Under the pieces are notes generated by a model. It searched no databases. It saw only the letters and a program-made list of their open reading frames with translations, and had not been told where the DNA came from. The translations under genes were made by a program, and so were the position numbers. From the UHGV virus genome UHGV-0309045: 16,595 bases of DNA. The stretch is one strand, 5' to 3'. Below are positions 1-16,595 of this stretch, in pieces (within the stretch, counting starts at the first letter, position 1; the number at the start of each line of letters is the position of its first letter). Source of the stretch: a virus.

Positions 1-1
1 G

Positions 2-1198
2 GTTTCCGATCGTGACGGGCTGTATGTAGCTGTGCTTACGTCAGGCACGGTCTCGTTTCGCTATGACTACCGTATCAACGGTCGCCGCGAAACACTGGTA
101 ATCGGGCAGTATGGGCGTGACGGTATCAGCCTGGCAGAAGCGCGAGAAGAACTGATTGCTGCAAAGAAGCTGCTTAAAGCAGGCCAGTCACCGGCTGCGG
201 CTAAACGTGACGGTATCAAAAAGATTCGTGGTGCCGAGACGTTTGCGGTACATACCGACAGTTATATGAAACACGTCATCCTGGCTGACAGTACCCGCGC
301 AATGAAACAGGCGGTGATCGACCGTGACATACTTCCGGTTCTTGGCAATAAAATGATGGCTGAAATTACCACATCGATGGTTCGTGATTTGTGTGACCGG
401 ATTGTCGAACGCGGTGGCCGGGCAACAGCAGTGCAGGCCAGGGAGATCATCAGTAGCGTATACCGTCACGCCAATGACCGTGGTCATGGTTTGTTTAATC
501 CTGCGGCTGACATTAAACCTTCGTCTATCGCCATATTTAAACCACGAGAGCGAACACTGACACCAGAAGAAATTGGCCTGTTCTTCCGCACGCTGGATGC
601 CATTGGTGCTATGGGCACTATGAAAATGGCTTTAAAACTGGTGCTTATCACTATGGTTCGTAAGGGCGAATTCACCAATGCAACGTGGGATGAAATAGAT
701 TTTAAAAAATGGACATGGACAATTCCTCCAGACCGCATGAAGGGAAGCCGGGCGCACGTTATTTACCTGCCTAAACAGGCACAGGATATATTGGTCGGGT
801 TGCAGATGTGCGCTGGTGGAAGTGAATATCTGGTTCCTGGTCGTTACAATATCCGGAAGCCATTATCTAATGCCGCGCTGAACTCTCTGATCGACAGAAC
901 GGTGAAAATAATAAATGAAGATGGTGAGCATATTCAGGACTTCACTGTACATGATATGCGCCGTACAGCCAGTACGTTGTTGCATGAGGCTGGTTATCCT
1001 TCAGACTGGATTGAAAAGGCTCTGGCACATGAGCAGAAAGGTGTGCGCGCCGTATATAACAAAGCGGAATACGCCAGACAGCGCGCCTACATGTTGCAGC
1101 AGTGGGCCGATATGATTGATTCATGGATTGACGGGGAGCATACGGATCTGATTCCGTTCTCCCCGTCGAAGTTTGAGAAGTGGATGGCGGGGGAATAA
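2..1198 (+). CDS. int: Tyrosine recombinase / phage integrase (P4-like family), 5'-truncated by window edge
   Basis: Reading frame is open from position 2 (VSDRDGLYVAVLTSGTVSFRYDYRINGRRETL...), so the true start is upstream of the window. C-terminal catalytic signature HDMRRT...LLHEAG...RAVYNKAEY typical of tyrosine recombinases. Stop TAA 1196-1198. Confidence 0.9.
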   Translation, partial: VSDRDGLYVAVLTSGTVSFRYDYRINGRRETLVIGQYGRDGISLAEAREELIAAKKLLKAGQSPAAAKRDGIKKIRGAETFAVHTDSYMKHVILADSTRAMKQAVIDRDILPVLGNKMMAEITTSMVRDLCDRIVERGGRATAVQAREIISSVYRHANDRGHGLFNPAADIKPSSIAIFKPRERTLTPEEIGLFFRTLDAIGAMGTMKMALKLVLITMVRKGEFTNATWDEIDFKKWTWTIPPDRMKGSRAHVIYLPKQAQDILVGLQMCAGGSEYLVPGRYNIRKPLSNAALNSLIDRTVKIINEDGEHIQDFTVHDMRRTASTLLHEAGYPSDWIEKALAHEQKGVRAVYNKAEYARQRAYMLQQWADMIDSWIDGEHTDLIPFSPSKFEKWMAGE

Positions 1199-1201
1199 CG
1201 T

Positions 1202-1396
1202 TTAATAGTTCTGCTGATTTTCTTCCATCTCTGCTTCTGCTGCCAGTGATTCAATTTTGTTTTCGAATATTGCTGACAGTGTTGCAAATTCAGCATCAGT
1301 GACAGCGGGAATTGGAACAAACCTGATCCCGCTGTGTGCAAGCATGTTTGCAGTTTCAAGGCATTTTCTTAAATCTGCTGGTGATGCCCTGTTCAT
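1202..1396 (-). CDS. Small hypothetical protein (64 aa), translationally coupled to the upstream methyltransferase; possibly a DUF4224-like integrase-adjacent protein
   Basis: ATG 1396-1394 overlaps the methyltransferase stop TGA 1395-1393 (ATGA). Sequence MNRASPADLRKCLETANMLAHSGIRFVPIPAVTDAEF...; stop TAA 1204-1202 lies 3 bp from the integrase stop. Family assignment is a weak recollection only. Confidence 0.4.
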   Translation of the reverse strand: MNRASPADLRKCLETANMLAHSGIRFVPIPAVTDAEFATLSAIFENKIESLAAEAEMEENQQNY

Positions 1397-2043
1397 GCAG
1401 CACGCTCCCGCCCCTGGATGTCTGTTGGTGACAGCGGAGCATTGCTGAATGCATTTGTTAATCCGCCAATATCCAACGCGTATCCAGGGTGTAGTTGCAC
1501 TGCCGGGTCTTCGCACTGATTACCCCAAACATCGAAGCCATGAGACGTCTGGCGGGCGAACAGTTCAATGCGAGAAACATCGCCTAATAATTGCACAAGT
1601 TTTTCACGAACGATATCTGGCTTTCTTGAATGCTCAAGCCGCGGTGCGGTAAATGACTGAACGATCCCTGCATTAATGCGCGTAGGTAGTTTTCCCTTTA
1701 CCGCAAACAGGCAATCTTCACTATTGGCGCGAGTCATGTGTCCCATACCCATAACCAGTTTATCTGGTTGTCGACTACCACATTTTATCCACGTGAAGCC
1801 CTTCATCGTCATCAGACGGAATCCCCAGGCTTCAACAACTTTTAGTGCTTCGAGTGGTTGTGTTGGCACCCACCACATGGCCAACAGACAGTTTTCATCG
1901 GCCAAATCCCACACAGGAAGGCGGCAGATATCCAGCACACTCATAACCGGATATTTAAAACCGGCACCGCGATTACCATCTGCGGCTTTGTCCCGGTATA
2001 CCCAGGGTGGATCTGCATAGATTAGTGTGTATTTCTTAGTCAT
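1393..2043 (-). CDS. DNA N6-adenine methyltransferase, MT-A70-like family (orphan, no cognate restriction gene seen)
   Basis: Catalytic DPPW motif (LIYADPPWVY) near the N-terminus and downstream FKYPVMSV...LLAMWWVP blocks. Preferred start is ATG 2043-2041, preceded by GGGGTGG; the ORF track starts 12 nt earlier at a GTG. Confidence 0.8.
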   Translation of the reverse strand: MTKKYTLIYADPPWVYRDKAADGNRGAGFKYPVMSVLDICRLPVWDLADENCLLAMWWVPTQPLEALKVVEAWGFRLMTMKGFTWIKCGSRQPDKLVMGMGHMTRANSEDCLFAVKGKLPTRINAGIVQSFTAPRLEHSRKPDIVREKLVQLLGDVSRIELFARQTSHGFDVWGNQCEDPAVQLHPGYALDIGGLTNAFSNAPLSPTDIQGRERAA

Positions 2044-2335
2044 AAACCACCCCACAACATCCTATGCCGCTATAGTCGCCACGGCGAAGGCCGTTACCTT
2101 TTGTGATACATTGGTCCCTGCGAACCGCGATCCTTGCACGTTCAACATCACCAGAAGCAACATCCATACACTGAAGCCAAAGGTGAGCGGCAATGCGGAA
2201 TTGCCCTTTTTTCTCTCTTTCAATCGCGCGTTTTTCGATCTCTATCGCCGCAGGAGTAACGGCGACAATCTTTGACGGACTGCGCATTGAAACCTTATTC
2301 ATGTGATATTTTTCAAGTCGGCTTAACTTTCTCAC
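2036..2335 (-). CDS. Hypothetical protein (99 aa from GTG 2335; alternative ATG at 2287 with AAGG RBS gives 83 aa)
   Basis: ORF in the leftward early operon whose 3' end overlaps the methyltransferase start by 8 nt. No recognisable motif. Confidence 0.5.
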   Translation of the reverse strand: MRKLSRLEKYHMNKVSMRSPSKIVAVTPAAIEIEKRAIEREKKGQFRIAAHLWLQCMDVASGDVERARIAVRRDQCITKGNGLRRGDYSGIGCCGVVYD

Positions 2336-2444
2336 TTAATCCAACCCTCTCTGAAAATTAATGCCAGCAGATAAAGCCATGCTGAAACAGAGGCCAGGAA
2401 TAAGTACCATCCTGACCATTTGCTCCAGTGCCTTAGCAGCGCAC

Positions 2445-2693
2445 TCATGCAGCGTTGCTCACGGGACGATATACACGTTGCTGAACAGGAGGCTTTTTAC
2501 CCTGGAACTCTGCCGGGCTTGCTGCCTGACGTTCATCAAGCCAACGCTCAACTTCATCACGGTTCCATGCGCAGCGTTTATCGGTGATATACCAGCGTTT
2601 AGGAAATTCCCCTGCGCGCTCCATACGGTCGATAGTGCTCCATGACAGTGGCACCACCGCCAGGAGTTCTTTCTTACCTAATGCACCTTTCAT
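2445..2693 (-). CDS. AlpA-family HTH DNA-binding protein / excisionase-like regulator
   Basis: KELLAVVPLSWSTIDRMERAGEFPKRWYITDKRCAWNRDEVERWL matches the AlpA/Xis-type winged-helix pattern. RBS GAGAGG 5 nt upstream of ATG 2693. Confidence 0.75.
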   Translation of the reverse strand: MKGALGKKELLAVVPLSWSTIDRMERAGEFPKRWYITDKRCAWNRDEVERWLDERQAASPAEFQGKKPPVQQRVYRPVSNAA

Positions 2694-2742
2694 GAATACC
2701 TCTCTTGGTTGCAGTGCGGCGCACGTGGCGCCGCGGTGGTGG

Positions 2743-3765
2743 TTACTCGAATTCTGGACGCATATCGTTAAGCGTCATCATGAATTTTTGGTGATATTCA
2801 TCACCGAGCTTTTCAGCCATGGTGTTAATTTCATTTTCAGCGCGCTTGAACATCGTTTTTGCATCTTCAGCAGATGGATCCAGGCTATTAAGTATCGCGA
2901 TGATATATTCTCGAGCTTCTTCTCGTTCTGAATCTGAAATTGGCGACAGGTGTTGACGCTCATCGTCAACTACGGAATATTCACCAGTGATAACAGCTGC
3001 GTTATCTTGGCTAAGTCCAGCTTCAGCGCGCTCATCCATAACAACAGCCTTCTGCATTTCAATAGAAACAGGAAGATATTTGAACAGTCGGCGAATTACT
3101 GTTTTTTTAGCCATCTCATCGAAGTGATCAACCCATGGGCCACTGCTACCGGCTTTGCTCAGTGCACGAACTTTCTCAACGTCTGCCCGGCTCATAACTT
3201 CAAATTGGACTCCGCCATCTTTCAGTCGTGCAACGGCGTAAACGTGCGTTAATTCTCCGCGGTCACCTGTTTCGCAAGGTAAATGCTCGAGCGTTTCTTC
3301 CAGGCCGTATGAGTAGCTGAATTTGTCGTTTGTATGTACGGTACGAGCCGAGATACTCAGGATCTGCCCAGAGCGGCGGGCAAGGTCAATCATTCCGCGA
3401 TAGCCGATAATCAGCTGTGCTTCTGTAGATACGGTTTCCCATCTTCCATTTACTTTCTGGCGTTTGTCGAACGGTATCAGGTAAGCGTGTCCAAGAGCTC
3501 CGCCTGGTTCAAGACCCAATTGGGCACATTGCATAATTGCCCCCAGGAAGCTGGCTTGGTCGCATGATGCAAGTTTTGGAACCTTTCTGATCTCTGTGGT
3601 TGCTATGCGCGCCAGACGGTCTGCTGTCATGTGCTTTGGAAGTGCCAAAGCCATCTGAGCTTTAATTTTTGGGTCTGCCAGAAGTCCGGCCAGAGTTGTT
3701 GGTTTCTCATTATGATGTGCAACTTGGTTACCGGTAGCCGCTGCCTTAAGTGCATTGATAGACAT
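2743..3765 (-). CDS. recT: RecT-family single-strand annealing recombinase
   Basis: Long collinear similarity to E. coli Rac RecT as recalled (RIATTEIRKVP, QCAQLGLEPG, LIIGYRGMIDLARRSGQI, HVYAVARLKDGGVQFEVM, KKTVIRRLFKYLPVSIEMQKAV). RBS AAGGAG 6 nt upstream of ATG 3765. Confidence 0.92.
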   Translation of the reverse strand: MSINALKAAATGNQVAHHNEKPTTLAGLLADPKIKAQMALALPKHMTADRLARIATTEIRKVPKLASCDQASFLGAIMQCAQLGLEPGGALGHAYLIPFDKRQKVNGRWETVSTEAQLIIGYRGMIDLARRSGQILSISARTVHTNDKFSYSYGLEETLEHLPCETGDRGELTHVYAVARLKDGGVQFEVMSRADVEKVRALSKAGSSGPWVDHFDEMAKKTVIRRLFKYLPVSIEMQKAVVMDERAEAGLSQDNAAVITGEYSVVDDERQHLSPISDSEREEAREYIIAILNSLDPSAEDAKTMFKRAENEINTMAEKLGDEYHQKFMMTLNDMRPEFE

Positions 3766-3774
3766 TTTTTCTCC

Positions 3775-4674
3775 TTACTTCATTCTGAAGACGCGTTGTG
3801 TCGTTGTTGTTTTGAATTTTTCGAATAACTCAGGGTGTACTGACTGGAATAGCTTCTGGTCGAATCTGTTGCTGATCTGAGATTTCCATGTGCAGAGCGG
3901 CTTTCCGTCCAGGGTCAGGACTGAGTGCTCTTGCATGTACATCTTCAGCTTCTCTTCTGATATAGCTATTTCTTCTTCCAGTGATTTTCTGCGTGATTTC
4001 ATGTCTCGTAGATCGTTGAATAGTGCGAGTGCCTTTCCGTCAGCCTCGATACTTGTCCCGGCATCTTTCTCAAACATCAGCGATACATCGCTTACGCTGG
4101 TAGCTTCCGGCGGGTTAAGATTTTTCACTCGGTCCCAGAAAGCGATTTCTTTTTCTAAGATCGCCTGGATAGTTTCTTCATCACGCTCAACCCGATAGAT
4201 TCGGAAGTCGTCGCCACCGATAAGCACACCGAAAACGCATACCTGTTTGTTTGTAACCATCAACCCGTGCATGGCCTGGGCCGTGTAATGCACAGGAATT
4301 GCATCTGTCTGGATTTCTCCCCATTCTTTGGCCTTGAACGGACTAACTGTTTTGATCTCAATGTTCTCGCCTGACGCTGCTTCTGCATCGATCTCAGCTG
4401 CAATAAAATCGTAATCACGGTGGATATAGCGGTTTCCGCGATGAACGATTTCCATCCCTGTTTCCTCAGAAAGCAGGTCTATTACGTATGGCTCCATACG
4501 CTGGCCACGCGTGAAAACTTTCTGCTTGCTTTGGTCTACTGGTTTGACACGTGGCTGGACCTTATCCAGATAAACCTCAAGCGGGGTGCGCCATGGGCTA
4601 ATTCCAAGAATCCCTGCAACATCGCTTCCTCCGATGTATTTTGTTCTATCCATGATTCCAGCGTTCCGCATCAT
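3775..4674 (-). CDS. RecE/YqaJ-family 5'-3' exonuclease (short form, partner of RecT)
   Basis: YqaJ-type nuclease motif YIGGSDVAGILGISPWRTPLEVY. Sits immediately upstream of recT, and its stop TAA lies inside the recT RBS. Start ATG 4674 overlaps the upstream ORF stop (ATGA). Confidence 0.8.
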   Translation of the reverse strand: MMRNAGIMDRTKYIGGSDVAGILGISPWRTPLEVYLDKVQPRVKPVDQSKQKVFTRGQRMEPYVIDLLSEETGMEIVHRGNRYIHRDYDFIAAEIDAEAASGENIEIKTVSPFKAKEWGEIQTDAIPVHYTAQAMHGLMVTNKQVCVFGVLIGGDDFRIYRVERDEETIQAILEKEIAFWDRVKNLNPPEATSVSDVSLMFEKDAGTSIEADGKALALFNDLRDMKSRRKSLEEEIAISEEKLKMYMQEHSVLTLDGKPLCTWKSQISNRFDQKLFQSVHPELFEKFKTTTTQRVFRMK

Positions 4675-4970
4675 GCCGCGTCCCTCTGCCCATCAAGCTG
4701 ATCCGCCAGATCCCAGCGCGCTATAATTGCCATTGCCTCGCGCCGGTAGGCATCCATCAGTTCTTCGAACTCAGGGCTGTCTTTAGCAGCCTCCAGCACT
4801 TCCTGACGAACGCCTTTGCCTGTTACAACGTCGAAAGTTGAGGACAGTTGATGAAGTCGGATGCTCTCAATCAGTTCAACTTGTCGGTCATATAGCTGTT
4901 CTGACAGGCGGTAGTCCTTGTCGAATGCCAGCATGATTTTTTGAAGATTTTTCTGCTGATTAACGTTCAT
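4671..4970 (-). CDS. Hypothetical protein (99 aa); possible Gam-like host-nuclease inhibitor by position and weak C-terminal resemblance
   Basis: Preferred start ATG 4970 with GGGAGGG RBS. Lies directly upstream of the exonuclease/RecT pair, as gam does for bet/exo. Segment DSPEFEELMDAYRREAMAIIA loosely resembles lambda Gam as I recall it. Confidence 0.45.
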   Translation of the reverse strand: MNVNQQKNLQKIMLAFDKDYRLSEQLYDRQVELIESIRLHQLSSTFDVVTGKGVRQEVLEAAKDSPEFEELMDAYRREAMAIIARWDLADQLDGQRDAA

Positions 4971-4972
4971 TA

Positions 4973-5125
4973 TCAGCCCTCCCATATCTCATTATCGTTG
5001 GCTACATCGCGAGCTTCTTTGCTGACGAAAGCCCACTTAATGCCTTCCTGTAAGGTGCGGAACTTCCAGCTCATGAATCCGCATGCAGTAACGCAGTACC
5101 AACCGTTGATGATTTTCCACTGCAT
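4973..5125 (-). CDS. Small ORF (50 aa), first gene after the pL-like promoter
   Basis: Hand-translated: MQWKIINGWYCVTACGFMSWKFRTLQEGIKWAFVSKEARDVANDNEIWEG. ATG 5125-5123 with GAGGT about 9 nt upstream; stop TGA 4975-4973 abuts the next start. Below the ORF-track length cutoff. Confidence 0.35.
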   Translation of the reverse strand: MQWKIINGWYCVTACGFMSWKFRTLQEGIKWAFVSKEARDVANDNEIWEG

Positions 5126-5144
5126 AACTTGTTACCTCGGTCTG

Positions 5145-5159
5145 TTACCGTTGAGGTAA
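5145..5159. promoter_or_regulatory. Operator site TTACC GTTGA GGTAA (promoter-proximal site of the pL-like promoter)
   Basis: Perfect match to the TTACC-N5-GGTAA palindrome. An extra TTACC half-site at 5132-5136 forms a 7-bp inverted repeat TTACCTC/GAGGTAA around it. Confidence 0.6.
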
Positions 5160-5187
5160 TAATTATGCTTATTTGGTTTGGTGTCAA
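5159..5187 (-). promoter_or_regulatory. pL-like leftward early promoter
   Basis: On the minus strand: -35 TTGACA (plus coordinates 5187-5182), 17-bp spacer, -10 AATTAT (5164-5159) whose last base is the first base of the operator at 5159-5145. Confidence 0.5.
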
Positions 5188-5206
5188 TAGATATGAGTTA
5201 AAAAAA

Positions 5207-5221
5207 TTACCCGTAAGGTAA
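5207..5221. promoter_or_regulatory. Operator site TTACC CGTAA GGTAA (promoter-distal site of the pL-like promoter)
   Basis: Perfect palindrome match, 19 bp from the -35 hexamer and 62 bp centre-to-centre from the site at 5145-5159. Confidence 0.6.
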
Positions 5222-5232
5222 TCTATCTGGCA

Positions 5233-5256
5233 ATAAAAAAGCCGCCATGAGGCGGC
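5233..5256 (-). terminator. Rho-independent terminator of the repressor gene
   Basis: Hairpin GCCGCC-ATGA-GGCGGC (5241-5256) followed on the minus strand by TTTTTTATTG (5240-5231), 23 bp downstream of the repressor stop. Confidence 0.75.
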
Positions 5257-5278
5257 TTACTTACTGAAAAATATAGTT

Positions 5279-5863
5279 TTATTGTTTGCTTTTTTCGTTC
5301 TGGTTGATGACAAATTCAATGTAACTTTCGATCTTTGCTTTCTCGGTTTCGGGTAACAATGCGTAGCGCGAGCGGTCATAGTTGATAGTCGCAGGGTCGT
5401 GCGGGTGAATCAGTAGTTCATATCCGTGACGCCCGAATGCGGATGCAACATTCTCCAGGGTGGAAATGGAAACGCTGACCTCATTGTTTAACAGGCGACT
5501 GATTGTCACCTGGGCGACGCCGGATGCGCGGTGAAGTTTTCCCTGCGTTGAAAGGTCGCGGCTTTCGCTCATCCAGCGTTCCAGGTTGTGAGCCGCCAGC
5601 TGACCAATGTCGCTTGGGCCGACAGGCTGAAAACCTTCCTGAGAAAGCGAGCGATCGATATCAAGCCAGTTACGGGGTTTATTGGCGGCAGCTTCAATTT
5701 TTCGCGCAACCTGGTCGCCGATAACCTTCTTGCCAAGAGCCCAGCGGTTTACCAGATTTGCCTGAGTTCCAAGTTTTTCTGCCATCCGCGTCTGAACACC
5801 ATTGAATTCACGGTCGATCAAGTCGTTGAGATTTTGCCTGCGGACGTCCTGGATACTTTTCAT
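5279..5863 (-). CDS. CI-like prophage repressor with two HTH segments and no recognisable LexA/S24 peptidase domain
   Basis: Divergent from the Cro-like gene across an operator-rich intergenic region. HTH-like segments TRMAEKLGTQANLVNRW and ASGVAQVTISRLL. No Ala-Gly/Ser-Lys autocleavage motifs seen by eye. Confidence 0.75.
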   Translation of the reverse strand: MKSIQDVRRQNLNDLIDREFNGVQTRMAEKLGTQANLVNRWALGKKVIGDQVARKIEAAANKPRNWLDIDRSLSQEGFQPVGPSDIGQLAAHNLERWMSESRDLSTQGKLHRASGVAQVTISRLLNNEVSVSISTLENVASAFGRHGYELLIHPHDPATINYDRSRYALLPETEKAKIESYIEFVINQNEKSKQ

Positions 5864-5918
5864 TTTCTGGAAAATCGCCTCATATATGAATCAGTAGATG
5901 ATTCAATTTAAAGCAATA

Positions 5919-5981
5919 TTACCCAACAGGTAAATGCACCTCATAGGTAACTATCCTTGATTTTTGTTACCTTATGGGTGA
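5919..5981. promoter_or_regulatory. OR-like operator cluster with divergent promoter region (three sites)
   Basis: 5919-5933 TTACCCAACAGGTAA (perfect), 5936-5950 gcACCTCATAGGTAA, 5967-5981 TTACCTTATGGGTgA. Candidate rightward promoter: -35 TTGTTA 5964-5969 and -10 TATTAT 5987-5992, with the third site covering the spacer. Confidence 0.65.
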
Positions 5982-6017
5982 ATATTTATTATCTGAAATA
6001 AATATCAGGCAATAGCT

Positions 6018-6248
6018 ATGAGCGATAACGGACATTTCGATTTCAAAAAGCACTGGCTTGCACTTACTCCGGATGAGCGTGAAGCCTTCGCACAGGAAGC
6101 CGGAACGACGAGTCACTATATCCAGACTCACTTAACAGGTAAGCGCAAAATGCCAGGTAAGGTATTGATGAATGGGCTTTTTAAAGCCTGTAAAACAAGA
6201 CAATGGCTGCGCTCAAAAGCAGAACTGGCATACTTCTTCTACTCATGA
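6018..6248 (+). CDS. Cro-like small HTH regulator
   Basis: 76 aa, first rightward gene after the operator cluster, with an HTH-like segment REAFAQEAGTTSHYIQTHLTG. Followed by a terminator. Confidence 0.6.
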   Translation: MSDNGHFDFKKHWLALTPDEREAFAQEAGTTSHYIQTHLTGKRKMPGKVLMNGLFKACKTRQWLRSKAELAYFFYS

Positions 6249-6270
6249 TATCCATCCACAACCCTCTGTA

Positions 6271-6292
6271 GACCGCCATCCGGCGGTCTTTT
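6271..6292 (+). terminator. Rho-independent terminator after the Cro-like gene (tR1-like position)
   Basis: Hairpin GACCGCC-ATCC-GGCGGTC followed by TTTT. Confidence 0.7.
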
Positions 6293-6303
6293 CATATCTA
6301 TTC

Positions 6304-6318
6304 GTACCTCAAAGGTAA
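6304..6318. promoter_or_regulatory. Imperfect operator-like site gTACC TCAAA GGTAA
   Basis: 9 of 10 match to the TTACC-N5-GGTAA half-sites, between the terminator and the next gene. A TTGATC hexamer lies at 6336-6341. Confidence 0.35.
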
Positions 6319-6398
6319 TAAAAAACCAAATCTGGTTGATCTTTTTTTTGTGTCAGCACAAAATGACCGTAATCCCAATACTAATAACAGGGCTTACC

Positions 6399-6599
6399 AT
6401 GGAAATTATTACACGTATTGATGCCGCAAAGCGCGGACTTAAACGCTACTACACCGGAAAACCATGTAAGCACGGACATGACAGTGAACGCTGGGTTTAC
6501 AACGGACACTGTGTTGAGTGCACTATGGAATCAAACCGTCGCATCAGGGCAGAGATTAAGCAGATCATGATTAATTCCTCCCCACAACATTCAAGCTGA
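6399..6599 (+). CDS. Small zinc-ribbon-like protein (66 aa)
   Basis: Preferred start ATG 6399 with CAGGG RBS 6 nt upstream. Cys/His cluster KPCKHGH...NGHCVEC. Occupies the CII-like position between the Cro-like and replication genes. Confidence 0.55.
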   Translation: MEIITRIDAAKRGLKRYYTGKPCKHGHDSERWVYNGHCVECTMESNRRIRAEIKQIMINSSPQHSS

Positions 6600-6614
6600 T
6601 AGCGGAGATTAATC

Positions 6615-7406
6615 ATGAGCAGACATGCAACAGATTGGGCCTGGGAGACAGATCCAGGTAGCTCGTCATTAAAGCTCATACTGCTCTCGATGGCTGACAG
6701 AGCCGATGAATATAACCTCTGCTACCCCAGCATAGAACGCCTCGTTAAAGACACTTGCCTGAATAAAAAAACCGTGCAGGCCGGGCTTATATCGCTCATG
6801 AAAATGGGGCTTATTTCAGATACCGGAGAGAGAAAGGGTGCGACGAAAAGAGTGCGGGTTTTCTCTCTTAATATAACCAAAAACGGGAACATTAAAGGCA
6901 ACCGGGAAGGGGGTAATGAACCCGAAAACGGTAATGTTACCGAAAACGGGAATATACCCAAAAACGGGATGTTGAATGATCCCAAAAACGGGATCCAGAA
7001 CCAGTCATATAACCAGTCATTTAACCAAGAGAGGGAGAGCAGGACAAAAAGCGGGGATTCTGTGCCTCATGACCCCGGCGCAAACAACGCCGTGATGAAT
7101 AACTTTGTTCCTCCTGGTGGGCCAGGGCAATTAGGCAAATTTGTCATGCATGAACAATGGCAGCCATCAGATGACTTTCTTCGGAAAAGCTCATTGCAGG
7201 GGATCTACCTGGACAGTCTGCCAACGGCACAGGAGCTTGCAGAGTTCAGAATTTACTGGATGGCTGAGGGTAAGGCATACCATCAGGCACAGTGGGAGCA
7301 GAAGCTGGCAAGGCGGCTGCAGATTAGCAGACAGAAGCAATCAACATTACCTGATAACAACGTTCCGCACTGGAACAGCCCTGAAGCGTGGGAGGATTTC
7401 TTGTGA
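6615..7406 (+). CDS. Replication initiator: N-terminal winged-HTH domain and C-terminal DnaT-like domain (lambda O functional analogue)
   Basis: C-terminal block GKFVMHEQWQPSDDFLRK...ELAEFRIYWMAEGKAYHQAQWEQKLARRLQI resembles E. coli DnaT as recalled. The central NG-rich linker is encoded by the iterons. GGAG RBS upstream of ATG 6615. Confidence 0.8.
   Translation: MSRHATDWAWETDPGSSSLKLILLSMADRADEYNLCYPSIERLVKDTCLNKKTVQAGLISLMKMGLISDTGERKGATKRVRVFSLNITKNGNIKGNREGGNEPENGNVTENGNIPKNGMLNDPKNGIQNQSYNQSFNQERESRTKSGDSVPHDPGANNAVMNNFVPPGGPGQLGKFVMHEQWQPSDDFLRKSSLQGIYLDSLPTAQELAEFRIYWMAEGKAYHQAQWEQKLARRLQISRQKQSTLPDNNVPHWNSPEAWEDFL
6877..6993. repeat. Iteron array (putative phage ori) inside the initiator gene
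   Basis: Five copies of CC(A/G)AAAACGG(G/t)A at 6877, 6922, 6940, 6958 and 6982 (spacings 45, 18, 18, 24 bp), followed by a tandem AACCAGTCAT repeat at 6999-7008 and 7011-7020. Confidence 0.7.
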
Positions 7407-8188
7407 ACAACGTTTTTACCGCGATACAAAACCGTGACGGAGAAGCCCTTTCTCGCATGTCAGGTTATGAGCATCAGTACGTCAACAATGACAATGTGGT
7501 GAACATGTCAGCAGAGAGGCTTGTTGATGCCCTTTTCAAACAGCTGAAACAACTGTTTCCGGCGGCAGTAGTAACCAACCTGAAGACTCCAGAGCAGGAA
7601 GTTGCTGCAAAACAGCAGTGGATTGCTGCGTTTGCCGAAGGGGGGATCCGAACCCGTGAACAGGTTTCTGCTGGTATGCGCCACGCCCGCGCCAGTGAAT
7701 CTCCGTTCTGGCCGTCGCCAGGGCAATTCATCAAGTGGTGTAAAGACAGCAAGATGGTTCTTGGCGTCACCATTGACGATGTGATGGCGGAGTTTCACCG
7801 GTACAGCAAGGAAAAAAGTTTATATCCTGGTGGTCCCGAAAGATTCCCGTGGCGACATCCGGTTATGTACTGGGTCGTATGTGATACCCGCCGTGCAATG
7901 TATCAGCGCCAGCTTAGCGAGATTGAGGTTGAGAAACACGCGCGCAGGCTGCTCGATGATTGGGCGAAAAAGGTAGCTTCCGGACAGCAGATACCCGATC
8001 CGGTGATCAGCATACAGGCAAAGCCAGAACCCATGAGTACGCCTCCGGACACAGGGAGAGACGTTTACCATCCACCAGGGCGAAGTTTCGGGTGTATGCC
8101 TAACGCCGCCACATTGGGGGGAATAACACCGGCACAGTGGCTGATGGAGGAATACAGGCGGGGAAAGGCGGCAGGATTTATCAAGTAA
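7403..8188 (+). CDS. Lambda P-like replication protein (helicase loader)
   Basis: PFWPSPGQFIKWCK and surrounding blocks match lambda P as recalled (PFLPSPGQFVAWCR). GTG 7403 overlaps the initiator stop TGA 7404-7406 and has GGAGG 7 nt upstream; the ORF track starts 15 nt earlier at another GTG. Confidence 0.85.
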   Translation: MNNVFTAIQNRDGEALSRMSGYEHQYVNNDNVVNMSAERLVDALFKQLKQLFPAAVVTNLKTPEQEVAAKQQWIAAFAEGGIRTREQVSAGMRHARASESPFWPSPGQFIKWCKDSKMVLGVTIDDVMAEFHRYSKEKSLYPGGPERFPWRHPVMYWVVCDTRRAMYQRQLSEIEVEKHARRLLDDWAKKVASGQQIPDPVISIQAKPEPMSTPPDTGRDVYHPPGRSFGCMPNAATLGGITPAQWLMEEYRRGKAAGFIK

Positions 8189-8193
8189 TACCA

Positions 8194-8213
8194 GCGCGAT
8201 AGCGCATTTTTTT
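8194..8213 (+). terminator. Weak terminator-like element after the P-like gene
   Basis: 4-bp GC stem GCGC-GATA-GCGC followed by ATTTTTTT. The stem is short, so confidence is low. Confidence 0.3.
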
Positions 8214-8225
8214 ACGCCTTGATAG

Positions 8226-8302
8226 TTACCTTCTGGGTAACAAAGTATTCTAAACTCTATTGATTTCGTGTCTTATGTGGTTTTTAATTACCTCAGGGGT
8301 AA
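8226..8302 (+). promoter_or_regulatory. Operator-promoter-operator module driving the accessory operon
   Basis: Operators TTACCTTCTGGGTAA (8226-8240) and TTACCTCAGGGGTAA (8288-8302), both perfect palindrome matches. Between them -35 TTGATT 8260-8265, 17-bp spacer, -10 TTTAAT 8283-8288. The downstream operator overlaps the RBS of the 8306 gene. Confidence 0.6.
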
Positions 8303-8305
8303 ATT

Positions 8306-8650
8306 ATGAGAAAACAGATACAGGCTCTTGGTCGACTCAAAACAGGCCAGATGAACAAAACAGAATCTGCGTATTGCCAGCACCTTGAGTTGCGTAAACG
8401 TGCAGGAGAAATCGTCTGGTATCGATTTGAGGGTATCAAGCTGCGGTTAGCTGACAACACGTTCTATACGCCAGATTTTGCTGTGATGCTCGCCACCGGC
8501 GAGATGGAACTGCACGAAGTGAAAGGTTTCTGGACCGACGACGCCAGGGTGAAAACCAAAGTCGCCGCAGATCAGTATCCGTTCCGAATCATCGGGGTAA
8601 CGGTTAAACCAAAGAAAGCAGGTGGTGGCTGGAACATCGAAGAGTTCTGA
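8306..8650 (+). CDS. DUF1064-like phage protein (putative PD-(D/E)xK-type nuclease fold)
   Basis: Pattern ...AYCQHLELRKRAGEIVWYRFEGIKLRL...YTPDFAVM...ELHEVKGFWTDDARVKTKVAADQYP fits the DUF1064 spacing as I recall it. RBS AGGGG 6 nt upstream. Confidence 0.55.
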   Translation: MRKQIQALGRLKTGQMNKTESAYCQHLELRKRAGEIVWYRFEGIKLRLADNTFYTPDFAVMLATGEMELHEVKGFWTDDARVKTKVAADQYPFRIIGVTVKPKKAGGGWNIEEF

Positions 8651-8711
8651 ATCGACGATCTTTTTAGTTATCAATGTAATCAATAAGTTATGTGGATAAG
8701 CGAGGGTAAAG

Positions 8712-9245
8712 ATGGAAAGTAATATCAAAGGGTTAGTTGCCGCCGGGCATGAGATGGCTTCGGAACTGAAAGCAGAATGTGGTGCCGTTGATATGCGCAG
8801 TGTGGCAAAGCTGATCAGCGATTTGGCAACGCAACTGGAAGTGCAACTGGTGCGTGCTAATGCGATGGCCGAAGACCAGCAGAAAGCGATTGAGTCAATT
8901 AAGCAGGCTGATTCGGCTGTTAAGTTGGCACACGAGAAGTTTTCGGCGCTGGCGGCGGAGAATGCGGCAATGCATGAAGCTATTGAAGCCGTTCGGAGTG
9001 TTGCGGATAACTCCAGTGGAATTGCCGGATGGCATTTGAATGGCGATATCGCTACATGGGAAGAGATTCTTCCTGAAATTAACGATATCGAAACCCCAGC
9101 CACCGATGCTTTCCTGGCTGAAGTACGGGCGCAGGGGGTAGAGATGTTCTCAGAAAAATTCGGAGGTGGCACTCCGCTATCCAATATGGTCAAAGAGGTT
9201 GCGGCTGATTTTGCGGCGAAGCTTCGCAAAGGAGGCAACCAGTGA
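8712..9245 (+). CDS. Hypothetical helical protein (177 aa)
   Basis: GAGGG RBS 5 nt upstream of ATG 8712; stop overlaps the next start (GTGA). No recognisable motif. Confidence 0.7.
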   Translation: MESNIKGLVAAGHEMASELKAECGAVDMRSVAKLISDLATQLEVQLVRANAMAEDQQKAIESIKQADSAVKLAHEKFSALAAENAAMHEAIEAVRSVADNSSGIAGWHLNGDIATWEEILPEINDIETPATDAFLAEVRAQGVEMFSEKFGGGTPLSNMVKEVAADFAAKLRKGGNQ

Positions 9246-9865
9246 GCAAGATTGACTATCAGGCACTGCGTGAAGCGGCAGAACGCGCAATTCCGGCAAT
9301 GGAACGCCTGTTAACGTTGCCAGCCGATGATGACTTGTTAAGCGAAAAGGAGCTTAAAGATAGCGATGTTGATATTGATGCGATTAACAACTTCAAACTG
9401 CTGACCGGCCCGGAAACGGTGCTGGCACTGCTGGATGAACGGGAAAGAAACCAGCAATACATAAAACGCCGTGACCAGGAGAACGAGGATATTGCGCTTA
9501 CGGTTGGGAAGCTGCGAGTTGAGCTGGAAGCCGCAGAGAAGCGCAACGCTGAATTACAAAGCGAGAATGCATACATCCGCAACCGGTTCAAAGAACTGGA
9601 CCTGTTAATCGGGAAAAACATTCTGGTCATGCAGGCTGCGATTATCGAATGGCAGGCAACTGGCGACGCTAAGAGCGGACTGGCATGGATTTATAACACA
9701 CTGTTTGGCCCTGGCGAATTGCCGGACGAATCTGAGAAAGATGCTCAGGCCTACTTTAATCGCAAATATGCACCGATTGACGAAAAGCTTATGGAGCTTC
9801 ACAAGTGGTTTTGGGAACAAAGTGAATCCGAGCGCGCCGCTGGCATTCGCATCAAAGGAGAGTGA
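9242..9865 (+). CDS. Hypothetical coiled-coil protein (207 aa), possibly ead/Ea22-like
   Basis: GTG 9242 with GGAGG RBS 6 nt upstream. N-terminus MSKIDYQALREAAERA and a central coiled-coil segment. Family name is a tentative recollection. Confidence 0.6.
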   Translation: MSKIDYQALREAAERAIPAMERLLTLPADDDLLSEKELKDSDVDIDAINNFKLLTGPETVLALLDERERNQQYIKRRDQENEDIALTVGKLRVELEAAEKRNAELQSENAYIRNRFKELDLLIGKNILVMQAAIIEWQATGDAKSGLAWIYNTLFGPGELPDESEKDAQAYFNRKYAPIDEKLMELHKWFWEQSESERAAGIRIKGE

Positions 9866-9866
9866 T

Positions 9867-10154
9867 ATGGCAACTTTGCAGGAATTAATCGACCTGACGC
9901 CAGAACAGGAAAAAGCGTGGAATCGCCTTGTGAAGGCTGTAAAGGATTTCAGGGCAGCCGGAGGAAAGTTTTATAGCGTCCTGGACACGCTGAGCGCATA
10001 CAACGGCGAGCACGTTGCCAGCATTGATAACGATAAGGGCTACCACACTGCAAGCGTCTATATGCCTAGCATTGATGCGCCAGGGCTAACCAGTTGGGCT
10101 GATGATTGGCACGGCATCACGCTGAAAGATGGCGTTGAAGTGGATGAGGACTAA
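9867..10154 (+). CDS. Hypothetical protein (95 aa)
   Basis: ATG 9867 one nucleotide after the previous stop, with AAAGGAGAG RBS. The ORF track extends further upstream in frame, but that part overlaps the preceding gene. Confidence 0.65.
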   Translation: MATLQELIDLTPEQEKAWNRLVKAVKDFRAAGGKFYSVLDTLSAYNGEHVASIDNDKGYHTASVYMPSIDAPGLTSWADDWHGITLKDGVEVDED

Positions 10155-10157
10155 CAC

Positions 10158-10517
10158 ATGACCACTATTACCAATAAGAAACAGTATCCCAGCGAGCAAT
10201 ATCTTAATGAGCTGATCACCAACATAGAGTTTGCTGCAAGGGCACCAGTTGAAGTCGTGAGAGCGATGGCAGCAGAGCTACAGAAGCGGCGCGAAGCTGA
10301 TAGTGCAGAACCTGTAAGCCAGGCTTACAAGTTGAACGCGCTGGATGGCAACTCTCCGGTAACTCCGGATGGTTGGGTTATGGTTCCTAAACAGGTAACG
10401 CCGGAAATCAGCAACGCGATAAACGTTGTGGGTCAACGCTGTACATGCGGAAATTGCTCTCAGCGGTTGTGGGATTTATTACTCGACGCCACACAGCAAG
10501 GAGTTAACCGTGGCTAA
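10158..10517 (+). CDS. Hypothetical protein (119 aa)
   Basis: ATG 10158, 3 nt after the previous stop. C-terminal CTCGNC motif. Confidence 0.65.
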   Translation: MTTITNKKQYPSEQYLNELITNIEFAARAPVEVVRAMAAELQKRREADSAEPVSQAYKLNALDGNSPVTPDGWVMVPKQVTPEISNAINVVGQRCTCGNCSQRLWDLLLDATQQGVNRG

Positions 10518-10791
10518 CCTGCAACTTGCCGTTAAAGGTGAATACTTCGATGCCATGATTCGCGGAGAGAAAACGGAAGAGTATCGCCTGTGTAATGACT
10601 ACTGGAATAAGCGAATTATGTTCCGGGAGTATGACCGCCTGATTATCACAAAGGGATATCCGAAGCGCGACGACTCCAGCCGCAGAATTAACGTCCAGTA
10701 TGACGGATATGAAATCAAGACAATCACACATCCCCACTTCGGTGATAAACCGGTAAAGGTGTTCGCGATAAAGGTAAATATTGATGGCTAA
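10510..10791 (+). CDS. ASCH/DUF3850-like small protein (94 aa)
   Basis: GTG 10510 with AAGGAG 6 nt upstream, overlapping the previous gene by 8 nt. LQLAVKGEYFDAMIRGEKTEEYR resembles the ASCH-like DUF3850 N-terminus as recalled. Confidence 0.5.
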   Translation: MANLQLAVKGEYFDAMIRGEKTEEYRLCNDYWNKRIMFREYDRLIITKGYPKRDDSSRRINVQYDGYEIKTITHPHFGDKPVKVFAIKVNIDG

Positions 10792-11122
10792 ATCAGCAGC
10801 AGAGCGCAAAGCCGCTCAGAGAGCCAGACAAGCTGCATCTGGTGTGTGTAAGCTGGAAATTGTGCTTGATGCTCAGGAAATTGAAATGCTGGCGCGGAAC
10901 TGCGCCGCCCGGCGCCCTAGTCGCGATCCCTATGAAATGGCCGAGTACATCGCGCTGCTGATCCGCCAGGATGATGCACGTGTGCGCGGGCGTATAAAAT
11001 CGATCAGCAGAAAACTTTGCGGTAAGTGCGGCGAGAGAGTTCCCGTTAATTCATGCCCGTGTAATGGTGACTCGCAATGCTGGGTGACTAAAGGCTGGCA
11101 TGAAACGAAATTAATAGTGTGA
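10784..11122 (+). CDS. Basic Cys-rich zinc-ribbon protein (113 aa); candidate regulator, last gene before the terminase operon
   Basis: ATG 10784 overlaps the previous stop. Basic N-terminus MAKSAAERKAAQRARQAA and C-terminal CGKCGERVPVNSCPCNGDSQC cluster. Stop TGA 11120-11122 lies inside the 12-bp palindrome. Confidence 0.6.
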   Translation: MAKSAAERKAAQRARQAASGVCKLEIVLDAQEIEMLARNCAARRPSRDPYEMAEYIALLIRQDDARVRGRIKSISRKLCGKCGERVPVNSCPCNGDSQCWVTKGWHETKLIV

Positions 11123-11130
11123 CATGTCAC
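11119..11130. repeat. Perfect 12-bp palindrome GTGACATGTCAC (14-bp TGTGACATGTCACG shared with 13383-13396)
   Basis: Read directly from the sequence. Overlaps the stop of the 10784 gene and precedes the terminator at 11172. Confidence 0.85.
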
Positions 11131-11171
11131 GAGTAGATTATGCATGATGAATTTGATGGGTTTTGAATACT

Positions 11172-11198
11172 GCCGCCAACTATGGCGGCTTTATTTTG
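11172..11198 (+). terminator. Rho-independent terminator ending the accessory operon
   Basis: Hairpin GCCGCC-AACTAT-GGCGGC followed by TTTATTTTG. Confidence 0.75.
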
Positions 11199-11201
11199 CA
11201 T

Positions 11202-11233
11202 GGTACTATTACCACAACGGTAACTATTACCAC
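11202..11233 (+). repeat. Tandem direct repeat GGTA(A)CTATTACCAC x2 with 18-bp period, just upstream of the terminase small subunit
   Basis: ACTATTACCAC at 11205-11215 and 11223-11233. Each unit carries the operator half-sites in everted order (GGTAA-N3-TTACC). No sigma70 consensus promoter is evident, so this may be an activator-dependent late promoter. Confidence 0.5.
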
Positions 11234-11240
11234 GGTGGTT

Positions 11241-11837
11241 ATGATGCCTGCTGAACCTAAAACCTATAAACGCAAATCAACGCAATTTAAGCCACTAACA
11301 GCAATGCAGGAGGCTTATTGCCAGTCATACATCAAAACGCCTGAAAACCAGACTCAGGCAGCGATTAACGCAGGATTCTCCCCAAATACAGCGGCAGTTA
11401 AAGCCAGTGTCATGATGCGCGATGAACGCATTCAAAAACGGATTGCCGAGCTGATGGAGGAGCGCAACAAACGAATGCGCGTCAGTGCTGATTACGTTCT
11501 CATGCGCCTGGTGGAGATCGACCAGATGGACGTGATCGACATCCTCAACGACGATGGGAGCCTTAAGCCAATCCGCGAGTGGCCGAAAATCTGGCGCACT
11601 ACGCTTAGCGGCTTTGATCTGTCATCGACCATCATGAACATGAACGAGGATTCGATAGAGACAATCCTCAAAAAAATTAAATGGCCTGACAAGGTGAAGA
11701 ACCTCGAGCTTATCGGTAAGCACGTCGACGTCAACGCGTTCAAAGAGCGCCTGGATGTTAATGTGAATGTGACAATTGCTGATCGCATAGCGGCAGCCAG
11801 GAAGCGACTCAAAGAACGTCAGGATGGTAATCAGTGA
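11241..11837 (+). CDS. Terminase small subunit (Terminase_2-like)
   Basis: LTAMQEAYCQSYIKTPENQTQAAINAGFSPNTAAVKASVMM matches the small-terminase HTH signature. Start placed at ATG 11241 because the ORF-track start at 11163 spans the upstream terminator. Confidence 0.8.
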   Translation: MMPAEPKTYKRKSTQFKPLTAMQEAYCQSYIKTPENQTQAAINAGFSPNTAAVKASVMMRDERIQKRIAELMEERNKRMRVSADYVLMRLVEIDQMDVIDILNDDGSLKPIREWPKIWRTTLSGFDLSSTIMNMNEDSIETILKKIKWPDKVKNLELIGKHVDVNAFKERLDVNVNVTIADRIAAARKRLKERQDGNQ

Positions 11838-13309
11838 CAGATGCAGTGTTATCTCCTGAAGAGCAGTTAATCGAAGATATTGCAGGGTTCACTCACGATC
11901 CGCTTGGCTATGCCCTCTATGCGTTCCCGTGGGGGGAAGAGGGGACTGAACTGGCACATGCCACCGGCCCACGTCAGTGGCAGGCTGATGCGTTCCGAGA
12001 GATACGTGATCACCTGCAGAATCCAGAGACGCGCTATCAGCCGCTTATGCTGGCACGCGCTTCTGGTCACGGTATTGGTAAATCCGCATTCATCTCAATG
12101 CTGATCAACTGGGGCATGTCCACTTGCGAGGATTGTAAGGTCGTGGTGACCGCCAACACCGACAACCAGCTACGAACGAAGACTTGGCCGGAAATTATCA
12201 AGTGGTCGAACCTTGCTATCACGAAAGACTGGTTTACCTGTACCGCTACCGCGATGTACAGCAATGACCCTGGGCACGACAAGCGGTGGCGAGCTGACGC
12301 AATCCCCTGGTCTGAGCACAACACTGAGGCATTCGCCGGATTACACAATGAGCGCAAACGCATCATCGTGGTATTCGATGAAGCGTCGAACATTGCGGAT
12401 CTGGTGTGGGAAGTTGCCGAGGGTGCGCTAACGGACGAAGACACTGAGATTATCTGGGTGGCGTTCGGAAACCCGACGCGTAATACCGGACGTTTCCGTG
12501 AATGTTTCCGCAAGTATAAACACCGCTGGAAAACTGCGCAGATTGACAGTCGGACGGTGGAAGGTACCAACAAACAGCAGTTGCAGAAATGGGTTGATGA
12601 CTACGGGGAAGACAGCGACTTCGTTAAAATCCGTGTGCGTGGCATATTCCCTGATGCATCTGAATTGCAGTTTATCCCTACCGGTCTTACTGACGAGGCA
12701 ATAAAACGGGTGGTAACCGCTGCGCAGGTTGCACATGCTCCGGTGATAATCGGCGTTGACCCGGCATACTCCGGCGTTGATGACGCTGTGATATACCTGC
12801 GGCAGGGGCTACACAGTAAGGTGCTGTGGACTGGAAACAAGACTACCGACGATCTGATTATGGCGAAGCGTATCGCTGACTTTGAAGACCAGTATCAGGC
12901 TGACGCGGTGTTCATCGACTTTGGTTACGGAACCGGTTTGAAGTCAATCGGTGACGGCTGGGGTCGTACATGGCAACTTGTTCCGTTCGGTGGCGCGTCT
13001 ACTGACCCGCAGATGCTCAACAAGCGTGGGGAGATGTTCAACTCATGCAAGACATGGCTGAGGCTTGGCGGCATGCTGGATGACCATGAAACAGCGGACG
13101 ACCTGTCGGCGGCAGAGTACAAAGTTCGAGTGGACGGTAAAATCGTTATCGAACCGAAGGAAGATATCAAAGAGCGGCTTGGGCGTTCTCCTGGTAAAGG
13201 CGATGCGCTACTGCTGACGTTTGCGTTCCCTGTGTCGAAGCGTCTGCGAATTCCCGGTCAGCAGAACCAGCAAGGCAAGGCCATCACAGATTACGATCCC
13301 TATGCTTAA
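11834..13309 (+). CDS. Terminase large subunit (ATPase plus nuclease)
   Basis: Walker A ARASGHGIGKS, Walker B-like IIVVFDEAS, nuclease-domain block VIIGVDPAYSGVDDAVI. GTG 11834 overlaps the small-subunit stop (GTGA). Confidence 0.9.
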   Translation: MTDAVLSPEEQLIEDIAGFTHDPLGYALYAFPWGEEGTELAHATGPRQWQADAFREIRDHLQNPETRYQPLMLARASGHGIGKSAFISMLINWGMSTCEDCKVVVTANTDNQLRTKTWPEIIKWSNLAITKDWFTCTATAMYSNDPGHDKRWRADAIPWSEHNTEAFAGLHNERKRIIVVFDEASNIADLVWEVAEGALTDEDTEIIWVAFGNPTRNTGRFRECFRKYKHRWKTAQIDSRTVEGTNKQQLQKWVDDYGEDSDFVKIRVRGIFPDASELQFIPTGLTDEAIKRVVTAAQVAHAPVIIGVDPAYSGVDDAVIYLRQGLHSKVLWTGNKTTDDLIMAKRIADFEDQYQADAVFIDFGYGTGLKSIGDGWGRTWQLVPFGGASTDPQMLNKRGEMFNSCKTWLRLGGMLDDHETADDLSAAEYKVRVDGKIVIEPKEDIKERLGRSPGKGDALLLTFAFPVSKRLRIPGQQNQQGKAITDYDPYA

Positions 13310-13350
13310 TCCGCTGGTGGGGATAATGTCGTTGATATCCTCTGGTGAGG

Positions 13351-13379
13351 ATAAAACAAAGCCAGCTCATCGGCTGGCT
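13351..13379 (-). terminator. Terminator hairpin between the convergent terminase large subunit and 118-aa genes (mainly minus-strand)
   Basis: Stem AGCCAGC-TCATCG-GCTGGCT (13360-13379). Minus strand has TTGTTTTAT after the stem; plus strand has only GTTTG. Confidence 0.5.
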
Positions 13380-13383
13380 GTTT

Positions 13384-13395
13384 GTGACATGTCAC
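13384..13395. repeat. Second copy of the palindrome GTGACATGTCAC
   Basis: Identical 14-mer TGTGACATGTCACG at 13383-13396, lying between the stop of the 118-aa gene at 13400 and the terminator hairpin. Confidence 0.85.
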
Positions 13396-13399
13396 GGTG

Positions 13400-13756
13400 T
13401 TATTGCTCGCTTAACTTCTGCTTCAGCAAGTAACCTTCGAGCATCCAGATTTTGTTTACAGCATTCTGCCGGGCAATCTTCCGACCAATTTCTGCATCAA
13501 AATTTTCCGGACTTGCACAGGCACTCTCTCCGGTGACGGTGAAGCCATTCTTCAGTACCAATACGCAGAAAGTCAGGAGGTCTGTAGATTTATGCGCTGT
13601 CCATGAATCGCCAACGCCCATATTGGCAGCACGAATGCCGTCATAAGCAGTAAAGAAATGCTCTTCAAGAATGATGCTTTCGATATATTGAGGCGTAACT
13701 CGCGGAGCGGTTTTGCCTTTCTCAACGATTTCTTTTTCGATTTGCTGGTCGTTCAT
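13400..13756 (-). CDS. Hypothetical protein (118 aa), reverse-oriented cargo gene inside the late region
   Basis: ATG 13756-13754 with AAGGTGAG RBS. Opposite strand to the flanking terminase and portal genes. No family recognised. Confidence 0.7.
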   Translation of the reverse strand: MNDQQIEKEIVEKGKTAPRVTPQYIESIILEEHFFTAYDGIRAANMGVGDSWTAHKSTDLLTFCVLVLKNGFTVTGESACASPENFDAEIGRKIARQNAVNKIWMLEGYLLKQKLSEQ

Positions 13757-13767
13757 AATCTCACCTT

Positions 13768-13791
13768 AAAAAAATGCCCGGCGAACCGGGC
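13768..13791 (-). terminator. Rho-independent terminator immediately upstream of the 118-aa gene RBS
   Basis: On the minus strand: GCCCGG-TTCG-CCGGGC followed by ATTTTTTT (plus coordinates 13776-13791 stem, 13768-13774 A-tract). Confidence 0.65.
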
Positions 13792-13869
13792 GAACTGGAA
13801 GCAATGAGTTATGCCTTCCGTGGCTGTACGGGTTTACAGCATGAAGTCATCGCAATGGCGTCCTGCTGT

Positions 13870-13911
13870 AAAAAGGGCGGTGATAGTCCTTCAAGGGAAA
13901 CCATCACCGCC
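13870..13911 (-). terminator. Rho-independent terminator downstream of the tRNA
   Basis: 9-bp stem GGCGGTGAT/ATCACCGCC (13876-13884 and 13903-13911) with an 18-nt loop, followed on the minus strand by CTTTTTAC. Confidence 0.6.
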
Positions 13912-13954
13912 AAGCCCCTGGAACTTCTGGCATCACGGTCCTTAGGCGTGATTC

Positions 13955-14031
13955 TGGTGTGGCATGCAGGATTCTAACCTGCGACCAACCGCTTAGAAGG
14001 CGGTTGCTCTGTCCAACTGAGCTAATGCCAC
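13955..14031 (-). tRNA. tRNA-Arg (anticodon UCU), argU-like, with encoded CCA
   Basis: Minus-strand sequence GTGGCATTAGCTCAGTTGGACAGAGCAACCGCCTTCTAAGCGGTTGGTCGCAGGTTAGAATCCTGCATGCCACACCA folds by hand into a cloverleaf: 7-bp acceptor stem, 4-bp D stem, 5-bp anticodon stem with loop CTTCTAA, 5-bp T stem, discriminator A, CCA. Close to E. coli argU as recalled. T-loop reads TTAGAAT rather than TTCGAAT. Confidence 0.9.
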
Positions 14032-14353
14032 AACGCTGAGAGCACTTAGCCTGTTAAGGCGCCACACTTTGTCGCGGCTCCATAAATGCTCTCATCGTTG
14101 TACCCTCGTCTCTTCCGAGGCGTCACACCGAATCGCCGGGATGGTGAATCCCCGTGCGCGGAATAAAACCGCTCGACTTGCACATTCCGGCTACCTGGTT
14201 CGTTTGCCCGAGCAAGGTAGGGTGCCCCTTAAACGTATCCAGACCGCTATCGTCGCATGTGCCATACGCCGTACTGCTCAAAATAAAAGCTCACTCCACC
14301 TGTTCAATTTAACGACAAGCCAGTCAGGTTAGTAACCGGAATGAACTTTTTTG

Positions 14354-14390
14354 TTACCCGAAGGGTAATAATTCGCGCGTTAAATGTCAA
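14354..14390 (-). promoter_or_regulatory. Operator TTACC CGAAG GGTAA (14354-14368) with an adjacent minus-strand -35 TTGACA (14390-14385); candidate repressor-controlled leftward promoter for the tRNA unit
   Basis: Perfect palindrome match and a perfect -35 hexamer on the minus strand 16 bp away. No convincing -10, so direction and function are inferred. Confidence 0.4.
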
Positions 14391-14458
14391 CTGCCTACGA
14401 TAAATAAATCATATGTGGTTAAATTGGTAATAATTTAATTGCGTACGGAGTCATTGAT

Positions 14459-14665
14459 ATGTGCATGGGTAGCTCACCATCAGTGCCTGCAACACCAGAA
14501 GTTCAGGCAGCACCACAGGAGCAGGATTCCGCCGTTGTTGATGCCCGAGACGAAGAAACTCGTCGCCGTCGCGCTGCTGCTGGTCGTAGTTCTACGCTGC
14601 TTACCGGTTCTCAGGGCGACACATCAACCGCTAATACCAGCGGTAAAACGCTGCTTGGTCAGTAA
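14459..14665 (+). CDS. Small low-complexity ORF (68 aa) immediately upstream of the portal gene
   Basis: GGAG RBS 8 nt upstream of ATG 14459. Shares the 12-nt translation-initiation sequence CGGAGTCATTGA with the portal gene. Ala/Ser/Thr/Arg-rich; coding status uncertain. Confidence 0.45.
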   Translation: MCMGSSPSVPATPEVQAAPQEQDSAVVDARDEETRRRRAAAGRSSTLLTGSQGDTSTANTSGKTLLGQ

Positions 14666-14679
14666 CCGGAGTCATTGAA

Positions 14680-16359
14680 ATGGCGGAAACAACTAAAGAG
14701 CGATTGAACAAACAGTTCGCACAACTTGAAAGCGAGCGTCAGTCGTTCGAGCCGCACTGGCGCGAGTTGAGTGATTACATCAACCCGCGTGGTTCCCGCT
14801 TTCTGACTTCTGAGGTCAACCGTAACGATCGACGCAATACACGCATTATTGATTCGACCGGGACTATGGCGGCGCGCACTCTCGCCAGCGGCATGATGTC
14901 AGGCATCACAAGCCCCGCGCGTCCGTGGTTTCGCCTGGCTACGCCAGATCCTGAAATGATGGATTATGGCCCTGTTAAGTTGTGGCTTGAGGCGGTGCAG
15001 AACCGCATGAACGATATGTTCAATAAGTCGAATCTCTACCAGTCTCTTCCGCAGTTATACGGAAGCCTCGGCACATACAGCACTGGTGCAATGGCGGTGC
15101 TGGAGGATGACGAGGACATCATTCGCACAATGCCATTCCCGATAGGCAGTTACTACCTGGCTAACTCACCTCGTGGCAGTGTGGACACCTGTTTTCGCAA
15201 GTTCTCTATGACTGTTCGTCAGCTTGTTCAGGAGTTCGGGCTAAATAACGTCAGCGAATCCGTAAAAAGCATGTGGGAAAGCGGCACCTACGAGAAGTGG
15301 ATTGACGTGATGCATTCGGTTTACCCGAACATTGACCGCGATACATCGAAGCTGGATAGCAAGAACAAGCCATTCAAATCGGTTTATTACGAGGTTGGTG
15401 GCGATAACGACAAGTTGTTGCGTGAGTCCGGATTTGATGAGTTTCCAATTATGGCTCCGCGCTGGGAAGTTAATGGCGAAGATGTTTATGGATCATCATG
15501 CCCGGGTATGCTGGCGCTTGGACCTGTTAAGGCATTGCAGCTTCTCCAGAAGCGCAAGTCGCAGTTGATTGATAAAGCCACCAATCCGCCGATGGTTGCT
15601 CCGACTTCCCTCAAGAATCAGCGCGCCTCCCTTCTTCCTGGCGACATCACGTATATCGATCAGATTACTGGTCAGGATGGTTTCAGGCCTGCTTATCTGG
15701 TTAACCCCAGTACAGCAGATCTGGTAGCAGACATTCAGGACACTCGTCAAATCATTAACAGCGCCTACTTTGTCGATCTGTTCATGATGTTGCAGAACAT
15801 CAATACCCGCTCGATGCCTGTTGAAGCGGTGATCGAAATGAAAGAAGAAAAACTTCTGATGTTGGGGCCGGTTCTGGAGCGTCTGAACGACGAATGTCTT
15901 AACCCTCTCATTGACCGCGCTTTCTCGATGATGGTGCGTAAAAACATGCTGCCGCCACCGCCTGACGCGATGGAAGGTATGCCCCTGAAGGTCGAATACA
16001 TTTCCGTCATGGCTCAGGCGCAGAAGTCTATCGGCCTGTCCAGTCTGGCGTCCACGGTTAACTTCATTGGTCAACTTGCGCAAGCGAAACCAGAAGCTCT
16101 CGACAAACTCAACGTTGATCAGGCGATCGATGCATTCGCTGATATGTCCGGAGTGTCTCCAACCGTCATTGTTCCGCAGGAACAGGTTGAGCAGGCTCGC
16201 CAGCAACGGGCACAGCAGCAACAGCAGCAACAAATGATGGCGATGGGGATGGCGGCGGCACAGGGTGCCAAGACGCTAAGCGAAGCTAAAACTTCGGATC
16301 CGAGTGTTTTGTCAGCTATGGCGAATGCAGTTAGTGGTCAGGGTGGGCAATCACAATGA
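14680..16359 (+). CDS. Portal protein (T7 gp8-like head-to-tail connector family)
   Basis: 559 aa. Overall pattern and the Gln/Ala/Met-rich C-terminal tail (QQRAQQQQQQQMMAMGMAAAQGA) resemble T7 gp8 as recalled. GGAG RBS 8 nt upstream of ATG 14680. Confidence 0.88.
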   Translation: MAETTKERLNKQFAQLESERQSFEPHWRELSDYINPRGSRFLTSEVNRNDRRNTRIIDSTGTMAARTLASGMMSGITSPARPWFRLATPDPEMMDYGPVKLWLEAVQNRMNDMFNKSNLYQSLPQLYGSLGTYSTGAMAVLEDDEDIIRTMPFPIGSYYLANSPRGSVDTCFRKFSMTVRQLVQEFGLNNVSESVKSMWESGTYEKWIDVMHSVYPNIDRDTSKLDSKNKPFKSVYYEVGGDNDKLLRESGFDEFPIMAPRWEVNGEDVYGSSCPGMLALGPVKALQLLQKRKSQLIDKATNPPMVAPTSLKNQRASLLPGDITYIDQITGQDGFRPAYLVNPSTADLVADIQDTRQIINSAYFVDLFMMLQNINTRSMPVEAVIEMKEEKLLMLGPVLERLNDECLNPLIDRAFSMMVRKNMLPPPPDAMEGMPLKVEYISVMAQAQKSIGLSSLASTVNFIGQLAQAKPEALDKLNVDQAIDAFADMSGVSPTVIVPQEQVEQARQQRAQQQQQQQMMAMGMAAAQGAKTLSEAKTSDPSVLSAMANAVSGQGGQSQ

Positions 16360-16499
16360 CAGATTACGAAGACGATCAACTGAAAGAAGAAAACGCCCGT
16401 AAGCAACGTGACATGGCGCAGCGTGAAATTGATGACATTCGCTTTGTCATGAGCAGTGAACAGGGGCGTCGCGTTGTCTGGTGTCCATCGGTGAGATAG
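16356..16499 (+). CDS. 5' portion of the gene following the portal gene (scaffold-like position), apparently interrupted by the terminal inverted repeat
   Basis: ATG 16356 overlaps the portal stop (ATGA). Acidic N-terminus MTDYEDDQLKEENARKQRDMAQREIDD. The frame hits TAG at 16497-16499 inside the inverted-repeat spacer after only 47 codons. Confidence 0.35.
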   Translation: MTDYEDDQLKEENARKQRDMAQREIDDIRFVMSSEQGRRVVWCPSVR

Positions 16500-16595
16500 C
16501 GGAAAACACACGGCCTTTCTCCAGCACCGACCAGACAACGCGACGCCCCTGTTCACTGCTCATGACAAAGCGAATGTCATCAATTTCACGCTGCG
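16417..16595. repeat. Perfect inverted repeat of at least 66 bp (arms 16417-16482 and 16530-16595) with a 47-bp spacer, reaching the window end
   Basis: The reverse complement of 16530-16595 equals 16417-16482 exactly. The outer boundary is the window edge, so the repeat may be longer. Confidence 0.9.

Follow-up and report, generated by a model that had tools for sequence, protein, structure and literature searches.

Phage P1 and mycobacteriophage L5 each rely on one immunity repressor (C1 and gp71, respectively) that acts at dispersed operators, with no single early switch plus cascade. The operators of both phages are asymmetric, and those of L5 are orientation-dependent and lie within transcribed regions. 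In the study of phage SPC32H, the SOS response reportedly relieves LexA repression at the antirepressor gene, after which Ant strips the repressor, Rep, from DNA. SPC32H Rep is a tetramer on palindromic DNA and is released by a tetrameric Ant (PMC9638917; PMC9986798), and an unusual "trans" arrangement of its DNA-binding domains has been reported. In the Rep tetramer, the middle dimerisation domains form two pairs that lie about 100 Å apart, and the way in which Rep represses is said to await detailed characterisation (PMC9986798). For vB_EcoP_ZX5, no free phage was found upon overexpression of the repressor, and the mRNAs of endolysin and holin fell by over 99.9% (PMC9782041).

Operators have been annotated in the epsilon15 record (AY150271.2), in which the motif ATTACC-N5-GGTAAT is labelled "protein_bind, repressor, lysogeny" at seven scattered sites that may be predictions. 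They lie upstream of terS, of gp3/portal and of the tailspike gene; another three flank the repressor gene on its pL side, and one more precedes the operon that follows the replication genes. The Rep-operator system is therefore already known, as the same sites are annotated in epsilon15. Here, we analyse a stretch of 16,595 nucleotides (UHGV virus genome UHGV-0309045; hereafter, the window), which is an E. coli prophage of the phiV10/epsilon15 type (Uetakevirus) located beside guaA; a search of E. coli found matches covering at least 80% of the window in 81 complete genomes. The phiV10 record is 97% identical to it and contains no annotated operator. We propose, with a probability of roughly 0.85, that a palindrome recurring in the window represents putative operators of Rep, the lysogeny repressor of this prophage.

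Results

An exact search of the window found seven copies of TTACC-N5-GGTAA, a perfect palindrome, whereas 200 dinucleotide-preserving shuffles gave a mean of 0.00 and a maximum of 0 perfect matches. When up to two mismatches were allowed, 18 matches were found in the window against 4.09 expected. The non-coding DNA, which makes up only 11.4% of the window, contains all seven perfect and all three one-mismatch sites, one of which (11227) touches the terS start codon. Six of the eight two-mismatch matches fall within coding sequence; the remaining two are the operator at 5936 and a match at 10384, in a stretch scored as intergenic, which is probably due to chance. The window thus has 11 credible sites, seven of them perfect (Table 1). 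Given that shuffles produced no perfect match, that none was found in the 105 kb of host chromosome scanned, and that all perfect sites lie in non-coding DNA, the recurrence is real and not a chance effect. The original prediction, which suggested the host scan, had already claimed that the recurrence exceeds chance and that the sites lie outside coding sequence, and both claims hold, the second for all perfect and one-mismatch sites. Its nine sites are all present at the positions it gave, including six perfect copies, but it overlooked a seventh perfect site at 11209-11223 and the one-mismatch site at 11227-11241, which immediately precede the small terminase gene.

Table 1. Predicted regulatory features and associated genes in the window; operators are putative, and strand is given where assigned.
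Feature	Position	Strand	Description
Leftward early operon, driven by pL	4973-5125		exonuclease/RecT genes and onward
pL-proximal operator	5145..5159		perfect, TTACCGTTGAGGTAA; spans about -7 to +8
pL	5159..5187	-	TTGACA, 17 nt, AATTAT; 10/12 consensus matches
pL-distal operator	5207..5221		perfect; 62 bp from proximal, centre near -62
rep, prophage repressor gene	5279..5863	-	194 aa
Operator, rep/cro divergent region	5919..5933		perfect; abuts conserved TAATAT -10 of leftward rep promoter
Middle operator, rep/cro region	5936..5950		2 mismatches, GCACC..GGTAA
pR, candidate 1	candidates span 5957..5992	+	TTGATT (5957-5962) with GAATAT/AATATT
pR, candidate 2	candidates span 5957..5992	+	TTGTTA (5964-5969), 17 nt, TATTAT (5987-5992)
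Operator overlapping rightward promoter pR	5967..5981		1 mismatch, TTACC..GGTGA; between -35 and -10
Cro-like small regulator	6018..6248	+	76 aa; phrog_35 "transcriptional repressor", E 5.6e-13
Operator	6304..6318		1 mismatch, GTACC..GGTAA; just 3' of cro terminator (6270-6289)
Promoter-like element	6336-6364		TTGATC, 17 nt, CAAAAT; conserved, precedes replication genes, 17 nt past operator 6304
Distal operator, DUF1064 operon promoter	8226..8240		perfect; preceded by terminator-like hairpin with T run
DUF1064 operon promoter	8260..8288	+	TTGATT, 17 nt, TTTAAT; operon start 8306
Proximal operator, DUF1064 operon promoter	8288..8302		perfect; 62 bp from 8226; over start site
Operator	11209..11223		perfect; between terminator 11172-11189 and terS
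Operator	11227..11241		1 mismatch; 18 bp from 11209 site; overlaps terS ribosome-binding site and start codon
Operator	14354..14368		perfect; about 90 bp upstream of gp3-like/portal operon (14459)
Lone GGTAA half-site	14426..14430		exactly 62 bp downstream of GGTAA of operator 14354

The original prediction had singled out Rep as the obvious candidate for binding the sites, and this protein is homologous along its full length to SPC32H Rep (PDB 5D50; E 3.5e-42, residues 1-190 against chain residues 2-197). By homology, DNA binding is predicted to reside in the N-terminal domain, dimerisation in an HTH_3-like middle domain, and tetramerisation and Ant binding in the C-terminal domain, roles described for Rep domains in PMC9986798. 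An alignment of six Reps showed that the N-terminal domain retains an invariant NLVNRW segment, and the vB_EcoP_ZX5 repressor is 99.5% identical to the Rep of the window. Pfam matched only HTH families in Rep, with HTH_3 at residues 106-147, and found no S24 peptidase (self-cleavage) domain. The closest complete prophage encodes, in a part that the window does not include, a homologue 88% identical to SPC32H Ant, with a perfect LexA box, CTGTATATTTATACAG, upstream of its gene. Homology and this LexA box support a non-cleavable Rep that would be inactivated by a small LexA-controlled antirepressor instead of by self-cleavage. Since Rep has no peptidase domain and the Reps of this family are inactivated by an antirepressor, induction is unlikely to be lambda-like.

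The claim that all sites lie beside promoter-like hexamers could be confirmed in part. A strict sigma-70 scan of the window called seven promoter-like sites against 11.3 in shuffles and supported pL and pR but none of the others, so these were taken from conservation; the hexamers at 6336-6364 and 8260-8288, for instance, are conserved and become visible only in a comparison between phages. The latter promoter was read directly from the sequence and was not called by the strict consensus scan. Operators overlap the core promoter at both pL, the -35 of which is conserved in an alignment of six phages, and pR, where TTGATTTTT is invariant in the same number of phages. Our reading of the alignment assigns a leftward rep promoter next to operator 5919, which would probably serve rep autoregulation, and the middle operator of this region is perfect in epsilon15, SPC32H and BUCT711. 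A Pfam search with the Cro-like protein gave no match; this protein may bind the same operators as Rep. At operator 8288, the ribosome-binding site falls within the spacer and right half, with the ATG 3 nt further on, and transcription of the 8306 operon is predicted to start near 8295. No convincing sigma-70 promoter was found overlapping the terS or portal operators.

RefSeq starts terS at position 11187 of the window, which would place the 11209 site within the gene. Alignment with epsilon15 and Tyrion puts the start at 11241/11244, 3' of the terminator at 11172-11189, and this is predicted to be the true start, the RefSeq one being too early, inside the terminator and across the operator. 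Site 14354, which had been tied to a tRNA unit, most likely belongs to the portal operon instead, because the conserved block lies downstream of the site, towards the portal genes. The half-site at 14426..14430 sits in a block that is invariant across six phages and may be a degenerate proximal operator.

Despite a Rep identity of only about 43%, the motif occurs at equivalent intergenic positions in six phages with Escherichia, Salmonella, Enterobacter and Klebsiella hosts, which contain eight to 11 perfect and four to eight one-mismatch sites per genome of roughly 40 kb. Half-sites are invariant at syntenic positions in the phages compared, while spacers and flanks drift. Most of the annotated epsilon15 sites are syntenic with sites in the window; for instance, the terS operator 11209 corresponds to the annotated site at 12-27 and the portal operator 14354 to that at 2931-2947. 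Beyond the window, further sites precede the tailspike and antirepressor genes as well as int, and both phiV10 and epsilon15 have an additional one ahead of the lysis genes.

At two promoters, pL and the DUF1064 promoter, operators form exact 62-bp pairs, and these were the only full 62-bp partners when all window sites were checked. The portal site and, in related phages, also the int-upstream site have a lone half-site as their 62-bp partner, and no such partner was found for the terS, rep/cro, 6304 or tailspike sites. We scanned viral contigs for pairs, allowing spacings of 45-75 bp, and found a spacing of 62 bp in 95 unique pairs and of 63 bp in 14, with at most five pairs at any other spacing; these pairs are motif-selected and mutually related, so the 62-bp peak reflects conservation within one lineage and not independent replication. 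A fixed layout (distal operator, 19 nt, TTGAnn, 17 nt, nnnnAT) is shared by 107 unique oriented pairs, in which the final T of nnnnAT doubles as the T that opens the proximal operator. The architecture of promoter 8260..8288 thus recurs in 107 related sequences, all distinct, with identities in the inter-operator DNA down to 36%. A Rep homologue is present in the retrieved piece of 83 of 120 viral loci. Some viral contigs with the paired pattern are unrelated elements that carry 22-35 bp arrays or, in one case, 12 copies in 4 kb; the retrieved pieces of these elements (8.3 kb in the latter case) contain no Rep homologue, and they were left out as evidence. The bare paired pattern is not unique to the Uetakevirus Rep-operator family. 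We found no description of 62-bp operator pairing, nor an explicit operator consensus, in the accessible literature.

Discussion

The proposal that one repressor silences several transcription units beyond an OL/OR pair is supported by the epsilon15 annotation, the homology with SPC32H Rep, the effect of ZX5 repressor overexpression, the synteny of the sites and their overlap with promoters. Judging from work on the SPC32H homologue, the Rep tetramer would read each TTACC half-site through its N-terminal helix-turn-helix domains. It would thereby control at least six places in the window, namely, pL (5145, 5207), the divergent rep/cro promoters (5919, 5936, 5967), the promoter that lies past the cro terminator and leads into the replication genes (6304), the DUF1064 operon promoter (8226, 8288), the entry point of the terminase genes (11209, 11227) and the portal/head operon (14354). 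At pL and the DUF1064 promoter, a proximal operator over -7 to +8 would block RNA polymerase directly, and the distal operator, 62 bp or about six helical turns upstream, would present the same face of the DNA, so that one tetramer might hold both operators and clamp the promoter. Between the terS terminator and start codon, Rep would more likely act as a roadblock or mask a weak promoter. Upon induction, SOS would remove LexA from the antirepressor gene and Ant would then strip Rep from DNA, with no self-cleavage.

That a Rep tetramer clamps each early promoter through a 62-bp pair centred near -62 and +1 and directly gates at least six units, with no need for a late-gene cascade, is a tentative proposal to which we give somewhat less than even odds. 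If true, the gated units would include the operons for packaging and for the head within the window, as well as the lysis genes of related phages, and the 62-bp phasing would mirror, on the side of the DNA, the unusual "trans" arrangement described for the DNA-binding domains of SPC32H Rep. As a counterpoint, a 62-bp loop is very tight, and with about 100 Å between the pairs of middle domains, bridging would require strong DNA bending.

A different possibility is that the sites serve mainly the Cro-like protein or another phage regulator, such as the AlpA-like (2445-2693) or PerC-like (2036-2287) proteins, and thus lytic-phase timing, not lysogenic silencing. Cro and the repressor share operators in lambdoid phages, the 76-aa protein fits a PHROG family of small transcriptional repressors, and sites before the late operons could turn down early or middle genes. 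However, the sites cover the cores of pL and pR, which are necessarily shut in the lysogen, where Rep is the expressed regulator, the epsilon15 record labels them as repressor sites, and a 99.5%-identical Rep overexpressed alone shuts the lysis genes. Moreover, shared use by Cro is compatible with control by Rep and would not replace it, and we consider it unlikely that the sites are bound mainly by the Cro-like protein or another regulator. The Cro-like protein could share the sites, and occupancy in the lysogen may not be by Rep alone.

The remaining readings dispense with a repressor altogether, and we regard both as very improbable. Predicted hairpins at the sites are of low and variable stability (-2.0 to -9.2 kcal/mol) and have no T runs after them, and distal sites upstream of a -35 are not transcribed from their own promoter. 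Thus, even if every site can form a 5-9 bp stem, sites 8288 and 11227 overlap ribosome-binding sites and several sites adjoin terminators, we rejected the idea that the palindromes work as RNA hairpins (terminators, processing sites or translational operators), given that conservation falls on the sequence of the two half-sites and on the strict 62-bp phasing rather than on the strength of the stem. A bipartite palindrome with a fixed spacer also looks like a restriction-modification target, and an MT-A70 adenine methylase is encoded at 1393-2043, so that the motif could be recognised by a DNA methyltransferase or a restriction system of the phage or the host. Such targets are spread over coding and non-coding DNA, whereas the perfect sites here all lie between genes, in syntenic places linked to promoters and at constant distances from the -35 and -10, and the host sample has no perfect site; this reading was rejected as well.

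Control by Rep would leave the general picture of the Uetakevirus family unchanged, but it has consequences for annotation, as phiV10-type prophages, which are common in E. coli, share the operator set with epsilon15, and both the phiV10 record and RefSeq leave the operators unmarked. It would also offer a clear case of a lysogeny repressor directly controlling many operons, and the fixed 62-bp pairing provides a testable prediction on how the tetrameric Rep of the SPC32H structure engages DNA.

Among known systems, the P1 C1 repressor and the L5 gp71 "stoperators" resemble the window in that many genome-wide operators of one repressor silence separate operons directly. In contrast to theirs, the window sites are palindromic and mostly overlap promoters, and there is no detectable protein relationship, as only SPC32H Rep was matched among solved structures. 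The epsilon15 gp38 sites share with the window the motif ATTACC-N5-GGTAAT, the genus, the gene order and the location of sites upstream of terS and of gp3/portal, in the pL region and at the operon that follows the replication genes. They differ in that epsilon15 Rep is about 43% identical to that of the window and that epsilon15 has on its pL side a third site, another 76 bp outward, which the window lacks; the epsilon15 record also omits three rep-gp39 sites and the proximal partner at 35969, all of which were found by motif scan. The SPC32H Rep/Ant switch (PDB 5D50, 5D4Z) has in common full-length Rep homology, the operator motif and layout in the genome, and an Ant homologue with a LexA box, here seen only in the closest complete prophage. 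Rep homology, operators positioned as in epsilon15 and a LexA-controlled antirepressor place the window in the Uetakevirus Rep-operator family, with binding as a prediction. As in the case of lambda CI, the repressor and cro genes are divergent, with sites 5919, 5936 and 5967 between 5863 and 6018, a second set of operators occupies the leftward early promoter, and binding is likely cooperative via oligomerisation. Unlike lambda CI, Rep has no S24 self-cleavage domain, its putative operators extend beyond OL/OR to middle and late operons (6304, 8226/8288, 11209/11227, 14354), and the 62-bp pairs flank one promoter instead of lying side by side.

Operators and their placement

The window is a phiV10/epsilon15 group prophage (genus Uetakevirus) inserted next to guaA in E. 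coli, with a nucleotide identity of 99.8% to the prophage of strain FDAARGOS_1257 and of about 97% to phage phiV10. An exact search found seven perfect copies of the palindrome TTACC-N5-GGTAA in it (see table), whereas 200 dinucleotide-preserving shuffles produced no copy at all, and allowing up to two mismatches gave 18 matches against 4.09 expected. The original prediction, which held that these repressor sites were not due to chance, listed six perfect and three imperfect sites with the correct coordinates and mismatch counts throughout, and overlooked one perfect and one one-mismatch site near terS (the small terminase gene). Its proposal that the sites lie outside coding sequence also holds: once the start of terS is corrected, the RefSeq gene map of the closest genome leaves 11.4% of the window non-coding, and this fraction contains every perfect (seven) and every one-mismatch (three) site. 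Two-mismatch matches lie inside genes in six of eight cases, as chance hits do, and the 105 kb of host chromosome that were sampled contain no perfect site.

Genes, operators and other sequence elements in window order
Feature	Position	Strand	Remarks
Integrase gene			first in order
Leftward early operon			methylase, PerC-like, AlpA-like, RecT, exonuclease
Perfect operator	5145-5159		start is last base of pL -10
Perfect operator	5207		62 bp from previous
Repressor gene	5279-5863	minus	
Perfect operator	5919		abuts conserved TAATAT
Operator	5967		between -35 and -10 of rightward promoter (consensus scan)
Cro-like gene	6018-6248		
Operator	6304		after cro terminator, before conserved TTGATC, 17 nt, CAAAAT element
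Replication genes			after Cro-like gene
CCCAAAAACGGGA repeats	6869-6994		inside DnaT-like replication gene
Perfect operator	8226		
TTGATT	8260	plus	
TATGTGGTT	8274-8282	plus	
TTTAAT	8283	plus	
Perfect operator	8288		
DUF1064 operon	8306		
GTGACATGTCAC	11119-11130		right after last early gene
Terminator hairpin	11172-11189		
Perfect operator	11209-11223		overlooked in original prediction
One-mismatch operator	11227-11241		overlooked in original prediction
Terminase genes			after DUF1064 operon
GTGACATGTCAC	13384-13395		right after large terminase gene
Gp49-like gene			after terminase genes
tRNA-Arg(tct)	13955-14031	minus	
Perfect operator	14354-14368		about 90 bp before portal operon
TATGTGGTT	14412-14420	plus	
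16-nt direct repeat CGGAGTCATTGATATG / CGGAGTCATTGAAATG	14446-14461 and 14667-14682		translation start regions, gp3-like gene and portal gene
Portal operon			last in order

Three sites occupy the intergenic region between the repressor and Cro-like genes, and in our reading of the alignment, the TAATAT next to 5919 would be the -10 element of the promoter that drives the repressor gene. The two terS sites are flanked by a terminator on one side and by the start of the gene on the other, and they overlap its ribosome-binding site; because no promoter of good quality was found there, Rep (the product of 5279-5863) may repress terS by acting as a roadblock. The RefSeq start of terS, at 11187, falls within the terminator hairpin and makes the gene span a Rep operator, and alignment with epsilon15 and Tyrion (MPAEPK...; region 11163-11246) points to 11241 or 11244 as the true start. 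Upstream of the portal operon, a lone GGTAA half-site is found exactly 62 bp downstream of the operator's GGTAA, in a block that is invariant in all six phages compared. The operator itself, perfect in the window, has one mismatch (TTACTCGAAGGGTAA; L002 16378) in the FDAARGOS_1257 prophage, which is otherwise 99.8% identical.

Other elements recur in this prophage. Exact copies of TATGTGGTT, always on the plus strand and 46-58 bp downstream of a Rep operator, precede the DUF1064 and portal operons as well as the tailspike gene (for the latter, at 18440-18448 of L006, the full prophage of the window type). The blocks around them (for example, CATATGTGGTTAAATTGGTAATAATTTAATT) are nearly invariant in the six phages, and TATGTGGTT may serve middle/late genes as a promoter element or as the target of an activator. 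Two copies of GTGACATGTCAC, a perfect 12-bp palindrome, are present in the window (0.04 expected), and a third stands behind the last structural gene of L006 (15222). Copies mark the matching operon ends in all six phages and are absent from the host sample, and the palindrome may be bound by a second regulator or have a link to termination. Finally, the five or six copies of a repeat of about 18-24 nt with the core CCCAAAAACGGGA, spaced by 18, 24 and 45 bp, look like origin iterons within a replication gene, by analogy with lambda O.

Paired operators at two promoters

The leftward early promoter, pL, reads TTGACA, 17 nt, AATTAT on the minus strand (consensus scan), and a plus-strand copy of its layout, with two operators and both hexamers, precedes the gene at 8306. 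Each of the six phages has the operator pair at both promoters, with a spacing of 62 bp everywhere but at one Klebsiella pair (63 bp). A search of viral contigs for perfect sites in pairs, 45-75 bp apart, yielded 120 loci, and in 83 of these the fetched piece encodes a Rep homologue. When each sequence is counted once, 95 pairs are spaced by 62 bp, 14 by 63 bp and at most five by any other distance, a peak that reflects conservation within a lineage and not independent origins, as these loci are kin and motif-selected. The 107 unique oriented pairs have a fixed layout of distal operator, 19 nt, TTGAnn, 17 nt and nnnnAT, and the proximal operator begins on the final T of this last hexamer; the 47 nt that separate the operators have a pairwise identity of only 36-98% (median 60%). 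This layout thus places the proximal operator at about -7 to +8 and centres the distal one near -62. Such fixed pairing around promoters may be undescribed, and represents a modest refinement that is open to test.

At 8306, the ATG lies 3 nt past the proximal operator, as it does in 52 of 107 related sequences, which implies a leader only about 11 nt long; the ribosome-binding site lies within the spacer and right half of this operator (TTACCTCAGGGGTAA; 8288-8308). Elsewhere, an unrelated large phage (a 121-kb IMG/VR contig with a PhoH gene nearby) carries 12 perfect sites in 4 kb (600-4200), mostly between small minus-strand genes, and no Rep homologue was found in the fetched piece. Given that other contigs also hold arrays of sites spaced by 22-35 bp, the bare motif is in use in other elements as well.

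The motif in related phages

Seven features of the epsilon15 GenBank record (AY150271.2) are labelled "protein_bind, repressor, lysogeny", and all of them read ATTACC-N5-GGTAAT. One each lies upstream of terS, gp3/portal and the tailspike gene, three fall in the interval from gp37 to the repressor gene, and the seventh precedes the gene that follows the replication module. They are syntenic with the window sites except for the tailspike site, whose counterpart is beyond the window, and an additional site on the pL side with no equivalent in the window. A motif scan revealed further, unmarked perfect sites in epsilon15 (two between the repressor gene and gp39, another ahead of the lysis genes, and a partner site at 35969), and the phiV10 record annotates terminators and no operators. 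In the closest complete prophage and five complete phage genomes (phiV10, epsilon15, SPC32H, Enterobacter Tyrion and Klebsiella BUCT711), we counted 8-11 perfect and 4-8 one-mismatch sites per genome. Alignments of seven intergenic regions show invariant half-sites with variable 5-nt spacers and flanks; among 48 unique perfect sites, TTACC is preceded by A in 62% and the central spacer base is A or T in 96%.

A one-mismatch site, TTACCTTAAAGGTAT (L002 1891-1905), lies 57 bp upstream of the integrase start, some 110 bp before the first base of the window. Phages phiV10, epsilon15, SPC32H and Tyrion keep this site and, 61 bp downstream of it, a TTACC half-site, so int may also be under Rep control.

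Other roles for the palindromes can be considered. They could function as RNA hairpins, but the predicted hairpins are weak, uneven and without T runs. Targets of restriction or methylation would occur away from promoter-linked intergenic positions too, whereas the perfect sites are limited to these. The Cro-like protein likely uses the same sites in part, which would not replace Rep as their binder.

The repressor and its antirepressor

The original prediction singled out the product of 5279-5863 as the candidate binder, and homology agrees with this choice: the 194-aa protein aligns over its full length with SPC32H Rep (PDB 5D50, E 3.5e-42). A Pfam search of it gave helix-turn-helix families only and no S24 peptidase. 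According to secondary sources, SPC32H Rep consists of an N-terminal DNA-binding, a middle dimerisation and a C-terminal tetramerisation domain; its tetramer binds palindromic DNA through paired DNA-binding domains from different dimers and is released by tetrameric Ant, the antirepressor (PMC9638917; PMC9986798). The repressor of vB_EcoP_ZX5 is 99.5% identical to the window protein, and its overexpression abolished free phage and lowered transcript levels of endolysin by 99.99% and of holin by 99.97% (PMC9782041). Rep of the phiV10 type is only 43-45% identical to Rep of the Salmonella and Klebsiella types; the N-terminal domains are better conserved (53-54%), and the NLVNRW segment is invariant.

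The antirepressor in this family is under SOS control (PMC7380047). In the closest complete prophage, outside the window, an 85-aa homologue of Ant (within L006 18060-18408) shares 88% identity with the SPC32H protein, as against 43% for Rep, and its gene is closely preceded by a perfect LexA box (18339-18354). A Rep operator (18394-18408) accompanies this box between the divergent ant and tailspike genes.

Comparison with known systems

On all features tested, the window system belongs to the epsilon15/SPC32H Rep-operator family. Since the type phage of the genus has a public annotation of the motif and its dispersed sites, and the repressor family has solved structures, the motif and the dispersed placement of operators are already known. 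P1 C1 and L5 gp71 share dispersed operators with this system, although they differ from it in site symmetry and protein family, while lambda CI differs in both induction and operator distribution.

What the first reader, a model, noticed from the sequence alone, without database searches (positions are those of the whole stretch)
5145..8302. Two paralogous 77-bp operator-promoter-operator modules with identical geometry
The minus-strand module at 5221-5145 and the plus-strand module at 8226-8302 have the same layout: operator (15 bp), 19 bp, -35 hexamer, 17-bp spacer, -10 hexamer whose last base is the first base of the second operator. Operator centres are 62 bp apart in both, about six helical turns. 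The operator sequences are near-identical in pairs (TTACCTTACGGGTAA versus TTACCTTCTGGGTAA upstream; TTACCTCAACGGTAA versus TTACCTCAGGGGTAA downstream). That points to duplication of a whole regulatory cassette and to cooperative or looped repressor binding that occludes both promoter elements.
Basis: seen in the sequence. Interest (0 to 1): 0.65.

Follow-up and report, generated by a model that had tools for sequence, protein, structure and literature searches.

The report
Paired-operator promoters of phiV10-like prophage
These are two early lytic promoters of a phiV10/epsilon15-type E. coli prophage, each sandwiched between two binding sites for the phage's tetrameric repressor; the layout is real and strictly conserved, but it belongs to a phage switch whose repressor and operator motif have already been described.

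Summary
Both 77-bp modules are at the stated coordinates with the stated geometry. The motif TTACC-N5-GGTAA occurs 7 times exactly in the window, against 0.00 expected. The window is a phiV10-like (Uetakevirus) prophage. Its repressor (5279-5863, minus strand) is a full-length homologue of Salmonella phage SPC32H Rep (PDB 5D50). That protein is a tetramer inactivated by a LexA-controlled antirepressor. The epsilon15 GenBank record already annotates the same palindromes as repressor sites, including sites in both modules.

Across about 330 modules from three Rep clades, operator spacing is 62 bp, rarely 61-64. Half-sites, -35 and -10 are invariant, while the central pentamer and upstream linker vary freely. 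Each module directly follows a terminator at a fixed 19-20 nt.

O2 is centred on the predicted start site and O1 near -62. O1 does not cover the -35, so "occludes both promoter elements" is inexact. Bridging of the two operators by one tetramer, forming a six-turn loop, is the best-supported mechanism. It is inferred, not shown.

Left and right modules share sequence beyond the functional elements (50% versus 19-33% out of register). Common origin is therefore plausible but ancient.

Verdict: a new member of a known kind, of modest interest.

The parts
5279..5863 (-). Rep, the prophage repressor (194 aa). N-terminal HTH DNA-binding domain, HTH_3-like middle domain, C-terminal oligomerisation region.
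   Evidence: Full-length match to SPC32H Rep, PDB 5D50 (E 3.5e-42, residues 1-190). Pfam HTH_3 at residues 106-147 and no peptidase domain. 99.5% identical to phiV10 p40.
5239..5258 (-). Intrinsic terminator of rep, followed by a T6 run. O1 of the left module starts about 19 nt after the stem.
   Evidence: Terminator scan. Fold energy -18.1 kcal/mol, z -5.7. The stem-to-O1 distance is 19 nt in 77 of 83 left-type modules.
5207..5221 (-). Left module O1, the distal or auxiliary operator (TTACCTTACGGGTAA on the minus strand), centred near -62.
   Evidence: Exact motif match. Half-sites are invariant in 76 relatives while the centre varies. The orthologous site in epsilon15 is annotated as a repressor site.
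5182..5187 (-). Left module -35 hexamer, TTGACA.
   Evidence: Promoter scan, 10/12 matches. Invariant in relatives. Conserved as CTATTGAC in all Rep clades examined.
5159..5164 (-). Left module -10 hexamer, AATTAT. Its last base is the first base of O2.
   Evidence: Promoter scan. The junction AATTA|TTACC is conserved in left-type modules of several genera.
5145..5159 (-). Left module O2, the proximal operator (TTACCTCAACGGTAA on the minus strand). It is centred on the predicted start site, about 5152.
   Evidence: Exact motif match. The orthologous epsilon15 site is annotated as a repressor site. The start-site position is inferred from the -10.
4973..5125 (-). First gene of the leftward early operon (50 aa, phiV10 p39-like). 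It is followed by a YqaJ-type exonuclease gene and recT.
   Evidence: ORF list. phiV10 annotation. Pfam YqaJ hit for 3775-4674.
8194..8213 (+). Weak intrinsic terminator after the P-like replication gene (GCGC-GATA-GCGC then A T7). O1 of the right module starts 20 nt after the stem.
   Evidence: Fold energy -7.4 kcal/mol, z -3.4. Annotated as a terminator in phiV10. Stem-to-O1 distance is 20 nt in 152 of 152 right-type modules.
8226..8240 (+). Right module O1, the distal or auxiliary operator (TTACCTTCTGGGTAA), centred near -62.
   Evidence: Exact motif match. Half-sites are invariant, with 32 different central pentamers in 77 relatives. The orthologous epsilon15 site 35906-35922 is annotated as a repressor site.
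8260..8265 (+). Right module -35 hexamer, TTGATT.
   Evidence: Read from the sequence. Invariant in 77 relatives. Conserved as CTATTGAWW across clades.
8283..8288 (+). Right module putative -10 hexamer, TTTAAT. It is non-canonical because it lacks A at position 2.
   Evidence: Read from the sequence. Conserved as TTWAAT across clades. Not listed by the scanner.
8288..8302 (+). Right module O2, the proximal operator (TTACCTCAGGGGTAA). It covers the predicted start site (about 8295), and its GGGG sits 4-7 nt before the ATG in the position of a ribosome-binding site.
   Evidence: Exact motif match. Conserved in all clades.
8306..8650 (+). First gene of the operon driven by the right module (DUF1064 protein).
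   Evidence: Pfam DUF1064. phiV10 p45.
5919..5981 (.). OR region between rep and the 76-aa cro-position gene. It holds three operators: 5919-5933 (exact), 5936-5950 (2 mismatches) and 5967-5981 (1 mismatch).
   Evidence: Motif search. A plus-strand promoter TTGTTA-17-TATTAT at 5964-5992 overlaps the third operator. The same 17/31 spacing is found in relatives.
6304..6318 (+). Single operator (GTACCTCAAAGGTAA). It lies 14 nt after terminator 6270-6289 and 17 nt before a TTGATC-17-CAAAAT promoter-like site that heads the replication genes.
   Evidence: plus reading of the sequence. Conserved in Tyrion, phiV10 and others.
11209..11241 (+). Tandem operator pair 18 bp apart (one exact, one with 1 mismatch). 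It lies 19 nt after terminator 11172-11189 and abuts the small-terminase start codon.
   Evidence: The same position is annotated as a repressor site in epsilon15 (12-27) and is present in SPC32H.
14354..14368 (+). Exact operator upstream of the portal operon. A degenerate site (TGGTTAAATTGGTAA) lies exactly 62 bp downstream, at 14416-14430.
   Evidence: The orthologous site is annotated in epsilon15 (2931-2947).

Best explanation
The two modules are the repressor-controlled promoters of two early lytic operons of a phiV10/epsilon15-type (Uetakevirus) prophage. One drives the leftward recombination operon. The other drives the rightward operon that begins with the DUF1064 gene, downstream of the replication genes.

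In the lysogen, the prophage repressor Rep binds the 15-bp palindromes TTACC-N5-GGTAA. Rep is a homologue of the SPC32H tetramer. O2 is centred on the transcription start site and directly blocks initiation. O1 is centred near -62, on the same face of the helix six turns away, and acts as an auxiliary operator.

The most likely mechanism is that one Rep tetramer, carrying two pairs of DNA-binding domains, holds O1 and O2 together. This would enclose the -35 and -10 in a tight loop of about 47 bp. The arrangement gives cooperative, switch-like repression in the manner of promoter-flanking lac loops.

On SOS induction, LexA cleavage releases the small antirepressor Ant. Ant breaks the Rep tetramer apart and frees all Rep-controlled promoters together.

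Shown here: the sites, their conservation, the fixed lengths, and the homology of Rep and Ant. Inferred: Rep occupancy of these particular sites, the start sites, and the bridging loop.
For: Sites and geometry:
- The motif is far above chance. The geometry was read directly and the left promoter was called at 10/12.

Identity of the element and its repressor:
- The window is a phiV10-like prophage.
- Rep matches SPC32H Rep 5D50 over its full length, E 3.5e-42.
- Published descriptions say Rep binds DNA as a tetramer, with each DNA-binding pair drawn from different dimers, and that Ant disassembles it. They place the two pairs of middle domains about 100 A apart.
- An Ant homologue (88% identical) with a canonical LexA box is present in phiV10 and in the closest E. 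coli genome.
- The epsilon15 record annotates the orthologous palindromes as repressor sites.

Constraint on sequence and length:
- In 76-77 near-identical prophages the half-sites, -35 and -10 have zero diversity, while operator centres and the upstream linker vary.
- Spacing is 62 bp in 165 of 169 operator pairs spaced 61-63 bp apart in the loci fetched by then, nearly all from phiV10-type prophages.
- In the epsilon15 group it is 62 (64 pairs), 63 (10), 61 (1) and 64 (2). In the Klebsiella group it is 63 (left module) and 62 (right module).
- It is never off by half a turn within these clades.
- All 152 right-type modules share lengths 20/19/17 despite 49 different linker sequences.

Feasibility of the loop:
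- For Lac repressor, a promoter flanked by operators 60-65 bp apart on the same face is strongly repressed through looping. About 60 bp is the smallest promoter-flanking loop seen (PMC3592455).
Against: - No binding, footprint or start-site data for these sites could be read. The primary SPC32H and epsilon15 papers are not held.
- The right-module -10 lacks the key A at position 2.
- The geometry is not obligatory for Rep control. Two relatives (Pseudescherichia, Serratia) have an 18-bp tandem operator pair in place of the right module. The Serratia left module has operators 75 bp apart.
- The same Rep must also serve pairs 17-18 bp apart at OR and upstream of the small-terminase gene. A single rigid span therefore cannot explain everything.
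- A test for 10.5-bp periodic A/T content between the operators, which would indicate sequence-encoded bendability, was not significant (p 0.19).
- Straight 62 bp of DNA is about 210 A, against about 100 A between the Rep middle-domain pairs. A bridge would need strong bending or long flexible linkers.
Confidence: 0.6

Rival explanations
1. There is no loop and the two operators work separately. O2 alone represses by covering the start site. O1 has a different job tied to the terminator just upstream. Rep bound at O1, 19-20 nt after the terminator stem, would stall an incoming RNA polymerase with its 3' end in the U-tract. That would reinforce termination and insulate the operon from read-through. 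On the left side the read-through would come from the constitutively transcribed rep gene. Alternatively, or in addition, O1 blocks alpha-CTD contacts with the A/T-rich stretch next to it. Under this view the 62-bp spacing is a by-product of two fixed distances.
For: - A terminator precedes each operator group: 5258-5239, 6270-6289, 8194-8213 and 11172-11189.
- Stem-to-O1 distance is 20 nt in 152 of 152 right-type and 19 nt in 77 of 83 left-type modules, while the linker sequence is among the most variable stretches.
- rep and the left operon are on the same strand, so read-through would matter there.
- The terminator ahead of the right module is weak, at -7.4 kcal/mol.
- From my own knowledge, not checked here: protein roadblocks halt E. 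coli RNA polymerase roughly 14 nt before the bound site. That would place the 3' end about 7 nt past the stem.
Against: - In a lysogen the operon upstream of the right module is itself repressed, so there is little to terminate there. Yet that is where the length is most strictly kept.
- Epsilon15-type left modules lack an obvious adjacent terminator but keep the 62-63 bp spacing.
- Rep is a tetramer with two DNA-binding pairs, which makes bridging of same-face sites likely whenever both are present.
- The two ideas are not mutually exclusive.
Confidence: 0.25
2. The shared geometry is only inherited. An ancestral cassette was copied once, and its lengths persist because small insertions or deletions are rare. 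Under this view the operator spacing has no functional importance, and O1 may be dispensable.
For: - Left and right modules share sequence beyond the operators and hexamers. Identity is 50% in register against 19-33% shifted. In one E. coli relative the 17 nt before and into the -35 match 16/17 between left and right.
- Variants with 18-bp and 75-bp spacing exist and are presumably viable.
Against: - O1 half-sites have zero diversity in 77 relatives, while the five bases between them and the linker beside them are about 2-4 times as diverse as the average four-fold degenerate site. O1 is therefore under strong selection.
- Spacers have diverged by 33-50% between clades without length change in more than 300 modules. 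The observed changes are nearly all plus or minus 1 bp: a few at 61 or 63, and two unoriented pairs at 64.
Confidence: 0.08
3. The palindromes are mainly targets of a second regulator, for example the 76-aa protein at the cro position (6018-6248). On this reading the modules time early gene shut-off during lytic growth rather than maintain lysogeny.
For: A small gene with no family assignment sits where cro sits in lambdoid phages. In lambda-type switches, Cro and CI share operators (my own knowledge).
Against: There is no evidence about this protein's DNA binding. The epsilon15 annotators assign the sites to the repressor. The conserved Rep N-terminal helix region (NLVNRW invariant) matches the conserved half-sites across clades. 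This would in any case add to Rep control rather than replace it.
Confidence: 0.05

Closest known systems
Rep/Ant lytic switch of Salmonella phage SPC32H (Uetakevirus; PDB 5D4Z and 5D50; Kim & Ryu 2013 J Virol; Kim et al. 2016 PNAS)
   Same: - Rep is homologous over its full length (E 3.5e-42, about 43% identity).
- The operator half-sites TTACC/GGTAA are the same.
- The same two 62-bp modules sit at orthologous positions in SPC32H (33604/33666 and 35972/36034).
- An Ant homologue (88% identical) with a LexA box is present in phiV10 and in the closest E. coli genome.
   Different: - The repressor clade differs.
- SPC32H and epsilon15 operators have A-tract centres (AAAAW), whereas phiV10-type centres are free.
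- Epsilon15-type left regions carry a third operator 76 bp further on.
- I could not read the primary papers, so I do not know whether they describe the 62-bp layout.
Annotated 'repressor' binding sites of phage epsilon15 (GenBank AY150271.2)
   Same: 17-bp palindromes ATTACC-N5-GGTAAT are annotated at the left module (both operators), the right module (upstream operator), upstream of the small-terminase gene, upstream of the portal operon, and in the ant/tailspike intergenic region. These are the positions where the window has sites.
   Different: The record does not annotate the right-module O2, the OR sites, the promoters or the spacing. phiV10 records annotate the terminators but no operators.
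Promoter-flanking Lac repressor loops (natural O3-O1 at 92 bp; engineered Osym/O2 at 60-65 bp)
   Same: A bivalent tetramer, a proximal operator at the start site, an auxiliary operator upstream on the same helix face, and the promoter inside the loop. About 60 bp is the minimal promoter-flanking loop, and 65 bp in phase gives strong repression (PMC3592455).
   Different: The protein family is unrelated. Looping by Rep is inferred, not shown. Here the arrangement recurs at several promoters in one small genome.
Lambda CI with OL/OR and N/Q antitermination
   Same: The gene order is the same: integrase, recombination genes, repressor, cro-position gene, replication genes. The repressor controls a leftward and a rightward early promoter, and there is a tripartite OR.
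   Different: - Rep has no S24 autocleavage domain and is inactivated by an antirepressor.
- The left region has two operators 62 bp apart rather than three adjacent ones.
- Further Rep sites head additional, terminator-bounded units (6304, 8226, 11209, 14354).
- That suggests direct repression of many promoters rather than an antitermination cascade. This last point is inference.
Rco of Bacillus plasmid pLS20 and other loop-forming tetramers with the p53-like 'TetDloop' domain
   Same: An N-terminal HTH domain plus a C-terminal tetramerisation domain. The SPC32H Rep C-terminal domain was assigned to this fold. Rco represses through DNA looping and is relieved by an anti-repressor (PMC9986798).
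   Different: Rco loops over a longer distance and uses several tetramers. Rep has an extra middle dimerisation domain. That paper states that the structural mechanism of repression by Rep is not well characterised.

Membership tests
SPC32H-type Rep/Ant switch of Uetakevirus phages | Repressor homologous to SPC32H Rep over its whole length (DNA-binding, middle dimerisation and C-terminal tetramerisation/Ant-binding regions) | tested here: met
   phmmer against PDB: 5D50_A, E 3.5e-42, query residues 1-190 against chain residues 2-197. Six-clade alignment with a conserved N-terminal region and C-terminal YxxF/FxxF.
SPC32H-type Rep/Ant switch of Uetakevirus phages | Repressor lacks a LexA/CI-type S24 autocleavage domain | tested here: met
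   The Pfam scan finds only HTH families in the 194-aa protein.
SPC32H-type Rep/Ant switch of Uetakevirus phages | Small antirepressor Ant expressed from a LexA-controlled promoter | tested here: met
   The gene lies outside the window. In the closest genome (100% identical over 5100-8350), an 85-aa protein is 88% identical to SPC32H Ant (E 6e-57) and carries the box TAACTGTATATTTATACAGTAG. The same is true in phiV10.
SPC32H-type Rep/Ant switch of Uetakevirus phages | Operators are (A)TTACC-N5-GGTAA(T) palindromes at the orthologous genome positions | tested here: met
   Window sites. SPC32H and epsilon15 sites. Epsilon15 annotation.
SPC32H-type Rep/Ant switch of Uetakevirus phages | Rep forms a tetramer and binds these operators | not testable with these tools
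   Known for SPC32H Rep from papers read second-hand. Not measured for the phiV10-type protein.
Promoter-flanking repression loop (lac-like) | Two operators flank one promoter, with the proximal operator at the start site | tested here: met
   Geometry read from the sequence. The start site is predicted, not mapped.
Promoter-flanking repression loop (lac-like) | Operator spacing is close to a whole number of helical turns and is conserved in length | tested here: met
   Spacing is 62-63 bp, about 5.9-6.0 turns. 165 of 169 operator pairs spaced 61-63 bp apart are at 62, and other clades are at 62 or 63. 152 of 152 right-type modules share identical lengths. Exceptions with 18 and 75 bp occur in two distant relatives.
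Promoter-flanking repression loop (lac-like) | Repression depends on both operators and on a bivalent repressor | not testable with these tools
   This needs reporter fusions with operator and tetramerisation mutants.
Promoter-flanking repression loop (lac-like) | Intervening DNA shows phased bendability | tested here: inconclusive
   A/T periodicity at 10-11 bp in 14 diverse modules, permutation p 0.19. This feature is supportive of a loop rather than defining.
Lambda-type CI operator arrays | Three adjacent operators (about 23-24 bp apart) at both OL and OR, bound by an autocleavable CI | tested here: not met
   The left region has two operators 62 bp apart. OR has three operators at 17 and 31 bp. 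Rep has no S24 domain.
Paralogous (duplicated) regulatory cassette | Similarity between the two copies beyond the functionally constrained elements | tested here: met
   Family-wide, identity at 36 spacer positions is 50% in register against 19-33% shifted. Within-genome values are 14/36 (window), 22/36 (Tyrion) and 21/36 (Pseudocitrobacter). Left-left (67%) and right-right (65%) identity exceed left-right identity, so the split predates the clades. Shared extra functional elements cannot be excluded as an explanation.

The most novel reading that the evidence does not exclude
The real unit would be an invariant cassette of about 115 bp: terminator, 20 nt, O1, 19 nt, -35, 17 nt, -10/O2. It would act as a repressor-gated insulator. 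One Rep tetramer would clamp a six-turn micro-loop around the core promoter, which would be among the tightest natural repression loops. The same tetramer would also stall upstream polymerases on the weak terminator. When Ant disassembles the tetramer, it would open the promoter and permit read-through in a single step. Copies and variants of the cassette sit at most transcription units. Together they would replace the lambda-style antitermination cascade with direct, genome-wide repression.
Probability: 0.15. Interest if true: 0.6.

Novelty: new member of a known kind. Interest (0 to 1): 0.3.

Why it matters
The finding places an unannotated regulatory layout of a very common E. coli prophage inside a switch that has been solved structurally. 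The prophage was found in 557 of 5426 complete genomes.

It also supplies what the structural work lacked, namely the natural arrangement of operator pairs that a Rep tetramer has to bind. There are two arrangements: pairs 17-18 bp apart and pairs 62 bp apart. This yields a concrete, cheap experiment on whether a phage repressor forms a loop at the lower size limit known from engineered lac constructs.

For genome annotation, it gives a simple signature for early promoters in Uetakevirus prophages: terminator, 20 nt, TTACC-N5-GGTAA, 47 nt, TTACC-N5-GGTAA. It does not reveal a new kind of system.

Tried and rejected
- **Primary literature.** The epsilon15 genome paper (DOI, and PMC2698709), Kim & Ryu 2013 (PMC3807360) and Kim et al. 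2016 (PMC4983836) are not held. Statements about Rep come from papers that cite them and from my memory of the abstracts. Full-text searches for operator descriptions in phiV10 or Uetakevirus found only the ZX5 paper, which predicts promoters but defines no operators.
- **Genome-collection scan.** A scan with Rep alone returned only two loci. The first viral scan, using an alignment, returned 80 near-identical loci. These were useful for population variation but not for diversity. Diversity came from an epsilon15-Rep scan and from protein search plus contig look-ups.
- **Hypervariable operator centres.** Within +/-200 bp the centre of O1 looked far more variable than anything else. Against four-fold degenerate sites over +/-400 bp the excess is only about 2-4 fold (mean diversity 0.49 against 0.13 for the right module). 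I therefore read it mainly as lack of constraint, not as a proven mutational hotspot. It is absent in the epsilon15 and Klebsiella clades, where centres are conserved A-tracts, and absent at OR.
- **Bendability test.** 10.5-bp A/T periodicity was not significant.
- **RNA explanation.** Rfam finds only a tRNA in the window, so the palindromes are not a known RNA element.
- **A third module of the same geometry at 14354.** A degenerate site lies exactly 62 bp downstream, but no -35/-10 pair fits the register. I left this open.
- **Recent duplication.** Rejected, because the window's own spacers match at only 14/36 positions.

Full report

Yes. On the minus strand the left module reads:
- O1 at 5221-5207 (TTACCTTACGGGTAA), then 19 nt;
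- -35 TTGACA at 5187-5182, then 17 nt;
- -10 AATTAT at 5164-5159;
- O2 at 5159-5145 (TTACCTCAACGGTAA).

On the plus strand the right module reads:
- O1 at 8226-8240, then 19 nt;
- -35 TTGATT at 8260-8265, then 17 nt;
- -10 TTTAAT at 8283-8288;
- O2 at 8288-8302, then ATG at 8306.

The two stretches align without gaps. The consensus scan calls the left promoter at 10/12. The palindrome TTACC-N5-GGTAA occurs 7 times exactly in 16.6 kb against 0.00 expected. Allowing two mismatches, there are 18 matches against 4.1 expected.

One weakness concerns the right module. Its -10 lacks the consensus A at position 2, so the scanner does not list it.

**2. What is the element?**

The region is 97-98% identical to phage phiV10 and its relatives. 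It is present in 557 of 5426 complete E. coli genomes. phiV10 is a Uetakevirus, that is, an epsilon15-like podovirus.

The gene between the modules (5279-5863, minus strand) encodes a 194-aa repressor. It matches the crystallised repressor of Salmonella phage SPC32H over its whole length (PDB 5D50, E 3.5e-42). It has HTH domains only and no autocleavage domain.

Papers I could read describe SPC32H Rep as follows:
- It is a tetramer that binds palindromic sites using pairs of N-terminal domains drawn from different dimers.
- It is taken apart by the antirepressor Ant (PMC9638917).
- Its C-terminal domain has a p53-like tetramerisation fold.
- Its two pairs of middle domains lie about 100 A apart (PMC9986798).

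phiV10 and the E. coli genome closest to the window both encode an 85-aa protein 88% identical to SPC32H Ant. It sits behind a canonical LexA box. That prophage is integrated next to guaA.

**3. Is the motif known?**

The GenBank record of epsilon15 annotates 17-bp 'repressor' binding sites at seven places. These include both operators of the left module and the upstream operator of the right module. Others lie upstream of the small-terminase gene, upstream of the portal operon, and between ant and the tailspike gene.

The window has sites at the corresponding places: 11209/11227 and 14354. The closest genome also has them near ant. phiV10 records annotate the terminators but not the operators.

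I could not obtain the primary papers. I therefore cannot say whether the 62-bp layout itself has been described.

**4. Comparative evidence for function**

In 76-77 phiV10-type prophages the half-sites, the -35 and the -10 show no variation. The five central bases of O1 and the 8-9 bases before it vary freely. There are 32 different pentamers at the right O1.

Measured against four-fold degenerate sites, these positions are about 2-4 times as diverse as the average. That fits absence of constraint, possibly with some excess.

Spacing between the operators:
- 62 bp in 165 of 169 operator pairs spaced 61-63 bp apart across the loci then in hand, nearly all phiV10-type;
- 62 bp (64 pairs), 63 (10), 61 (1) and 64 (2) in the epsilon15 clade;
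- 63 bp (left module) and 62 bp (right module) in a Klebsiella clade whose Rep is 45% identical to the window's.

Relatives with Rep 54-61% identical keep the half-sites, and most keep both modules.

All 152 right-type modules that matched a permissive pattern have identical lengths. These are terminator stem, 20 nt, O1, 19 nt, -35, 17 nt, -10/O2, with 49 different linker sequences.

The layout is not obligatory. Pseudescherichia and Serratia relatives carry a compact pair 18 bp apart in place of the right module. There O1 lies inside the -35/-10 spacer (TTGCAA-17-AATTAT) and O2 at +1. The Serratia left module has a decayed O2 and a new operator 13 bp further on, giving 75 bp.

**5. Where do the operators sit relative to the promoter?**

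A start site about 7 nt after the -10 puts the centre of O2 at about +1 and the centre of O1 at about -62. O1 ends 19 bp before the -35.

O2 blocks the start site. O1 is an auxiliary site.

In the right module, O2 also supplies the purine-rich stretch 4-7 nt before the ATG, so the leader would be very short.

**6. Mechanism**

The best-supported reading is that a Rep tetramer binds O1 and O2 together, on the same helix face six turns apart. That would enclose the core promoter.

For Lac repressor, operators flanking a promoter at 60-65 bp give strong loop-dependent repression. About 60 bp is the smallest such loop, and a tight loop alone can silence a promoter (PMC3592455).

Disassembly of the tetramer by Ant would remove this cooperativity at all sites at once.

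Several points count against certainty:
- No binding or start-site data were available.
- Variant layouts exist in relatives.
- The same protein must also bind pairs 17-18 bp apart.
- Straight 62 bp of DNA is about 210 A, against a middle-domain separation of about 100 A.
- A/T periodicity between the operators is not significant (p 0.19).

I put 0.6 on the overall explanation and about 0.5 on the single-tetramer loop specifically.

**7. A rival or complementary idea**

Each operator group follows a terminator:
- 5258-5239, at -18.1 kcal/mol;
- 6270-6289, at -15.0 kcal/mol;
- 8194-8213, at only -7.4 kcal/mol;
- 11172-11189, at -15.8 kcal/mol.

The stem-to-O1 distance is fixed at 19-20 nt although the sequence there is free. 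Rep at O1 could stall a polymerase on the U-tract and strengthen termination. This would matter most on the left, where rep and the lytic operon share a strand.

The idea is weakened because the operon upstream of the right module is itself silent in a lysogen. Epsilon15-type left modules also lack an adjacent terminator.

**8. Are the modules paralogous?**

In this window the 36 positions outside operators and hexamers match at only 14/36. Across ten modules from six phages or prophages (five left, five right), left-versus-right identity at these positions is 50% in register, against 19-33% at shifted registers. Left-left identity is 67% and right-right 65%.

In one E. coli relative, the 17 nt leading into the -35 match 16/17 between left and right.

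A common origin that predates the present clades is therefore plausible, perhaps with occasional conversion. A recent duplication is not.

**9. Verdict**

This is a new member of a known kind: the Rep/Ant switch of epsilon15-like phages, whose operator motif was already annotated.

What appears to be undescribed, as far as I could check, is threefold:
- the strict terminator-O1-promoter-O2 length conservation;
- the coexistence of wide (62 bp) and tight (18 bp) operator pairs;
- the presence of Rep sites at most transcription units.

Interest is modest at 0.3. The most novel reading, a repressor-gated insulator and micro-loop that substitutes for antitermination, has a probability of about 0.15.

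Noticed in passing
window 6304-6318, 11209-11241, 14354-14368 (and 14416-14430): There are further repressor-type palindromes outside the finding. One is a single site after the terminator of the cro-position gene. Another is a tandem pair 18 bp apart that abuts the small-terminase start codon. A third is an exact site upstream of the portal operon, with a degenerate site exactly 62 bp downstream. The positions match sites annotated in epsilon15 and present in SPC32H. Rep may therefore directly control late as well as early units.
   Followed up: partly
window 8231-8235 and 8217-8225; 5212-5216 and 5222-5230; loci L009-L088: Among 76-77 otherwise 97-99% identical prophages, the central pentamer of the terminator-proximal operator is unusually diverse. 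There are 32 haplotypes at the right module and 13 at the left. The 8-9 nt before that operator are also diverse. These are the most diverse stretches within +/-200 bp and about 2-4 times the mean four-fold-site diversity. Their length never changes. The pattern is not seen at OR or in the epsilon15 and Klebsiella clades, where the centres are conserved A-tracts (AAAAW).
   Followed up: partly
L007:1843-1875, L171:1785-1817, L171:5422-5511: There are alternative Rep-controlled promoter layouts in relatives. A compact form has two operators 18 bp apart, one of them inside the -35/-10 spacer. A Serratia left module has a decayed proximal operator, replaced by a new one 13 bp downstream (75-bp spacing).
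   Followed up: partly
window 8271-8282, 14409-14420; SPC32H L006:3230-3241, 20050-20060: A conserved string C(A/T)TATGTGGTT lies just upstream of the -10 region in right-type modules. It also lies upstream of the portal and tail-fibre operons, in both E. coli and Salmonella phages. It might be part of an unusual promoter or a site for another factor.
   Followed up: no
window 13958-14031 (minus strand): A tRNA gene (72.5 bits), annotated as tRNA-Arg in the closest genome and at the same position in SPC32H. It lies between the terminase and portal genes.
   Followed up: no
window 13824-13839: A LexA-box-like sequence, CTGTACGGGTTTACAG. A similar one is present at the corresponding place in phiV10 (2722). 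It may lie inside a small ORF and may be chance.
   Followed up: no
window about 8350-11200 versus NZ_OZ040490.1: The window is 100% identical to this genome over 5100-8350. It differs by about 145 bp in length somewhere between the right module and the small-terminase gene, so the window comes from a closely related but not identical prophage.
   Followed up: no
window 6018-6248: The 76-aa protein in the cro position has no Pfam match. It is followed by its own terminator, so the rightward immediate-early unit appears to encode this protein alone.
   Followed up: no

Follow-up and report, generated by a model that had tools for sequence, protein, structure and literature searches.

The right early operon of an epsilon15/phiV10-type prophage: exchangeable accessory genes and a predicted regulator with a conserved palindrome at its stop codon

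Introduction

The closest described relatives of the locus considered here are the right early operons of the Uetakeviruses epsilon15 and phiV10. In this group the operon always occupies a constant slot between the replication genes and terS, and in both phages the holin, endolysin and spanin genes lie 3' of the tailspike gene. Repressor sites that are placed at gene ends or stop codons and act on elongating RNA polymerase are known, for instance as the 'stoperators' of mycobacteriophage L5, whose immunity repressor binds ~30 such sites of asymmetric sequence, and as O3 of LacI, which overlaps the end of lacI. A further point of reference is given by the accessory genes of the exo-xis and ea type, which published work describes as non-essential, early-expressed and highly mosaic; Ea22 has been reported to be pro-lysogenic in lambda and in the Stx phages. 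Here we compare with these systems an operon of seven genes (g1–g7) in a 16,595-nt stretch of the virus genome UHGV-0309045, referred to below as the window.

Results

The window belongs to a podovirus prophage of the epsilon15/phiV10 type (Uetakevirus) adjoining guaA: it is 100% identical to the prophage beside guaA in E. coli FDAARGOS_1257 and has the gene order of phiV10. The lambdoid layout assumed in an earlier note on this DNA, with nin, Q and lysis functions expected at this place, is not borne out, the lysis cassette of this type of phage being found after the tailspike. Upstream of the operon are replication genes (DnaT-like and P) and downstream is terS, all on the same strand, according to PGAP for the identical prophage and to the maps of phiV10 and epsilon15. 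The seven small genes that the note had described as a compact operon are all present and tightly packed (+ strand, 8306–11122), and PGAP annotates the FDAARGOS_1257 stretch in the same way (Table 1). The note had also recognised no Q or lysis genes, and indeed none of the seven proteins matched a Q-type antiterminator or a lysis protein in Pfam, NCBIfam or PHROG. Lysis genes are absent from the operon because the Uetakevirus family places them after the tailspike; in the identical prophage the cassette is at NZ_CP069480.1 4020498–4022295, ~27 kb downstream.

Sites of the form TTACC-N5-GGTAA number 10 in the window against 0.27 expected (one mismatch allowed) and have the consensus of the binding sites annotated 'repressor' in the GenBank record of epsilon15. 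The two in front of g1, a pair of the form ATTACC-N5-GGTAAT, are putative operators of the prophage repressor type. Such a pair, 62 bp apart, precedes the first gene of the operon in all three phages compared (this prophage; epsilon15, 35907/35969; phiV10, 35070/35132) and copies the layout of the PL pair of the window at 5145/5207. The proximal site overlaps a candidate −10 element and the ribosome-binding site of g1, and repressor-type operators thus flank a candidate promoter, much as the note had supposed in placing the operon behind a repressor-controlled promoter; the promoter scan listed neither of the two candidates that we read by eye upstream of g1. Transcription would start at the promoter bracketed by the two operators, so that the operon would be silent in a lysogen, and would end at the intrinsic terminator before terS. 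This terminator, which the scan found where the note had placed it, directly ahead of the terminase genes, is kept in epsilon15, PAT1 and phiV10, and its hairpin also appears in the RNA fold. The real start of terS is ATG 11241 or 11244, and the epsilon15 site equivalent to the two operators directly before it (12–27) is annotated 'repressor'. Repressor-type operators are present at all late operons, so that late-gene expression might not depend on a further factor, a point against the g7 mechanism proposed below.

Table 1 Features of the operon and its surroundings (window coordinates unless stated otherwise)
Feature	Position	Strand	Description	Junction with next gene
Alternative promoter candidate	−35 8223–8228; −10 8246–8251	+	TAGTTA, 17 nt, TATTCT; read by eye	
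Distal repressor-type operator	8226–8240	.	TTACCTTCTGGGTAA; perfect TTACC-N5-GGTAA	
Candidate sigma-70 promoter	8260–8288	+	TTGATT, 17-nt spacer, TTTAAT; read by eye	
Proximal repressor-type operator	8288–8302	.	TTACCTCAGGGGTAA; perfect TTACC-N5-GGTAA	
g1	8306–8650	+	DUF1064 PD-(D/E)XK nuclease	61-nt gap
g2	8712–9245	+	Eae-like	4-nt overlap (GTGA)
g3	9242–9865	+	Ea22 (Ead/Ea22) family	1-nt gap
g4	9867–10154	+	Small acidic, 933W L0066 family	3-nt gap
g5	10158–10517	+	Chimeric or truncated DUF551/EaA-type	8-nt overlap
g6	10510–10791	+	ASCH-like small protein	8-nt overlap
g7	10784–11122	+	Predicted ribbon-helix-helix + C-terminal Cys4	
Palindrome, copy 1	11119–11130	.	GTGACATGTCAC, 12 bases; contains g7 stop TGA (11120–11122); proposed g7 operator	
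Intrinsic terminator	11172–11197	+	Hairpin GCCGCC-AACTAT-GGCGGC (11172–11189), then TTTATTTT; found by scan	
Two adjacent repressor-type operators	11209–11223 and 11227–11241	.	Directly before terS	
Palindrome, copy 2	13384–13395	.	Second exact copy of GTGACATGTCAC; 4 nt after terL terminator hairpin	
Palindrome, copy 3	L001 42842	.	Overlaps stop codon of last structural-operon gene	

Where the earlier note had made only two family assignments, all genes except g4, six in total, can be placed in phage families that are named or recognisable; g4 is covered by an unnamed PHROG alone. The first gene, g1, matches Pfam DUF1064 (PF06356) with 31.3 bits against a cut-off of 24.7, and PHROG 190, labelled 'Holliday junction resolvase', with E 7e-43. 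Its catalytic motif is intact, YTPDF...HEVKGFW aligning to YTPDF...VETKGLW of T7 endonuclease I, and the same slot is taken by RuvC in epsilon15, in PAT1 and in five of 48 related loci. On the basis of the PHROG 190 label and the RuvC replacement in sister phages, g1 is a probable Holliday-junction or branched-DNA resolvase. It would most likely resolve branched replication and recombination intermediates, corresponding in position and function to epsilon15 RuvC and to the RusA or NinG of lambdoid nin regions.

The genes that follow are of the accessory kind. The product of g2, a coiled-coil-like N-terminal region with a conserved C-terminal module, matches PHROG 492 (E 2e-55) and is 50%, 43% and 32% identical to that of its positional counterpart in phiV10, PAT1 and epsilon15, respectively, which is annotated 'eae-like' in phiV10 and epsilon15. 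That of g3 matches PF13935 (100 bits), is 63% identical to 933W L0069, carries a C-terminal module common among Ea22-like proteins and ends in IKGE; a K/R-G-E ending has been described for Ea22, KGE being common to the four Ea22 proteins compared (PMC7093339). The g4 protein, in PHROG 2821, is 99% identical to 933W L0066; its homologues were found in 54 clusters, all the named ones from enterobacteria, and its AF2 model is unusable (pLDDT 55.8). Although g5 is an intact open reading frame of 119 aa, PGAP calls a pseudogene for 10158–10334 ('DUF551, incomplete, missing C-terminus'), and only residues 1–61 match PHROG 6847, at positions 1–61 of 168. For g6 there is a match to PHROG 625 (E 2e-50) and PGAP gives the name 'ASCH domain-containing', whereas the match to Pfam ASCH (PF04266) covers residues 6–28 only and, at 14.2 bits, lies below the cut-off of 21.2. 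The protein is 96% identical to both phiV10 p54 and 933W L0064, and starting from an alternative TTG at 10426 would give the longer form under which L0064 is annotated in 933W.

Among the 48 related loci g2 occurs in 46, g3 in 33, g6 in 23, g5 in 15 and g4 in one, and between the left anchor and g7 lie 2.1 to 4.5 kb, depending on the locus. Judged by sequence comparison, only the anchors of the operon are conserved, and g2–g6 appear as individually exchangeable cassettes of the ea/exo-xis type, common to Stx and P22-like phages.

This mosaicism bears on the proposal, made in the earlier note, that the operon could hold an undescribed defence, anti-defence or regulatory system. We consider it very improbable that the seven genes, or the subset g2–g6, form an undescribed defence, anti-defence or host-takeover unit. 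It is true that for five of the seven proteins no biochemical role is established, that the small, acidic g4 is of a type frequent among anti-defence proteins, that exo-xis genes influence the lysis/lysogeny decision according to published work and that the C-terminus of g3 matches the PADLOC model of DpdH with E 8e-37. The region matched, however, is an ordinary, generic C-terminal module that recurs in hundreds of Ea22-like proteins from prophages, and no source among the matches listed names it DpdH. A weak LmuB match in residues 57–148 of g3 may reflect the coiled coil. The defence-database search that the note had suggested, run with PADLOC, gave nothing on the operon beyond these two matches: no further Dpd component, no other PADLOC family and no complete defence system. 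The co-occurrence check over the 48 loci likewise revealed no co-inherited unit, gene presence varying by locus (above all for g4, g5 and g6). Stx phages carry the same cassettes singly, and differently ordered, in their exo-xis region, and g5 is a gene remnant. The defence part of the proposal thus gives way to mosaic genes without a PADLOC system, while its regulatory part survives, since g7 is a predicted regulator at the Q position. We regard it as likely that the seven genes make up an ordinary Uetakevirus operon of the rightward early (delayed-early) class, a judgement made jointly with the g7 regulator–operator mechanism set out below.

The last gene, g7, is equivalent to phiV10 p55 (92% identity), epsilon15 gp49 (78%) and N15 gp46, belongs to PHROG 536 and is kept in the other Uetakeviruses compared. 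Its predicted strand-helix-helix core is superimposable on known ribbon-helix-helix (RHH) proteins, and its Cys ligands are conserved; no Pfam RHH family matched g7, and for the Cys4 domain nothing matching was found in the PDB or BFVD. We describe the protein as a predicted RHH dimer with a C-terminal Cys4 domain that probably binds zinc. The earlier note had listed it as an unrecognised Cys-rich basic protein; it can now be placed as a predicted DNA-binding regulator, the one gene of the operon retained in the other Uetakeviruses compared. It occupies the position where Q would sit and has no similarity in sequence or fold to Q proteins of the Q-lambda, Q82 and Q21 types. In N15, Chlobot and AH07, g7 homologues stand alongside a genuine Q-type protein, located there before xis/int or small genes and not before terS, so that the family is not everywhere a dedicated late-gene switch.

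The palindrome that contains the g7 stop codon is present in all 78 related loci extending past g7, at −3 to +7 from the stop in 77 and at +194 in the remaining one. Thirteen of these loci have no following terS, and there the gene-to-palindrome spacing is as in the lambdoid phage Chlobot. GTGAC-N2-GTCAC is also found at or beside the stop codon of g7 homologues of 35–62% identity in N15 (gp46) and in Yersinia, Pantoea and Vibrio phages. Epsilon15, this prophage, N15 and Vibrio K308 have three copies per genome against ~0.04 expected, and phiV10 has two exact copies and a one-mismatch copy spanning the ends of the record. Copy 2 lies between the terL terminator and the stop (13400) of a convergent minus-strand gene, a position matched in epsilon15 (2142) and phiV10 (2262). 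All three Uetakevirus copies are 1–41 nt from intrinsic terminators at operon ends.

From co-occurrence and position only, we infer that g7 and the palindromes belong together and would control transcription across the early/late junction. The protein would bind the GTGAC-N2-GTCAC that holds its own stop codon, and also the two further copies beside the terminators ending the terminase operon and the structural operon, and when bound it would govern whether transcription crosses these junctions. In the version that we prefer, g7 promotes passage into terS and the later genes and would be a stand-in for Q in function, not homologous to it. Near copy 1 the palindrome is followed by a promoter-like GTGACA-18-CATGAT and then by the terminator; on the + strand at copy 2 the terminator comes before the palindrome. 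A −10-like element follows copy 1 only, with none at copies 2 and 3, and simple promoter activation can therefore not explain all sites.

It is possible, though we would not call it probable, that g7 acts negatively, as a roadblock or insulator at the palindromes that halts RNA polymerase where operons end and strengthens the intrinsic terminators beside them; binding at the g7 stop codon would then cut short the g7 mRNA, giving negative autoregulation in a manner resembling LacI bound at O3. In favour of this, the proposed operator and the stop codon of its regulator gene overlap across the g7 family, and all three Uetakevirus copies are beside operon-end terminators, one of them between convergent transcription units. 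In Chlobot, AH07 and N15 the site is directly before the next gene, where blocking of read-through is the simplest effect, and the late operons have repressor-type operators of their own and hence probably their own promoters. It is hard, however, to see what blocking read-through into terS would gain if there were no separate late promoter downstream, and reading the sequence between 11197 and 11241 by eye gave no convincing one.

We think it rather unlikely that the palindromes are not g7 operators at all and are instead RNA hairpins stabilising or processing 3' ends, or sites of a host factor or another phage protein, the palindrome at the end of g7 being a mere module boundary. Their location at transcript ends beside terminators would suit such a role, as would the small hairpin that the RNA fold predicts at 11118–11131 and the distance of copies 2 and 3 from g7. 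Against this, the arms themselves, and not just their pairing, are unchanged across lineages in which g7 is 35–97% identical, while the central two bases vary, as would be expected of sites bound by a sequence-specific dimer. The palindrome also travels with g7 homologues in podo-, sipho- and myoviruses that have unrelated immunity and late regions, which would not be predicted for a host factor or a different phage protein.

Discussion

We suggest tentatively that g7 (PHROG 536) and the palindromes may constitute an undescribed temperate-phage regulator–operator module and the missing early-to-late switch of the Uetakeviruses, acting on elongating RNA polymerase. Its site of action would be the operon junction rather than a promoter, and its mode either that of a DNA-loaded antiterminator, by analogy with Q or RfaH, or that of a terminator-coupled gate. 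If this is correct, the operator of a regulator would lie on its own stop codon and beside intrinsic terminators.

The operon itself resembles most closely those of phiV10 (p45–p55) and epsilon15 (gp43–gp49). They share the slot, from replication protein P (DnaT-like module) to terS, the repressor-type operator pair 62 bp apart in front, the predicted function of the first gene (resolvase), an Eae-like second gene and the last gene (p55/gp49), followed by the same terminator and palindrome. The middle genes differ, there being 11 genes here in phiV10 and seven in epsilon15, and this prophage has a unique combination that includes the 933W L0066-like gene and the truncated DUF551 gene.

These middle genes have their counterparts in the exo-xis region of lambda and the Stx phages and in the ea region of P22 (ea22, ead, eae, eaA and neighbours): g2 is Eae-like, g3 an Ea22, g4 and g6 are 96–99% identical to 933W L0066 and L0064, and g5 is of the EaA/DUF551 type. 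In lambdoid phages such genes are found between exo and xis, as part of the leftward PL operon and under N antitermination, whereas here they are read rightward, after the replication genes, and would be under direct repressor control.

With the nin, Q and PR'-tR' region of lambda the operon shares its place in the life cycle, after replication and before the late genes, and a junction resolvase (NinG or RusA in lambdoids, predicted g1 here). Its last gene encodes a predicted regulator and is directly followed, in a layout that may parallel that of lambda, by a putative binding element, a promoter-like stretch and a terminator. In contrast to lambda, the late genes start with terS rather than with lysis genes, and the late operons have repressor-type operators of their own.

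Like the targets of the RHH regulators Arc, Mnt, CopG, MetJ, the ParD/TacA antitoxins, AmrZ and TraM, the proposed target of g7 is a short palindrome. Unlike them, g7 has an extra basic N-terminal helix and the C-terminal Cys4 domain, and its proposed operator lies where the gene ends, not at its promoter. It is in the position of the sites, at gene ends or stop codons, that the likeness to the L5 stoperators and LacI O3 lies. The proteins are unrelated and, in comparison with L5, there are two or three symmetric sites here, and they would be bound by a protein other than the immunity repressor.

Operon layout and identity of the phage

The seven genes g1–g7, which lie between the replication genes and terS, are tightly packed: a gap of 61 nt follows g1, and every gene from g3 on either overlaps its predecessor by 4 or 8 nt or begins after a gap of 1–3 nt (see the table). 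The region 8200–11200 is 100% identical to a prophage of E. coli FDAARGOS_1257, for which the NCBI annotation gives the same seven genes, with g5 marked as a truncated DUF551 pseudogene. The seven plus-strand reading frames described in an earlier note on this DNA are thus confirmed by their coordinates and by the annotation of the identical prophage, and the close packing and the terminator that it placed at 11172 are borne out by the junctions as read and by a terminator scan.

The prophage adjoins guaA, and its gene order is that of Escherichia phage phiV10 and Salmonella phage epsilon15; we identify the element carrying the operon as a Uetakevirus-type, non-lambdoid prophage. Prophages of the epsilon15/phiV10 type are frequent in E. 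coli, Salmonella and Klebsiella, and the operon is of an ordinary type, previously sequenced and annotated. The lysis cassette of phiV10 and epsilon15 (holin, endolysin and spanin) is found behind the tailspike gene, ~25 kb into the late region, and the lysis genes of the prophage are at its far right end, beside yfgI (NZ_CP069480.1, 4020498–4022295). Since the lysis genes sit behind the tailspike in all three, their absence before the packaging genes is the architecture of the family. The operon indeed contains no Q or lysis genes, as had been remarked, but this appeared anomalous only in a lambdoid frame of reference, which is the wrong one here.

The DnaT-like replication gene (6615–7406), whose product has an asparagine/glycine-rich repeat (NGN...ENGN), is 24 nt shorter than its FDAARGOS_1257 counterpart (18392–19207 in our prophage record, L001). 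This and a 1-nt difference at 14358 indicate that the genome from which the window derives is very closely related, but not identical, to that of FDAARGOS_1257. A minus-strand insert separates terL from the portal operon; it carries a gene of the Gp49 family and one for tRNA-Arg(TCT), both of them with a terminator of their own. The tRNA-Arg gene was the sole match to Rfam.

Positions of the genes, operators, terminator and palindromes (window coordinates unless another record is named)
Feature	Position	Strand	Remarks
g1	8306–8650	+	predicted junction resolvase
g2	8712–9245	+	Eae-like
g3	9242–9865	+	Ea22
g4	9867–10154	+	
g5	10158–10517	+	
g6	10510–10791	+	GTG start
g7	10784–11122	+	
TTACC-N5-GGTAA	5145, 5207		PL region
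TTACC-N5-GGTAA	5919, 5967		repressor/cro intergenic region
TTACC-N5-GGTAA	6304		further site
TTACC-N5-GGTAA	8226, 8288		upstream of g1
TTACC-N5-GGTAA	11209, 11227		upstream of terS
TTACC-N5-GGTAA	14354		upstream of portal operon
TTGATT, 17 nt, TTTAAT	8260–8288		candidate operon promoter
Intrinsic terminator	11172–11189 plus T-run	+	closes operon
Palindrome, copy 1	11119–11130		encloses g7 stop TGA (11120–11122)
Palindrome, copy 2	13384–13395		adjoins terminator behind terL
Palindrome, copy 3	L001 42842–42853		end of structural operon
Insert between terL and portal operon	13400–13756 and 13955–14031	–	

Repressor-type operators

With one mismatch allowed, the window contains 10 sites of the form TTACC-N5-GGTAA, where 0.27 would be expected. 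Our identification of these sites as operators is based on the features of the epsilon15 GenBank record, where ATTACC-N5-GGTAAT is found at equivalent places and annotated as repressor-binding. The two sites upstream of g1 are 62 bp apart, the same spacing as in the PL pair and as upstream of the equivalent gene in both epsilon15 and phiV10. Between them we read a promoter-like element, which a consensus promoter scan did not list and which is a candidate for the promoter of the operon. As far as sequence allows, the operator pair and the epsilon15 annotation support the repressor-controlled promoter proposed previously. The ten operators extend across all of the transcription units, including positions directly before terS and the portal operon, so that the immunity repressor probably represses the late operons directly.

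The annotated start of terS, a TTG at 11163 (used also for phiV10 p01), gives a reading that runs across the terminator hairpin and both operators. The ATG at 11241 or 11244, in agreement with the terS start of epsilon15, is more likely to be the true one.

A resolvase slot and exchangeable cassettes

The product of g1 exceeds the Pfam threshold for DUF1064 and has a match in PHROG 190, 'Holliday junction resolvase'; its segment YTPDF...HEVKGFW can be aligned to the T7 endonuclease I catalytic core. A RuvC-type resolvase takes the g1 position in epsilon15 (L011, 35987–36451), in PAT1 (L006, 1661–2125) and in five of 48 related loci. This non-orthologous replacement of one nuclease by another at a fixed position supports a predicted role for g1 in junction resolution.

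The genes between g1 and g7 were compared across the 48 IMG/VR loci that contain both conserved ends of the region. Homologues of the Eae-like g2 (30–100% identity) are present in 46, of g3 in 33, of g6 in 23, of g5 in 15 and of g4 in a single locus, and the length of the region varies from 2.1 to 4.5 kb. The region is therefore a conserved frame with exchangeable cassettes and not a co-inherited system. The product of g3 is an Ea22 protein (Pfam PF13935, 100 bits), 63% identical to L0069 of the Stx phage 933W, and ends in KGE, reported to be common to the four Ea22 proteins compared in one study (PMC7093339); for lambda and Stx phages, a pro-lysogenic effect of Ea22 has been reported. The g4 product has 99% identity to L0066 of 933W and the g6 product 96% to L0064; in 933W, both of these map between exo and xis. 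That of g5 matches its PHROG across the first 61 residues only, and we read the gene as a recombinant remnant. The middle genes are thus poorly understood ea/exo-xis cassettes that circulate in Stx and P22-like phages. No stop codon interrupts the frame of g6 as far upstream as a TTG at 10426 (10426–10791, 121 residues); a start there corresponds to the form annotated for L0064, and this longer form would share 92 nt with g5. PGAP and the PHROG profile favour the short form starting at 10510. The AlphaFold2 model of g4 was unusable (pLDDT 55.8), the alignment being shallow with 34 relatives.

It had been suspected that these genes encode a defence or anti-defence system. PADLOC found no defence system among the operon proteins, its sole strong match being that of the DpdH model to the C-terminal part of g3. 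In a search of 5.8 billion proteins, this part proved to be a generic module present in hundreds of Ea22-like prophage proteins and never called DpdH among the matches listed; we conclude that the PADLOC model is over-broad and reject g3 as a DpdH defence gene. With neither a database match to a system nor co-inheritance of the genes, the suspicion is unsupported.

g7 and the palindrome at its stop codon

Apart from the resolvase slot, the other Uetakeviruses compared retain g7 alone, at 75–92% identity. A search of 1.84 billion representatives gave 148 clusters at 50% identity, a family that is small yet widely spread. The AlphaFold2 model of g7, from an alignment of 54 members, is confident (pLDDT 93). 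In the C-terminal part, C79 and C82 are invariant and C99 nearly so, with one more cysteine; for this part Foldseek found no match in the PDB or BFVD, and a BFVD search with g7 returned one fragment of the same family and nothing else. A Q protein was considered and rejected, as g7 has no matches to Q families and its modelled fold resembles a ribbon-helix-helix (RHH) rather than Q.

The stop codon of g7 is enclosed by a perfect palindrome, GTGACATGTCAC. Of the 78 related IMG/VR loci reaching past g7, 77 have it between −3 and +7 relative to the stop, and the remaining one has it at +194. Thirteen of the 78 have no terS downstream, and in these the spacing from gene to palindrome is that of the lambdoid phage Chlobot, where the g7 homologue is in a leftward operon ahead of xis and int. 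The form GTGAC-N2-GTCAC is also found at or beside the stop of homologues with 35–62% identity in N15 (gp46, CGTGACTGGTCACG), a Yersinia P2-like phage (TGTGACGCGTCACA), Pantoea AH07 and two lineages of Vibrio phages. The link is looser in the most distant clade sampled, where the palindrome is within ~35 nt of the stop in five of the nine loci reaching past the gene. The arms are invariant and the two central bases variable, which fits binding by a sequence-specific dimer better than a mere hairpin.

About 0.04 copies of GTGAC-N2-GTCAC are expected per genome. There are three in epsilon15, in the prophage of the window, in N15 and in Vibrio K308 (one of them 19 nt upstream of terS), and phiV10 has two exact copies and a one-mismatch copy across the ends of its record. 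All three copies in the prophage of the window are the exact 12-bp GTGACATGTCAC. The Uetakevirus copies are at three fixed positions, each adjoining an intrinsic terminator at the end of an operon: copy 1 is behind g7, 22–41 nt upstream of the terminator preceding terS; copy 2 adjoins the terminator behind terL; and copy 3 is at the end of the structural operon, 1–2 nt upstream of its terminator, overlapping the stop of the last gene in epsilon15 and in the prophage of the window. The sites carry no annotation in the GenBank records of phiV10 and epsilon15, and a full-text literature search for GTGACATGTCAC found no paper. We predict that g7 and the palindrome form a pair, an RHH-type regulator with an unusual placement of its operator.

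Of the three N15 copies of CGTGACTGGTCACG (L099, 28550, 33237 and 39269), one is at the stop of gp46, another falls in the interval from gene 33 to the terminator that precedes the antirepressor operon, and a further one is internal to repA. In the Klebsiella Uetakevirus Kp4865-1 (L007, about 5300–5450), a UmuD-like gene, and not terS, is directly behind the g7 palindrome; it contains the motif GFPSPAADYVEQ and has a LexA-box-like sequence, TACTGTTTAAATATACAGTA, upstream. UmuD-like genes are also near the g7 homologues in Chlobot and AH07.

A possible role for g7 in late transcription

In the lysogen, the immunity repressor would hold the operon off. Upon induction, the operon would supply replication and packaging with a junction resolvase and would also yield variable early accessory proteins and lastly g7, which may then bind the palindromes and alter the behaviour of RNA polymerase at the three operon junctions. 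We favour a positive role, in which g7 would let transcription enter terS from the early operon and cross the terminators interrupting the 27-kb rightward late region, because an early operon would be expected to end in a gene for a positive regulator and because a promoter-like GTGACA-17/18-(−10) followed by a terminator is found 3' of copy 1 in several members. The idea that the palindromes are themselves late promoters is unsupported, since of the three copies only the first has a suitably spaced −10-like hexamer.

Alternatively, g7 may act as a roadblock that reinforces the terminators and autoregulates its own gene. The absence of −10 elements from copies 2 and 3, the order at copy 2 (terminator, then palindrome), the repressor-type operators upstream of every late operon and the genuine Q proteins encoded beside g7 homologues in N15, Chlobot and AH07 all point this way; we consider it less likely than not. 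The positive role remains the one that we favour for g7, and it is plausible that g7 and the palindrome are the late switch of this group of phages.

We found no description in the literature of late-gene control in phages of the epsilon15/phiV10 type. What is worth retaining is g7 with its palindrome: the end of the operon, rather than the operon itself, may be what matters, as a possible point of passage from early to late transcription in these phages. The candidate operator of g7 is sharply defined and present at just two or three sites per genome, and the pair could add to the known forms of transcription control a design that operates at the ends of genes and at terminators.

Follow-up and report, generated by a model that had tools for sequence, protein, structure and literature searches.

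The 14-mer TGTGACATGTCACG, an exact palindrome found twice in the window (the whole stretch of 16,595 nucleotides that was analysed), is most likely the binding site of a small uncharacterised phage regulator whose own gene ends in the first copy. The window belongs to a phiV10/epsilon15-like (Uetakevirus) prophage of E. coli. In this prophage the palindrome stands at the ends of gene blocks and has no specificity for the terminase genes. The two 14-mers are probably two of three cognate operators of a ribbon-helix-helix (RHH) regulator acting at the ends of transcription units. The features concerned are listed in Table 1.

Table 1. Features of the window around the two copies of the palindrome.
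Feature	Position	Strand	Remarks
Gene of RHH and Cys-rich (zinc-ribbon-like) protein, 112 aa	10784..11122	+	epsilon15 gp49 / N15 gp46 family, phrog_536
Palindrome copy 1	11118..11131	n/a	Core GTGACATGTCAC at 11119-11130; TGA of the RHH gene inside
Intrinsic terminator of early-right operon	11172..11198	+	41 nt downstream of copy 1; GCCGCCAACTATGGCGGC + TTTATTTT
Two TTACC-N5-GGTAA operator-like motifs	11209..11241	+	Just upstream of probable terS start; "repressor" sites in the epsilon15 annotation
terS and terL	11241..13309	+	Genes between copies 1 and 2; Terminase_2; terL homologs
Intrinsic terminator of minus-strand moron gene	13360..13379	-	4 nt after copy 2 on the minus strand
Palindrome copy 2	13383..13396	n/a	Core 13384-13395; between terL-proximal hairpin and minus-strand moron stop
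Moron-type gene	13400..13756	-	Pfam Phage_gp49_66 (PF13876, E 1.7e-34); stop 4 nt from copy 2 core

The identity of the two 14-mers, on which the original prediction was built, was confirmed in the window sequence. With up to two mismatches allowed, five matches to the 14-mer were counted in the window against 0.14 expected, and none of 200 shuffled sequences reached this number. Each copy is flanked by a stop codon on one side and an intrinsic terminator on the other. The core of copy 1 includes the TGA (11120-11122) of the RHH gene and is followed on the plus strand by a hairpin (11172-11189) with a T-run, as had been proposed. Copy 2 stands beside the stop codon of the minus-strand moron gene and is followed by the hairpin 13379-13360, also as proposed, but its distance from the stop is 3 nt (4 nt from the 12-bp core) and not 5 bp. 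This hairpin and its T-run were called as a terminator on the minus strand only, the plus strand having no good T-run. terS probably starts at ATG 11241 or 11244 and ends at 11837, and terL extends from 11834 to 13309.

Within the window the copies are 2265 bp apart and flank terS and terL, in agreement with the 2.27 kb first reported. The claim that they exactly bracket the terminase operon did not survive, because a third exact copy is present in the same prophage (NZ_OZ040490.1), outside the window and about 19.8 kb downstream of copy 1. Copy 3 is located at the end of the long structural operon, 1 nt past the TAG of its last gene, where it abuts a terminator some 17 kb beyond the terminase genes. 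The pair is thus no specific bracket of the terminase, and the apparent bracketing is an artefact of the window's limits.

Relatives from Salmonella, Enterobacter and Klebsiella have the three sites unchanged and in syntenic positions. The exact core was found at all three positions in epsilon15, SPN1S and Tyrion, with diverging flanks; phiV10 has two exact copies and a copy 1 with one mismatch, and BUCT711 carries copies 1 and 3. The position of copy 1 is kept in epsilon15, SPN1S, Tyrion and BUCT711, and the terminator that follows it is also kept in the first three. Syntenic counterparts of copy 2 are located in epsilon15 (2142), phiV10 (2262), SPN1S (2174), Tyrion (2702) and the relatives L210-L216. 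In Uetakeviruses all three copies are at the 3' ends of transcription units beside terminators.

What is conserved is a perfect 12-bp palindrome preceded by a pyrimidine and followed by a purine, and the consensus of the functional core is Y-GTGAC-NN-GTCAC-R. Among 110 non-redundant sites, Y was found at -1 in 105 and R at +1 in 106, so that the dyad symmetry running through the centre of the site extends into the flanks in about 95% of them. The spacer is 2 nt in all 110 copies. All 10 half-site positions are invariant, and the two central positions are the only variable ones. Most genomes have the same central dinucleotide at all their sites, but it changes from one phage group to another: AT in Uetakevirus and ZF40, TG in N15-like phages and GC in Yersinia. 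Vibrio phages mix the centres AC, GC and CC, and in BUCT711 one site has GT and the others AT. These groups track classes of the beta-strand in the RHH protein (RKLELVLD, GTxRRDWxLE and GINEIRARLE), and the N-terminal helix of the protein, ERKxxQRxR, is invariant like the half-sites.

The site is also linked to the RHH gene by position. We compared 46 homolog loci from different species, encoding homologs 40-81% identical. In about 36 of them GTGAC-NN-GTCAC either overlapped the TGA of the gene or stood 3-7 nt after its TAA or TAG, irrespective of whether a terminator, a LexA-box promoter or the next gene lay downstream. Sixty sites were found in 843 kb against 0.8 expected, and control palindromes with permuted half-sites gave at most 5. 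Genomes with a homolog contained 1-4 sites each against 0.03-0.05 expected; those of N15-like phages, ZF40 and Vibrio phages had about three apiece against 0.03. The motif was absent from a Pseudomonas phage that has a 65%-identical large terminase and no RHH gene. An open reading frame ended within 14 nt of 83% of the sites (7% of random positions), and a terminator-like hairpin was present within 60 nt of 38% (6%). Outside the Uetakeviruses the sites are often away from terminators, and in other phages some lie inside coding regions on either strand. The protein family (phrog_536, epsilon15 gp49 or N15 gp46) has 772 database homologs at E<=0.001, which occur in podo-, sipho- and myoviruses and in plasmid-prophages of Enterobacterales and Vibrio. 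In a virome scan for the 14-mer, 45 of the matches listed (80 loci) were not Uetakevirus-like, and most of these 45 looked like chance or coding matches.

AlphaFold modelled the 112-aa protein with confidence; the model has the beta-strand, helix, helix fold of the RHH (Arc/MetJ/CopG) superfamily and matches RHH DNA binders, MatP included. The protein has in addition a basic N-terminal helix and a Cys-rich C-terminal tail. The prediction was made for a monomer, and the dyad-symmetric site, as read from its sequence, is consistent with a dimeric binder without proving one. A Foldseek search of the PDB with either protein model gave nothing significant. In a profile search against PDB sequences, YbiI and TraR were matched at E ~0.05 over the helix 52-74 and the Cys region. 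DksA/TraR proteins are characterised by CxxC-x17-CxxC behind a long helix. The tail motif CxKCGxxLP...GDxxCW resembles their CExCGxxIP...PGxxxCxxC, but has the fourth Cys displaced, and the Pfam model of DksA/TraR (PF01258) matched none of 60 family members. We keep the putative TraR/DksA-like nature of the tail as a weak lead only.

From this linkage and co-variation we infer that the protein recognises the palindrome and acts there. Of the roles considered in the original prediction, a regulator at operon ends is the one favoured, by its co-occurrence and co-variation with the RHH gene and by the 3'-end context of the sites. The RHH and zinc-ribbon-like protein, encoded last in the early-right operon, would sit on each palindrome as a dimer. 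Its basic N-terminal helix, which is conserved, would together with the beta-ribbon read the invariant GTGAC half-sites, and the ribbon would sense the central dinucleotide. In this phage type every site has a stop codon no more than a few nt away and an intrinsic terminator closely following, and marks the 3' end of a transcription unit. The bound protein would most likely stop RNA polymerase where two units meet, as a site-specific block or insulator. Where the site overlaps the RHH gene's own stop codon, the effect would be negative autoregulation, since transcripts arrested there would end before that codon. The two remaining sites would serve to seal the junctions with oppositely oriented moron genes.

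RHH repressors are small dimers that read short symmetric or repeated DNA through a beta-ribbon, and many of them autoregulate. The phage protein has its fold in common with P22 Arc, Mnt, CopG, omega, ParG and antitoxins (TacA, MazE, ParD), but it carries a Cys-rich C-terminal module that Arc-type repressors lack. Such repressors have operators overlapping the promoters ahead of the genes they control, which are often their own, whereas the phage RHH site is on its own gene's stop codon and the others are at operon 3' ends. Roadblocks formed by LacI, CodY and CcpA are a further parallel, since these too are sequence-specific DNA binders within or at the end of a transcription unit, in a position to halt RNA polymerase. 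They are, however, promoter regulators whose roadblock action is secondary, and in the phage the roadblock is a proposed one. We know of no dedicated phage factor described with sites systematically at stop codons and terminators. A literature search gave nothing relevant on the motif, on palindromes of epsilon15 or phiV10, on RHH roadblocks or on MatP-like proteins of phages.

A more elaborate form of the mechanism, which we regard as speculative and rather unlikely, is that the protein is a DNA-tethered elongation or termination factor. Parked at stop codons before terminators, it would capture RNA polymerase, possibly by means of a TraR/DksA-like C-terminal module. Polymerase arrested before the stop would yield non-stop transcripts and thereby silence the upstream gene, its own included; alternatively, the adjacent terminator might be switched on or off. 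If this were true, unrelated phage types would share a dedicated protein-DNA punctuation of transcription-unit ends.

The palindrome may instead be a loading site for antitermination, where the RHH protein or another factor engages polymerase so that the following terminator is read through. Early-right transcription would then be coupled to terS/terL and later units, as by lambda Q or RfaH/ops. At all three sites the terminated transcript carries the palindrome on the 5' side of its terminator. The RHH gene, as the last early gene ahead of terS, has a Q-like position. Its site comes directly downstream, and a terminator and then the late (terminase) genes follow; the annotations of these phages list no Q homolog. 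The weak resemblance of the tail to RNA-polymerase-binding zinc fingers points in the same direction, but the Pfam result across the family does not. The RHH protein has no similarity to Q. In a Q-type module the regulator's site is embedded in a promoter that has a promoter-proximal pause, with a terminator behind it, and QBE is located at the late promoter; the palindrome has a weak -35-like match at copy 1 and occurs again at the ends of late units. Furthermore, the order of palindrome and terminator at copy 2 is found only on the minus strand, where read-through would give RNA antisense to terL. Lambdoid and N15-like phages that have their own Q carry the RHH gene and site too, and the sites of other phages are frequently not close to terminators. 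Ahead of terS, gp3 and the tailspike gene there are other, repressor-type operators, which implies that these genes have their own promoters. We consider antitermination an unlikely alternative.

The idea of recombination scars raised in the original prediction found weak support at best. On this account the palindrome and terminator form a short conserved block for the exchange of cassettes, morons or modules between phages. In 80 close relatives the palindrome was invariant and the sequence turned to unrelated variants immediately beside the core; this set, found through TerL, contains only 98-99% relatives and is informative on flank variation, not on divergence. The slot at copy 2 holds unrelated moron genes, each with its stop codon 4 nt from the palindrome, and genes that stop 1-7 nt ahead of one site or another belong to at least 15 unrelated families. 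Against this, 12-14 bp offer little length for homologous exchange, and the site has no site-specific recombinase associated with it. The site is kept at syntenic positions across genera, lies within genes elsewhere and co-varies with a DNA-binding protein, a sign of strong selection and co-evolution, and selection after random recombination would likewise leave junctions at gene boundaries. As an explanation of the site, exchange is improbable, and it may be a side effect rather than a function.

It is very unlikely that the palindrome acts as RNA, as a 3'-UTR hairpin with a part in mRNA stability or processing or in the work of the terminator. Its position between stop and terminator does place it in the 3' end of three transcripts. 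Nevertheless, the hairpin energy is just -1.2 kcal/mol, the fifth pair of the 5-bp stem is unable to close a 2-nt loop, and variation at the two central positions alone leaves the invariant half-sites without compensatory changes. The flank preference is dyad-symmetric, and some sites are in coding regions on either strand. The palindrome was also rejected as an intrinsic terminator in its own right, given this hairpin energy and the separate terminators alongside.

There is an equally small chance that the site belongs to a host nucleoid protein, MatP or SlmA, which would link the prophage, or phage DNA during replication, to the organisation of the host chromosome or the control of division. 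The hosts are mostly enterobacteria or vibrios, and the half-sites are the same as those of matS (GTGACRNYGTCAC, 13-bp GTGAC-RNY-GTCAC; PMC6907758, PMC3116907). The spacer is nevertheless 2 nt in the 12-bp phage site and 3 nt in the 13-bp matS. Only the RHH part of MatP superposes on the phage protein, which has the basic N-terminal helix and Cys-rich tail instead of a four-helix bundle and coiled coil; hhalign gave a probability of 0.2%, and MatP was absent from the results of the profile search of PDB sequences. The phage protein is phage-encoded with sites at gene ends, and neither a MatP homolog nor a matS site was accepted. The SlmA-binding site SBS (GTGAGTACTCAC; PMC3020112) is likewise a 12-bp perfect palindrome with outer GTGA...TCAC, but its inner four bases are GTAC where the phage site has CATG. 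A SlmA half-site needs G, T, A and G at positions 1, 2, 4 and 5 and favours a pyrimidine at 6 (PMC3020112). The phage half-site G-T-G-A-C-A has C at 5 and A at 6 and was rejected; SlmA is moreover a TetR-family host protein and the phage protein an RHH one. A host factor would leave both the group-specific centre and the linkage to a phage gene unexplained.

The remaining suggestion of the original prediction, a relation to terminase recognition, taken here as pac-type sites for the small terminase, is the least probable: copies 1 and 2 flank terS/terL and a site lies 19 nt upstream of terS in two Vibrio phages, but copy 3 is far from these genes, the Pseudomonas phage with the related TerL has no site, sites occur with unrelated terminases in N15-like (lambda-type cos terminase), ZF40 and P2-like phages away from packaging genes, and three dispersed identical sites are ill-suited to a single packaging start near terS.

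The RHH reading gives a widespread uncharacterised phage family a predicted fold and a precise predicted target, Y-GTGAC-NN-GTCAC-R, and the prediction is directly testable, with the centres AT, GC and TG as a natural set of specificity variants. For a transcription factor the sites are oddly placed: one is on the stop codon of the regulator gene itself, and in Uetakeviruses each major operon end has one next to its terminator. This suggests control at gene ends instead of promoters. The epsilon15/phiV10 group is used in O157 and Salmonella typing and biocontrol; to our knowledge its gene regulation is poorly understood and its late regulator is not known. The half-sites being near-identical to those of host matS, the question of cross-talk with MatP arises. 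In annotating these prophages, the motif can help to locate the boundaries of units and the slots where morons insert.

Other kinds of site were also compared with the palindrome. In a promoter scan, copy 1 gave a weak match with GTGACA as -35 (9/12), one of 3 such matches in the region against 3.9 expected; the consensus scan found nothing comparable at copies 2 and 3, and the palindrome is probably not a promoter. The CRP consensus is TGTGA-N6-TCACA, and the window sequence TGTGA-CATG-TCACG differs from it in its 4-nt spacing and in the G at the last position. The "repressor" site annotated in epsilon15 was rejected as well, being a different motif, ATTACC-N5-GGTAAT, which is itself abundant in the window: TTACC-N5-GGTAA has 10 matches there against 0.27 expected.

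The 14-mer TGTGACATGTCACG had two matches in the window, one on the stop codon of a plus-strand gene and one close to the stop of a minus-strand gene, each followed by a terminator (Table). Positions and contexts agreed with the original prediction, except that copy 2 lay 1-2 nt nearer to the stop than the 5 bp claimed. When up to 2 mismatches were allowed, 0.14 occurrences were expected and the observed count was reached in 0 of 200 shuffles, as anticipated when a chance origin was called unlikely. The palindrome is a real, conserved and non-random feature.

Positions of the palindromes, the second motif and neighbouring features in the window
Feature	Position	Strand	Context
Copy 1	11118-11131		contains the TGA stop of the plus-strand gene 10784-11122
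Intrinsic terminator	11172-11189 plus T-run	+	41 nt past copy 1
Copy 2	13383-13396		3-4 nt from the stop of the minus-strand gene 13400-13756
Terminator	13379-13360	- (called on that strand only)	4 nt past copy 2
tRNA-Arg (anticodon TCT)	13955-14031	-	moron region, terL to portal; annotated in several relatives too
TTACC-N5-GGTAA	5145-5221, 5919-5981, 6304-6318, 8226-8302, 11209-11241, 14354-14368

The window belongs to a phiV10/epsilon15-like (Uetakevirus) prophage integrated beside guaA in E. coli, a type found in about 500 complete E. coli genomes. Positions 10700-14700 were 100% identical to NZ_OZ040490.1. Further upstream (about 5001-10700) the coordinate offset to that record shifted by about 145 bp, a sign that the early regions differ by an indel or through mosaicism.

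A scan of viral contigs gave many matches to the 14-mer outside Uetakeviruses; among the matches listed, most looked like chance or coding sequence. Several of those listed had a single feature in common, a homolog of the gene whose end lies in copy 1; this gene encodes a 112-aa protein with a predicted ribbon-helix-helix (RHH) fold. From a range of bacterial species we assembled 46 loci that encode RHH homologs of 40-81% identity (843 kb in all). GTGAC-NN-GTCAC occurred 60 times in these loci against 0.8 expected, and control palindromes with permuted half-sites at most 5 times. In about 36 of the 46 loci the site overlapped the TGA of the RHH homolog or lay 3-7 nt past its TAA or TAG, regardless of what followed: a terminator with terS, a promoter with a LexA box, xis/int, nin genes or simply another gene. 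The site is tied to the RHH gene, and a regulator binding site at operon ends was the one idea offered from the sequence that gained support.

In several non-Uetakevirus contexts (L210, L211, L216, L219 and L241) the site was directly followed, within 10-50 nt, by a strong promoter that overlaps a LexA box (for example TTGACT-N15-TATACTGTttaaatgTACAGTA). The palindrome then sits near position -47 of a promoter under SOS control, from where it could affect initiation as well. In unrelated viral contigs (L108, L127, L137, L142 and L156) the 14-mer lies amid arrays of GTCACG/GTGACG-type half-sites (for example tgtcacgcccctgtcacgccctgtcacgcgtgacgcTGTGACATGTCACG), which resemble the iterons of another system using the same half-site.

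All 10 of the 10 half-site positions were fixed, variation being confined to the two central bases, and the flanks were symmetric (pyrimidine at -1 and purine at +1 in about 95% of 110 non-redundant sites). Folded as an RNA hairpin, the palindrome would have an energy of just -1.2 kcal/mol, and a fifth pair could not close the 2-nt loop. Together these properties fit a symmetric dimer reading double-stranded DNA, and not an RNA structure.

The same half-sites were present in other phage types encoding distant RHH homologs (32-43% identity), where 0.03-0.05 sites were expected per genome. The N15-like PhiR46_1 and KpLi5 carried GTGACTGGTCAC on the stop codon and two further copies with the same centre. 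Pectobacterium ZF40 contained the 12-bp perfect palindrome GTGACATGTCAC three times, exactly; the site was GTGACGCGTCAC in Yersinia P2-like phages, and two Vibrio siphoviruses had three sites apiece with AC, GC or CC centres. Among 57 proteins compared, the basic N-terminal helix ERKxxQRxR was invariant, as were the half-sites, and the beta-strand classes RKLELVLD, GINEIRARLE and GTxRRDWxLE corresponded to the centres AT, GC and TG, respectively. These sequences are suggestive of co-evolution between beta-strand and central dinucleotide, short of conclusive because only three or four independent events are represented. In the Yersinia clade (L250-L254 and L259; prophages and phage vB_YenM_201.16), half-site-like repeats (CGCGTCACA or GTGACGTG) about 27 nt downstream of the full site suggest a compound operator.

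The RHH protein had no match in Pfam, NCBIfam or PDB sequence searches and was assigned by PHROGs to phrog_536, 'transcriptional regulator'. An AlphaFold model, for which a 60-sequence alignment of diverged representatives was used as input, was confident (pLDDT 91). It comprised a basic helix (residues 5-19), an extended segment (20-29), two further helices (30-42, 52-74), clustered Cys residues (79-99) and a short helix. The Cys-rich tail showed weak profile matches to TraR and YbiI (E about 0.05); a TraR/DksA-type domain was without Pfam support, and the likeness is a lead, not a finding. In the literature we found neither the motif nor the protein family described.

An ORF of at least 40 aa ended inside the site or at most 14 nt upstream at 83% of 321 sites, compared with 7% of random positions, and at least 15 unrelated gene families ended 1-7 nt ahead of a site. 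A terminator-like hairpin was present no more than 60 nt away at 38% of sites, versus 6% of random positions. In the slot of copy 2 (window 13397-13402; L210-L216, epsilon15 and SPN1S), unrelated moron genes stopped exactly 4 nt away, in the arrangement GTGACATGTCAC-GGYG-TTA after terL. The evidence is best read as making the palindromes cognate operators of the RHH protein, and we infer the effect of binding from their position: sites right after stop codons and ahead of terminators suggest that the bound protein would halt RNA polymerase at unit junctions. At the RHH gene's own stop codon, a halted polymerase would yield mRNA lacking that codon, and negative autoregulation would result. Antitermination at the adjoining terminators is the main alternative. 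Against it stand the orientation at copy 2, the occurrence of the module in phages having their own Q, and the separate operators ahead of each late unit.

These operators have a distinct second motif, TTACC-N5-GGTAA, annotated as 'repressor' operator in the epsilon15 record and found 10 times in the window against 0.27 expected. It surrounded the repressor gene (5279-5863), preceded terS, gp3/portal and a DUF1064 gene, and opened every plus-strand unit in the window. Its location before terS and gp3/portal makes the late units seem directly repressor-controlled, and with an operator at the 5' end and a palindrome at the 3' end, units appear punctuated at both ends. Outside Uetakeviruses some sites lay inside genes or upstream of start codons, so the role at unit ends may be one among those of a more general regulator.

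The genes between copies 1 and 2 are terS and terL; a moron gene (Pfam Phage_gp49_66), the tRNA-Arg, gp3 and the portal gene follow in order beyond copy 2. GTGACATGTCAC was found in three copies each in epsilon15 (2142, 19517 and 39612), SPN1S and Tyrion; phiV10 had two exact copies and one mismatch in copy 1, and BUCT711 had copies 1 and 3. All occupied the same three syntenic positions, with flanks that were either unrelated or only about 80% identical. At the third position, which closes the long structural operon, the palindrome directly adjoins a terminator; in the window's own prophage it was confirmed 1 nt past a TAG stop (tagcGTGACATGTCACAGGCCGCtttcGCGGCCTtgttttt). The exact bracketing of the terminase genes is therefore a window-edge effect. 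A terminase-specific site is not supported, given this third copy and a Pseudomonas phage whose 65%-identical large terminase was accompanied by zero copies. The recombination-scar idea had little support at best.

Near-copies with 1-2 mismatches in epsilon15 (26618, GTGACATGGCAT) and SPN1S (26722, GTGACATGTCAT) overlapped the Rz lysis gene's stop codon, where the lysis operon ends. They may represent a degenerate fourth unit-end site; none within 1 mismatch was found in the window's prophage.

Half-sites of matS (GTGACRNYGTCAC; PMC6907758, PMC3116907) are identical to those of the phage palindrome, but its spacer is 3 nt instead of 2, and no homology was detected between the RHH protein and MatP. 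The SlmA site (GTGAGTACTCAC; PMC3020112) is equal in length, but SlmA needs G and a pyrimidine at positions 5 and 6 (PMC3020112), where the phage palindrome has C and A. Identity with either site was rejected, the phage palindrome lacking the defining features of both. The palindrome/RHH pair resembles known RHH operator systems in how it would work and is set apart by sites at gene 3' ends and an extra Cys-rich domain. A widespread uncharacterised RHH family gains a precise, testable predicted target with unusual placement. Separate 13-bp GTGAC-NNN-GTCAC elements lay directly ahead of terminator-like hairpins in Vibrio phage K233 (19491, GTGACACCGTCAC), an exact fit to the host matS consensus, and in PhiPS02 (8812, GTGACGGTGTCAC), which fits the consensus on either strand.

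RefSeq and phiV10 start terS at TTG 11163, an ORF that would take in the terminator at 11172-11198 and both operator-like sites. The Pfam Terminase_2 match starts only at residue 45 of this long ORF; an epsilon15-style ATG (11241/11244) is more plausible. A Chi sequence (GCTGGTGG) at 13313-13320, 4 nt past the terL stop codon, was absent from that position in phiV10; two in the window is not statistically unusual, the count being reached in 14 of 200 shuffles. In a Rahnella prophage (L235), the large terminase homolog (+678 to +3119 from the RHH stop) was 813 aa long and appears to carry an inserted intein/homing-endonuclease-like segment.

Follow-up and report, generated by a model that had tools for sequence, protein, structure and literature searches.

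A temperate E. coli phage (UHGV-0309045) carries, between its DNA-packaging and portal genes, a small early operon on the minus strand whose leader contains a conserved structured RNA; this RNA, which is annotated by no database, is the new and interesting part of the locus. The stretch of DNA analysed here, referred to as the window, comprises 16,595 nt. The operon reads leftward out of the terminase-portal junction, opposite to terL on the plus strand, and consists, in this order, of a promoter with an operator, the structured RNA, a tRNA-Arg(UCU), two terminators (T1 and T2), a 118-aa ORF (ORF118) and a third terminator, T3 (Table 1). It is well supported that Uetakevirus (phiV10/epsilon15-like phages) has at this locus an accessory transcription unit that is conserved and under control of the phage repressor, and its architecture, its regulation and the identities of its genes can, taken together, be stated with high confidence. 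The complete explanation, in which this repressor-controlled unit also includes an antitermination mechanism, is advanced tentatively, at slightly below an even chance. An earlier note on this DNA had listed the tRNA, two terminators, the ORF, a third hairpin, the operator and the -35 element; all of them are found where it placed them, and the minus-strand organization that it described for 13351-14390 is real.

Table 1. Features of the unit at the terminase-portal junction, given as window positions and ordered along the minus strand.
Feature	Position	Strand	Basis and remarks
-35 element TTGACA	14385..14390	-	Read from sequence
Repressor operator TTACCCGAAGGGTAA	14354..14368	both	Overlaps the -10 element (14362-14367) and the predicted start (~14355)
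RNA 5' flank GGTGGAGTGAGC...GAGCAG	14277..14302	-	Alignments; lies between promoter and core
RNA core	14099..14276	-	5' hairpin, multi-helix domain, pseudoknotted hairpin, GAAGAG-loop hairpin
RNA 3' long hairpin CAACGATGAGAGCAUU...AGUGCUCUCAGCGUUGU	14030..14101	-	Inverted repeat, 19-nt arms, 89% complementary
tRNA-Arg(UCU), anticodon TCT	13955..14031	-	ARAGORN; Rfam RF00005; CCA encoded
Terminator T1 GGCGGTGATGG...CTATCACCGCC + CTTTTTACAG	13866..13911	-	14 pairs (13911-13876), Delta G -22.8 kcal/mol
Imperfect 18-bp hairpin between T1 and T2	13833..13872	-	Inverted repeat; 5' arm begins in the T1 U-tract
Terminator T2 GCCCGGTTCGCCGGGC + ATTTTTTTAA	13766..13791	-	Hairpin 13791-13776, Delta G -12.9 kcal/mol; cargo RBS directly after
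RBS AAGGTGAG	13767-13760	-	Read from sequence; directly after the T2 U-tract
acb4-like gene, 118 aa, PF13876	13400..13756	-	Pfam; Acb4 family
Palindrome GTGACATGTCAC	13384..13395	both	12 bp; read from sequence
Terminator T3, bidirectional	13360..13379	both	Common to terL (+) and the cargo gene (-); Delta G -11.6 kcal/mol

The placement of the locus, which had been called unusual, is not so among relatives: the same junction holds an island in phiV10, ZX5, the typing phages 9/10, SPN1S and Klebsiella and Enterobacter relatives, and the island is a fixed feature of Uetakevirus and no oddity of one genome. Comparison with related phages, as the earlier note had proposed, finds the locus in all relatives, although not in the form of head-module genes. 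A palindrome described there as 14 bp long does exist but measures 12 bp; since one 12-bp palindrome per kb is within chance and only 22 of 42 related loci contain this one, it is lineage-limited and its significance is doubtful.

Transcription of the unit is predicted to start at ~14355 from a sigma-70 type promoter, in which a 17-nt spacer separates the -35 element from a -10 element TACCCT (14367-14362, minus strand). A generic promoter scan made no call at this site (14390-14362) because the -10 element matches at 3/6 positions only. The TTGACA-17 nt-TACCYT geometry is kept in 33/42 Uetakevirus-type loci with spacers that are unrelated in sequence, and the counterpart in epsilon15 is TTGACA-17-TACCTT. 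The operator motif TTACC-N5-GGTAA occurs in eight copies in the window, compared with 0.32 expected and with none of 200 shuffles reaching eight, and is the same as that of the sites annotated 'repressor' in the epsilon15 record. Pairs of these operators (OL, OR) flank the repressor gene (5279-5863) and a cro-like gene (6018-6248). Judged by sequence, the site in the unit is one of the eight copies of the operator of the phage repressor and a member of the OL/OR regulon; the copy number, the pairs at OL and OR and the curated epsilon15 sites all uphold the term repressor-type operator used in the earlier note. Since the operator covers the -10 element, belongs to the OL/OR regulon and is joined by experimental evidence that the ZX5/phiV10 repressor shuts off lytic genes (PMC9782041), the unit is predicted to be silent in the lysogen and switched on early in lytic growth, after infection or induction.

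The stretch between promoter and tRNA (14032-14353) had been described as about 320 nt with no convincing ORF, and no conserved ORF is indeed present; the stretch is not empty, however, but encodes a structured RNA, about 250 nt long and conserved, whose sense is the minus strand. A covariance model (R1) matches the core with 134.6 bits (E 1.9e-42) and has its sole match in the window there. The fold contains two pseudoknots with covariation support, and the pseudoknotted core of ~160 nt has near-invariant junction sequences. In the alignment, 97.9% of the cells are paired compared with 27-45% when the partners are slid, compensatory changes are found at 12 pairs, and the covariation score is 0.252 as opposed to 0.111 in shuffles, none of the 500 shuffles reaching 0.252. 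Pair 148-168 of a pseudoknot is C-G in 39 sequences and A-U in five, with the A-U form seen together with three different hairpin sequences, and pair 10-22 of the 5' hairpin is G-C in 23 sequences and A-U in 20. The many G-U pairs, which would be A-C mismatches if read on the other strand, assign the RNA to the minus strand. Strong structural constraint on the leader is seen in no fewer than 40 sequence clusters, which come from three phage lineages. The 5' flank (14277..14302) is conserved in the Uetakevirus-type copies only. The long 3' hairpin, whose 3' arm reaches into the first two nucleotides of the tRNA, has an apex that varies between copies and shows compensatory variants in locus L011 (GAGCGCA/TGCGCTC) and in ST64B (AAGAGTT/AACTCTT). 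Most copies were gathered with an exact 19-mer (or 7+14-mer) seed, so that the invariance of the seed segment is uninformative, and the same applies to thermodynamic stability, given an unexceptional single-sequence folding energy (z = -1.13). A search of 14032-14353 with Rfam 15 gave no match at the gathering threshold or at E<=10 with relaxed filters other than the tRNA, and by these sequence comparisons the RNA is a new family without an Rfam match. A literature search with the core sequence gave no paper, and no description of the RNA was found in work on put-like RNAs, the P1 ban operon, Uetakevirus transcripts or prophage RNA motifs, although an earlier description is conceivable. Second or divergent copies were found neither in the other operator-controlled operons of the window nor on the pR side of the lambdoid loci.

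Downstream of the RNA, the two consecutive minus-strand terminators and the third hairpin of the earlier note are recovered by a terminator scan, which finds T1, T2 and T3, each with a G+C-rich hairpin and a U-tract; the region has four minus-strand terminator-like sites, compared with 1.4 +/- 1.1 in shuffles. T2 is given as a rho-independent terminator in the epsilon15 record and precedes every cargo type, the ORF starting 19-70 nt later, while T3 is entered in the phiV10 record as a rho-independent terminator after terL. As the note had seen, the ORF follows directly on a terminator and shows no visible promoter; inspection by eye and the promoter scan gave no convincing candidate in the interval from T1 to the cargo ORF, and since there is no room for a promoter after T2, the cargo ORF must rely on upstream transcription. 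Across 34 loci, the slot is occupied by the Acb4 family (11 loci), by Tad2-like genes (four) and by two unknown families (seven each), and this hypervariability between relatives justifies the word cargo. The further description as lysogenic-conversion or toxic cargo is not supported, since an operator over the -10 element implies that the unit is off in the lysogen and since ORF118 is predicted to be a sponge of the Acb4 family. In common with anti-defence islands and morons, the slot is a single-gene hypervariable position between terminators in otherwise collinear genomes, but it lacks its own promoter and is preceded by the structured RNA, the tRNA, T1 and T2; moreover, classical morons are expressed from the prophage, whereas the Uetakevirus slot is under the phage repressor.

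The assignment of ORF118 is based on Pfam PF13876, which it matches over profile positions 1-82 of 82 with 118.6 bits (cutoff 27, E 1.7e-34) and which all of its listed homologues carry. The Acb4 family was equated with PF13876 in the Acb4 paper, where eight of eight homologues tested bound 3'3'-cGAMP. Compared with SPO1 Acb4 (PDB 9e4w; E 0.006 with the single sequence, 4e-5 with a profile), ORF118 keeps the ENFxxEIGR motif and has F72, F86 and I90 at the positions of F48, F62 and I66. Other contact positions of SPO1 Acb4 are changed (N63 to D, V56 to C, Y57 to A as A81, T70 to I as I94), K81 falls outside the aligned stretch, and about 40 residues extend the N-terminus of ORF118 relative to SPO1 Acb4. 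By its PF13876 membership, ORF118 is classed as a predicted Acb4-family anti-CBASS sponge that would bind CBASS cyclic dinucleotides. This family membership fits early lytic expression, which is expected for ORF118 as it is for SPO1 Acb4 activity.

The tRNA-Arg(UCU) is likewise real: ARAGORN, whose use the earlier note had suggested, calls the TCT anticodon, Rfam RF00005 matches with 72.5 bits (gathering score 29, E 1.7e-14), and a tRNA-Arg is annotated in typing phage 9 and SPN9TCW. The tRNA had been thought to serve AGA codons of the late genes, and the codon count proposed alongside points the other way, as the 25 AGA codons counted are all found in genes that precede the packaging module, and terS, terL, gp3 and portal have none. 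AGA is used 5.65 times per 1000 codons in the phage genes, while the E. coli average is ~2 per 1000. A single AGA-reading tRNA in a temperate coliphage with AGA-richer genes is in line with other phage-borne tRNA-Arg(UCU), the difference being that the AGA codons are in early genes and not in the adjacent late genes. The nearest phage tRNAs outside the genus, cyanophage tRNA-Arg among them, are 80-89% identical, and the tRNA is not one that was copied recently from a coliphage or from the host. It would serve the AGA-rich early and replication genes and would take the leader promoter and T1 as its own transcription signals, and RNase P, acting at the tRNA 5' end that adjoins the long hairpin, would split the leader from the tRNA.

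Some 20% of the complete E. coli genomes contain the RNA, and among the matches listed (30 of 1162 records from these genomes) no annotated feature lies beneath any. In P1 the core belongs to the ban operon, which is under C1 control, and is placed between trnI and ban; the element there lies 14 nt after tRNA-Ile, lacks the long 3' hairpin and is unannotated in an otherwise exhaustively annotated record. The ban operon (dicF-like RNA, tRNAs, tciABC, trnI, ban) is similar to the Uetakevirus unit in being repressor-controlled and in mixing tRNAs, non-coding RNA and accessory genes, but its element comes after the tRNA instead of before it and has neither the long hairpin nor a terminator nearby. 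In lambdoid phages without N, the RNA heads the early-left operon: the copies start about 25-30 nt past the inferred pL start, immediately following the CI gene with its terminator and the operators, and two terminator-like hairpins lie between the RNA and the first gene. The N gene was absent from every element-bearing lambdoid context examined, including mEp460, cdtI, 1720a-02 and Stx2a_WGPS2, and SfII, SfV and SfIV have been reported to be without N (PMC3851460). Every copy is co-oriented with its downstream genes, which are mutually unrelated (ParB-like, YfdQ, Xis/Int, ban, acb4). SfII and ST64B have the same immunity module as mEp460 (CI 96% and 84% identical) but a different RNA core in the same slot, ST64B retaining the downstream terminators, which hints at several interchangeable RNA classes; nut/N and put specificities show the same sort of modular exchange.

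The RNA usually stands upstream of terminators, and one that resembles T1 and ends in CTTTTTACA is present downstream of the element in cdtI/mEp460-type lambdoids and in ST64B. In P1 and several lambdoid groups there is no strong terminator within about 1.2 kb downstream of the element, and a terminator scan of the downstream regions gave similar numbers on the antisense strand, so that no general enrichment of the sense strand is seen; an association with terminators is claimed for the specific conserved T1 and T2 alone. A general role linked to tRNAs (T-box-like or in tRNA processing) was rejected, since 31/40 cluster representatives have no tRNA within 1.5 kb and tRNA neighbours occur in the Uetakevirus and P1 lineages only. 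In epsilon15 the 3' half of the element is lost along with the tRNA and T1, and an intact Acb4-family gene nevertheless stands behind T2, so that persistence of the cargo does not strictly depend on the RNA. Conversely, about three Uetakevirus-type loci (L069, L086, L105) have the element and the terminators and no cargo ORF, which is compatible with the RNA having its own function. Matches in Bryobacteraceae, Saprospiraceae, Verrucomicrobiota and Obscuribacterales MAGs were discarded as chance occurrences of the pattern, the other blocks being absent.

The co-orientation, the site in the pL leader, the terminators downstream and the unrelated nature of the genes that follow suggest that the RNA acts in cis on transcription. 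By analogy, it may be a put-like antiterminator, a possibility judged to be real but not quite as probable as its opposite. On infection or induction the promoter, silent in the prophage, would fire; the nascent leader would then fold and act in cis on the transcribing RNA polymerase in the manner of the HK022/HK639 put RNA, and the polymerase would pass T1 and T2 and reach the cargo gene, until T3, common to terL, would end cargo transcription. In N-less lambdoids, the same RNA would take polymerase past the terminators between pL and the early-left genes. It speaks against antitermination that read-through of T3 would send transcription antisense into terL.

The put RNAs are cis-acting elements just downstream of pL that need no phage protein to suppress termination, whether intrinsic or Rho-dependent (PMC9378689). 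HK022 putL/putR and HK639 putL resemble the element described here as cis RNAs of N-less lambdoids located just downstream of a repressor-controlled early promoter and upstream of intrinsic terminators and delayed-early genes. The same location (in cis, past a repressor-controlled promoter, before terminators, no N) is occupied in mEp460, cdtI, 1720a-02 and Stx2a_WGPS2, and the unit in the window matches it in lying downstream of such a promoter and upstream of terminators. However, put measures about 70 nt (126 nt annotated in HK639) and folds into two stem-loops, whereas the RNA described here has 190-250 nt and two pseudoknots; put is present in both early operons, whereas this RNA occurs once per genome and also outside the lambdoids (P1, Uetakevirus). 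Homology to put was rejected, given no alignment similarity to HK639 putL, no covariance-model match in HK639 and the different size and fold. With respect to lambda N/nut, the RNA takes the nutL/N slot, first after pL and before the terminators, but its loci have no N-like ORF and no boxA/boxB hairpins, and the RNA far exceeds a nut site in size. A gene-specific riboswitch is disfavoured because the downstream genes are unrelated, and this candidate was set aside, with the tRNA or about 140 nt also separating the core from T1; the conserved pseudoknotted core is compatible with ligand binding or a sensor role. The RNA might represent a new class of protein-independent regulatory RNA in temperate enterobacterial phages, for which the chances are again estimated at somewhat under one half. 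According to one version, a second, structurally unrelated family of processive antiterminator RNAs would replace N in many lambdoids, and P1 and Uetakevirus would have co-opted it to drive tRNA and anti-defence cargo; according to the other, the early RNA would itself act on a host factor or immune sensor.

Several other explanations of the locus can be weighed against cis-acting antitermination. In the main rival, the structured RNA would be its own product, an early non-coding RNA that stands alone and works in trans, e.g. through a host or defence protein that it binds. Termination could set it free, as could RNase P cutting at the border with the tRNA or RNase III cutting the long hairpin; in that case T1 and T2 would do no more than close an RNA/tRNA gene, with leaky termination accounting for expression of the cargo. 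This is rather unlikely but deserves serious attention, as it would account for promoter, element, T1 and T2 occurring without a cargo ORF in L069, L086 and L105, and for a T1-like terminator that accompanies the element across Uetakevirus and the cdtI/mEp460 lambdoids as it would a self-contained gene. In addition, a tRNA located 14 nt before the element (P1) or directly after it (window) could allow precise excision by processing, the complexity of the fold equals that of protein- or ligand-binding RNAs, and the transcription unit is shared with anti-defence genes. Nevertheless, the N-less lambdoids would still need antitermination, since terminators separate the element in the pL leader from the early-left genes; its own terminator is absent in many lambdoid and P1 copies, and the element is always upstream of, and co-oriented with, an operon. 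It is improbable that the RNA is a leader for processing or stability, which would offer cleavage sites for RNase III or RNase P, or shield the 5' end, and in this way mature the neighbouring tRNA or stabilize downstream mRNA while leaving polymerase unaffected. The long 3' hairpin (about 19 bp) adjoining the tRNA 5' end, the RNase III site that the epsilon15 curators annotated in the equivalent leader and the position of the P1 element after tRNA-Ile would suit it, but the restriction of tRNA neighbours to two lineages, with none in 31/40 cluster representatives, the ~160-nt pseudoknotted core, which far exceeds the needs of a nuclease site, and the complete lack of the long hairpin in P1 copies all contradict it.

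The model of the earlier note, with a conversion or toxic gene expressed at very low level by read-through, a tRNA for AGA codons of the late genes and a functionless leader, correctly includes the operator and the terminators, a cargo slot that varies like a moron and the lack of a promoter from T2 to the ORF. It is very improbable as a whole, because an operator over the -10 element implies repression in the lysogen, the opposite of what conversion genes show, ORF118 is predicted to be an Acb4-family sponge and no toxin, the packaging and portal genes of the window have zero AGA codons, and the leader is under strong structural constraint in at least 40 sequence clusters of three phage lineages. 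It is hardly credible that the conserved stretch represents a small protein gene on the plus strand (the 87-aa ORF 14069-14332, mEp460 gp37) or a site acting at the DNA level. The antisense frame has no stops across the core in many copies, and automated annotation placed hypothetical ORFs there (mEp460 gp37, Tyrion gp54). On the other hand, two variable segments span all mod-3 length classes (16, 17 and 11 sequences), so that no frame is conserved, and the protein-coding reading was rejected; furthermore, substitutions track base-pairing, with G-U pairs on one strand only, and the phiV10 record has no p05, the ORF there having been removed by the curators.

To our knowledge, RNA-only antitermination is represented by essentially one example, HK022 put with its HK639 relative, and we know of no explanation so far for how N-less lambdoids (SfII/SfV/ST64B/cdtI/mEp460 type) pass their early-left terminators. 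A covariation-supported RNA sits exactly at this early-left position, and about a fifth of the complete E. coli genomes as well as the classic phage P1 have it. The locus also illustrates how genes for immune evasion (Acb4-family and Tad2-like sponges) can be wired compactly to the earliest transcription, which the repressor gates. For annotation, corrections concern the unannotated RNA, the spurious ORFs placed across RNA and tRNA, and genes labelled 'Gp49 family/hypothetical', which correspond to Acb4-family sponges.

The stretch between the operator-promoter and the tRNA-Arg gene, which an earlier note had described as lacking a convincing ORF, holds a conserved structured RNA on the minus strand (the leader RNA, or element). 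The features which that note did list, namely the tRNA, the rho-independent terminators T1 to T3, a 118-aa ORF (ORF118), an operator and a TTGACA box, are all real at the coordinates checked, and a palindrome reported as 14 bp is present at 12 bp and limited to part of the lineage. The tRNA, the terminators, the operator and the Acb4-family gene all belong to known kinds of feature; what is new is the leader RNA, which is widespread, structurally supported and unannotated and is sited where an RNA-only antiterminator would be expected.

Coordinates of the features in the window and of the alternative leader cores in two comparison loci (local coordinates)
Feature	Position	Strand or direction	Remark
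Operator copies other than 14354-14368 (seven)	5145-5221, 5919-5981, 8226-8302, 11209-11223
TerS	11163-11837	rightward
TerL	11834-13309	rightward
T3	13379-13360	bidirectional	terminator; terL terminator in the phiV10 record
ORF118	13400-13756	minus	118 aa; RBS directly after the T2 U-tract
T2	13791-13776 plus ATTTTTTTAA		terminator
T1	13911-13876 plus CTTTTTACAG		terminator
tRNA-Arg(TCT)	13955-14031	minus
Operator	14354-14368		hairpin-like
-35 TTGACA	14390-14385	minus
Small gp3-like gene	14459-14665
Portal	14680-16359	rightward
Alternative core, SfII	L159 about 3385-3450
ST64B sites	L160 about 3317-3385, 3606-3672 and 3850-3965

The window belongs to a temperate podovirus of the genus Uetakevirus, similar to phiV10 and epsilon15, and region 13200-14700 shares 92-97% identity with phiV10, vB_EcoP_ZX5 and the O157 typing phages 9 and 10. 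Positions 14032-14290 match a chromosomal segment of one E. coli strain, presumably a prophage, at 100%. The island between TerL and the gp3-like gene reads leftward; its placement, taken earlier to be unusual, is not rare, as the same arrangement occurs in Uetakevirus-type phages of E. coli, Salmonella, Klebsiella and Enterobacter. Database records carry hypothetical ORFs over the tRNA and T1-T2 region (phiV10p04; window 13774-13977, plus strand) and over the RNA element (mEp460 gp37 and Tyrion gp54; window 14069-14332, plus strand); the intervals concerned in the comparison loci are L001 2672-2923, L006 2430-2798 and L010 1850-2011. The three named ORFs are very likely spurious.

The 240 nt adjoining the tRNA show about 80% identity to unrelated phages. 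In P1, P7, D6, SJ46 and RCS47 the C1-controlled ban operon contains the copy, placed between trnI and ban, and further carriers include the lambdoid phages cdtI and mEp460, Stx2-converting phages, and Klebsiella and Enterobacter phages. An exact core 19-mer matched at least 120 viral contigs; these matches supplied 128 full copies, which form 40 clusters at 93% identity. Using a two-block pattern, the element was found in about 12 Enterobacterales genera among species-representative genomes; four matches in distant MAGs were attributed to chance. Of 5,426 complete E. coli genomes, 1,064 contain it by Megablast, and among the 30 matches listed none overlaps an annotated feature. Rfam 15 gave no match, even at E<=10, and the core sequence was not found in the literature searched by sequence. 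With a covariance model, the window yields a single copy (14099-14276, 134.6 bits), HK639 yields none, and epsilon15 (L004, region 2619-2726 and 2720-2819) yields only a truncated remnant, of which the 5' half is left (40.9 bits). Epsilon15 has also lost the tRNA and T1, and in its record a curated 'RNaseIII' site spans the leader immediately upstream of the remnant. The P1 copy (L005 2501-2669 = AF234173 70704-70872, between trnI and ban) begins 14 nt past the tRNA-Ile gene, with about 100 nt between its end and ban, and the P1 record, annotated in great detail, marks nothing there. A perfect copy (L155 1154-1314, 164 bits) on a 1.75-kb contig from a MAG labelled Bacillota is most likely contaminating enterobacterial phage DNA rather than a Gram-positive occurrence; in L011, labelled Stenotrophomonas phage BUCT708, the element stands beside an enterobacterial-type repressor module.

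Six helices make up the best fold model, based on 44 non-redundant cores. The first is a 5' hairpin, whose pair 10-22 occurs as G-C in 23 sequences and as A-U in 20, and the second a pairing of its loop GCACAU with a downstream AUGUGC that does not vary and so gives no covariation signal. The third encloses a variable hairpin (C-G in 33 sequences, U-A in 11). The fourth is a hairpin with a CACC loop, and this loop forms the fifth, a second pseudoknot, with a downstream GGUG (pair 148-168 is C-G in 39, A-U in 5). The sixth is a hairpin that combines a freely covarying stem with a conserved GAAGAG loop. Copies with the A-U form of the pseudoknot pair carry three different hairpin sequences. Under this model 97.9% of cells are paired, against 27-45% with slid partners, and double changes occur in twelve pairs; the covariation score is 0.252, compared with 0.111 +/- 0.007 in shuffles, none of which (0/500) reaches 0.252. 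G-U pairs assign the RNA to the window's minus strand. A purely nested RNAalifold alternative had weaker support than the pseudoknotted model, a conserved reading frame across the leader was excluded since the variable-segment lengths span all mod-3 classes, and the single-sequence folding z-score was not significant. A long 3' hairpin with compensatory variants (14030-14101) follows the core in about 40% of cluster representatives, and in the window ends within the first two nucleotides of the tRNA.

Adjacency to a tRNA is lineage-specific; common to the contexts are a repressor-controlled early promoter and an element co-oriented with the operon it heads. The lambdoid order is CI (HTH plus S24 peptidase), its terminator, operator-like palindromes and pL, the element, two terminator-like hairpins and the early-left genes, with the element starting about 25-30 nt past the inferred pL start. 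No N gene is present in the element-bearing lambdoid contexts examined, and N is reported absent from the SfII/SfV/SfIV group (PMC3851460). In the window and in the cdtI/mEp460 group alike, the element is followed by a T1-like terminator that ends in CTTTTTACA. SfII and ST64B share an immunity module with mEp460 (CI 96% and 84% identical to that of mEp460) and have, in the element's slot, a different core common to both; ST64B keeps the 3' hairpin and both terminators. This swap suggests interchangeable leader modules, and the alternative core (GAACAGGCAGGACGCCCACGAAGTAGCCGCC...GGATGATTCG, in a slot of about 800 nt without an annotated gene) may be a leader RNA of the same type but of a second class.

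The put RNA of HK022 and HK639 is cis-acting, lies immediately downstream of pL and needs no phage protein to suppress terminators (PMC9378689). The element resembles put in its position after a repressor-controlled pL and before terminators, with no N gene, whereas the leader RNA is non-homologous and far larger. Because the lambdoid position, absent N, terminators and module swapping parallel put, a role in which the leader RNA would act as a put-like cis antiterminator is tentatively ranked first. Several observations speak against it: epsilon15 lacks half of the element, the tRNA and T1, yet has an intact acb4-type gene; a few loci keep the element and terminators without cargo; and P1 and some lambdoid groups have no terminator nearby. 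These keep a stand-alone early non-coding RNA alive as a somewhat less likely rival.

The proposed repressor-type operator was borne out, as TTACC-N5-GGTAA occurs 8 times in the window against 0.32 expected, and 0/200 shuffles reach eight. The repressor gene (5279-5863) has an operator pair downstream (5145, 5207) and another upstream (5919, 5967) facing a Cro-like gene (6018-6248); a further pair lies at 8226/8288, and single sites at 11209 (before terS) and 14354. Start-to-start spacings within pairs are 62, 48 and 62 nt, and in the epsilon15 record curated 'repressor' sites with this motif stand at the two equivalent positions. Such scattered sites before early, middle and packaging genes are nearer to the distributed C1 operators of P1 than to lambda with its two-operator scheme. 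On the minus strand, the 14354 site overlaps the -10 of TTGACA-17 nt-TACCCT, a geometry kept in 33 of 42 related loci despite unrelated spacers, and the overexpressed ZX5/phiV10 repressor (identical in both) shuts down lytic transcription (PMC9782041). The sequence thus predicts a unit that is repressed in the lysogen and switched on early in the lytic cycle, contrary to the suggested lysogenic conversion. The terS ORF called in the window and phiV10 (224 aa) includes the operator at 11209, 46 nt from its start, and in epsilon15 this site precedes a shorter terS (198 aa); in the E. coli phages the annotated terS start is probably about 26 codons upstream of the true one. The IHF site of the epsilon15 curators overlaps the operator.

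In the genes of the window AGA makes up 5.65 per 1000 codons. All 25 AGA codons fall upstream of the packaging module, in early, replication and other genes, with none in terS, terL, gp3, portal or acb4. This distribution fits a tRNA expressed from an early promoter rather than one supplying AGA for the adjacent late genes. The nearest relatives of the tRNA outside Uetakevirus are other phage tRNAs (80-89% identity), which suggests a phage tRNA lineage rather than recent host capture. Many of these matches are Synechococcus cyanophage tRNA-Arg genes (85-89%); further close matches are T4-like, Vibrio and Aeromonas phage tRNAs.

The dependence of ORF118 on read-through holds, as does its cargo character, with slot content varying among relatives. 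An ORF call lies directly behind T2, starting 19-70 nt past it, in 33 of 34 evaluable loci; two of the 33 look spurious, leaving about three loci effectively empty, and the tRNA is present in 25/34. Cargo families comprise Acb4-type (11), Tad2-like (4) and two unknown families (7 each), plus singletons. ORF118 matches Pfam PF13876 (E 1.7e-34) and the solved SPO1 Acb4 structure 9e4w (E 0.006 as a single sequence, 4e-5 as a profile); it retains the ENFxxEIGR motif and equivalents of contact residues F48, F62 and I66, and differs at those of Y57 and T70. By these sequence criteria it is an Acb4-family protein. According to the Acb4 paper, Acb4 is a member of PF13876 with 1,331 homologues, 8/8 purified homologues bind 3'3'-cGAMP, those from phages of Gram-negative hosts also bind 3'3'-cAA, and SPO1 Acb4 is active early in infection. 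Epsilon15 gp50 likewise belongs to PF13876, and the cargo of a Klebsiella relative is PF11195, 'Thoeris anti-defense 2-like' (E 4e-26); with Acb4-family and Tad2-like cargo, the slot behaves as an anti-defence position. One of the 7-locus families has membrane-like and coiled-coil segments. The cargo ORFs of L012, L036 and L101 (201-292 aa) combine a hydrophobic N-terminal half with a long coiled-coil C-terminal half and have no Pfam match, nor does a second family (126-201 aa, MKTVDMLAKYL...). Given their Acb4-family and Tad2-like slot neighbours, both are candidate new anti-defence or exclusion proteins.

Follow-up and report, generated by a model that had tools for sequence, protein, structure and literature searches.

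The window, by which we mean the whole 16,595-nt stretch of DNA analysed here, is over nearly its entire length an epsilon15/phiV10-like prophage. It encodes, in order, an integrase, RecT/YqaJ, a repressor-like HTH protein, DnaT-like and P-like replication genes, the small and large terminase subunits, a Gp49-like gene, a tRNA-Arg and the portal. Positions 1-16482 are co-linear, in one piece and at 99.8% identity, with the guaA-adjacent prophage of E. coli FDAARGOS_1257 (NZ_CP069480.1), from which they differ by three SNPs and one 24-bp in-frame indel. The segment 14600-16482 is 100% identical to that prophage and 98.6-99.6% identical to epsilon15-like podoviruses (phiV10, TL-2011b, PAS61, ZX5 and others). 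The underlying element is an ordinary, widespread epsilon15/phiV10-like E. coli prophage.

The 24-bp indel is a deletion at position 6957 in the DnaT-like gene (6615-7406, plus strand), which encodes 263 aa here versus 271 aa in FDAARGOS_1257. The 263-aa allele occurs in 948 blocks of the gene-position collection and, being this common, represents an ordinary length polymorphism. One of the three SNPs separating the window from its closest reference, at position 13975, falls inside the tRNA-Arg(TCT) gene (13955-14031, minus strand) located between the Gp49-like gene and the portal, and ARAGORN calls a tRNA in both versions. The ead/Ea22 region upstream of the terminase genes is the most variable part of the element among the fetched relatives, with gene sets that differ among loci L003-L012 in the manner of typical mosaicism. 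The DUF551 gene in this region is annotated as a truncated pseudogene in the closest reference (positions 13182-13358 of locus L002, corresponding to window positions ~10182-10358).

The first base of the window falls within the annotated integrase ORF, 53 nt in. About 244 nt further left, at the 3' end of guaA, is ATTGAGTGGGAATGATT, a 17-bp direct repeat that recurs ~39.5 kb downstream (positions 198-214 and 39707-39723 of the fetched locus L013). This repeat is likely the att core, in which case the left end of the window is not the prophage boundary. The idea that the window begins at the att site, as might be taken for the sign of a graph branch, was rejected on the same grounds.

In relatives of this prophage, the gene after the portal is intact, encodes 98 aa and belongs to the Bbp19 family (PF25181, E = 2.8e-17). 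It is followed by genes for a 231-aa protein without a Pfam match, the major capsid protein, the Bbp16 cement protein and the gp10 staple protein, so that portal, Bbp19-like gene and these four make up the head module of the Uetakevirus type (epsilon15, phiV10, TL-2011b). Through position 16482 the window is an ordinary member of this type, and its last 113 bases alone differ: a 113-nt tail stands in place of the remainder of the Bbp19-like gene and the head genes downstream. The original prediction had expected a scaffold or capsid gene at the cut, which is at odds with the Bbp19-family assignment (98 aa, PF25181). The features at this end of the window are as follows.

14680-16359, plus strand: portal (head-to-tail connector), 559 aa, PF12236 with E = 1.8e-187; intact and native
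16356-16482, plus strand: native 5' part of the Bbp19-family gene, comprising codons 1-42 plus base 1 of codon 43; exact match to the native gene
16356-16499, plus strand: chimeric ORF of 47 codons, consisting of 42 native residues and CPSVR, with its stop within the spacer
16417-16482, plus strand: arm 1 of the inverted repeat; ordinary native coding sequence, single-copy in the reference loci
16482-16483, no strand: the sole novel junction, at which the plus strand to 16482 is joined to the minus strand from native 16529 with zero microhomology
16483-16529, minus strand: the 'spacer'; native sequence of the 47 bp that follow (Bbp19 codons 43-58), reverse-complemented
16530-16595, minus strand: arm 2 of the inverted repeat; a second copy of 16417-16482, reverse-complemented and stopped by the window end

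The inverted repeat and its single junction

Direct measurement bears out the perfect 66-bp arms, the 47-bp gap and the placement of the second arm at the last base that the original prediction described. The two arms (16417-16482 and 16530-16595) are 66 nt each, 100% complementary and separated by 47 nt, and arm 2 closes at the final base of the window. The chance expectation of a 66-nt arm pair within 16.6 kb is ~1e-32. The second-longest inverted repeat in the window is only 19 nt long and imperfect, and the window minus its 113-nt tail contains no repeated canonical 21-mers at all. The strand carrying the arms is predicted to form a hairpin of very high stability (-97 kcal/mol, z = -22.5), which follows trivially from the inverted repeat itself.

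The predicted length of the spacer (47 bp) is correct, but the spacer is neither neutral nor foreign sequence: it consists of the native 47 bp that come next, in inverted orientation. Spacer and arm 2 together form one co-linear block of 113 nt that is the exact reverse complement of native 16417-16529. In blastn comparison with the reference, window positions 1-16482 align to the plus strand of the locus, and positions 16483-16595, with 113/113 identity, to its minus strand. When a 76-nt probe over the junction was used, the references matched solely 16483-16545, as one co-linear piece. Read from the opposite strand of the duplex, the sequence is native through 16529 and then continues as the reverse complement from 16482 downward, which yields the identical single junction. 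Microhomology at this junction is 0 on the left and 0 on the right.

Two further properties of the arms follow from this arrangement. Their length of 66 nt is not intrinsic, because it reflects only that the window stops 113 nt past the junction (113 - 47). In addition, arm 2 carries the alleles of arm 1 at positions 16418, 16440 and 16463, which are variable among relatives, indicating that arm 2 was copied from the same molecule as arm 1. Recombination with an inverted, diverged second copy of the prophage was considered as a source of the tail and rejected on account of these shared alleles and of the lack of homology at the junction.

The reading frame that opens at 16356 does end within the spacer after 47 codons, as had been predicted, with its stop at 16499. 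This 47-codon ORF is a by-product of the junction. It has no match in Pfam, and neither of the two chimeric ORFs has a record in the gene-position collection.

Occurrence of the junction and alternative biological origins

We compared the end of the window with related genomes and with assembled sequence collections. Near-full matches were obtained from 521 E. coli and 22 phage records, all of which end at query position 1883 (window position 16482), and none spans the junction. Among the 12 loci that were fetched, eight carry the exact native continuation and none carries the junction. A 32-mer over the junction was searched for in viral_contigs, genome_contigs and metagenome_contigs without a single exact hit, and the collections searched also lack the signatures of the window ends, namely the partial integrase and partial right-end ORF. 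The junction was therefore unseen in independent genomes and assemblies of the element (521 E. coli, 22 phages, 12 loci and three collections), as is expected of a fold-back chimera. A mosaic boundary just past the junction was considered as a cause of a contig break and found no support, the fetched relatives (a small sample) being near-identical for more than 600 bp beyond it.

The original prediction also offered an inversion junction as an alternative, that is, a programmed or accidental inversion of a segment lying between 66-bp repeats in the head module. The tail has the superficial look of such an event, since perfect repeats surround a 47-bp segment that is inverted relative to relatives. 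An inversion, however, keeps its outer flanks native, whereas here the inverted 47 bp are followed by the reverse complement of 16482-16417 and not by native sequence from 16530 onward. Because 16417-16482 is present in both orientations, it has been duplicated rather than flipped, and the geometry excludes a simple inversion. Moreover, the arm is single-copy in relatives, such that a recombinase would have had no pre-existing repeat on which to act, and the annotation of the reference prophage around the site lists portal, Bbp19-like, capsid and related genes but no invertase, the sole recombinase being the integrase ~16 kb away. We therefore consider an inversion to be exceedingly improbable.

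Fold-back sequence might alternatively arise if a linear phage genome had been read through at its packaging terminus or at a telomere in the form of a covalently closed hairpin, and a stable hairpin is indeed predicted for the arms. Yet the gene in which the junction falls is conserved, and all relatives have it intact and in co-linear order; on the deposited phiV10 map the site is ~5.4 kb in and not terminal. In relatives this native site sits amid the head module and consists of coding sequence that is not palindromic. The annotation of the 40-kb reference prophage lists no protelomerase and does include the small and large terminase subunits. Nor would a hairpin end produce the asymmetric skip of 47 nt. 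Together these observations leave hardly any probability for a terminal origin of the tail.

A third possibility is that the sampled DNA contained a real inverted duplication (fold-back) formed in vivo. For example, a nascent leading strand might cross the replication fork and resume on the lagging-strand template, 47 nt further on. Another example is the repair of a hairpin-capped break in an induced or resident prophage, which might leave behind either a rearranged prophage or a defective genome of palindromic, 'snap-back' form. Either a leading-to-lagging switch or a hairpin-capped end would produce precisely the observed geometry (plus strand to 16482, minus strand from 16529). Furthermore, the contig follows the chimeric path instead of the native one, which would be natural for an in vivo duplication if the sample lacked the native continuation.

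Several observations nevertheless weigh against such a duplication. The junction is missing from ~520 related E. coli prophages, from 22 phages and from three contig collections, its microhomology is zero, and the duplication would wreck a conserved head gene and render the phage non-viable. All support for it lies in 113 nt at the very end of the sequence, roughly what one short read, or a pair of mates that overlap, could yield. According to work on SbcCD by Leach and colleagues, wild-type E. coli reportedly does not stably maintain long perfect palindromes whose centre is short, and the palindrome here would be of that kind. Considering both sides, we regard an in vivo origin of the fold-back as unlikely. 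Slightly less likely still is the specific version in which the junction is real because a subpopulation of prophages, or of replicating DNA, bears a homology-free fold-back duplication centred on 16483-16529, either as a defective genome of the snap-back kind or as a palindrome that a switch across the fork had created, caught where the assembly ends. If true, this would count among the few documented homology-free fold-back duplications in temperate phages, with those 113 bases as its sole support.

A probable fold-back chimera at the end of the assembled sequence

The feature is very probably a fold-back (strand-switch) chimera located at the end of the assembled sequence and does not belong to the phage genome under this reading. 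This was the leading reading of the original prediction, and it is supported by the single strand-switch junction, by the lack of this junction in relatives and collections and by its position at the window end. On such comparative and positional evidence, the tail is most likely an artefact and not a biological feature.

The sequence reads through the prophage from the integrase to position 16482 inside the Bbp19-family gene. It then enters the opposite strand 47 bp ahead, and the same DNA is re-read backwards for 113 bases until the window stops. Any duplex produced by such a strand switch necessarily looks like two perfect inverted arms flanking 47 bp that are themselves inverted, with an arm length determined by how far the continuation runs. 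Inverted joins of nearby sites are a product of strand-displacement amplification and of ligation-based library preparation. The cause here may have been one or a few chimeric molecules or reads, which the assembler would have used to lengthen the contig once the true path gave out.

The behaviour of assembly graphs bears on the last of these steps. Because the k-mers across the junction are novel and a de Bruijn graph cannot invent a junction, it must have been carried by one read or more, or by a consensus step. For the window with its tail to be a de Bruijn path free of repeats, k must be at least 67, and one extra palindromic base would repeat a 67-mer. A speculative scenario compatible with this is that a graph walk at k = 67 halted upon re-entering its own path, which might account for an arm of k-1. 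Faced with a branch, a strict unitig assembler would stop and not take a minority chimeric path, so the native continuation must have been missing or weak at this point in the data set. A coverage gap would explain a weak or missing native path, and a genuine rearrangement would do so too.

In practical terms, the tail matters mainly for quality control, and all 113 bases of it should be cut away before the window is annotated. If left in place, they generate a false truncated gene of 47 aa, a false 66-bp palindrome and the false appearance of an interrupted head module.

Comparison with known fold-backs and chimeras

Inverted duplications formed in vivo have been described, for example under the ODIRA model (PMC10766183). 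As in that model and in quasi-palindrome template switching in E. coli, the tail of the window is arranged as native sequence, a short unique centre and the reverse complement of native sequence. ODIRA and quasi-palindrome events, however, begin at short inverted repeats, and the sole candidate in the window, a repeat of 6 bp, predicts a junction 6 nt off the observed one. This native repeat, which sits just within the 47-bp segment, consists of TCGGTG at 16482-16487 and CACCGA at 16519-16524 (positions 7883-7888 and 7920-7925 of locus L001). Fold-back priming at these sites was tried as an explanation and rejected, because it predicts a join of native 16524 to the reverse complement of 16481, whereas native 16529 is observed joined to that of 16482. 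With this being the only repeat nearby, the 6-nt discrepancy also counts against in vivo fold-back priming. The repeat does start at precisely the base where native sequence ends at the junction, a coincidence that is probably due to chance. Unlike ODIRA and quasi-palindrome events, the junction in the window is without population or comparative support.

Among chimeras generated by multiple displacement amplification (MDA), 85% are inverted and mostly join sites less than 10 kb apart, with numbers falling as distance increases (PMC1855051, Lasken & Stockwell 2007). Of the inverted MDA chimeras that join sites less than 10 kb apart, 93.5% have at least 2 complementary bases, and most short-range MDA chimeras have 2-21 (PMC1855051). 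The window junction differs from most short-range MDA chimeras in having no microhomology. MDA-type mispriming at a 3' end would mostly show at least 2 nt of complementarity, versus 0 nt found here, which makes this commonest in vitro mechanism a poor fit. For a blunt, homology-free join, a ligation-type event or an atypical, unprimed strand switch fits better than a microhomology-primed one.

Fold-back reads, in which the same locus is read on the opposite strand within 200 bp, are a documented artefact of long-read library preparation (PMC12870357, Heinz et al. 2026). The window contains two adjacent segments of the same locus on opposite strands at an offset of 47 nt, well inside the bound of 200 bp or less applied to such reads (PMC12870357). 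On fold-back artefacts at the ends of short-read contigs, the literature found consists of general papers on fold-backs, chimeras and de Bruijn graphs and gives no direct description. Like inverted MDA chimeras and long-read fold-backs, then, the window joins segments of one locus in opposite orientation and 47 nt apart, and its join is without reference support; the tail closes at the last base of the window.
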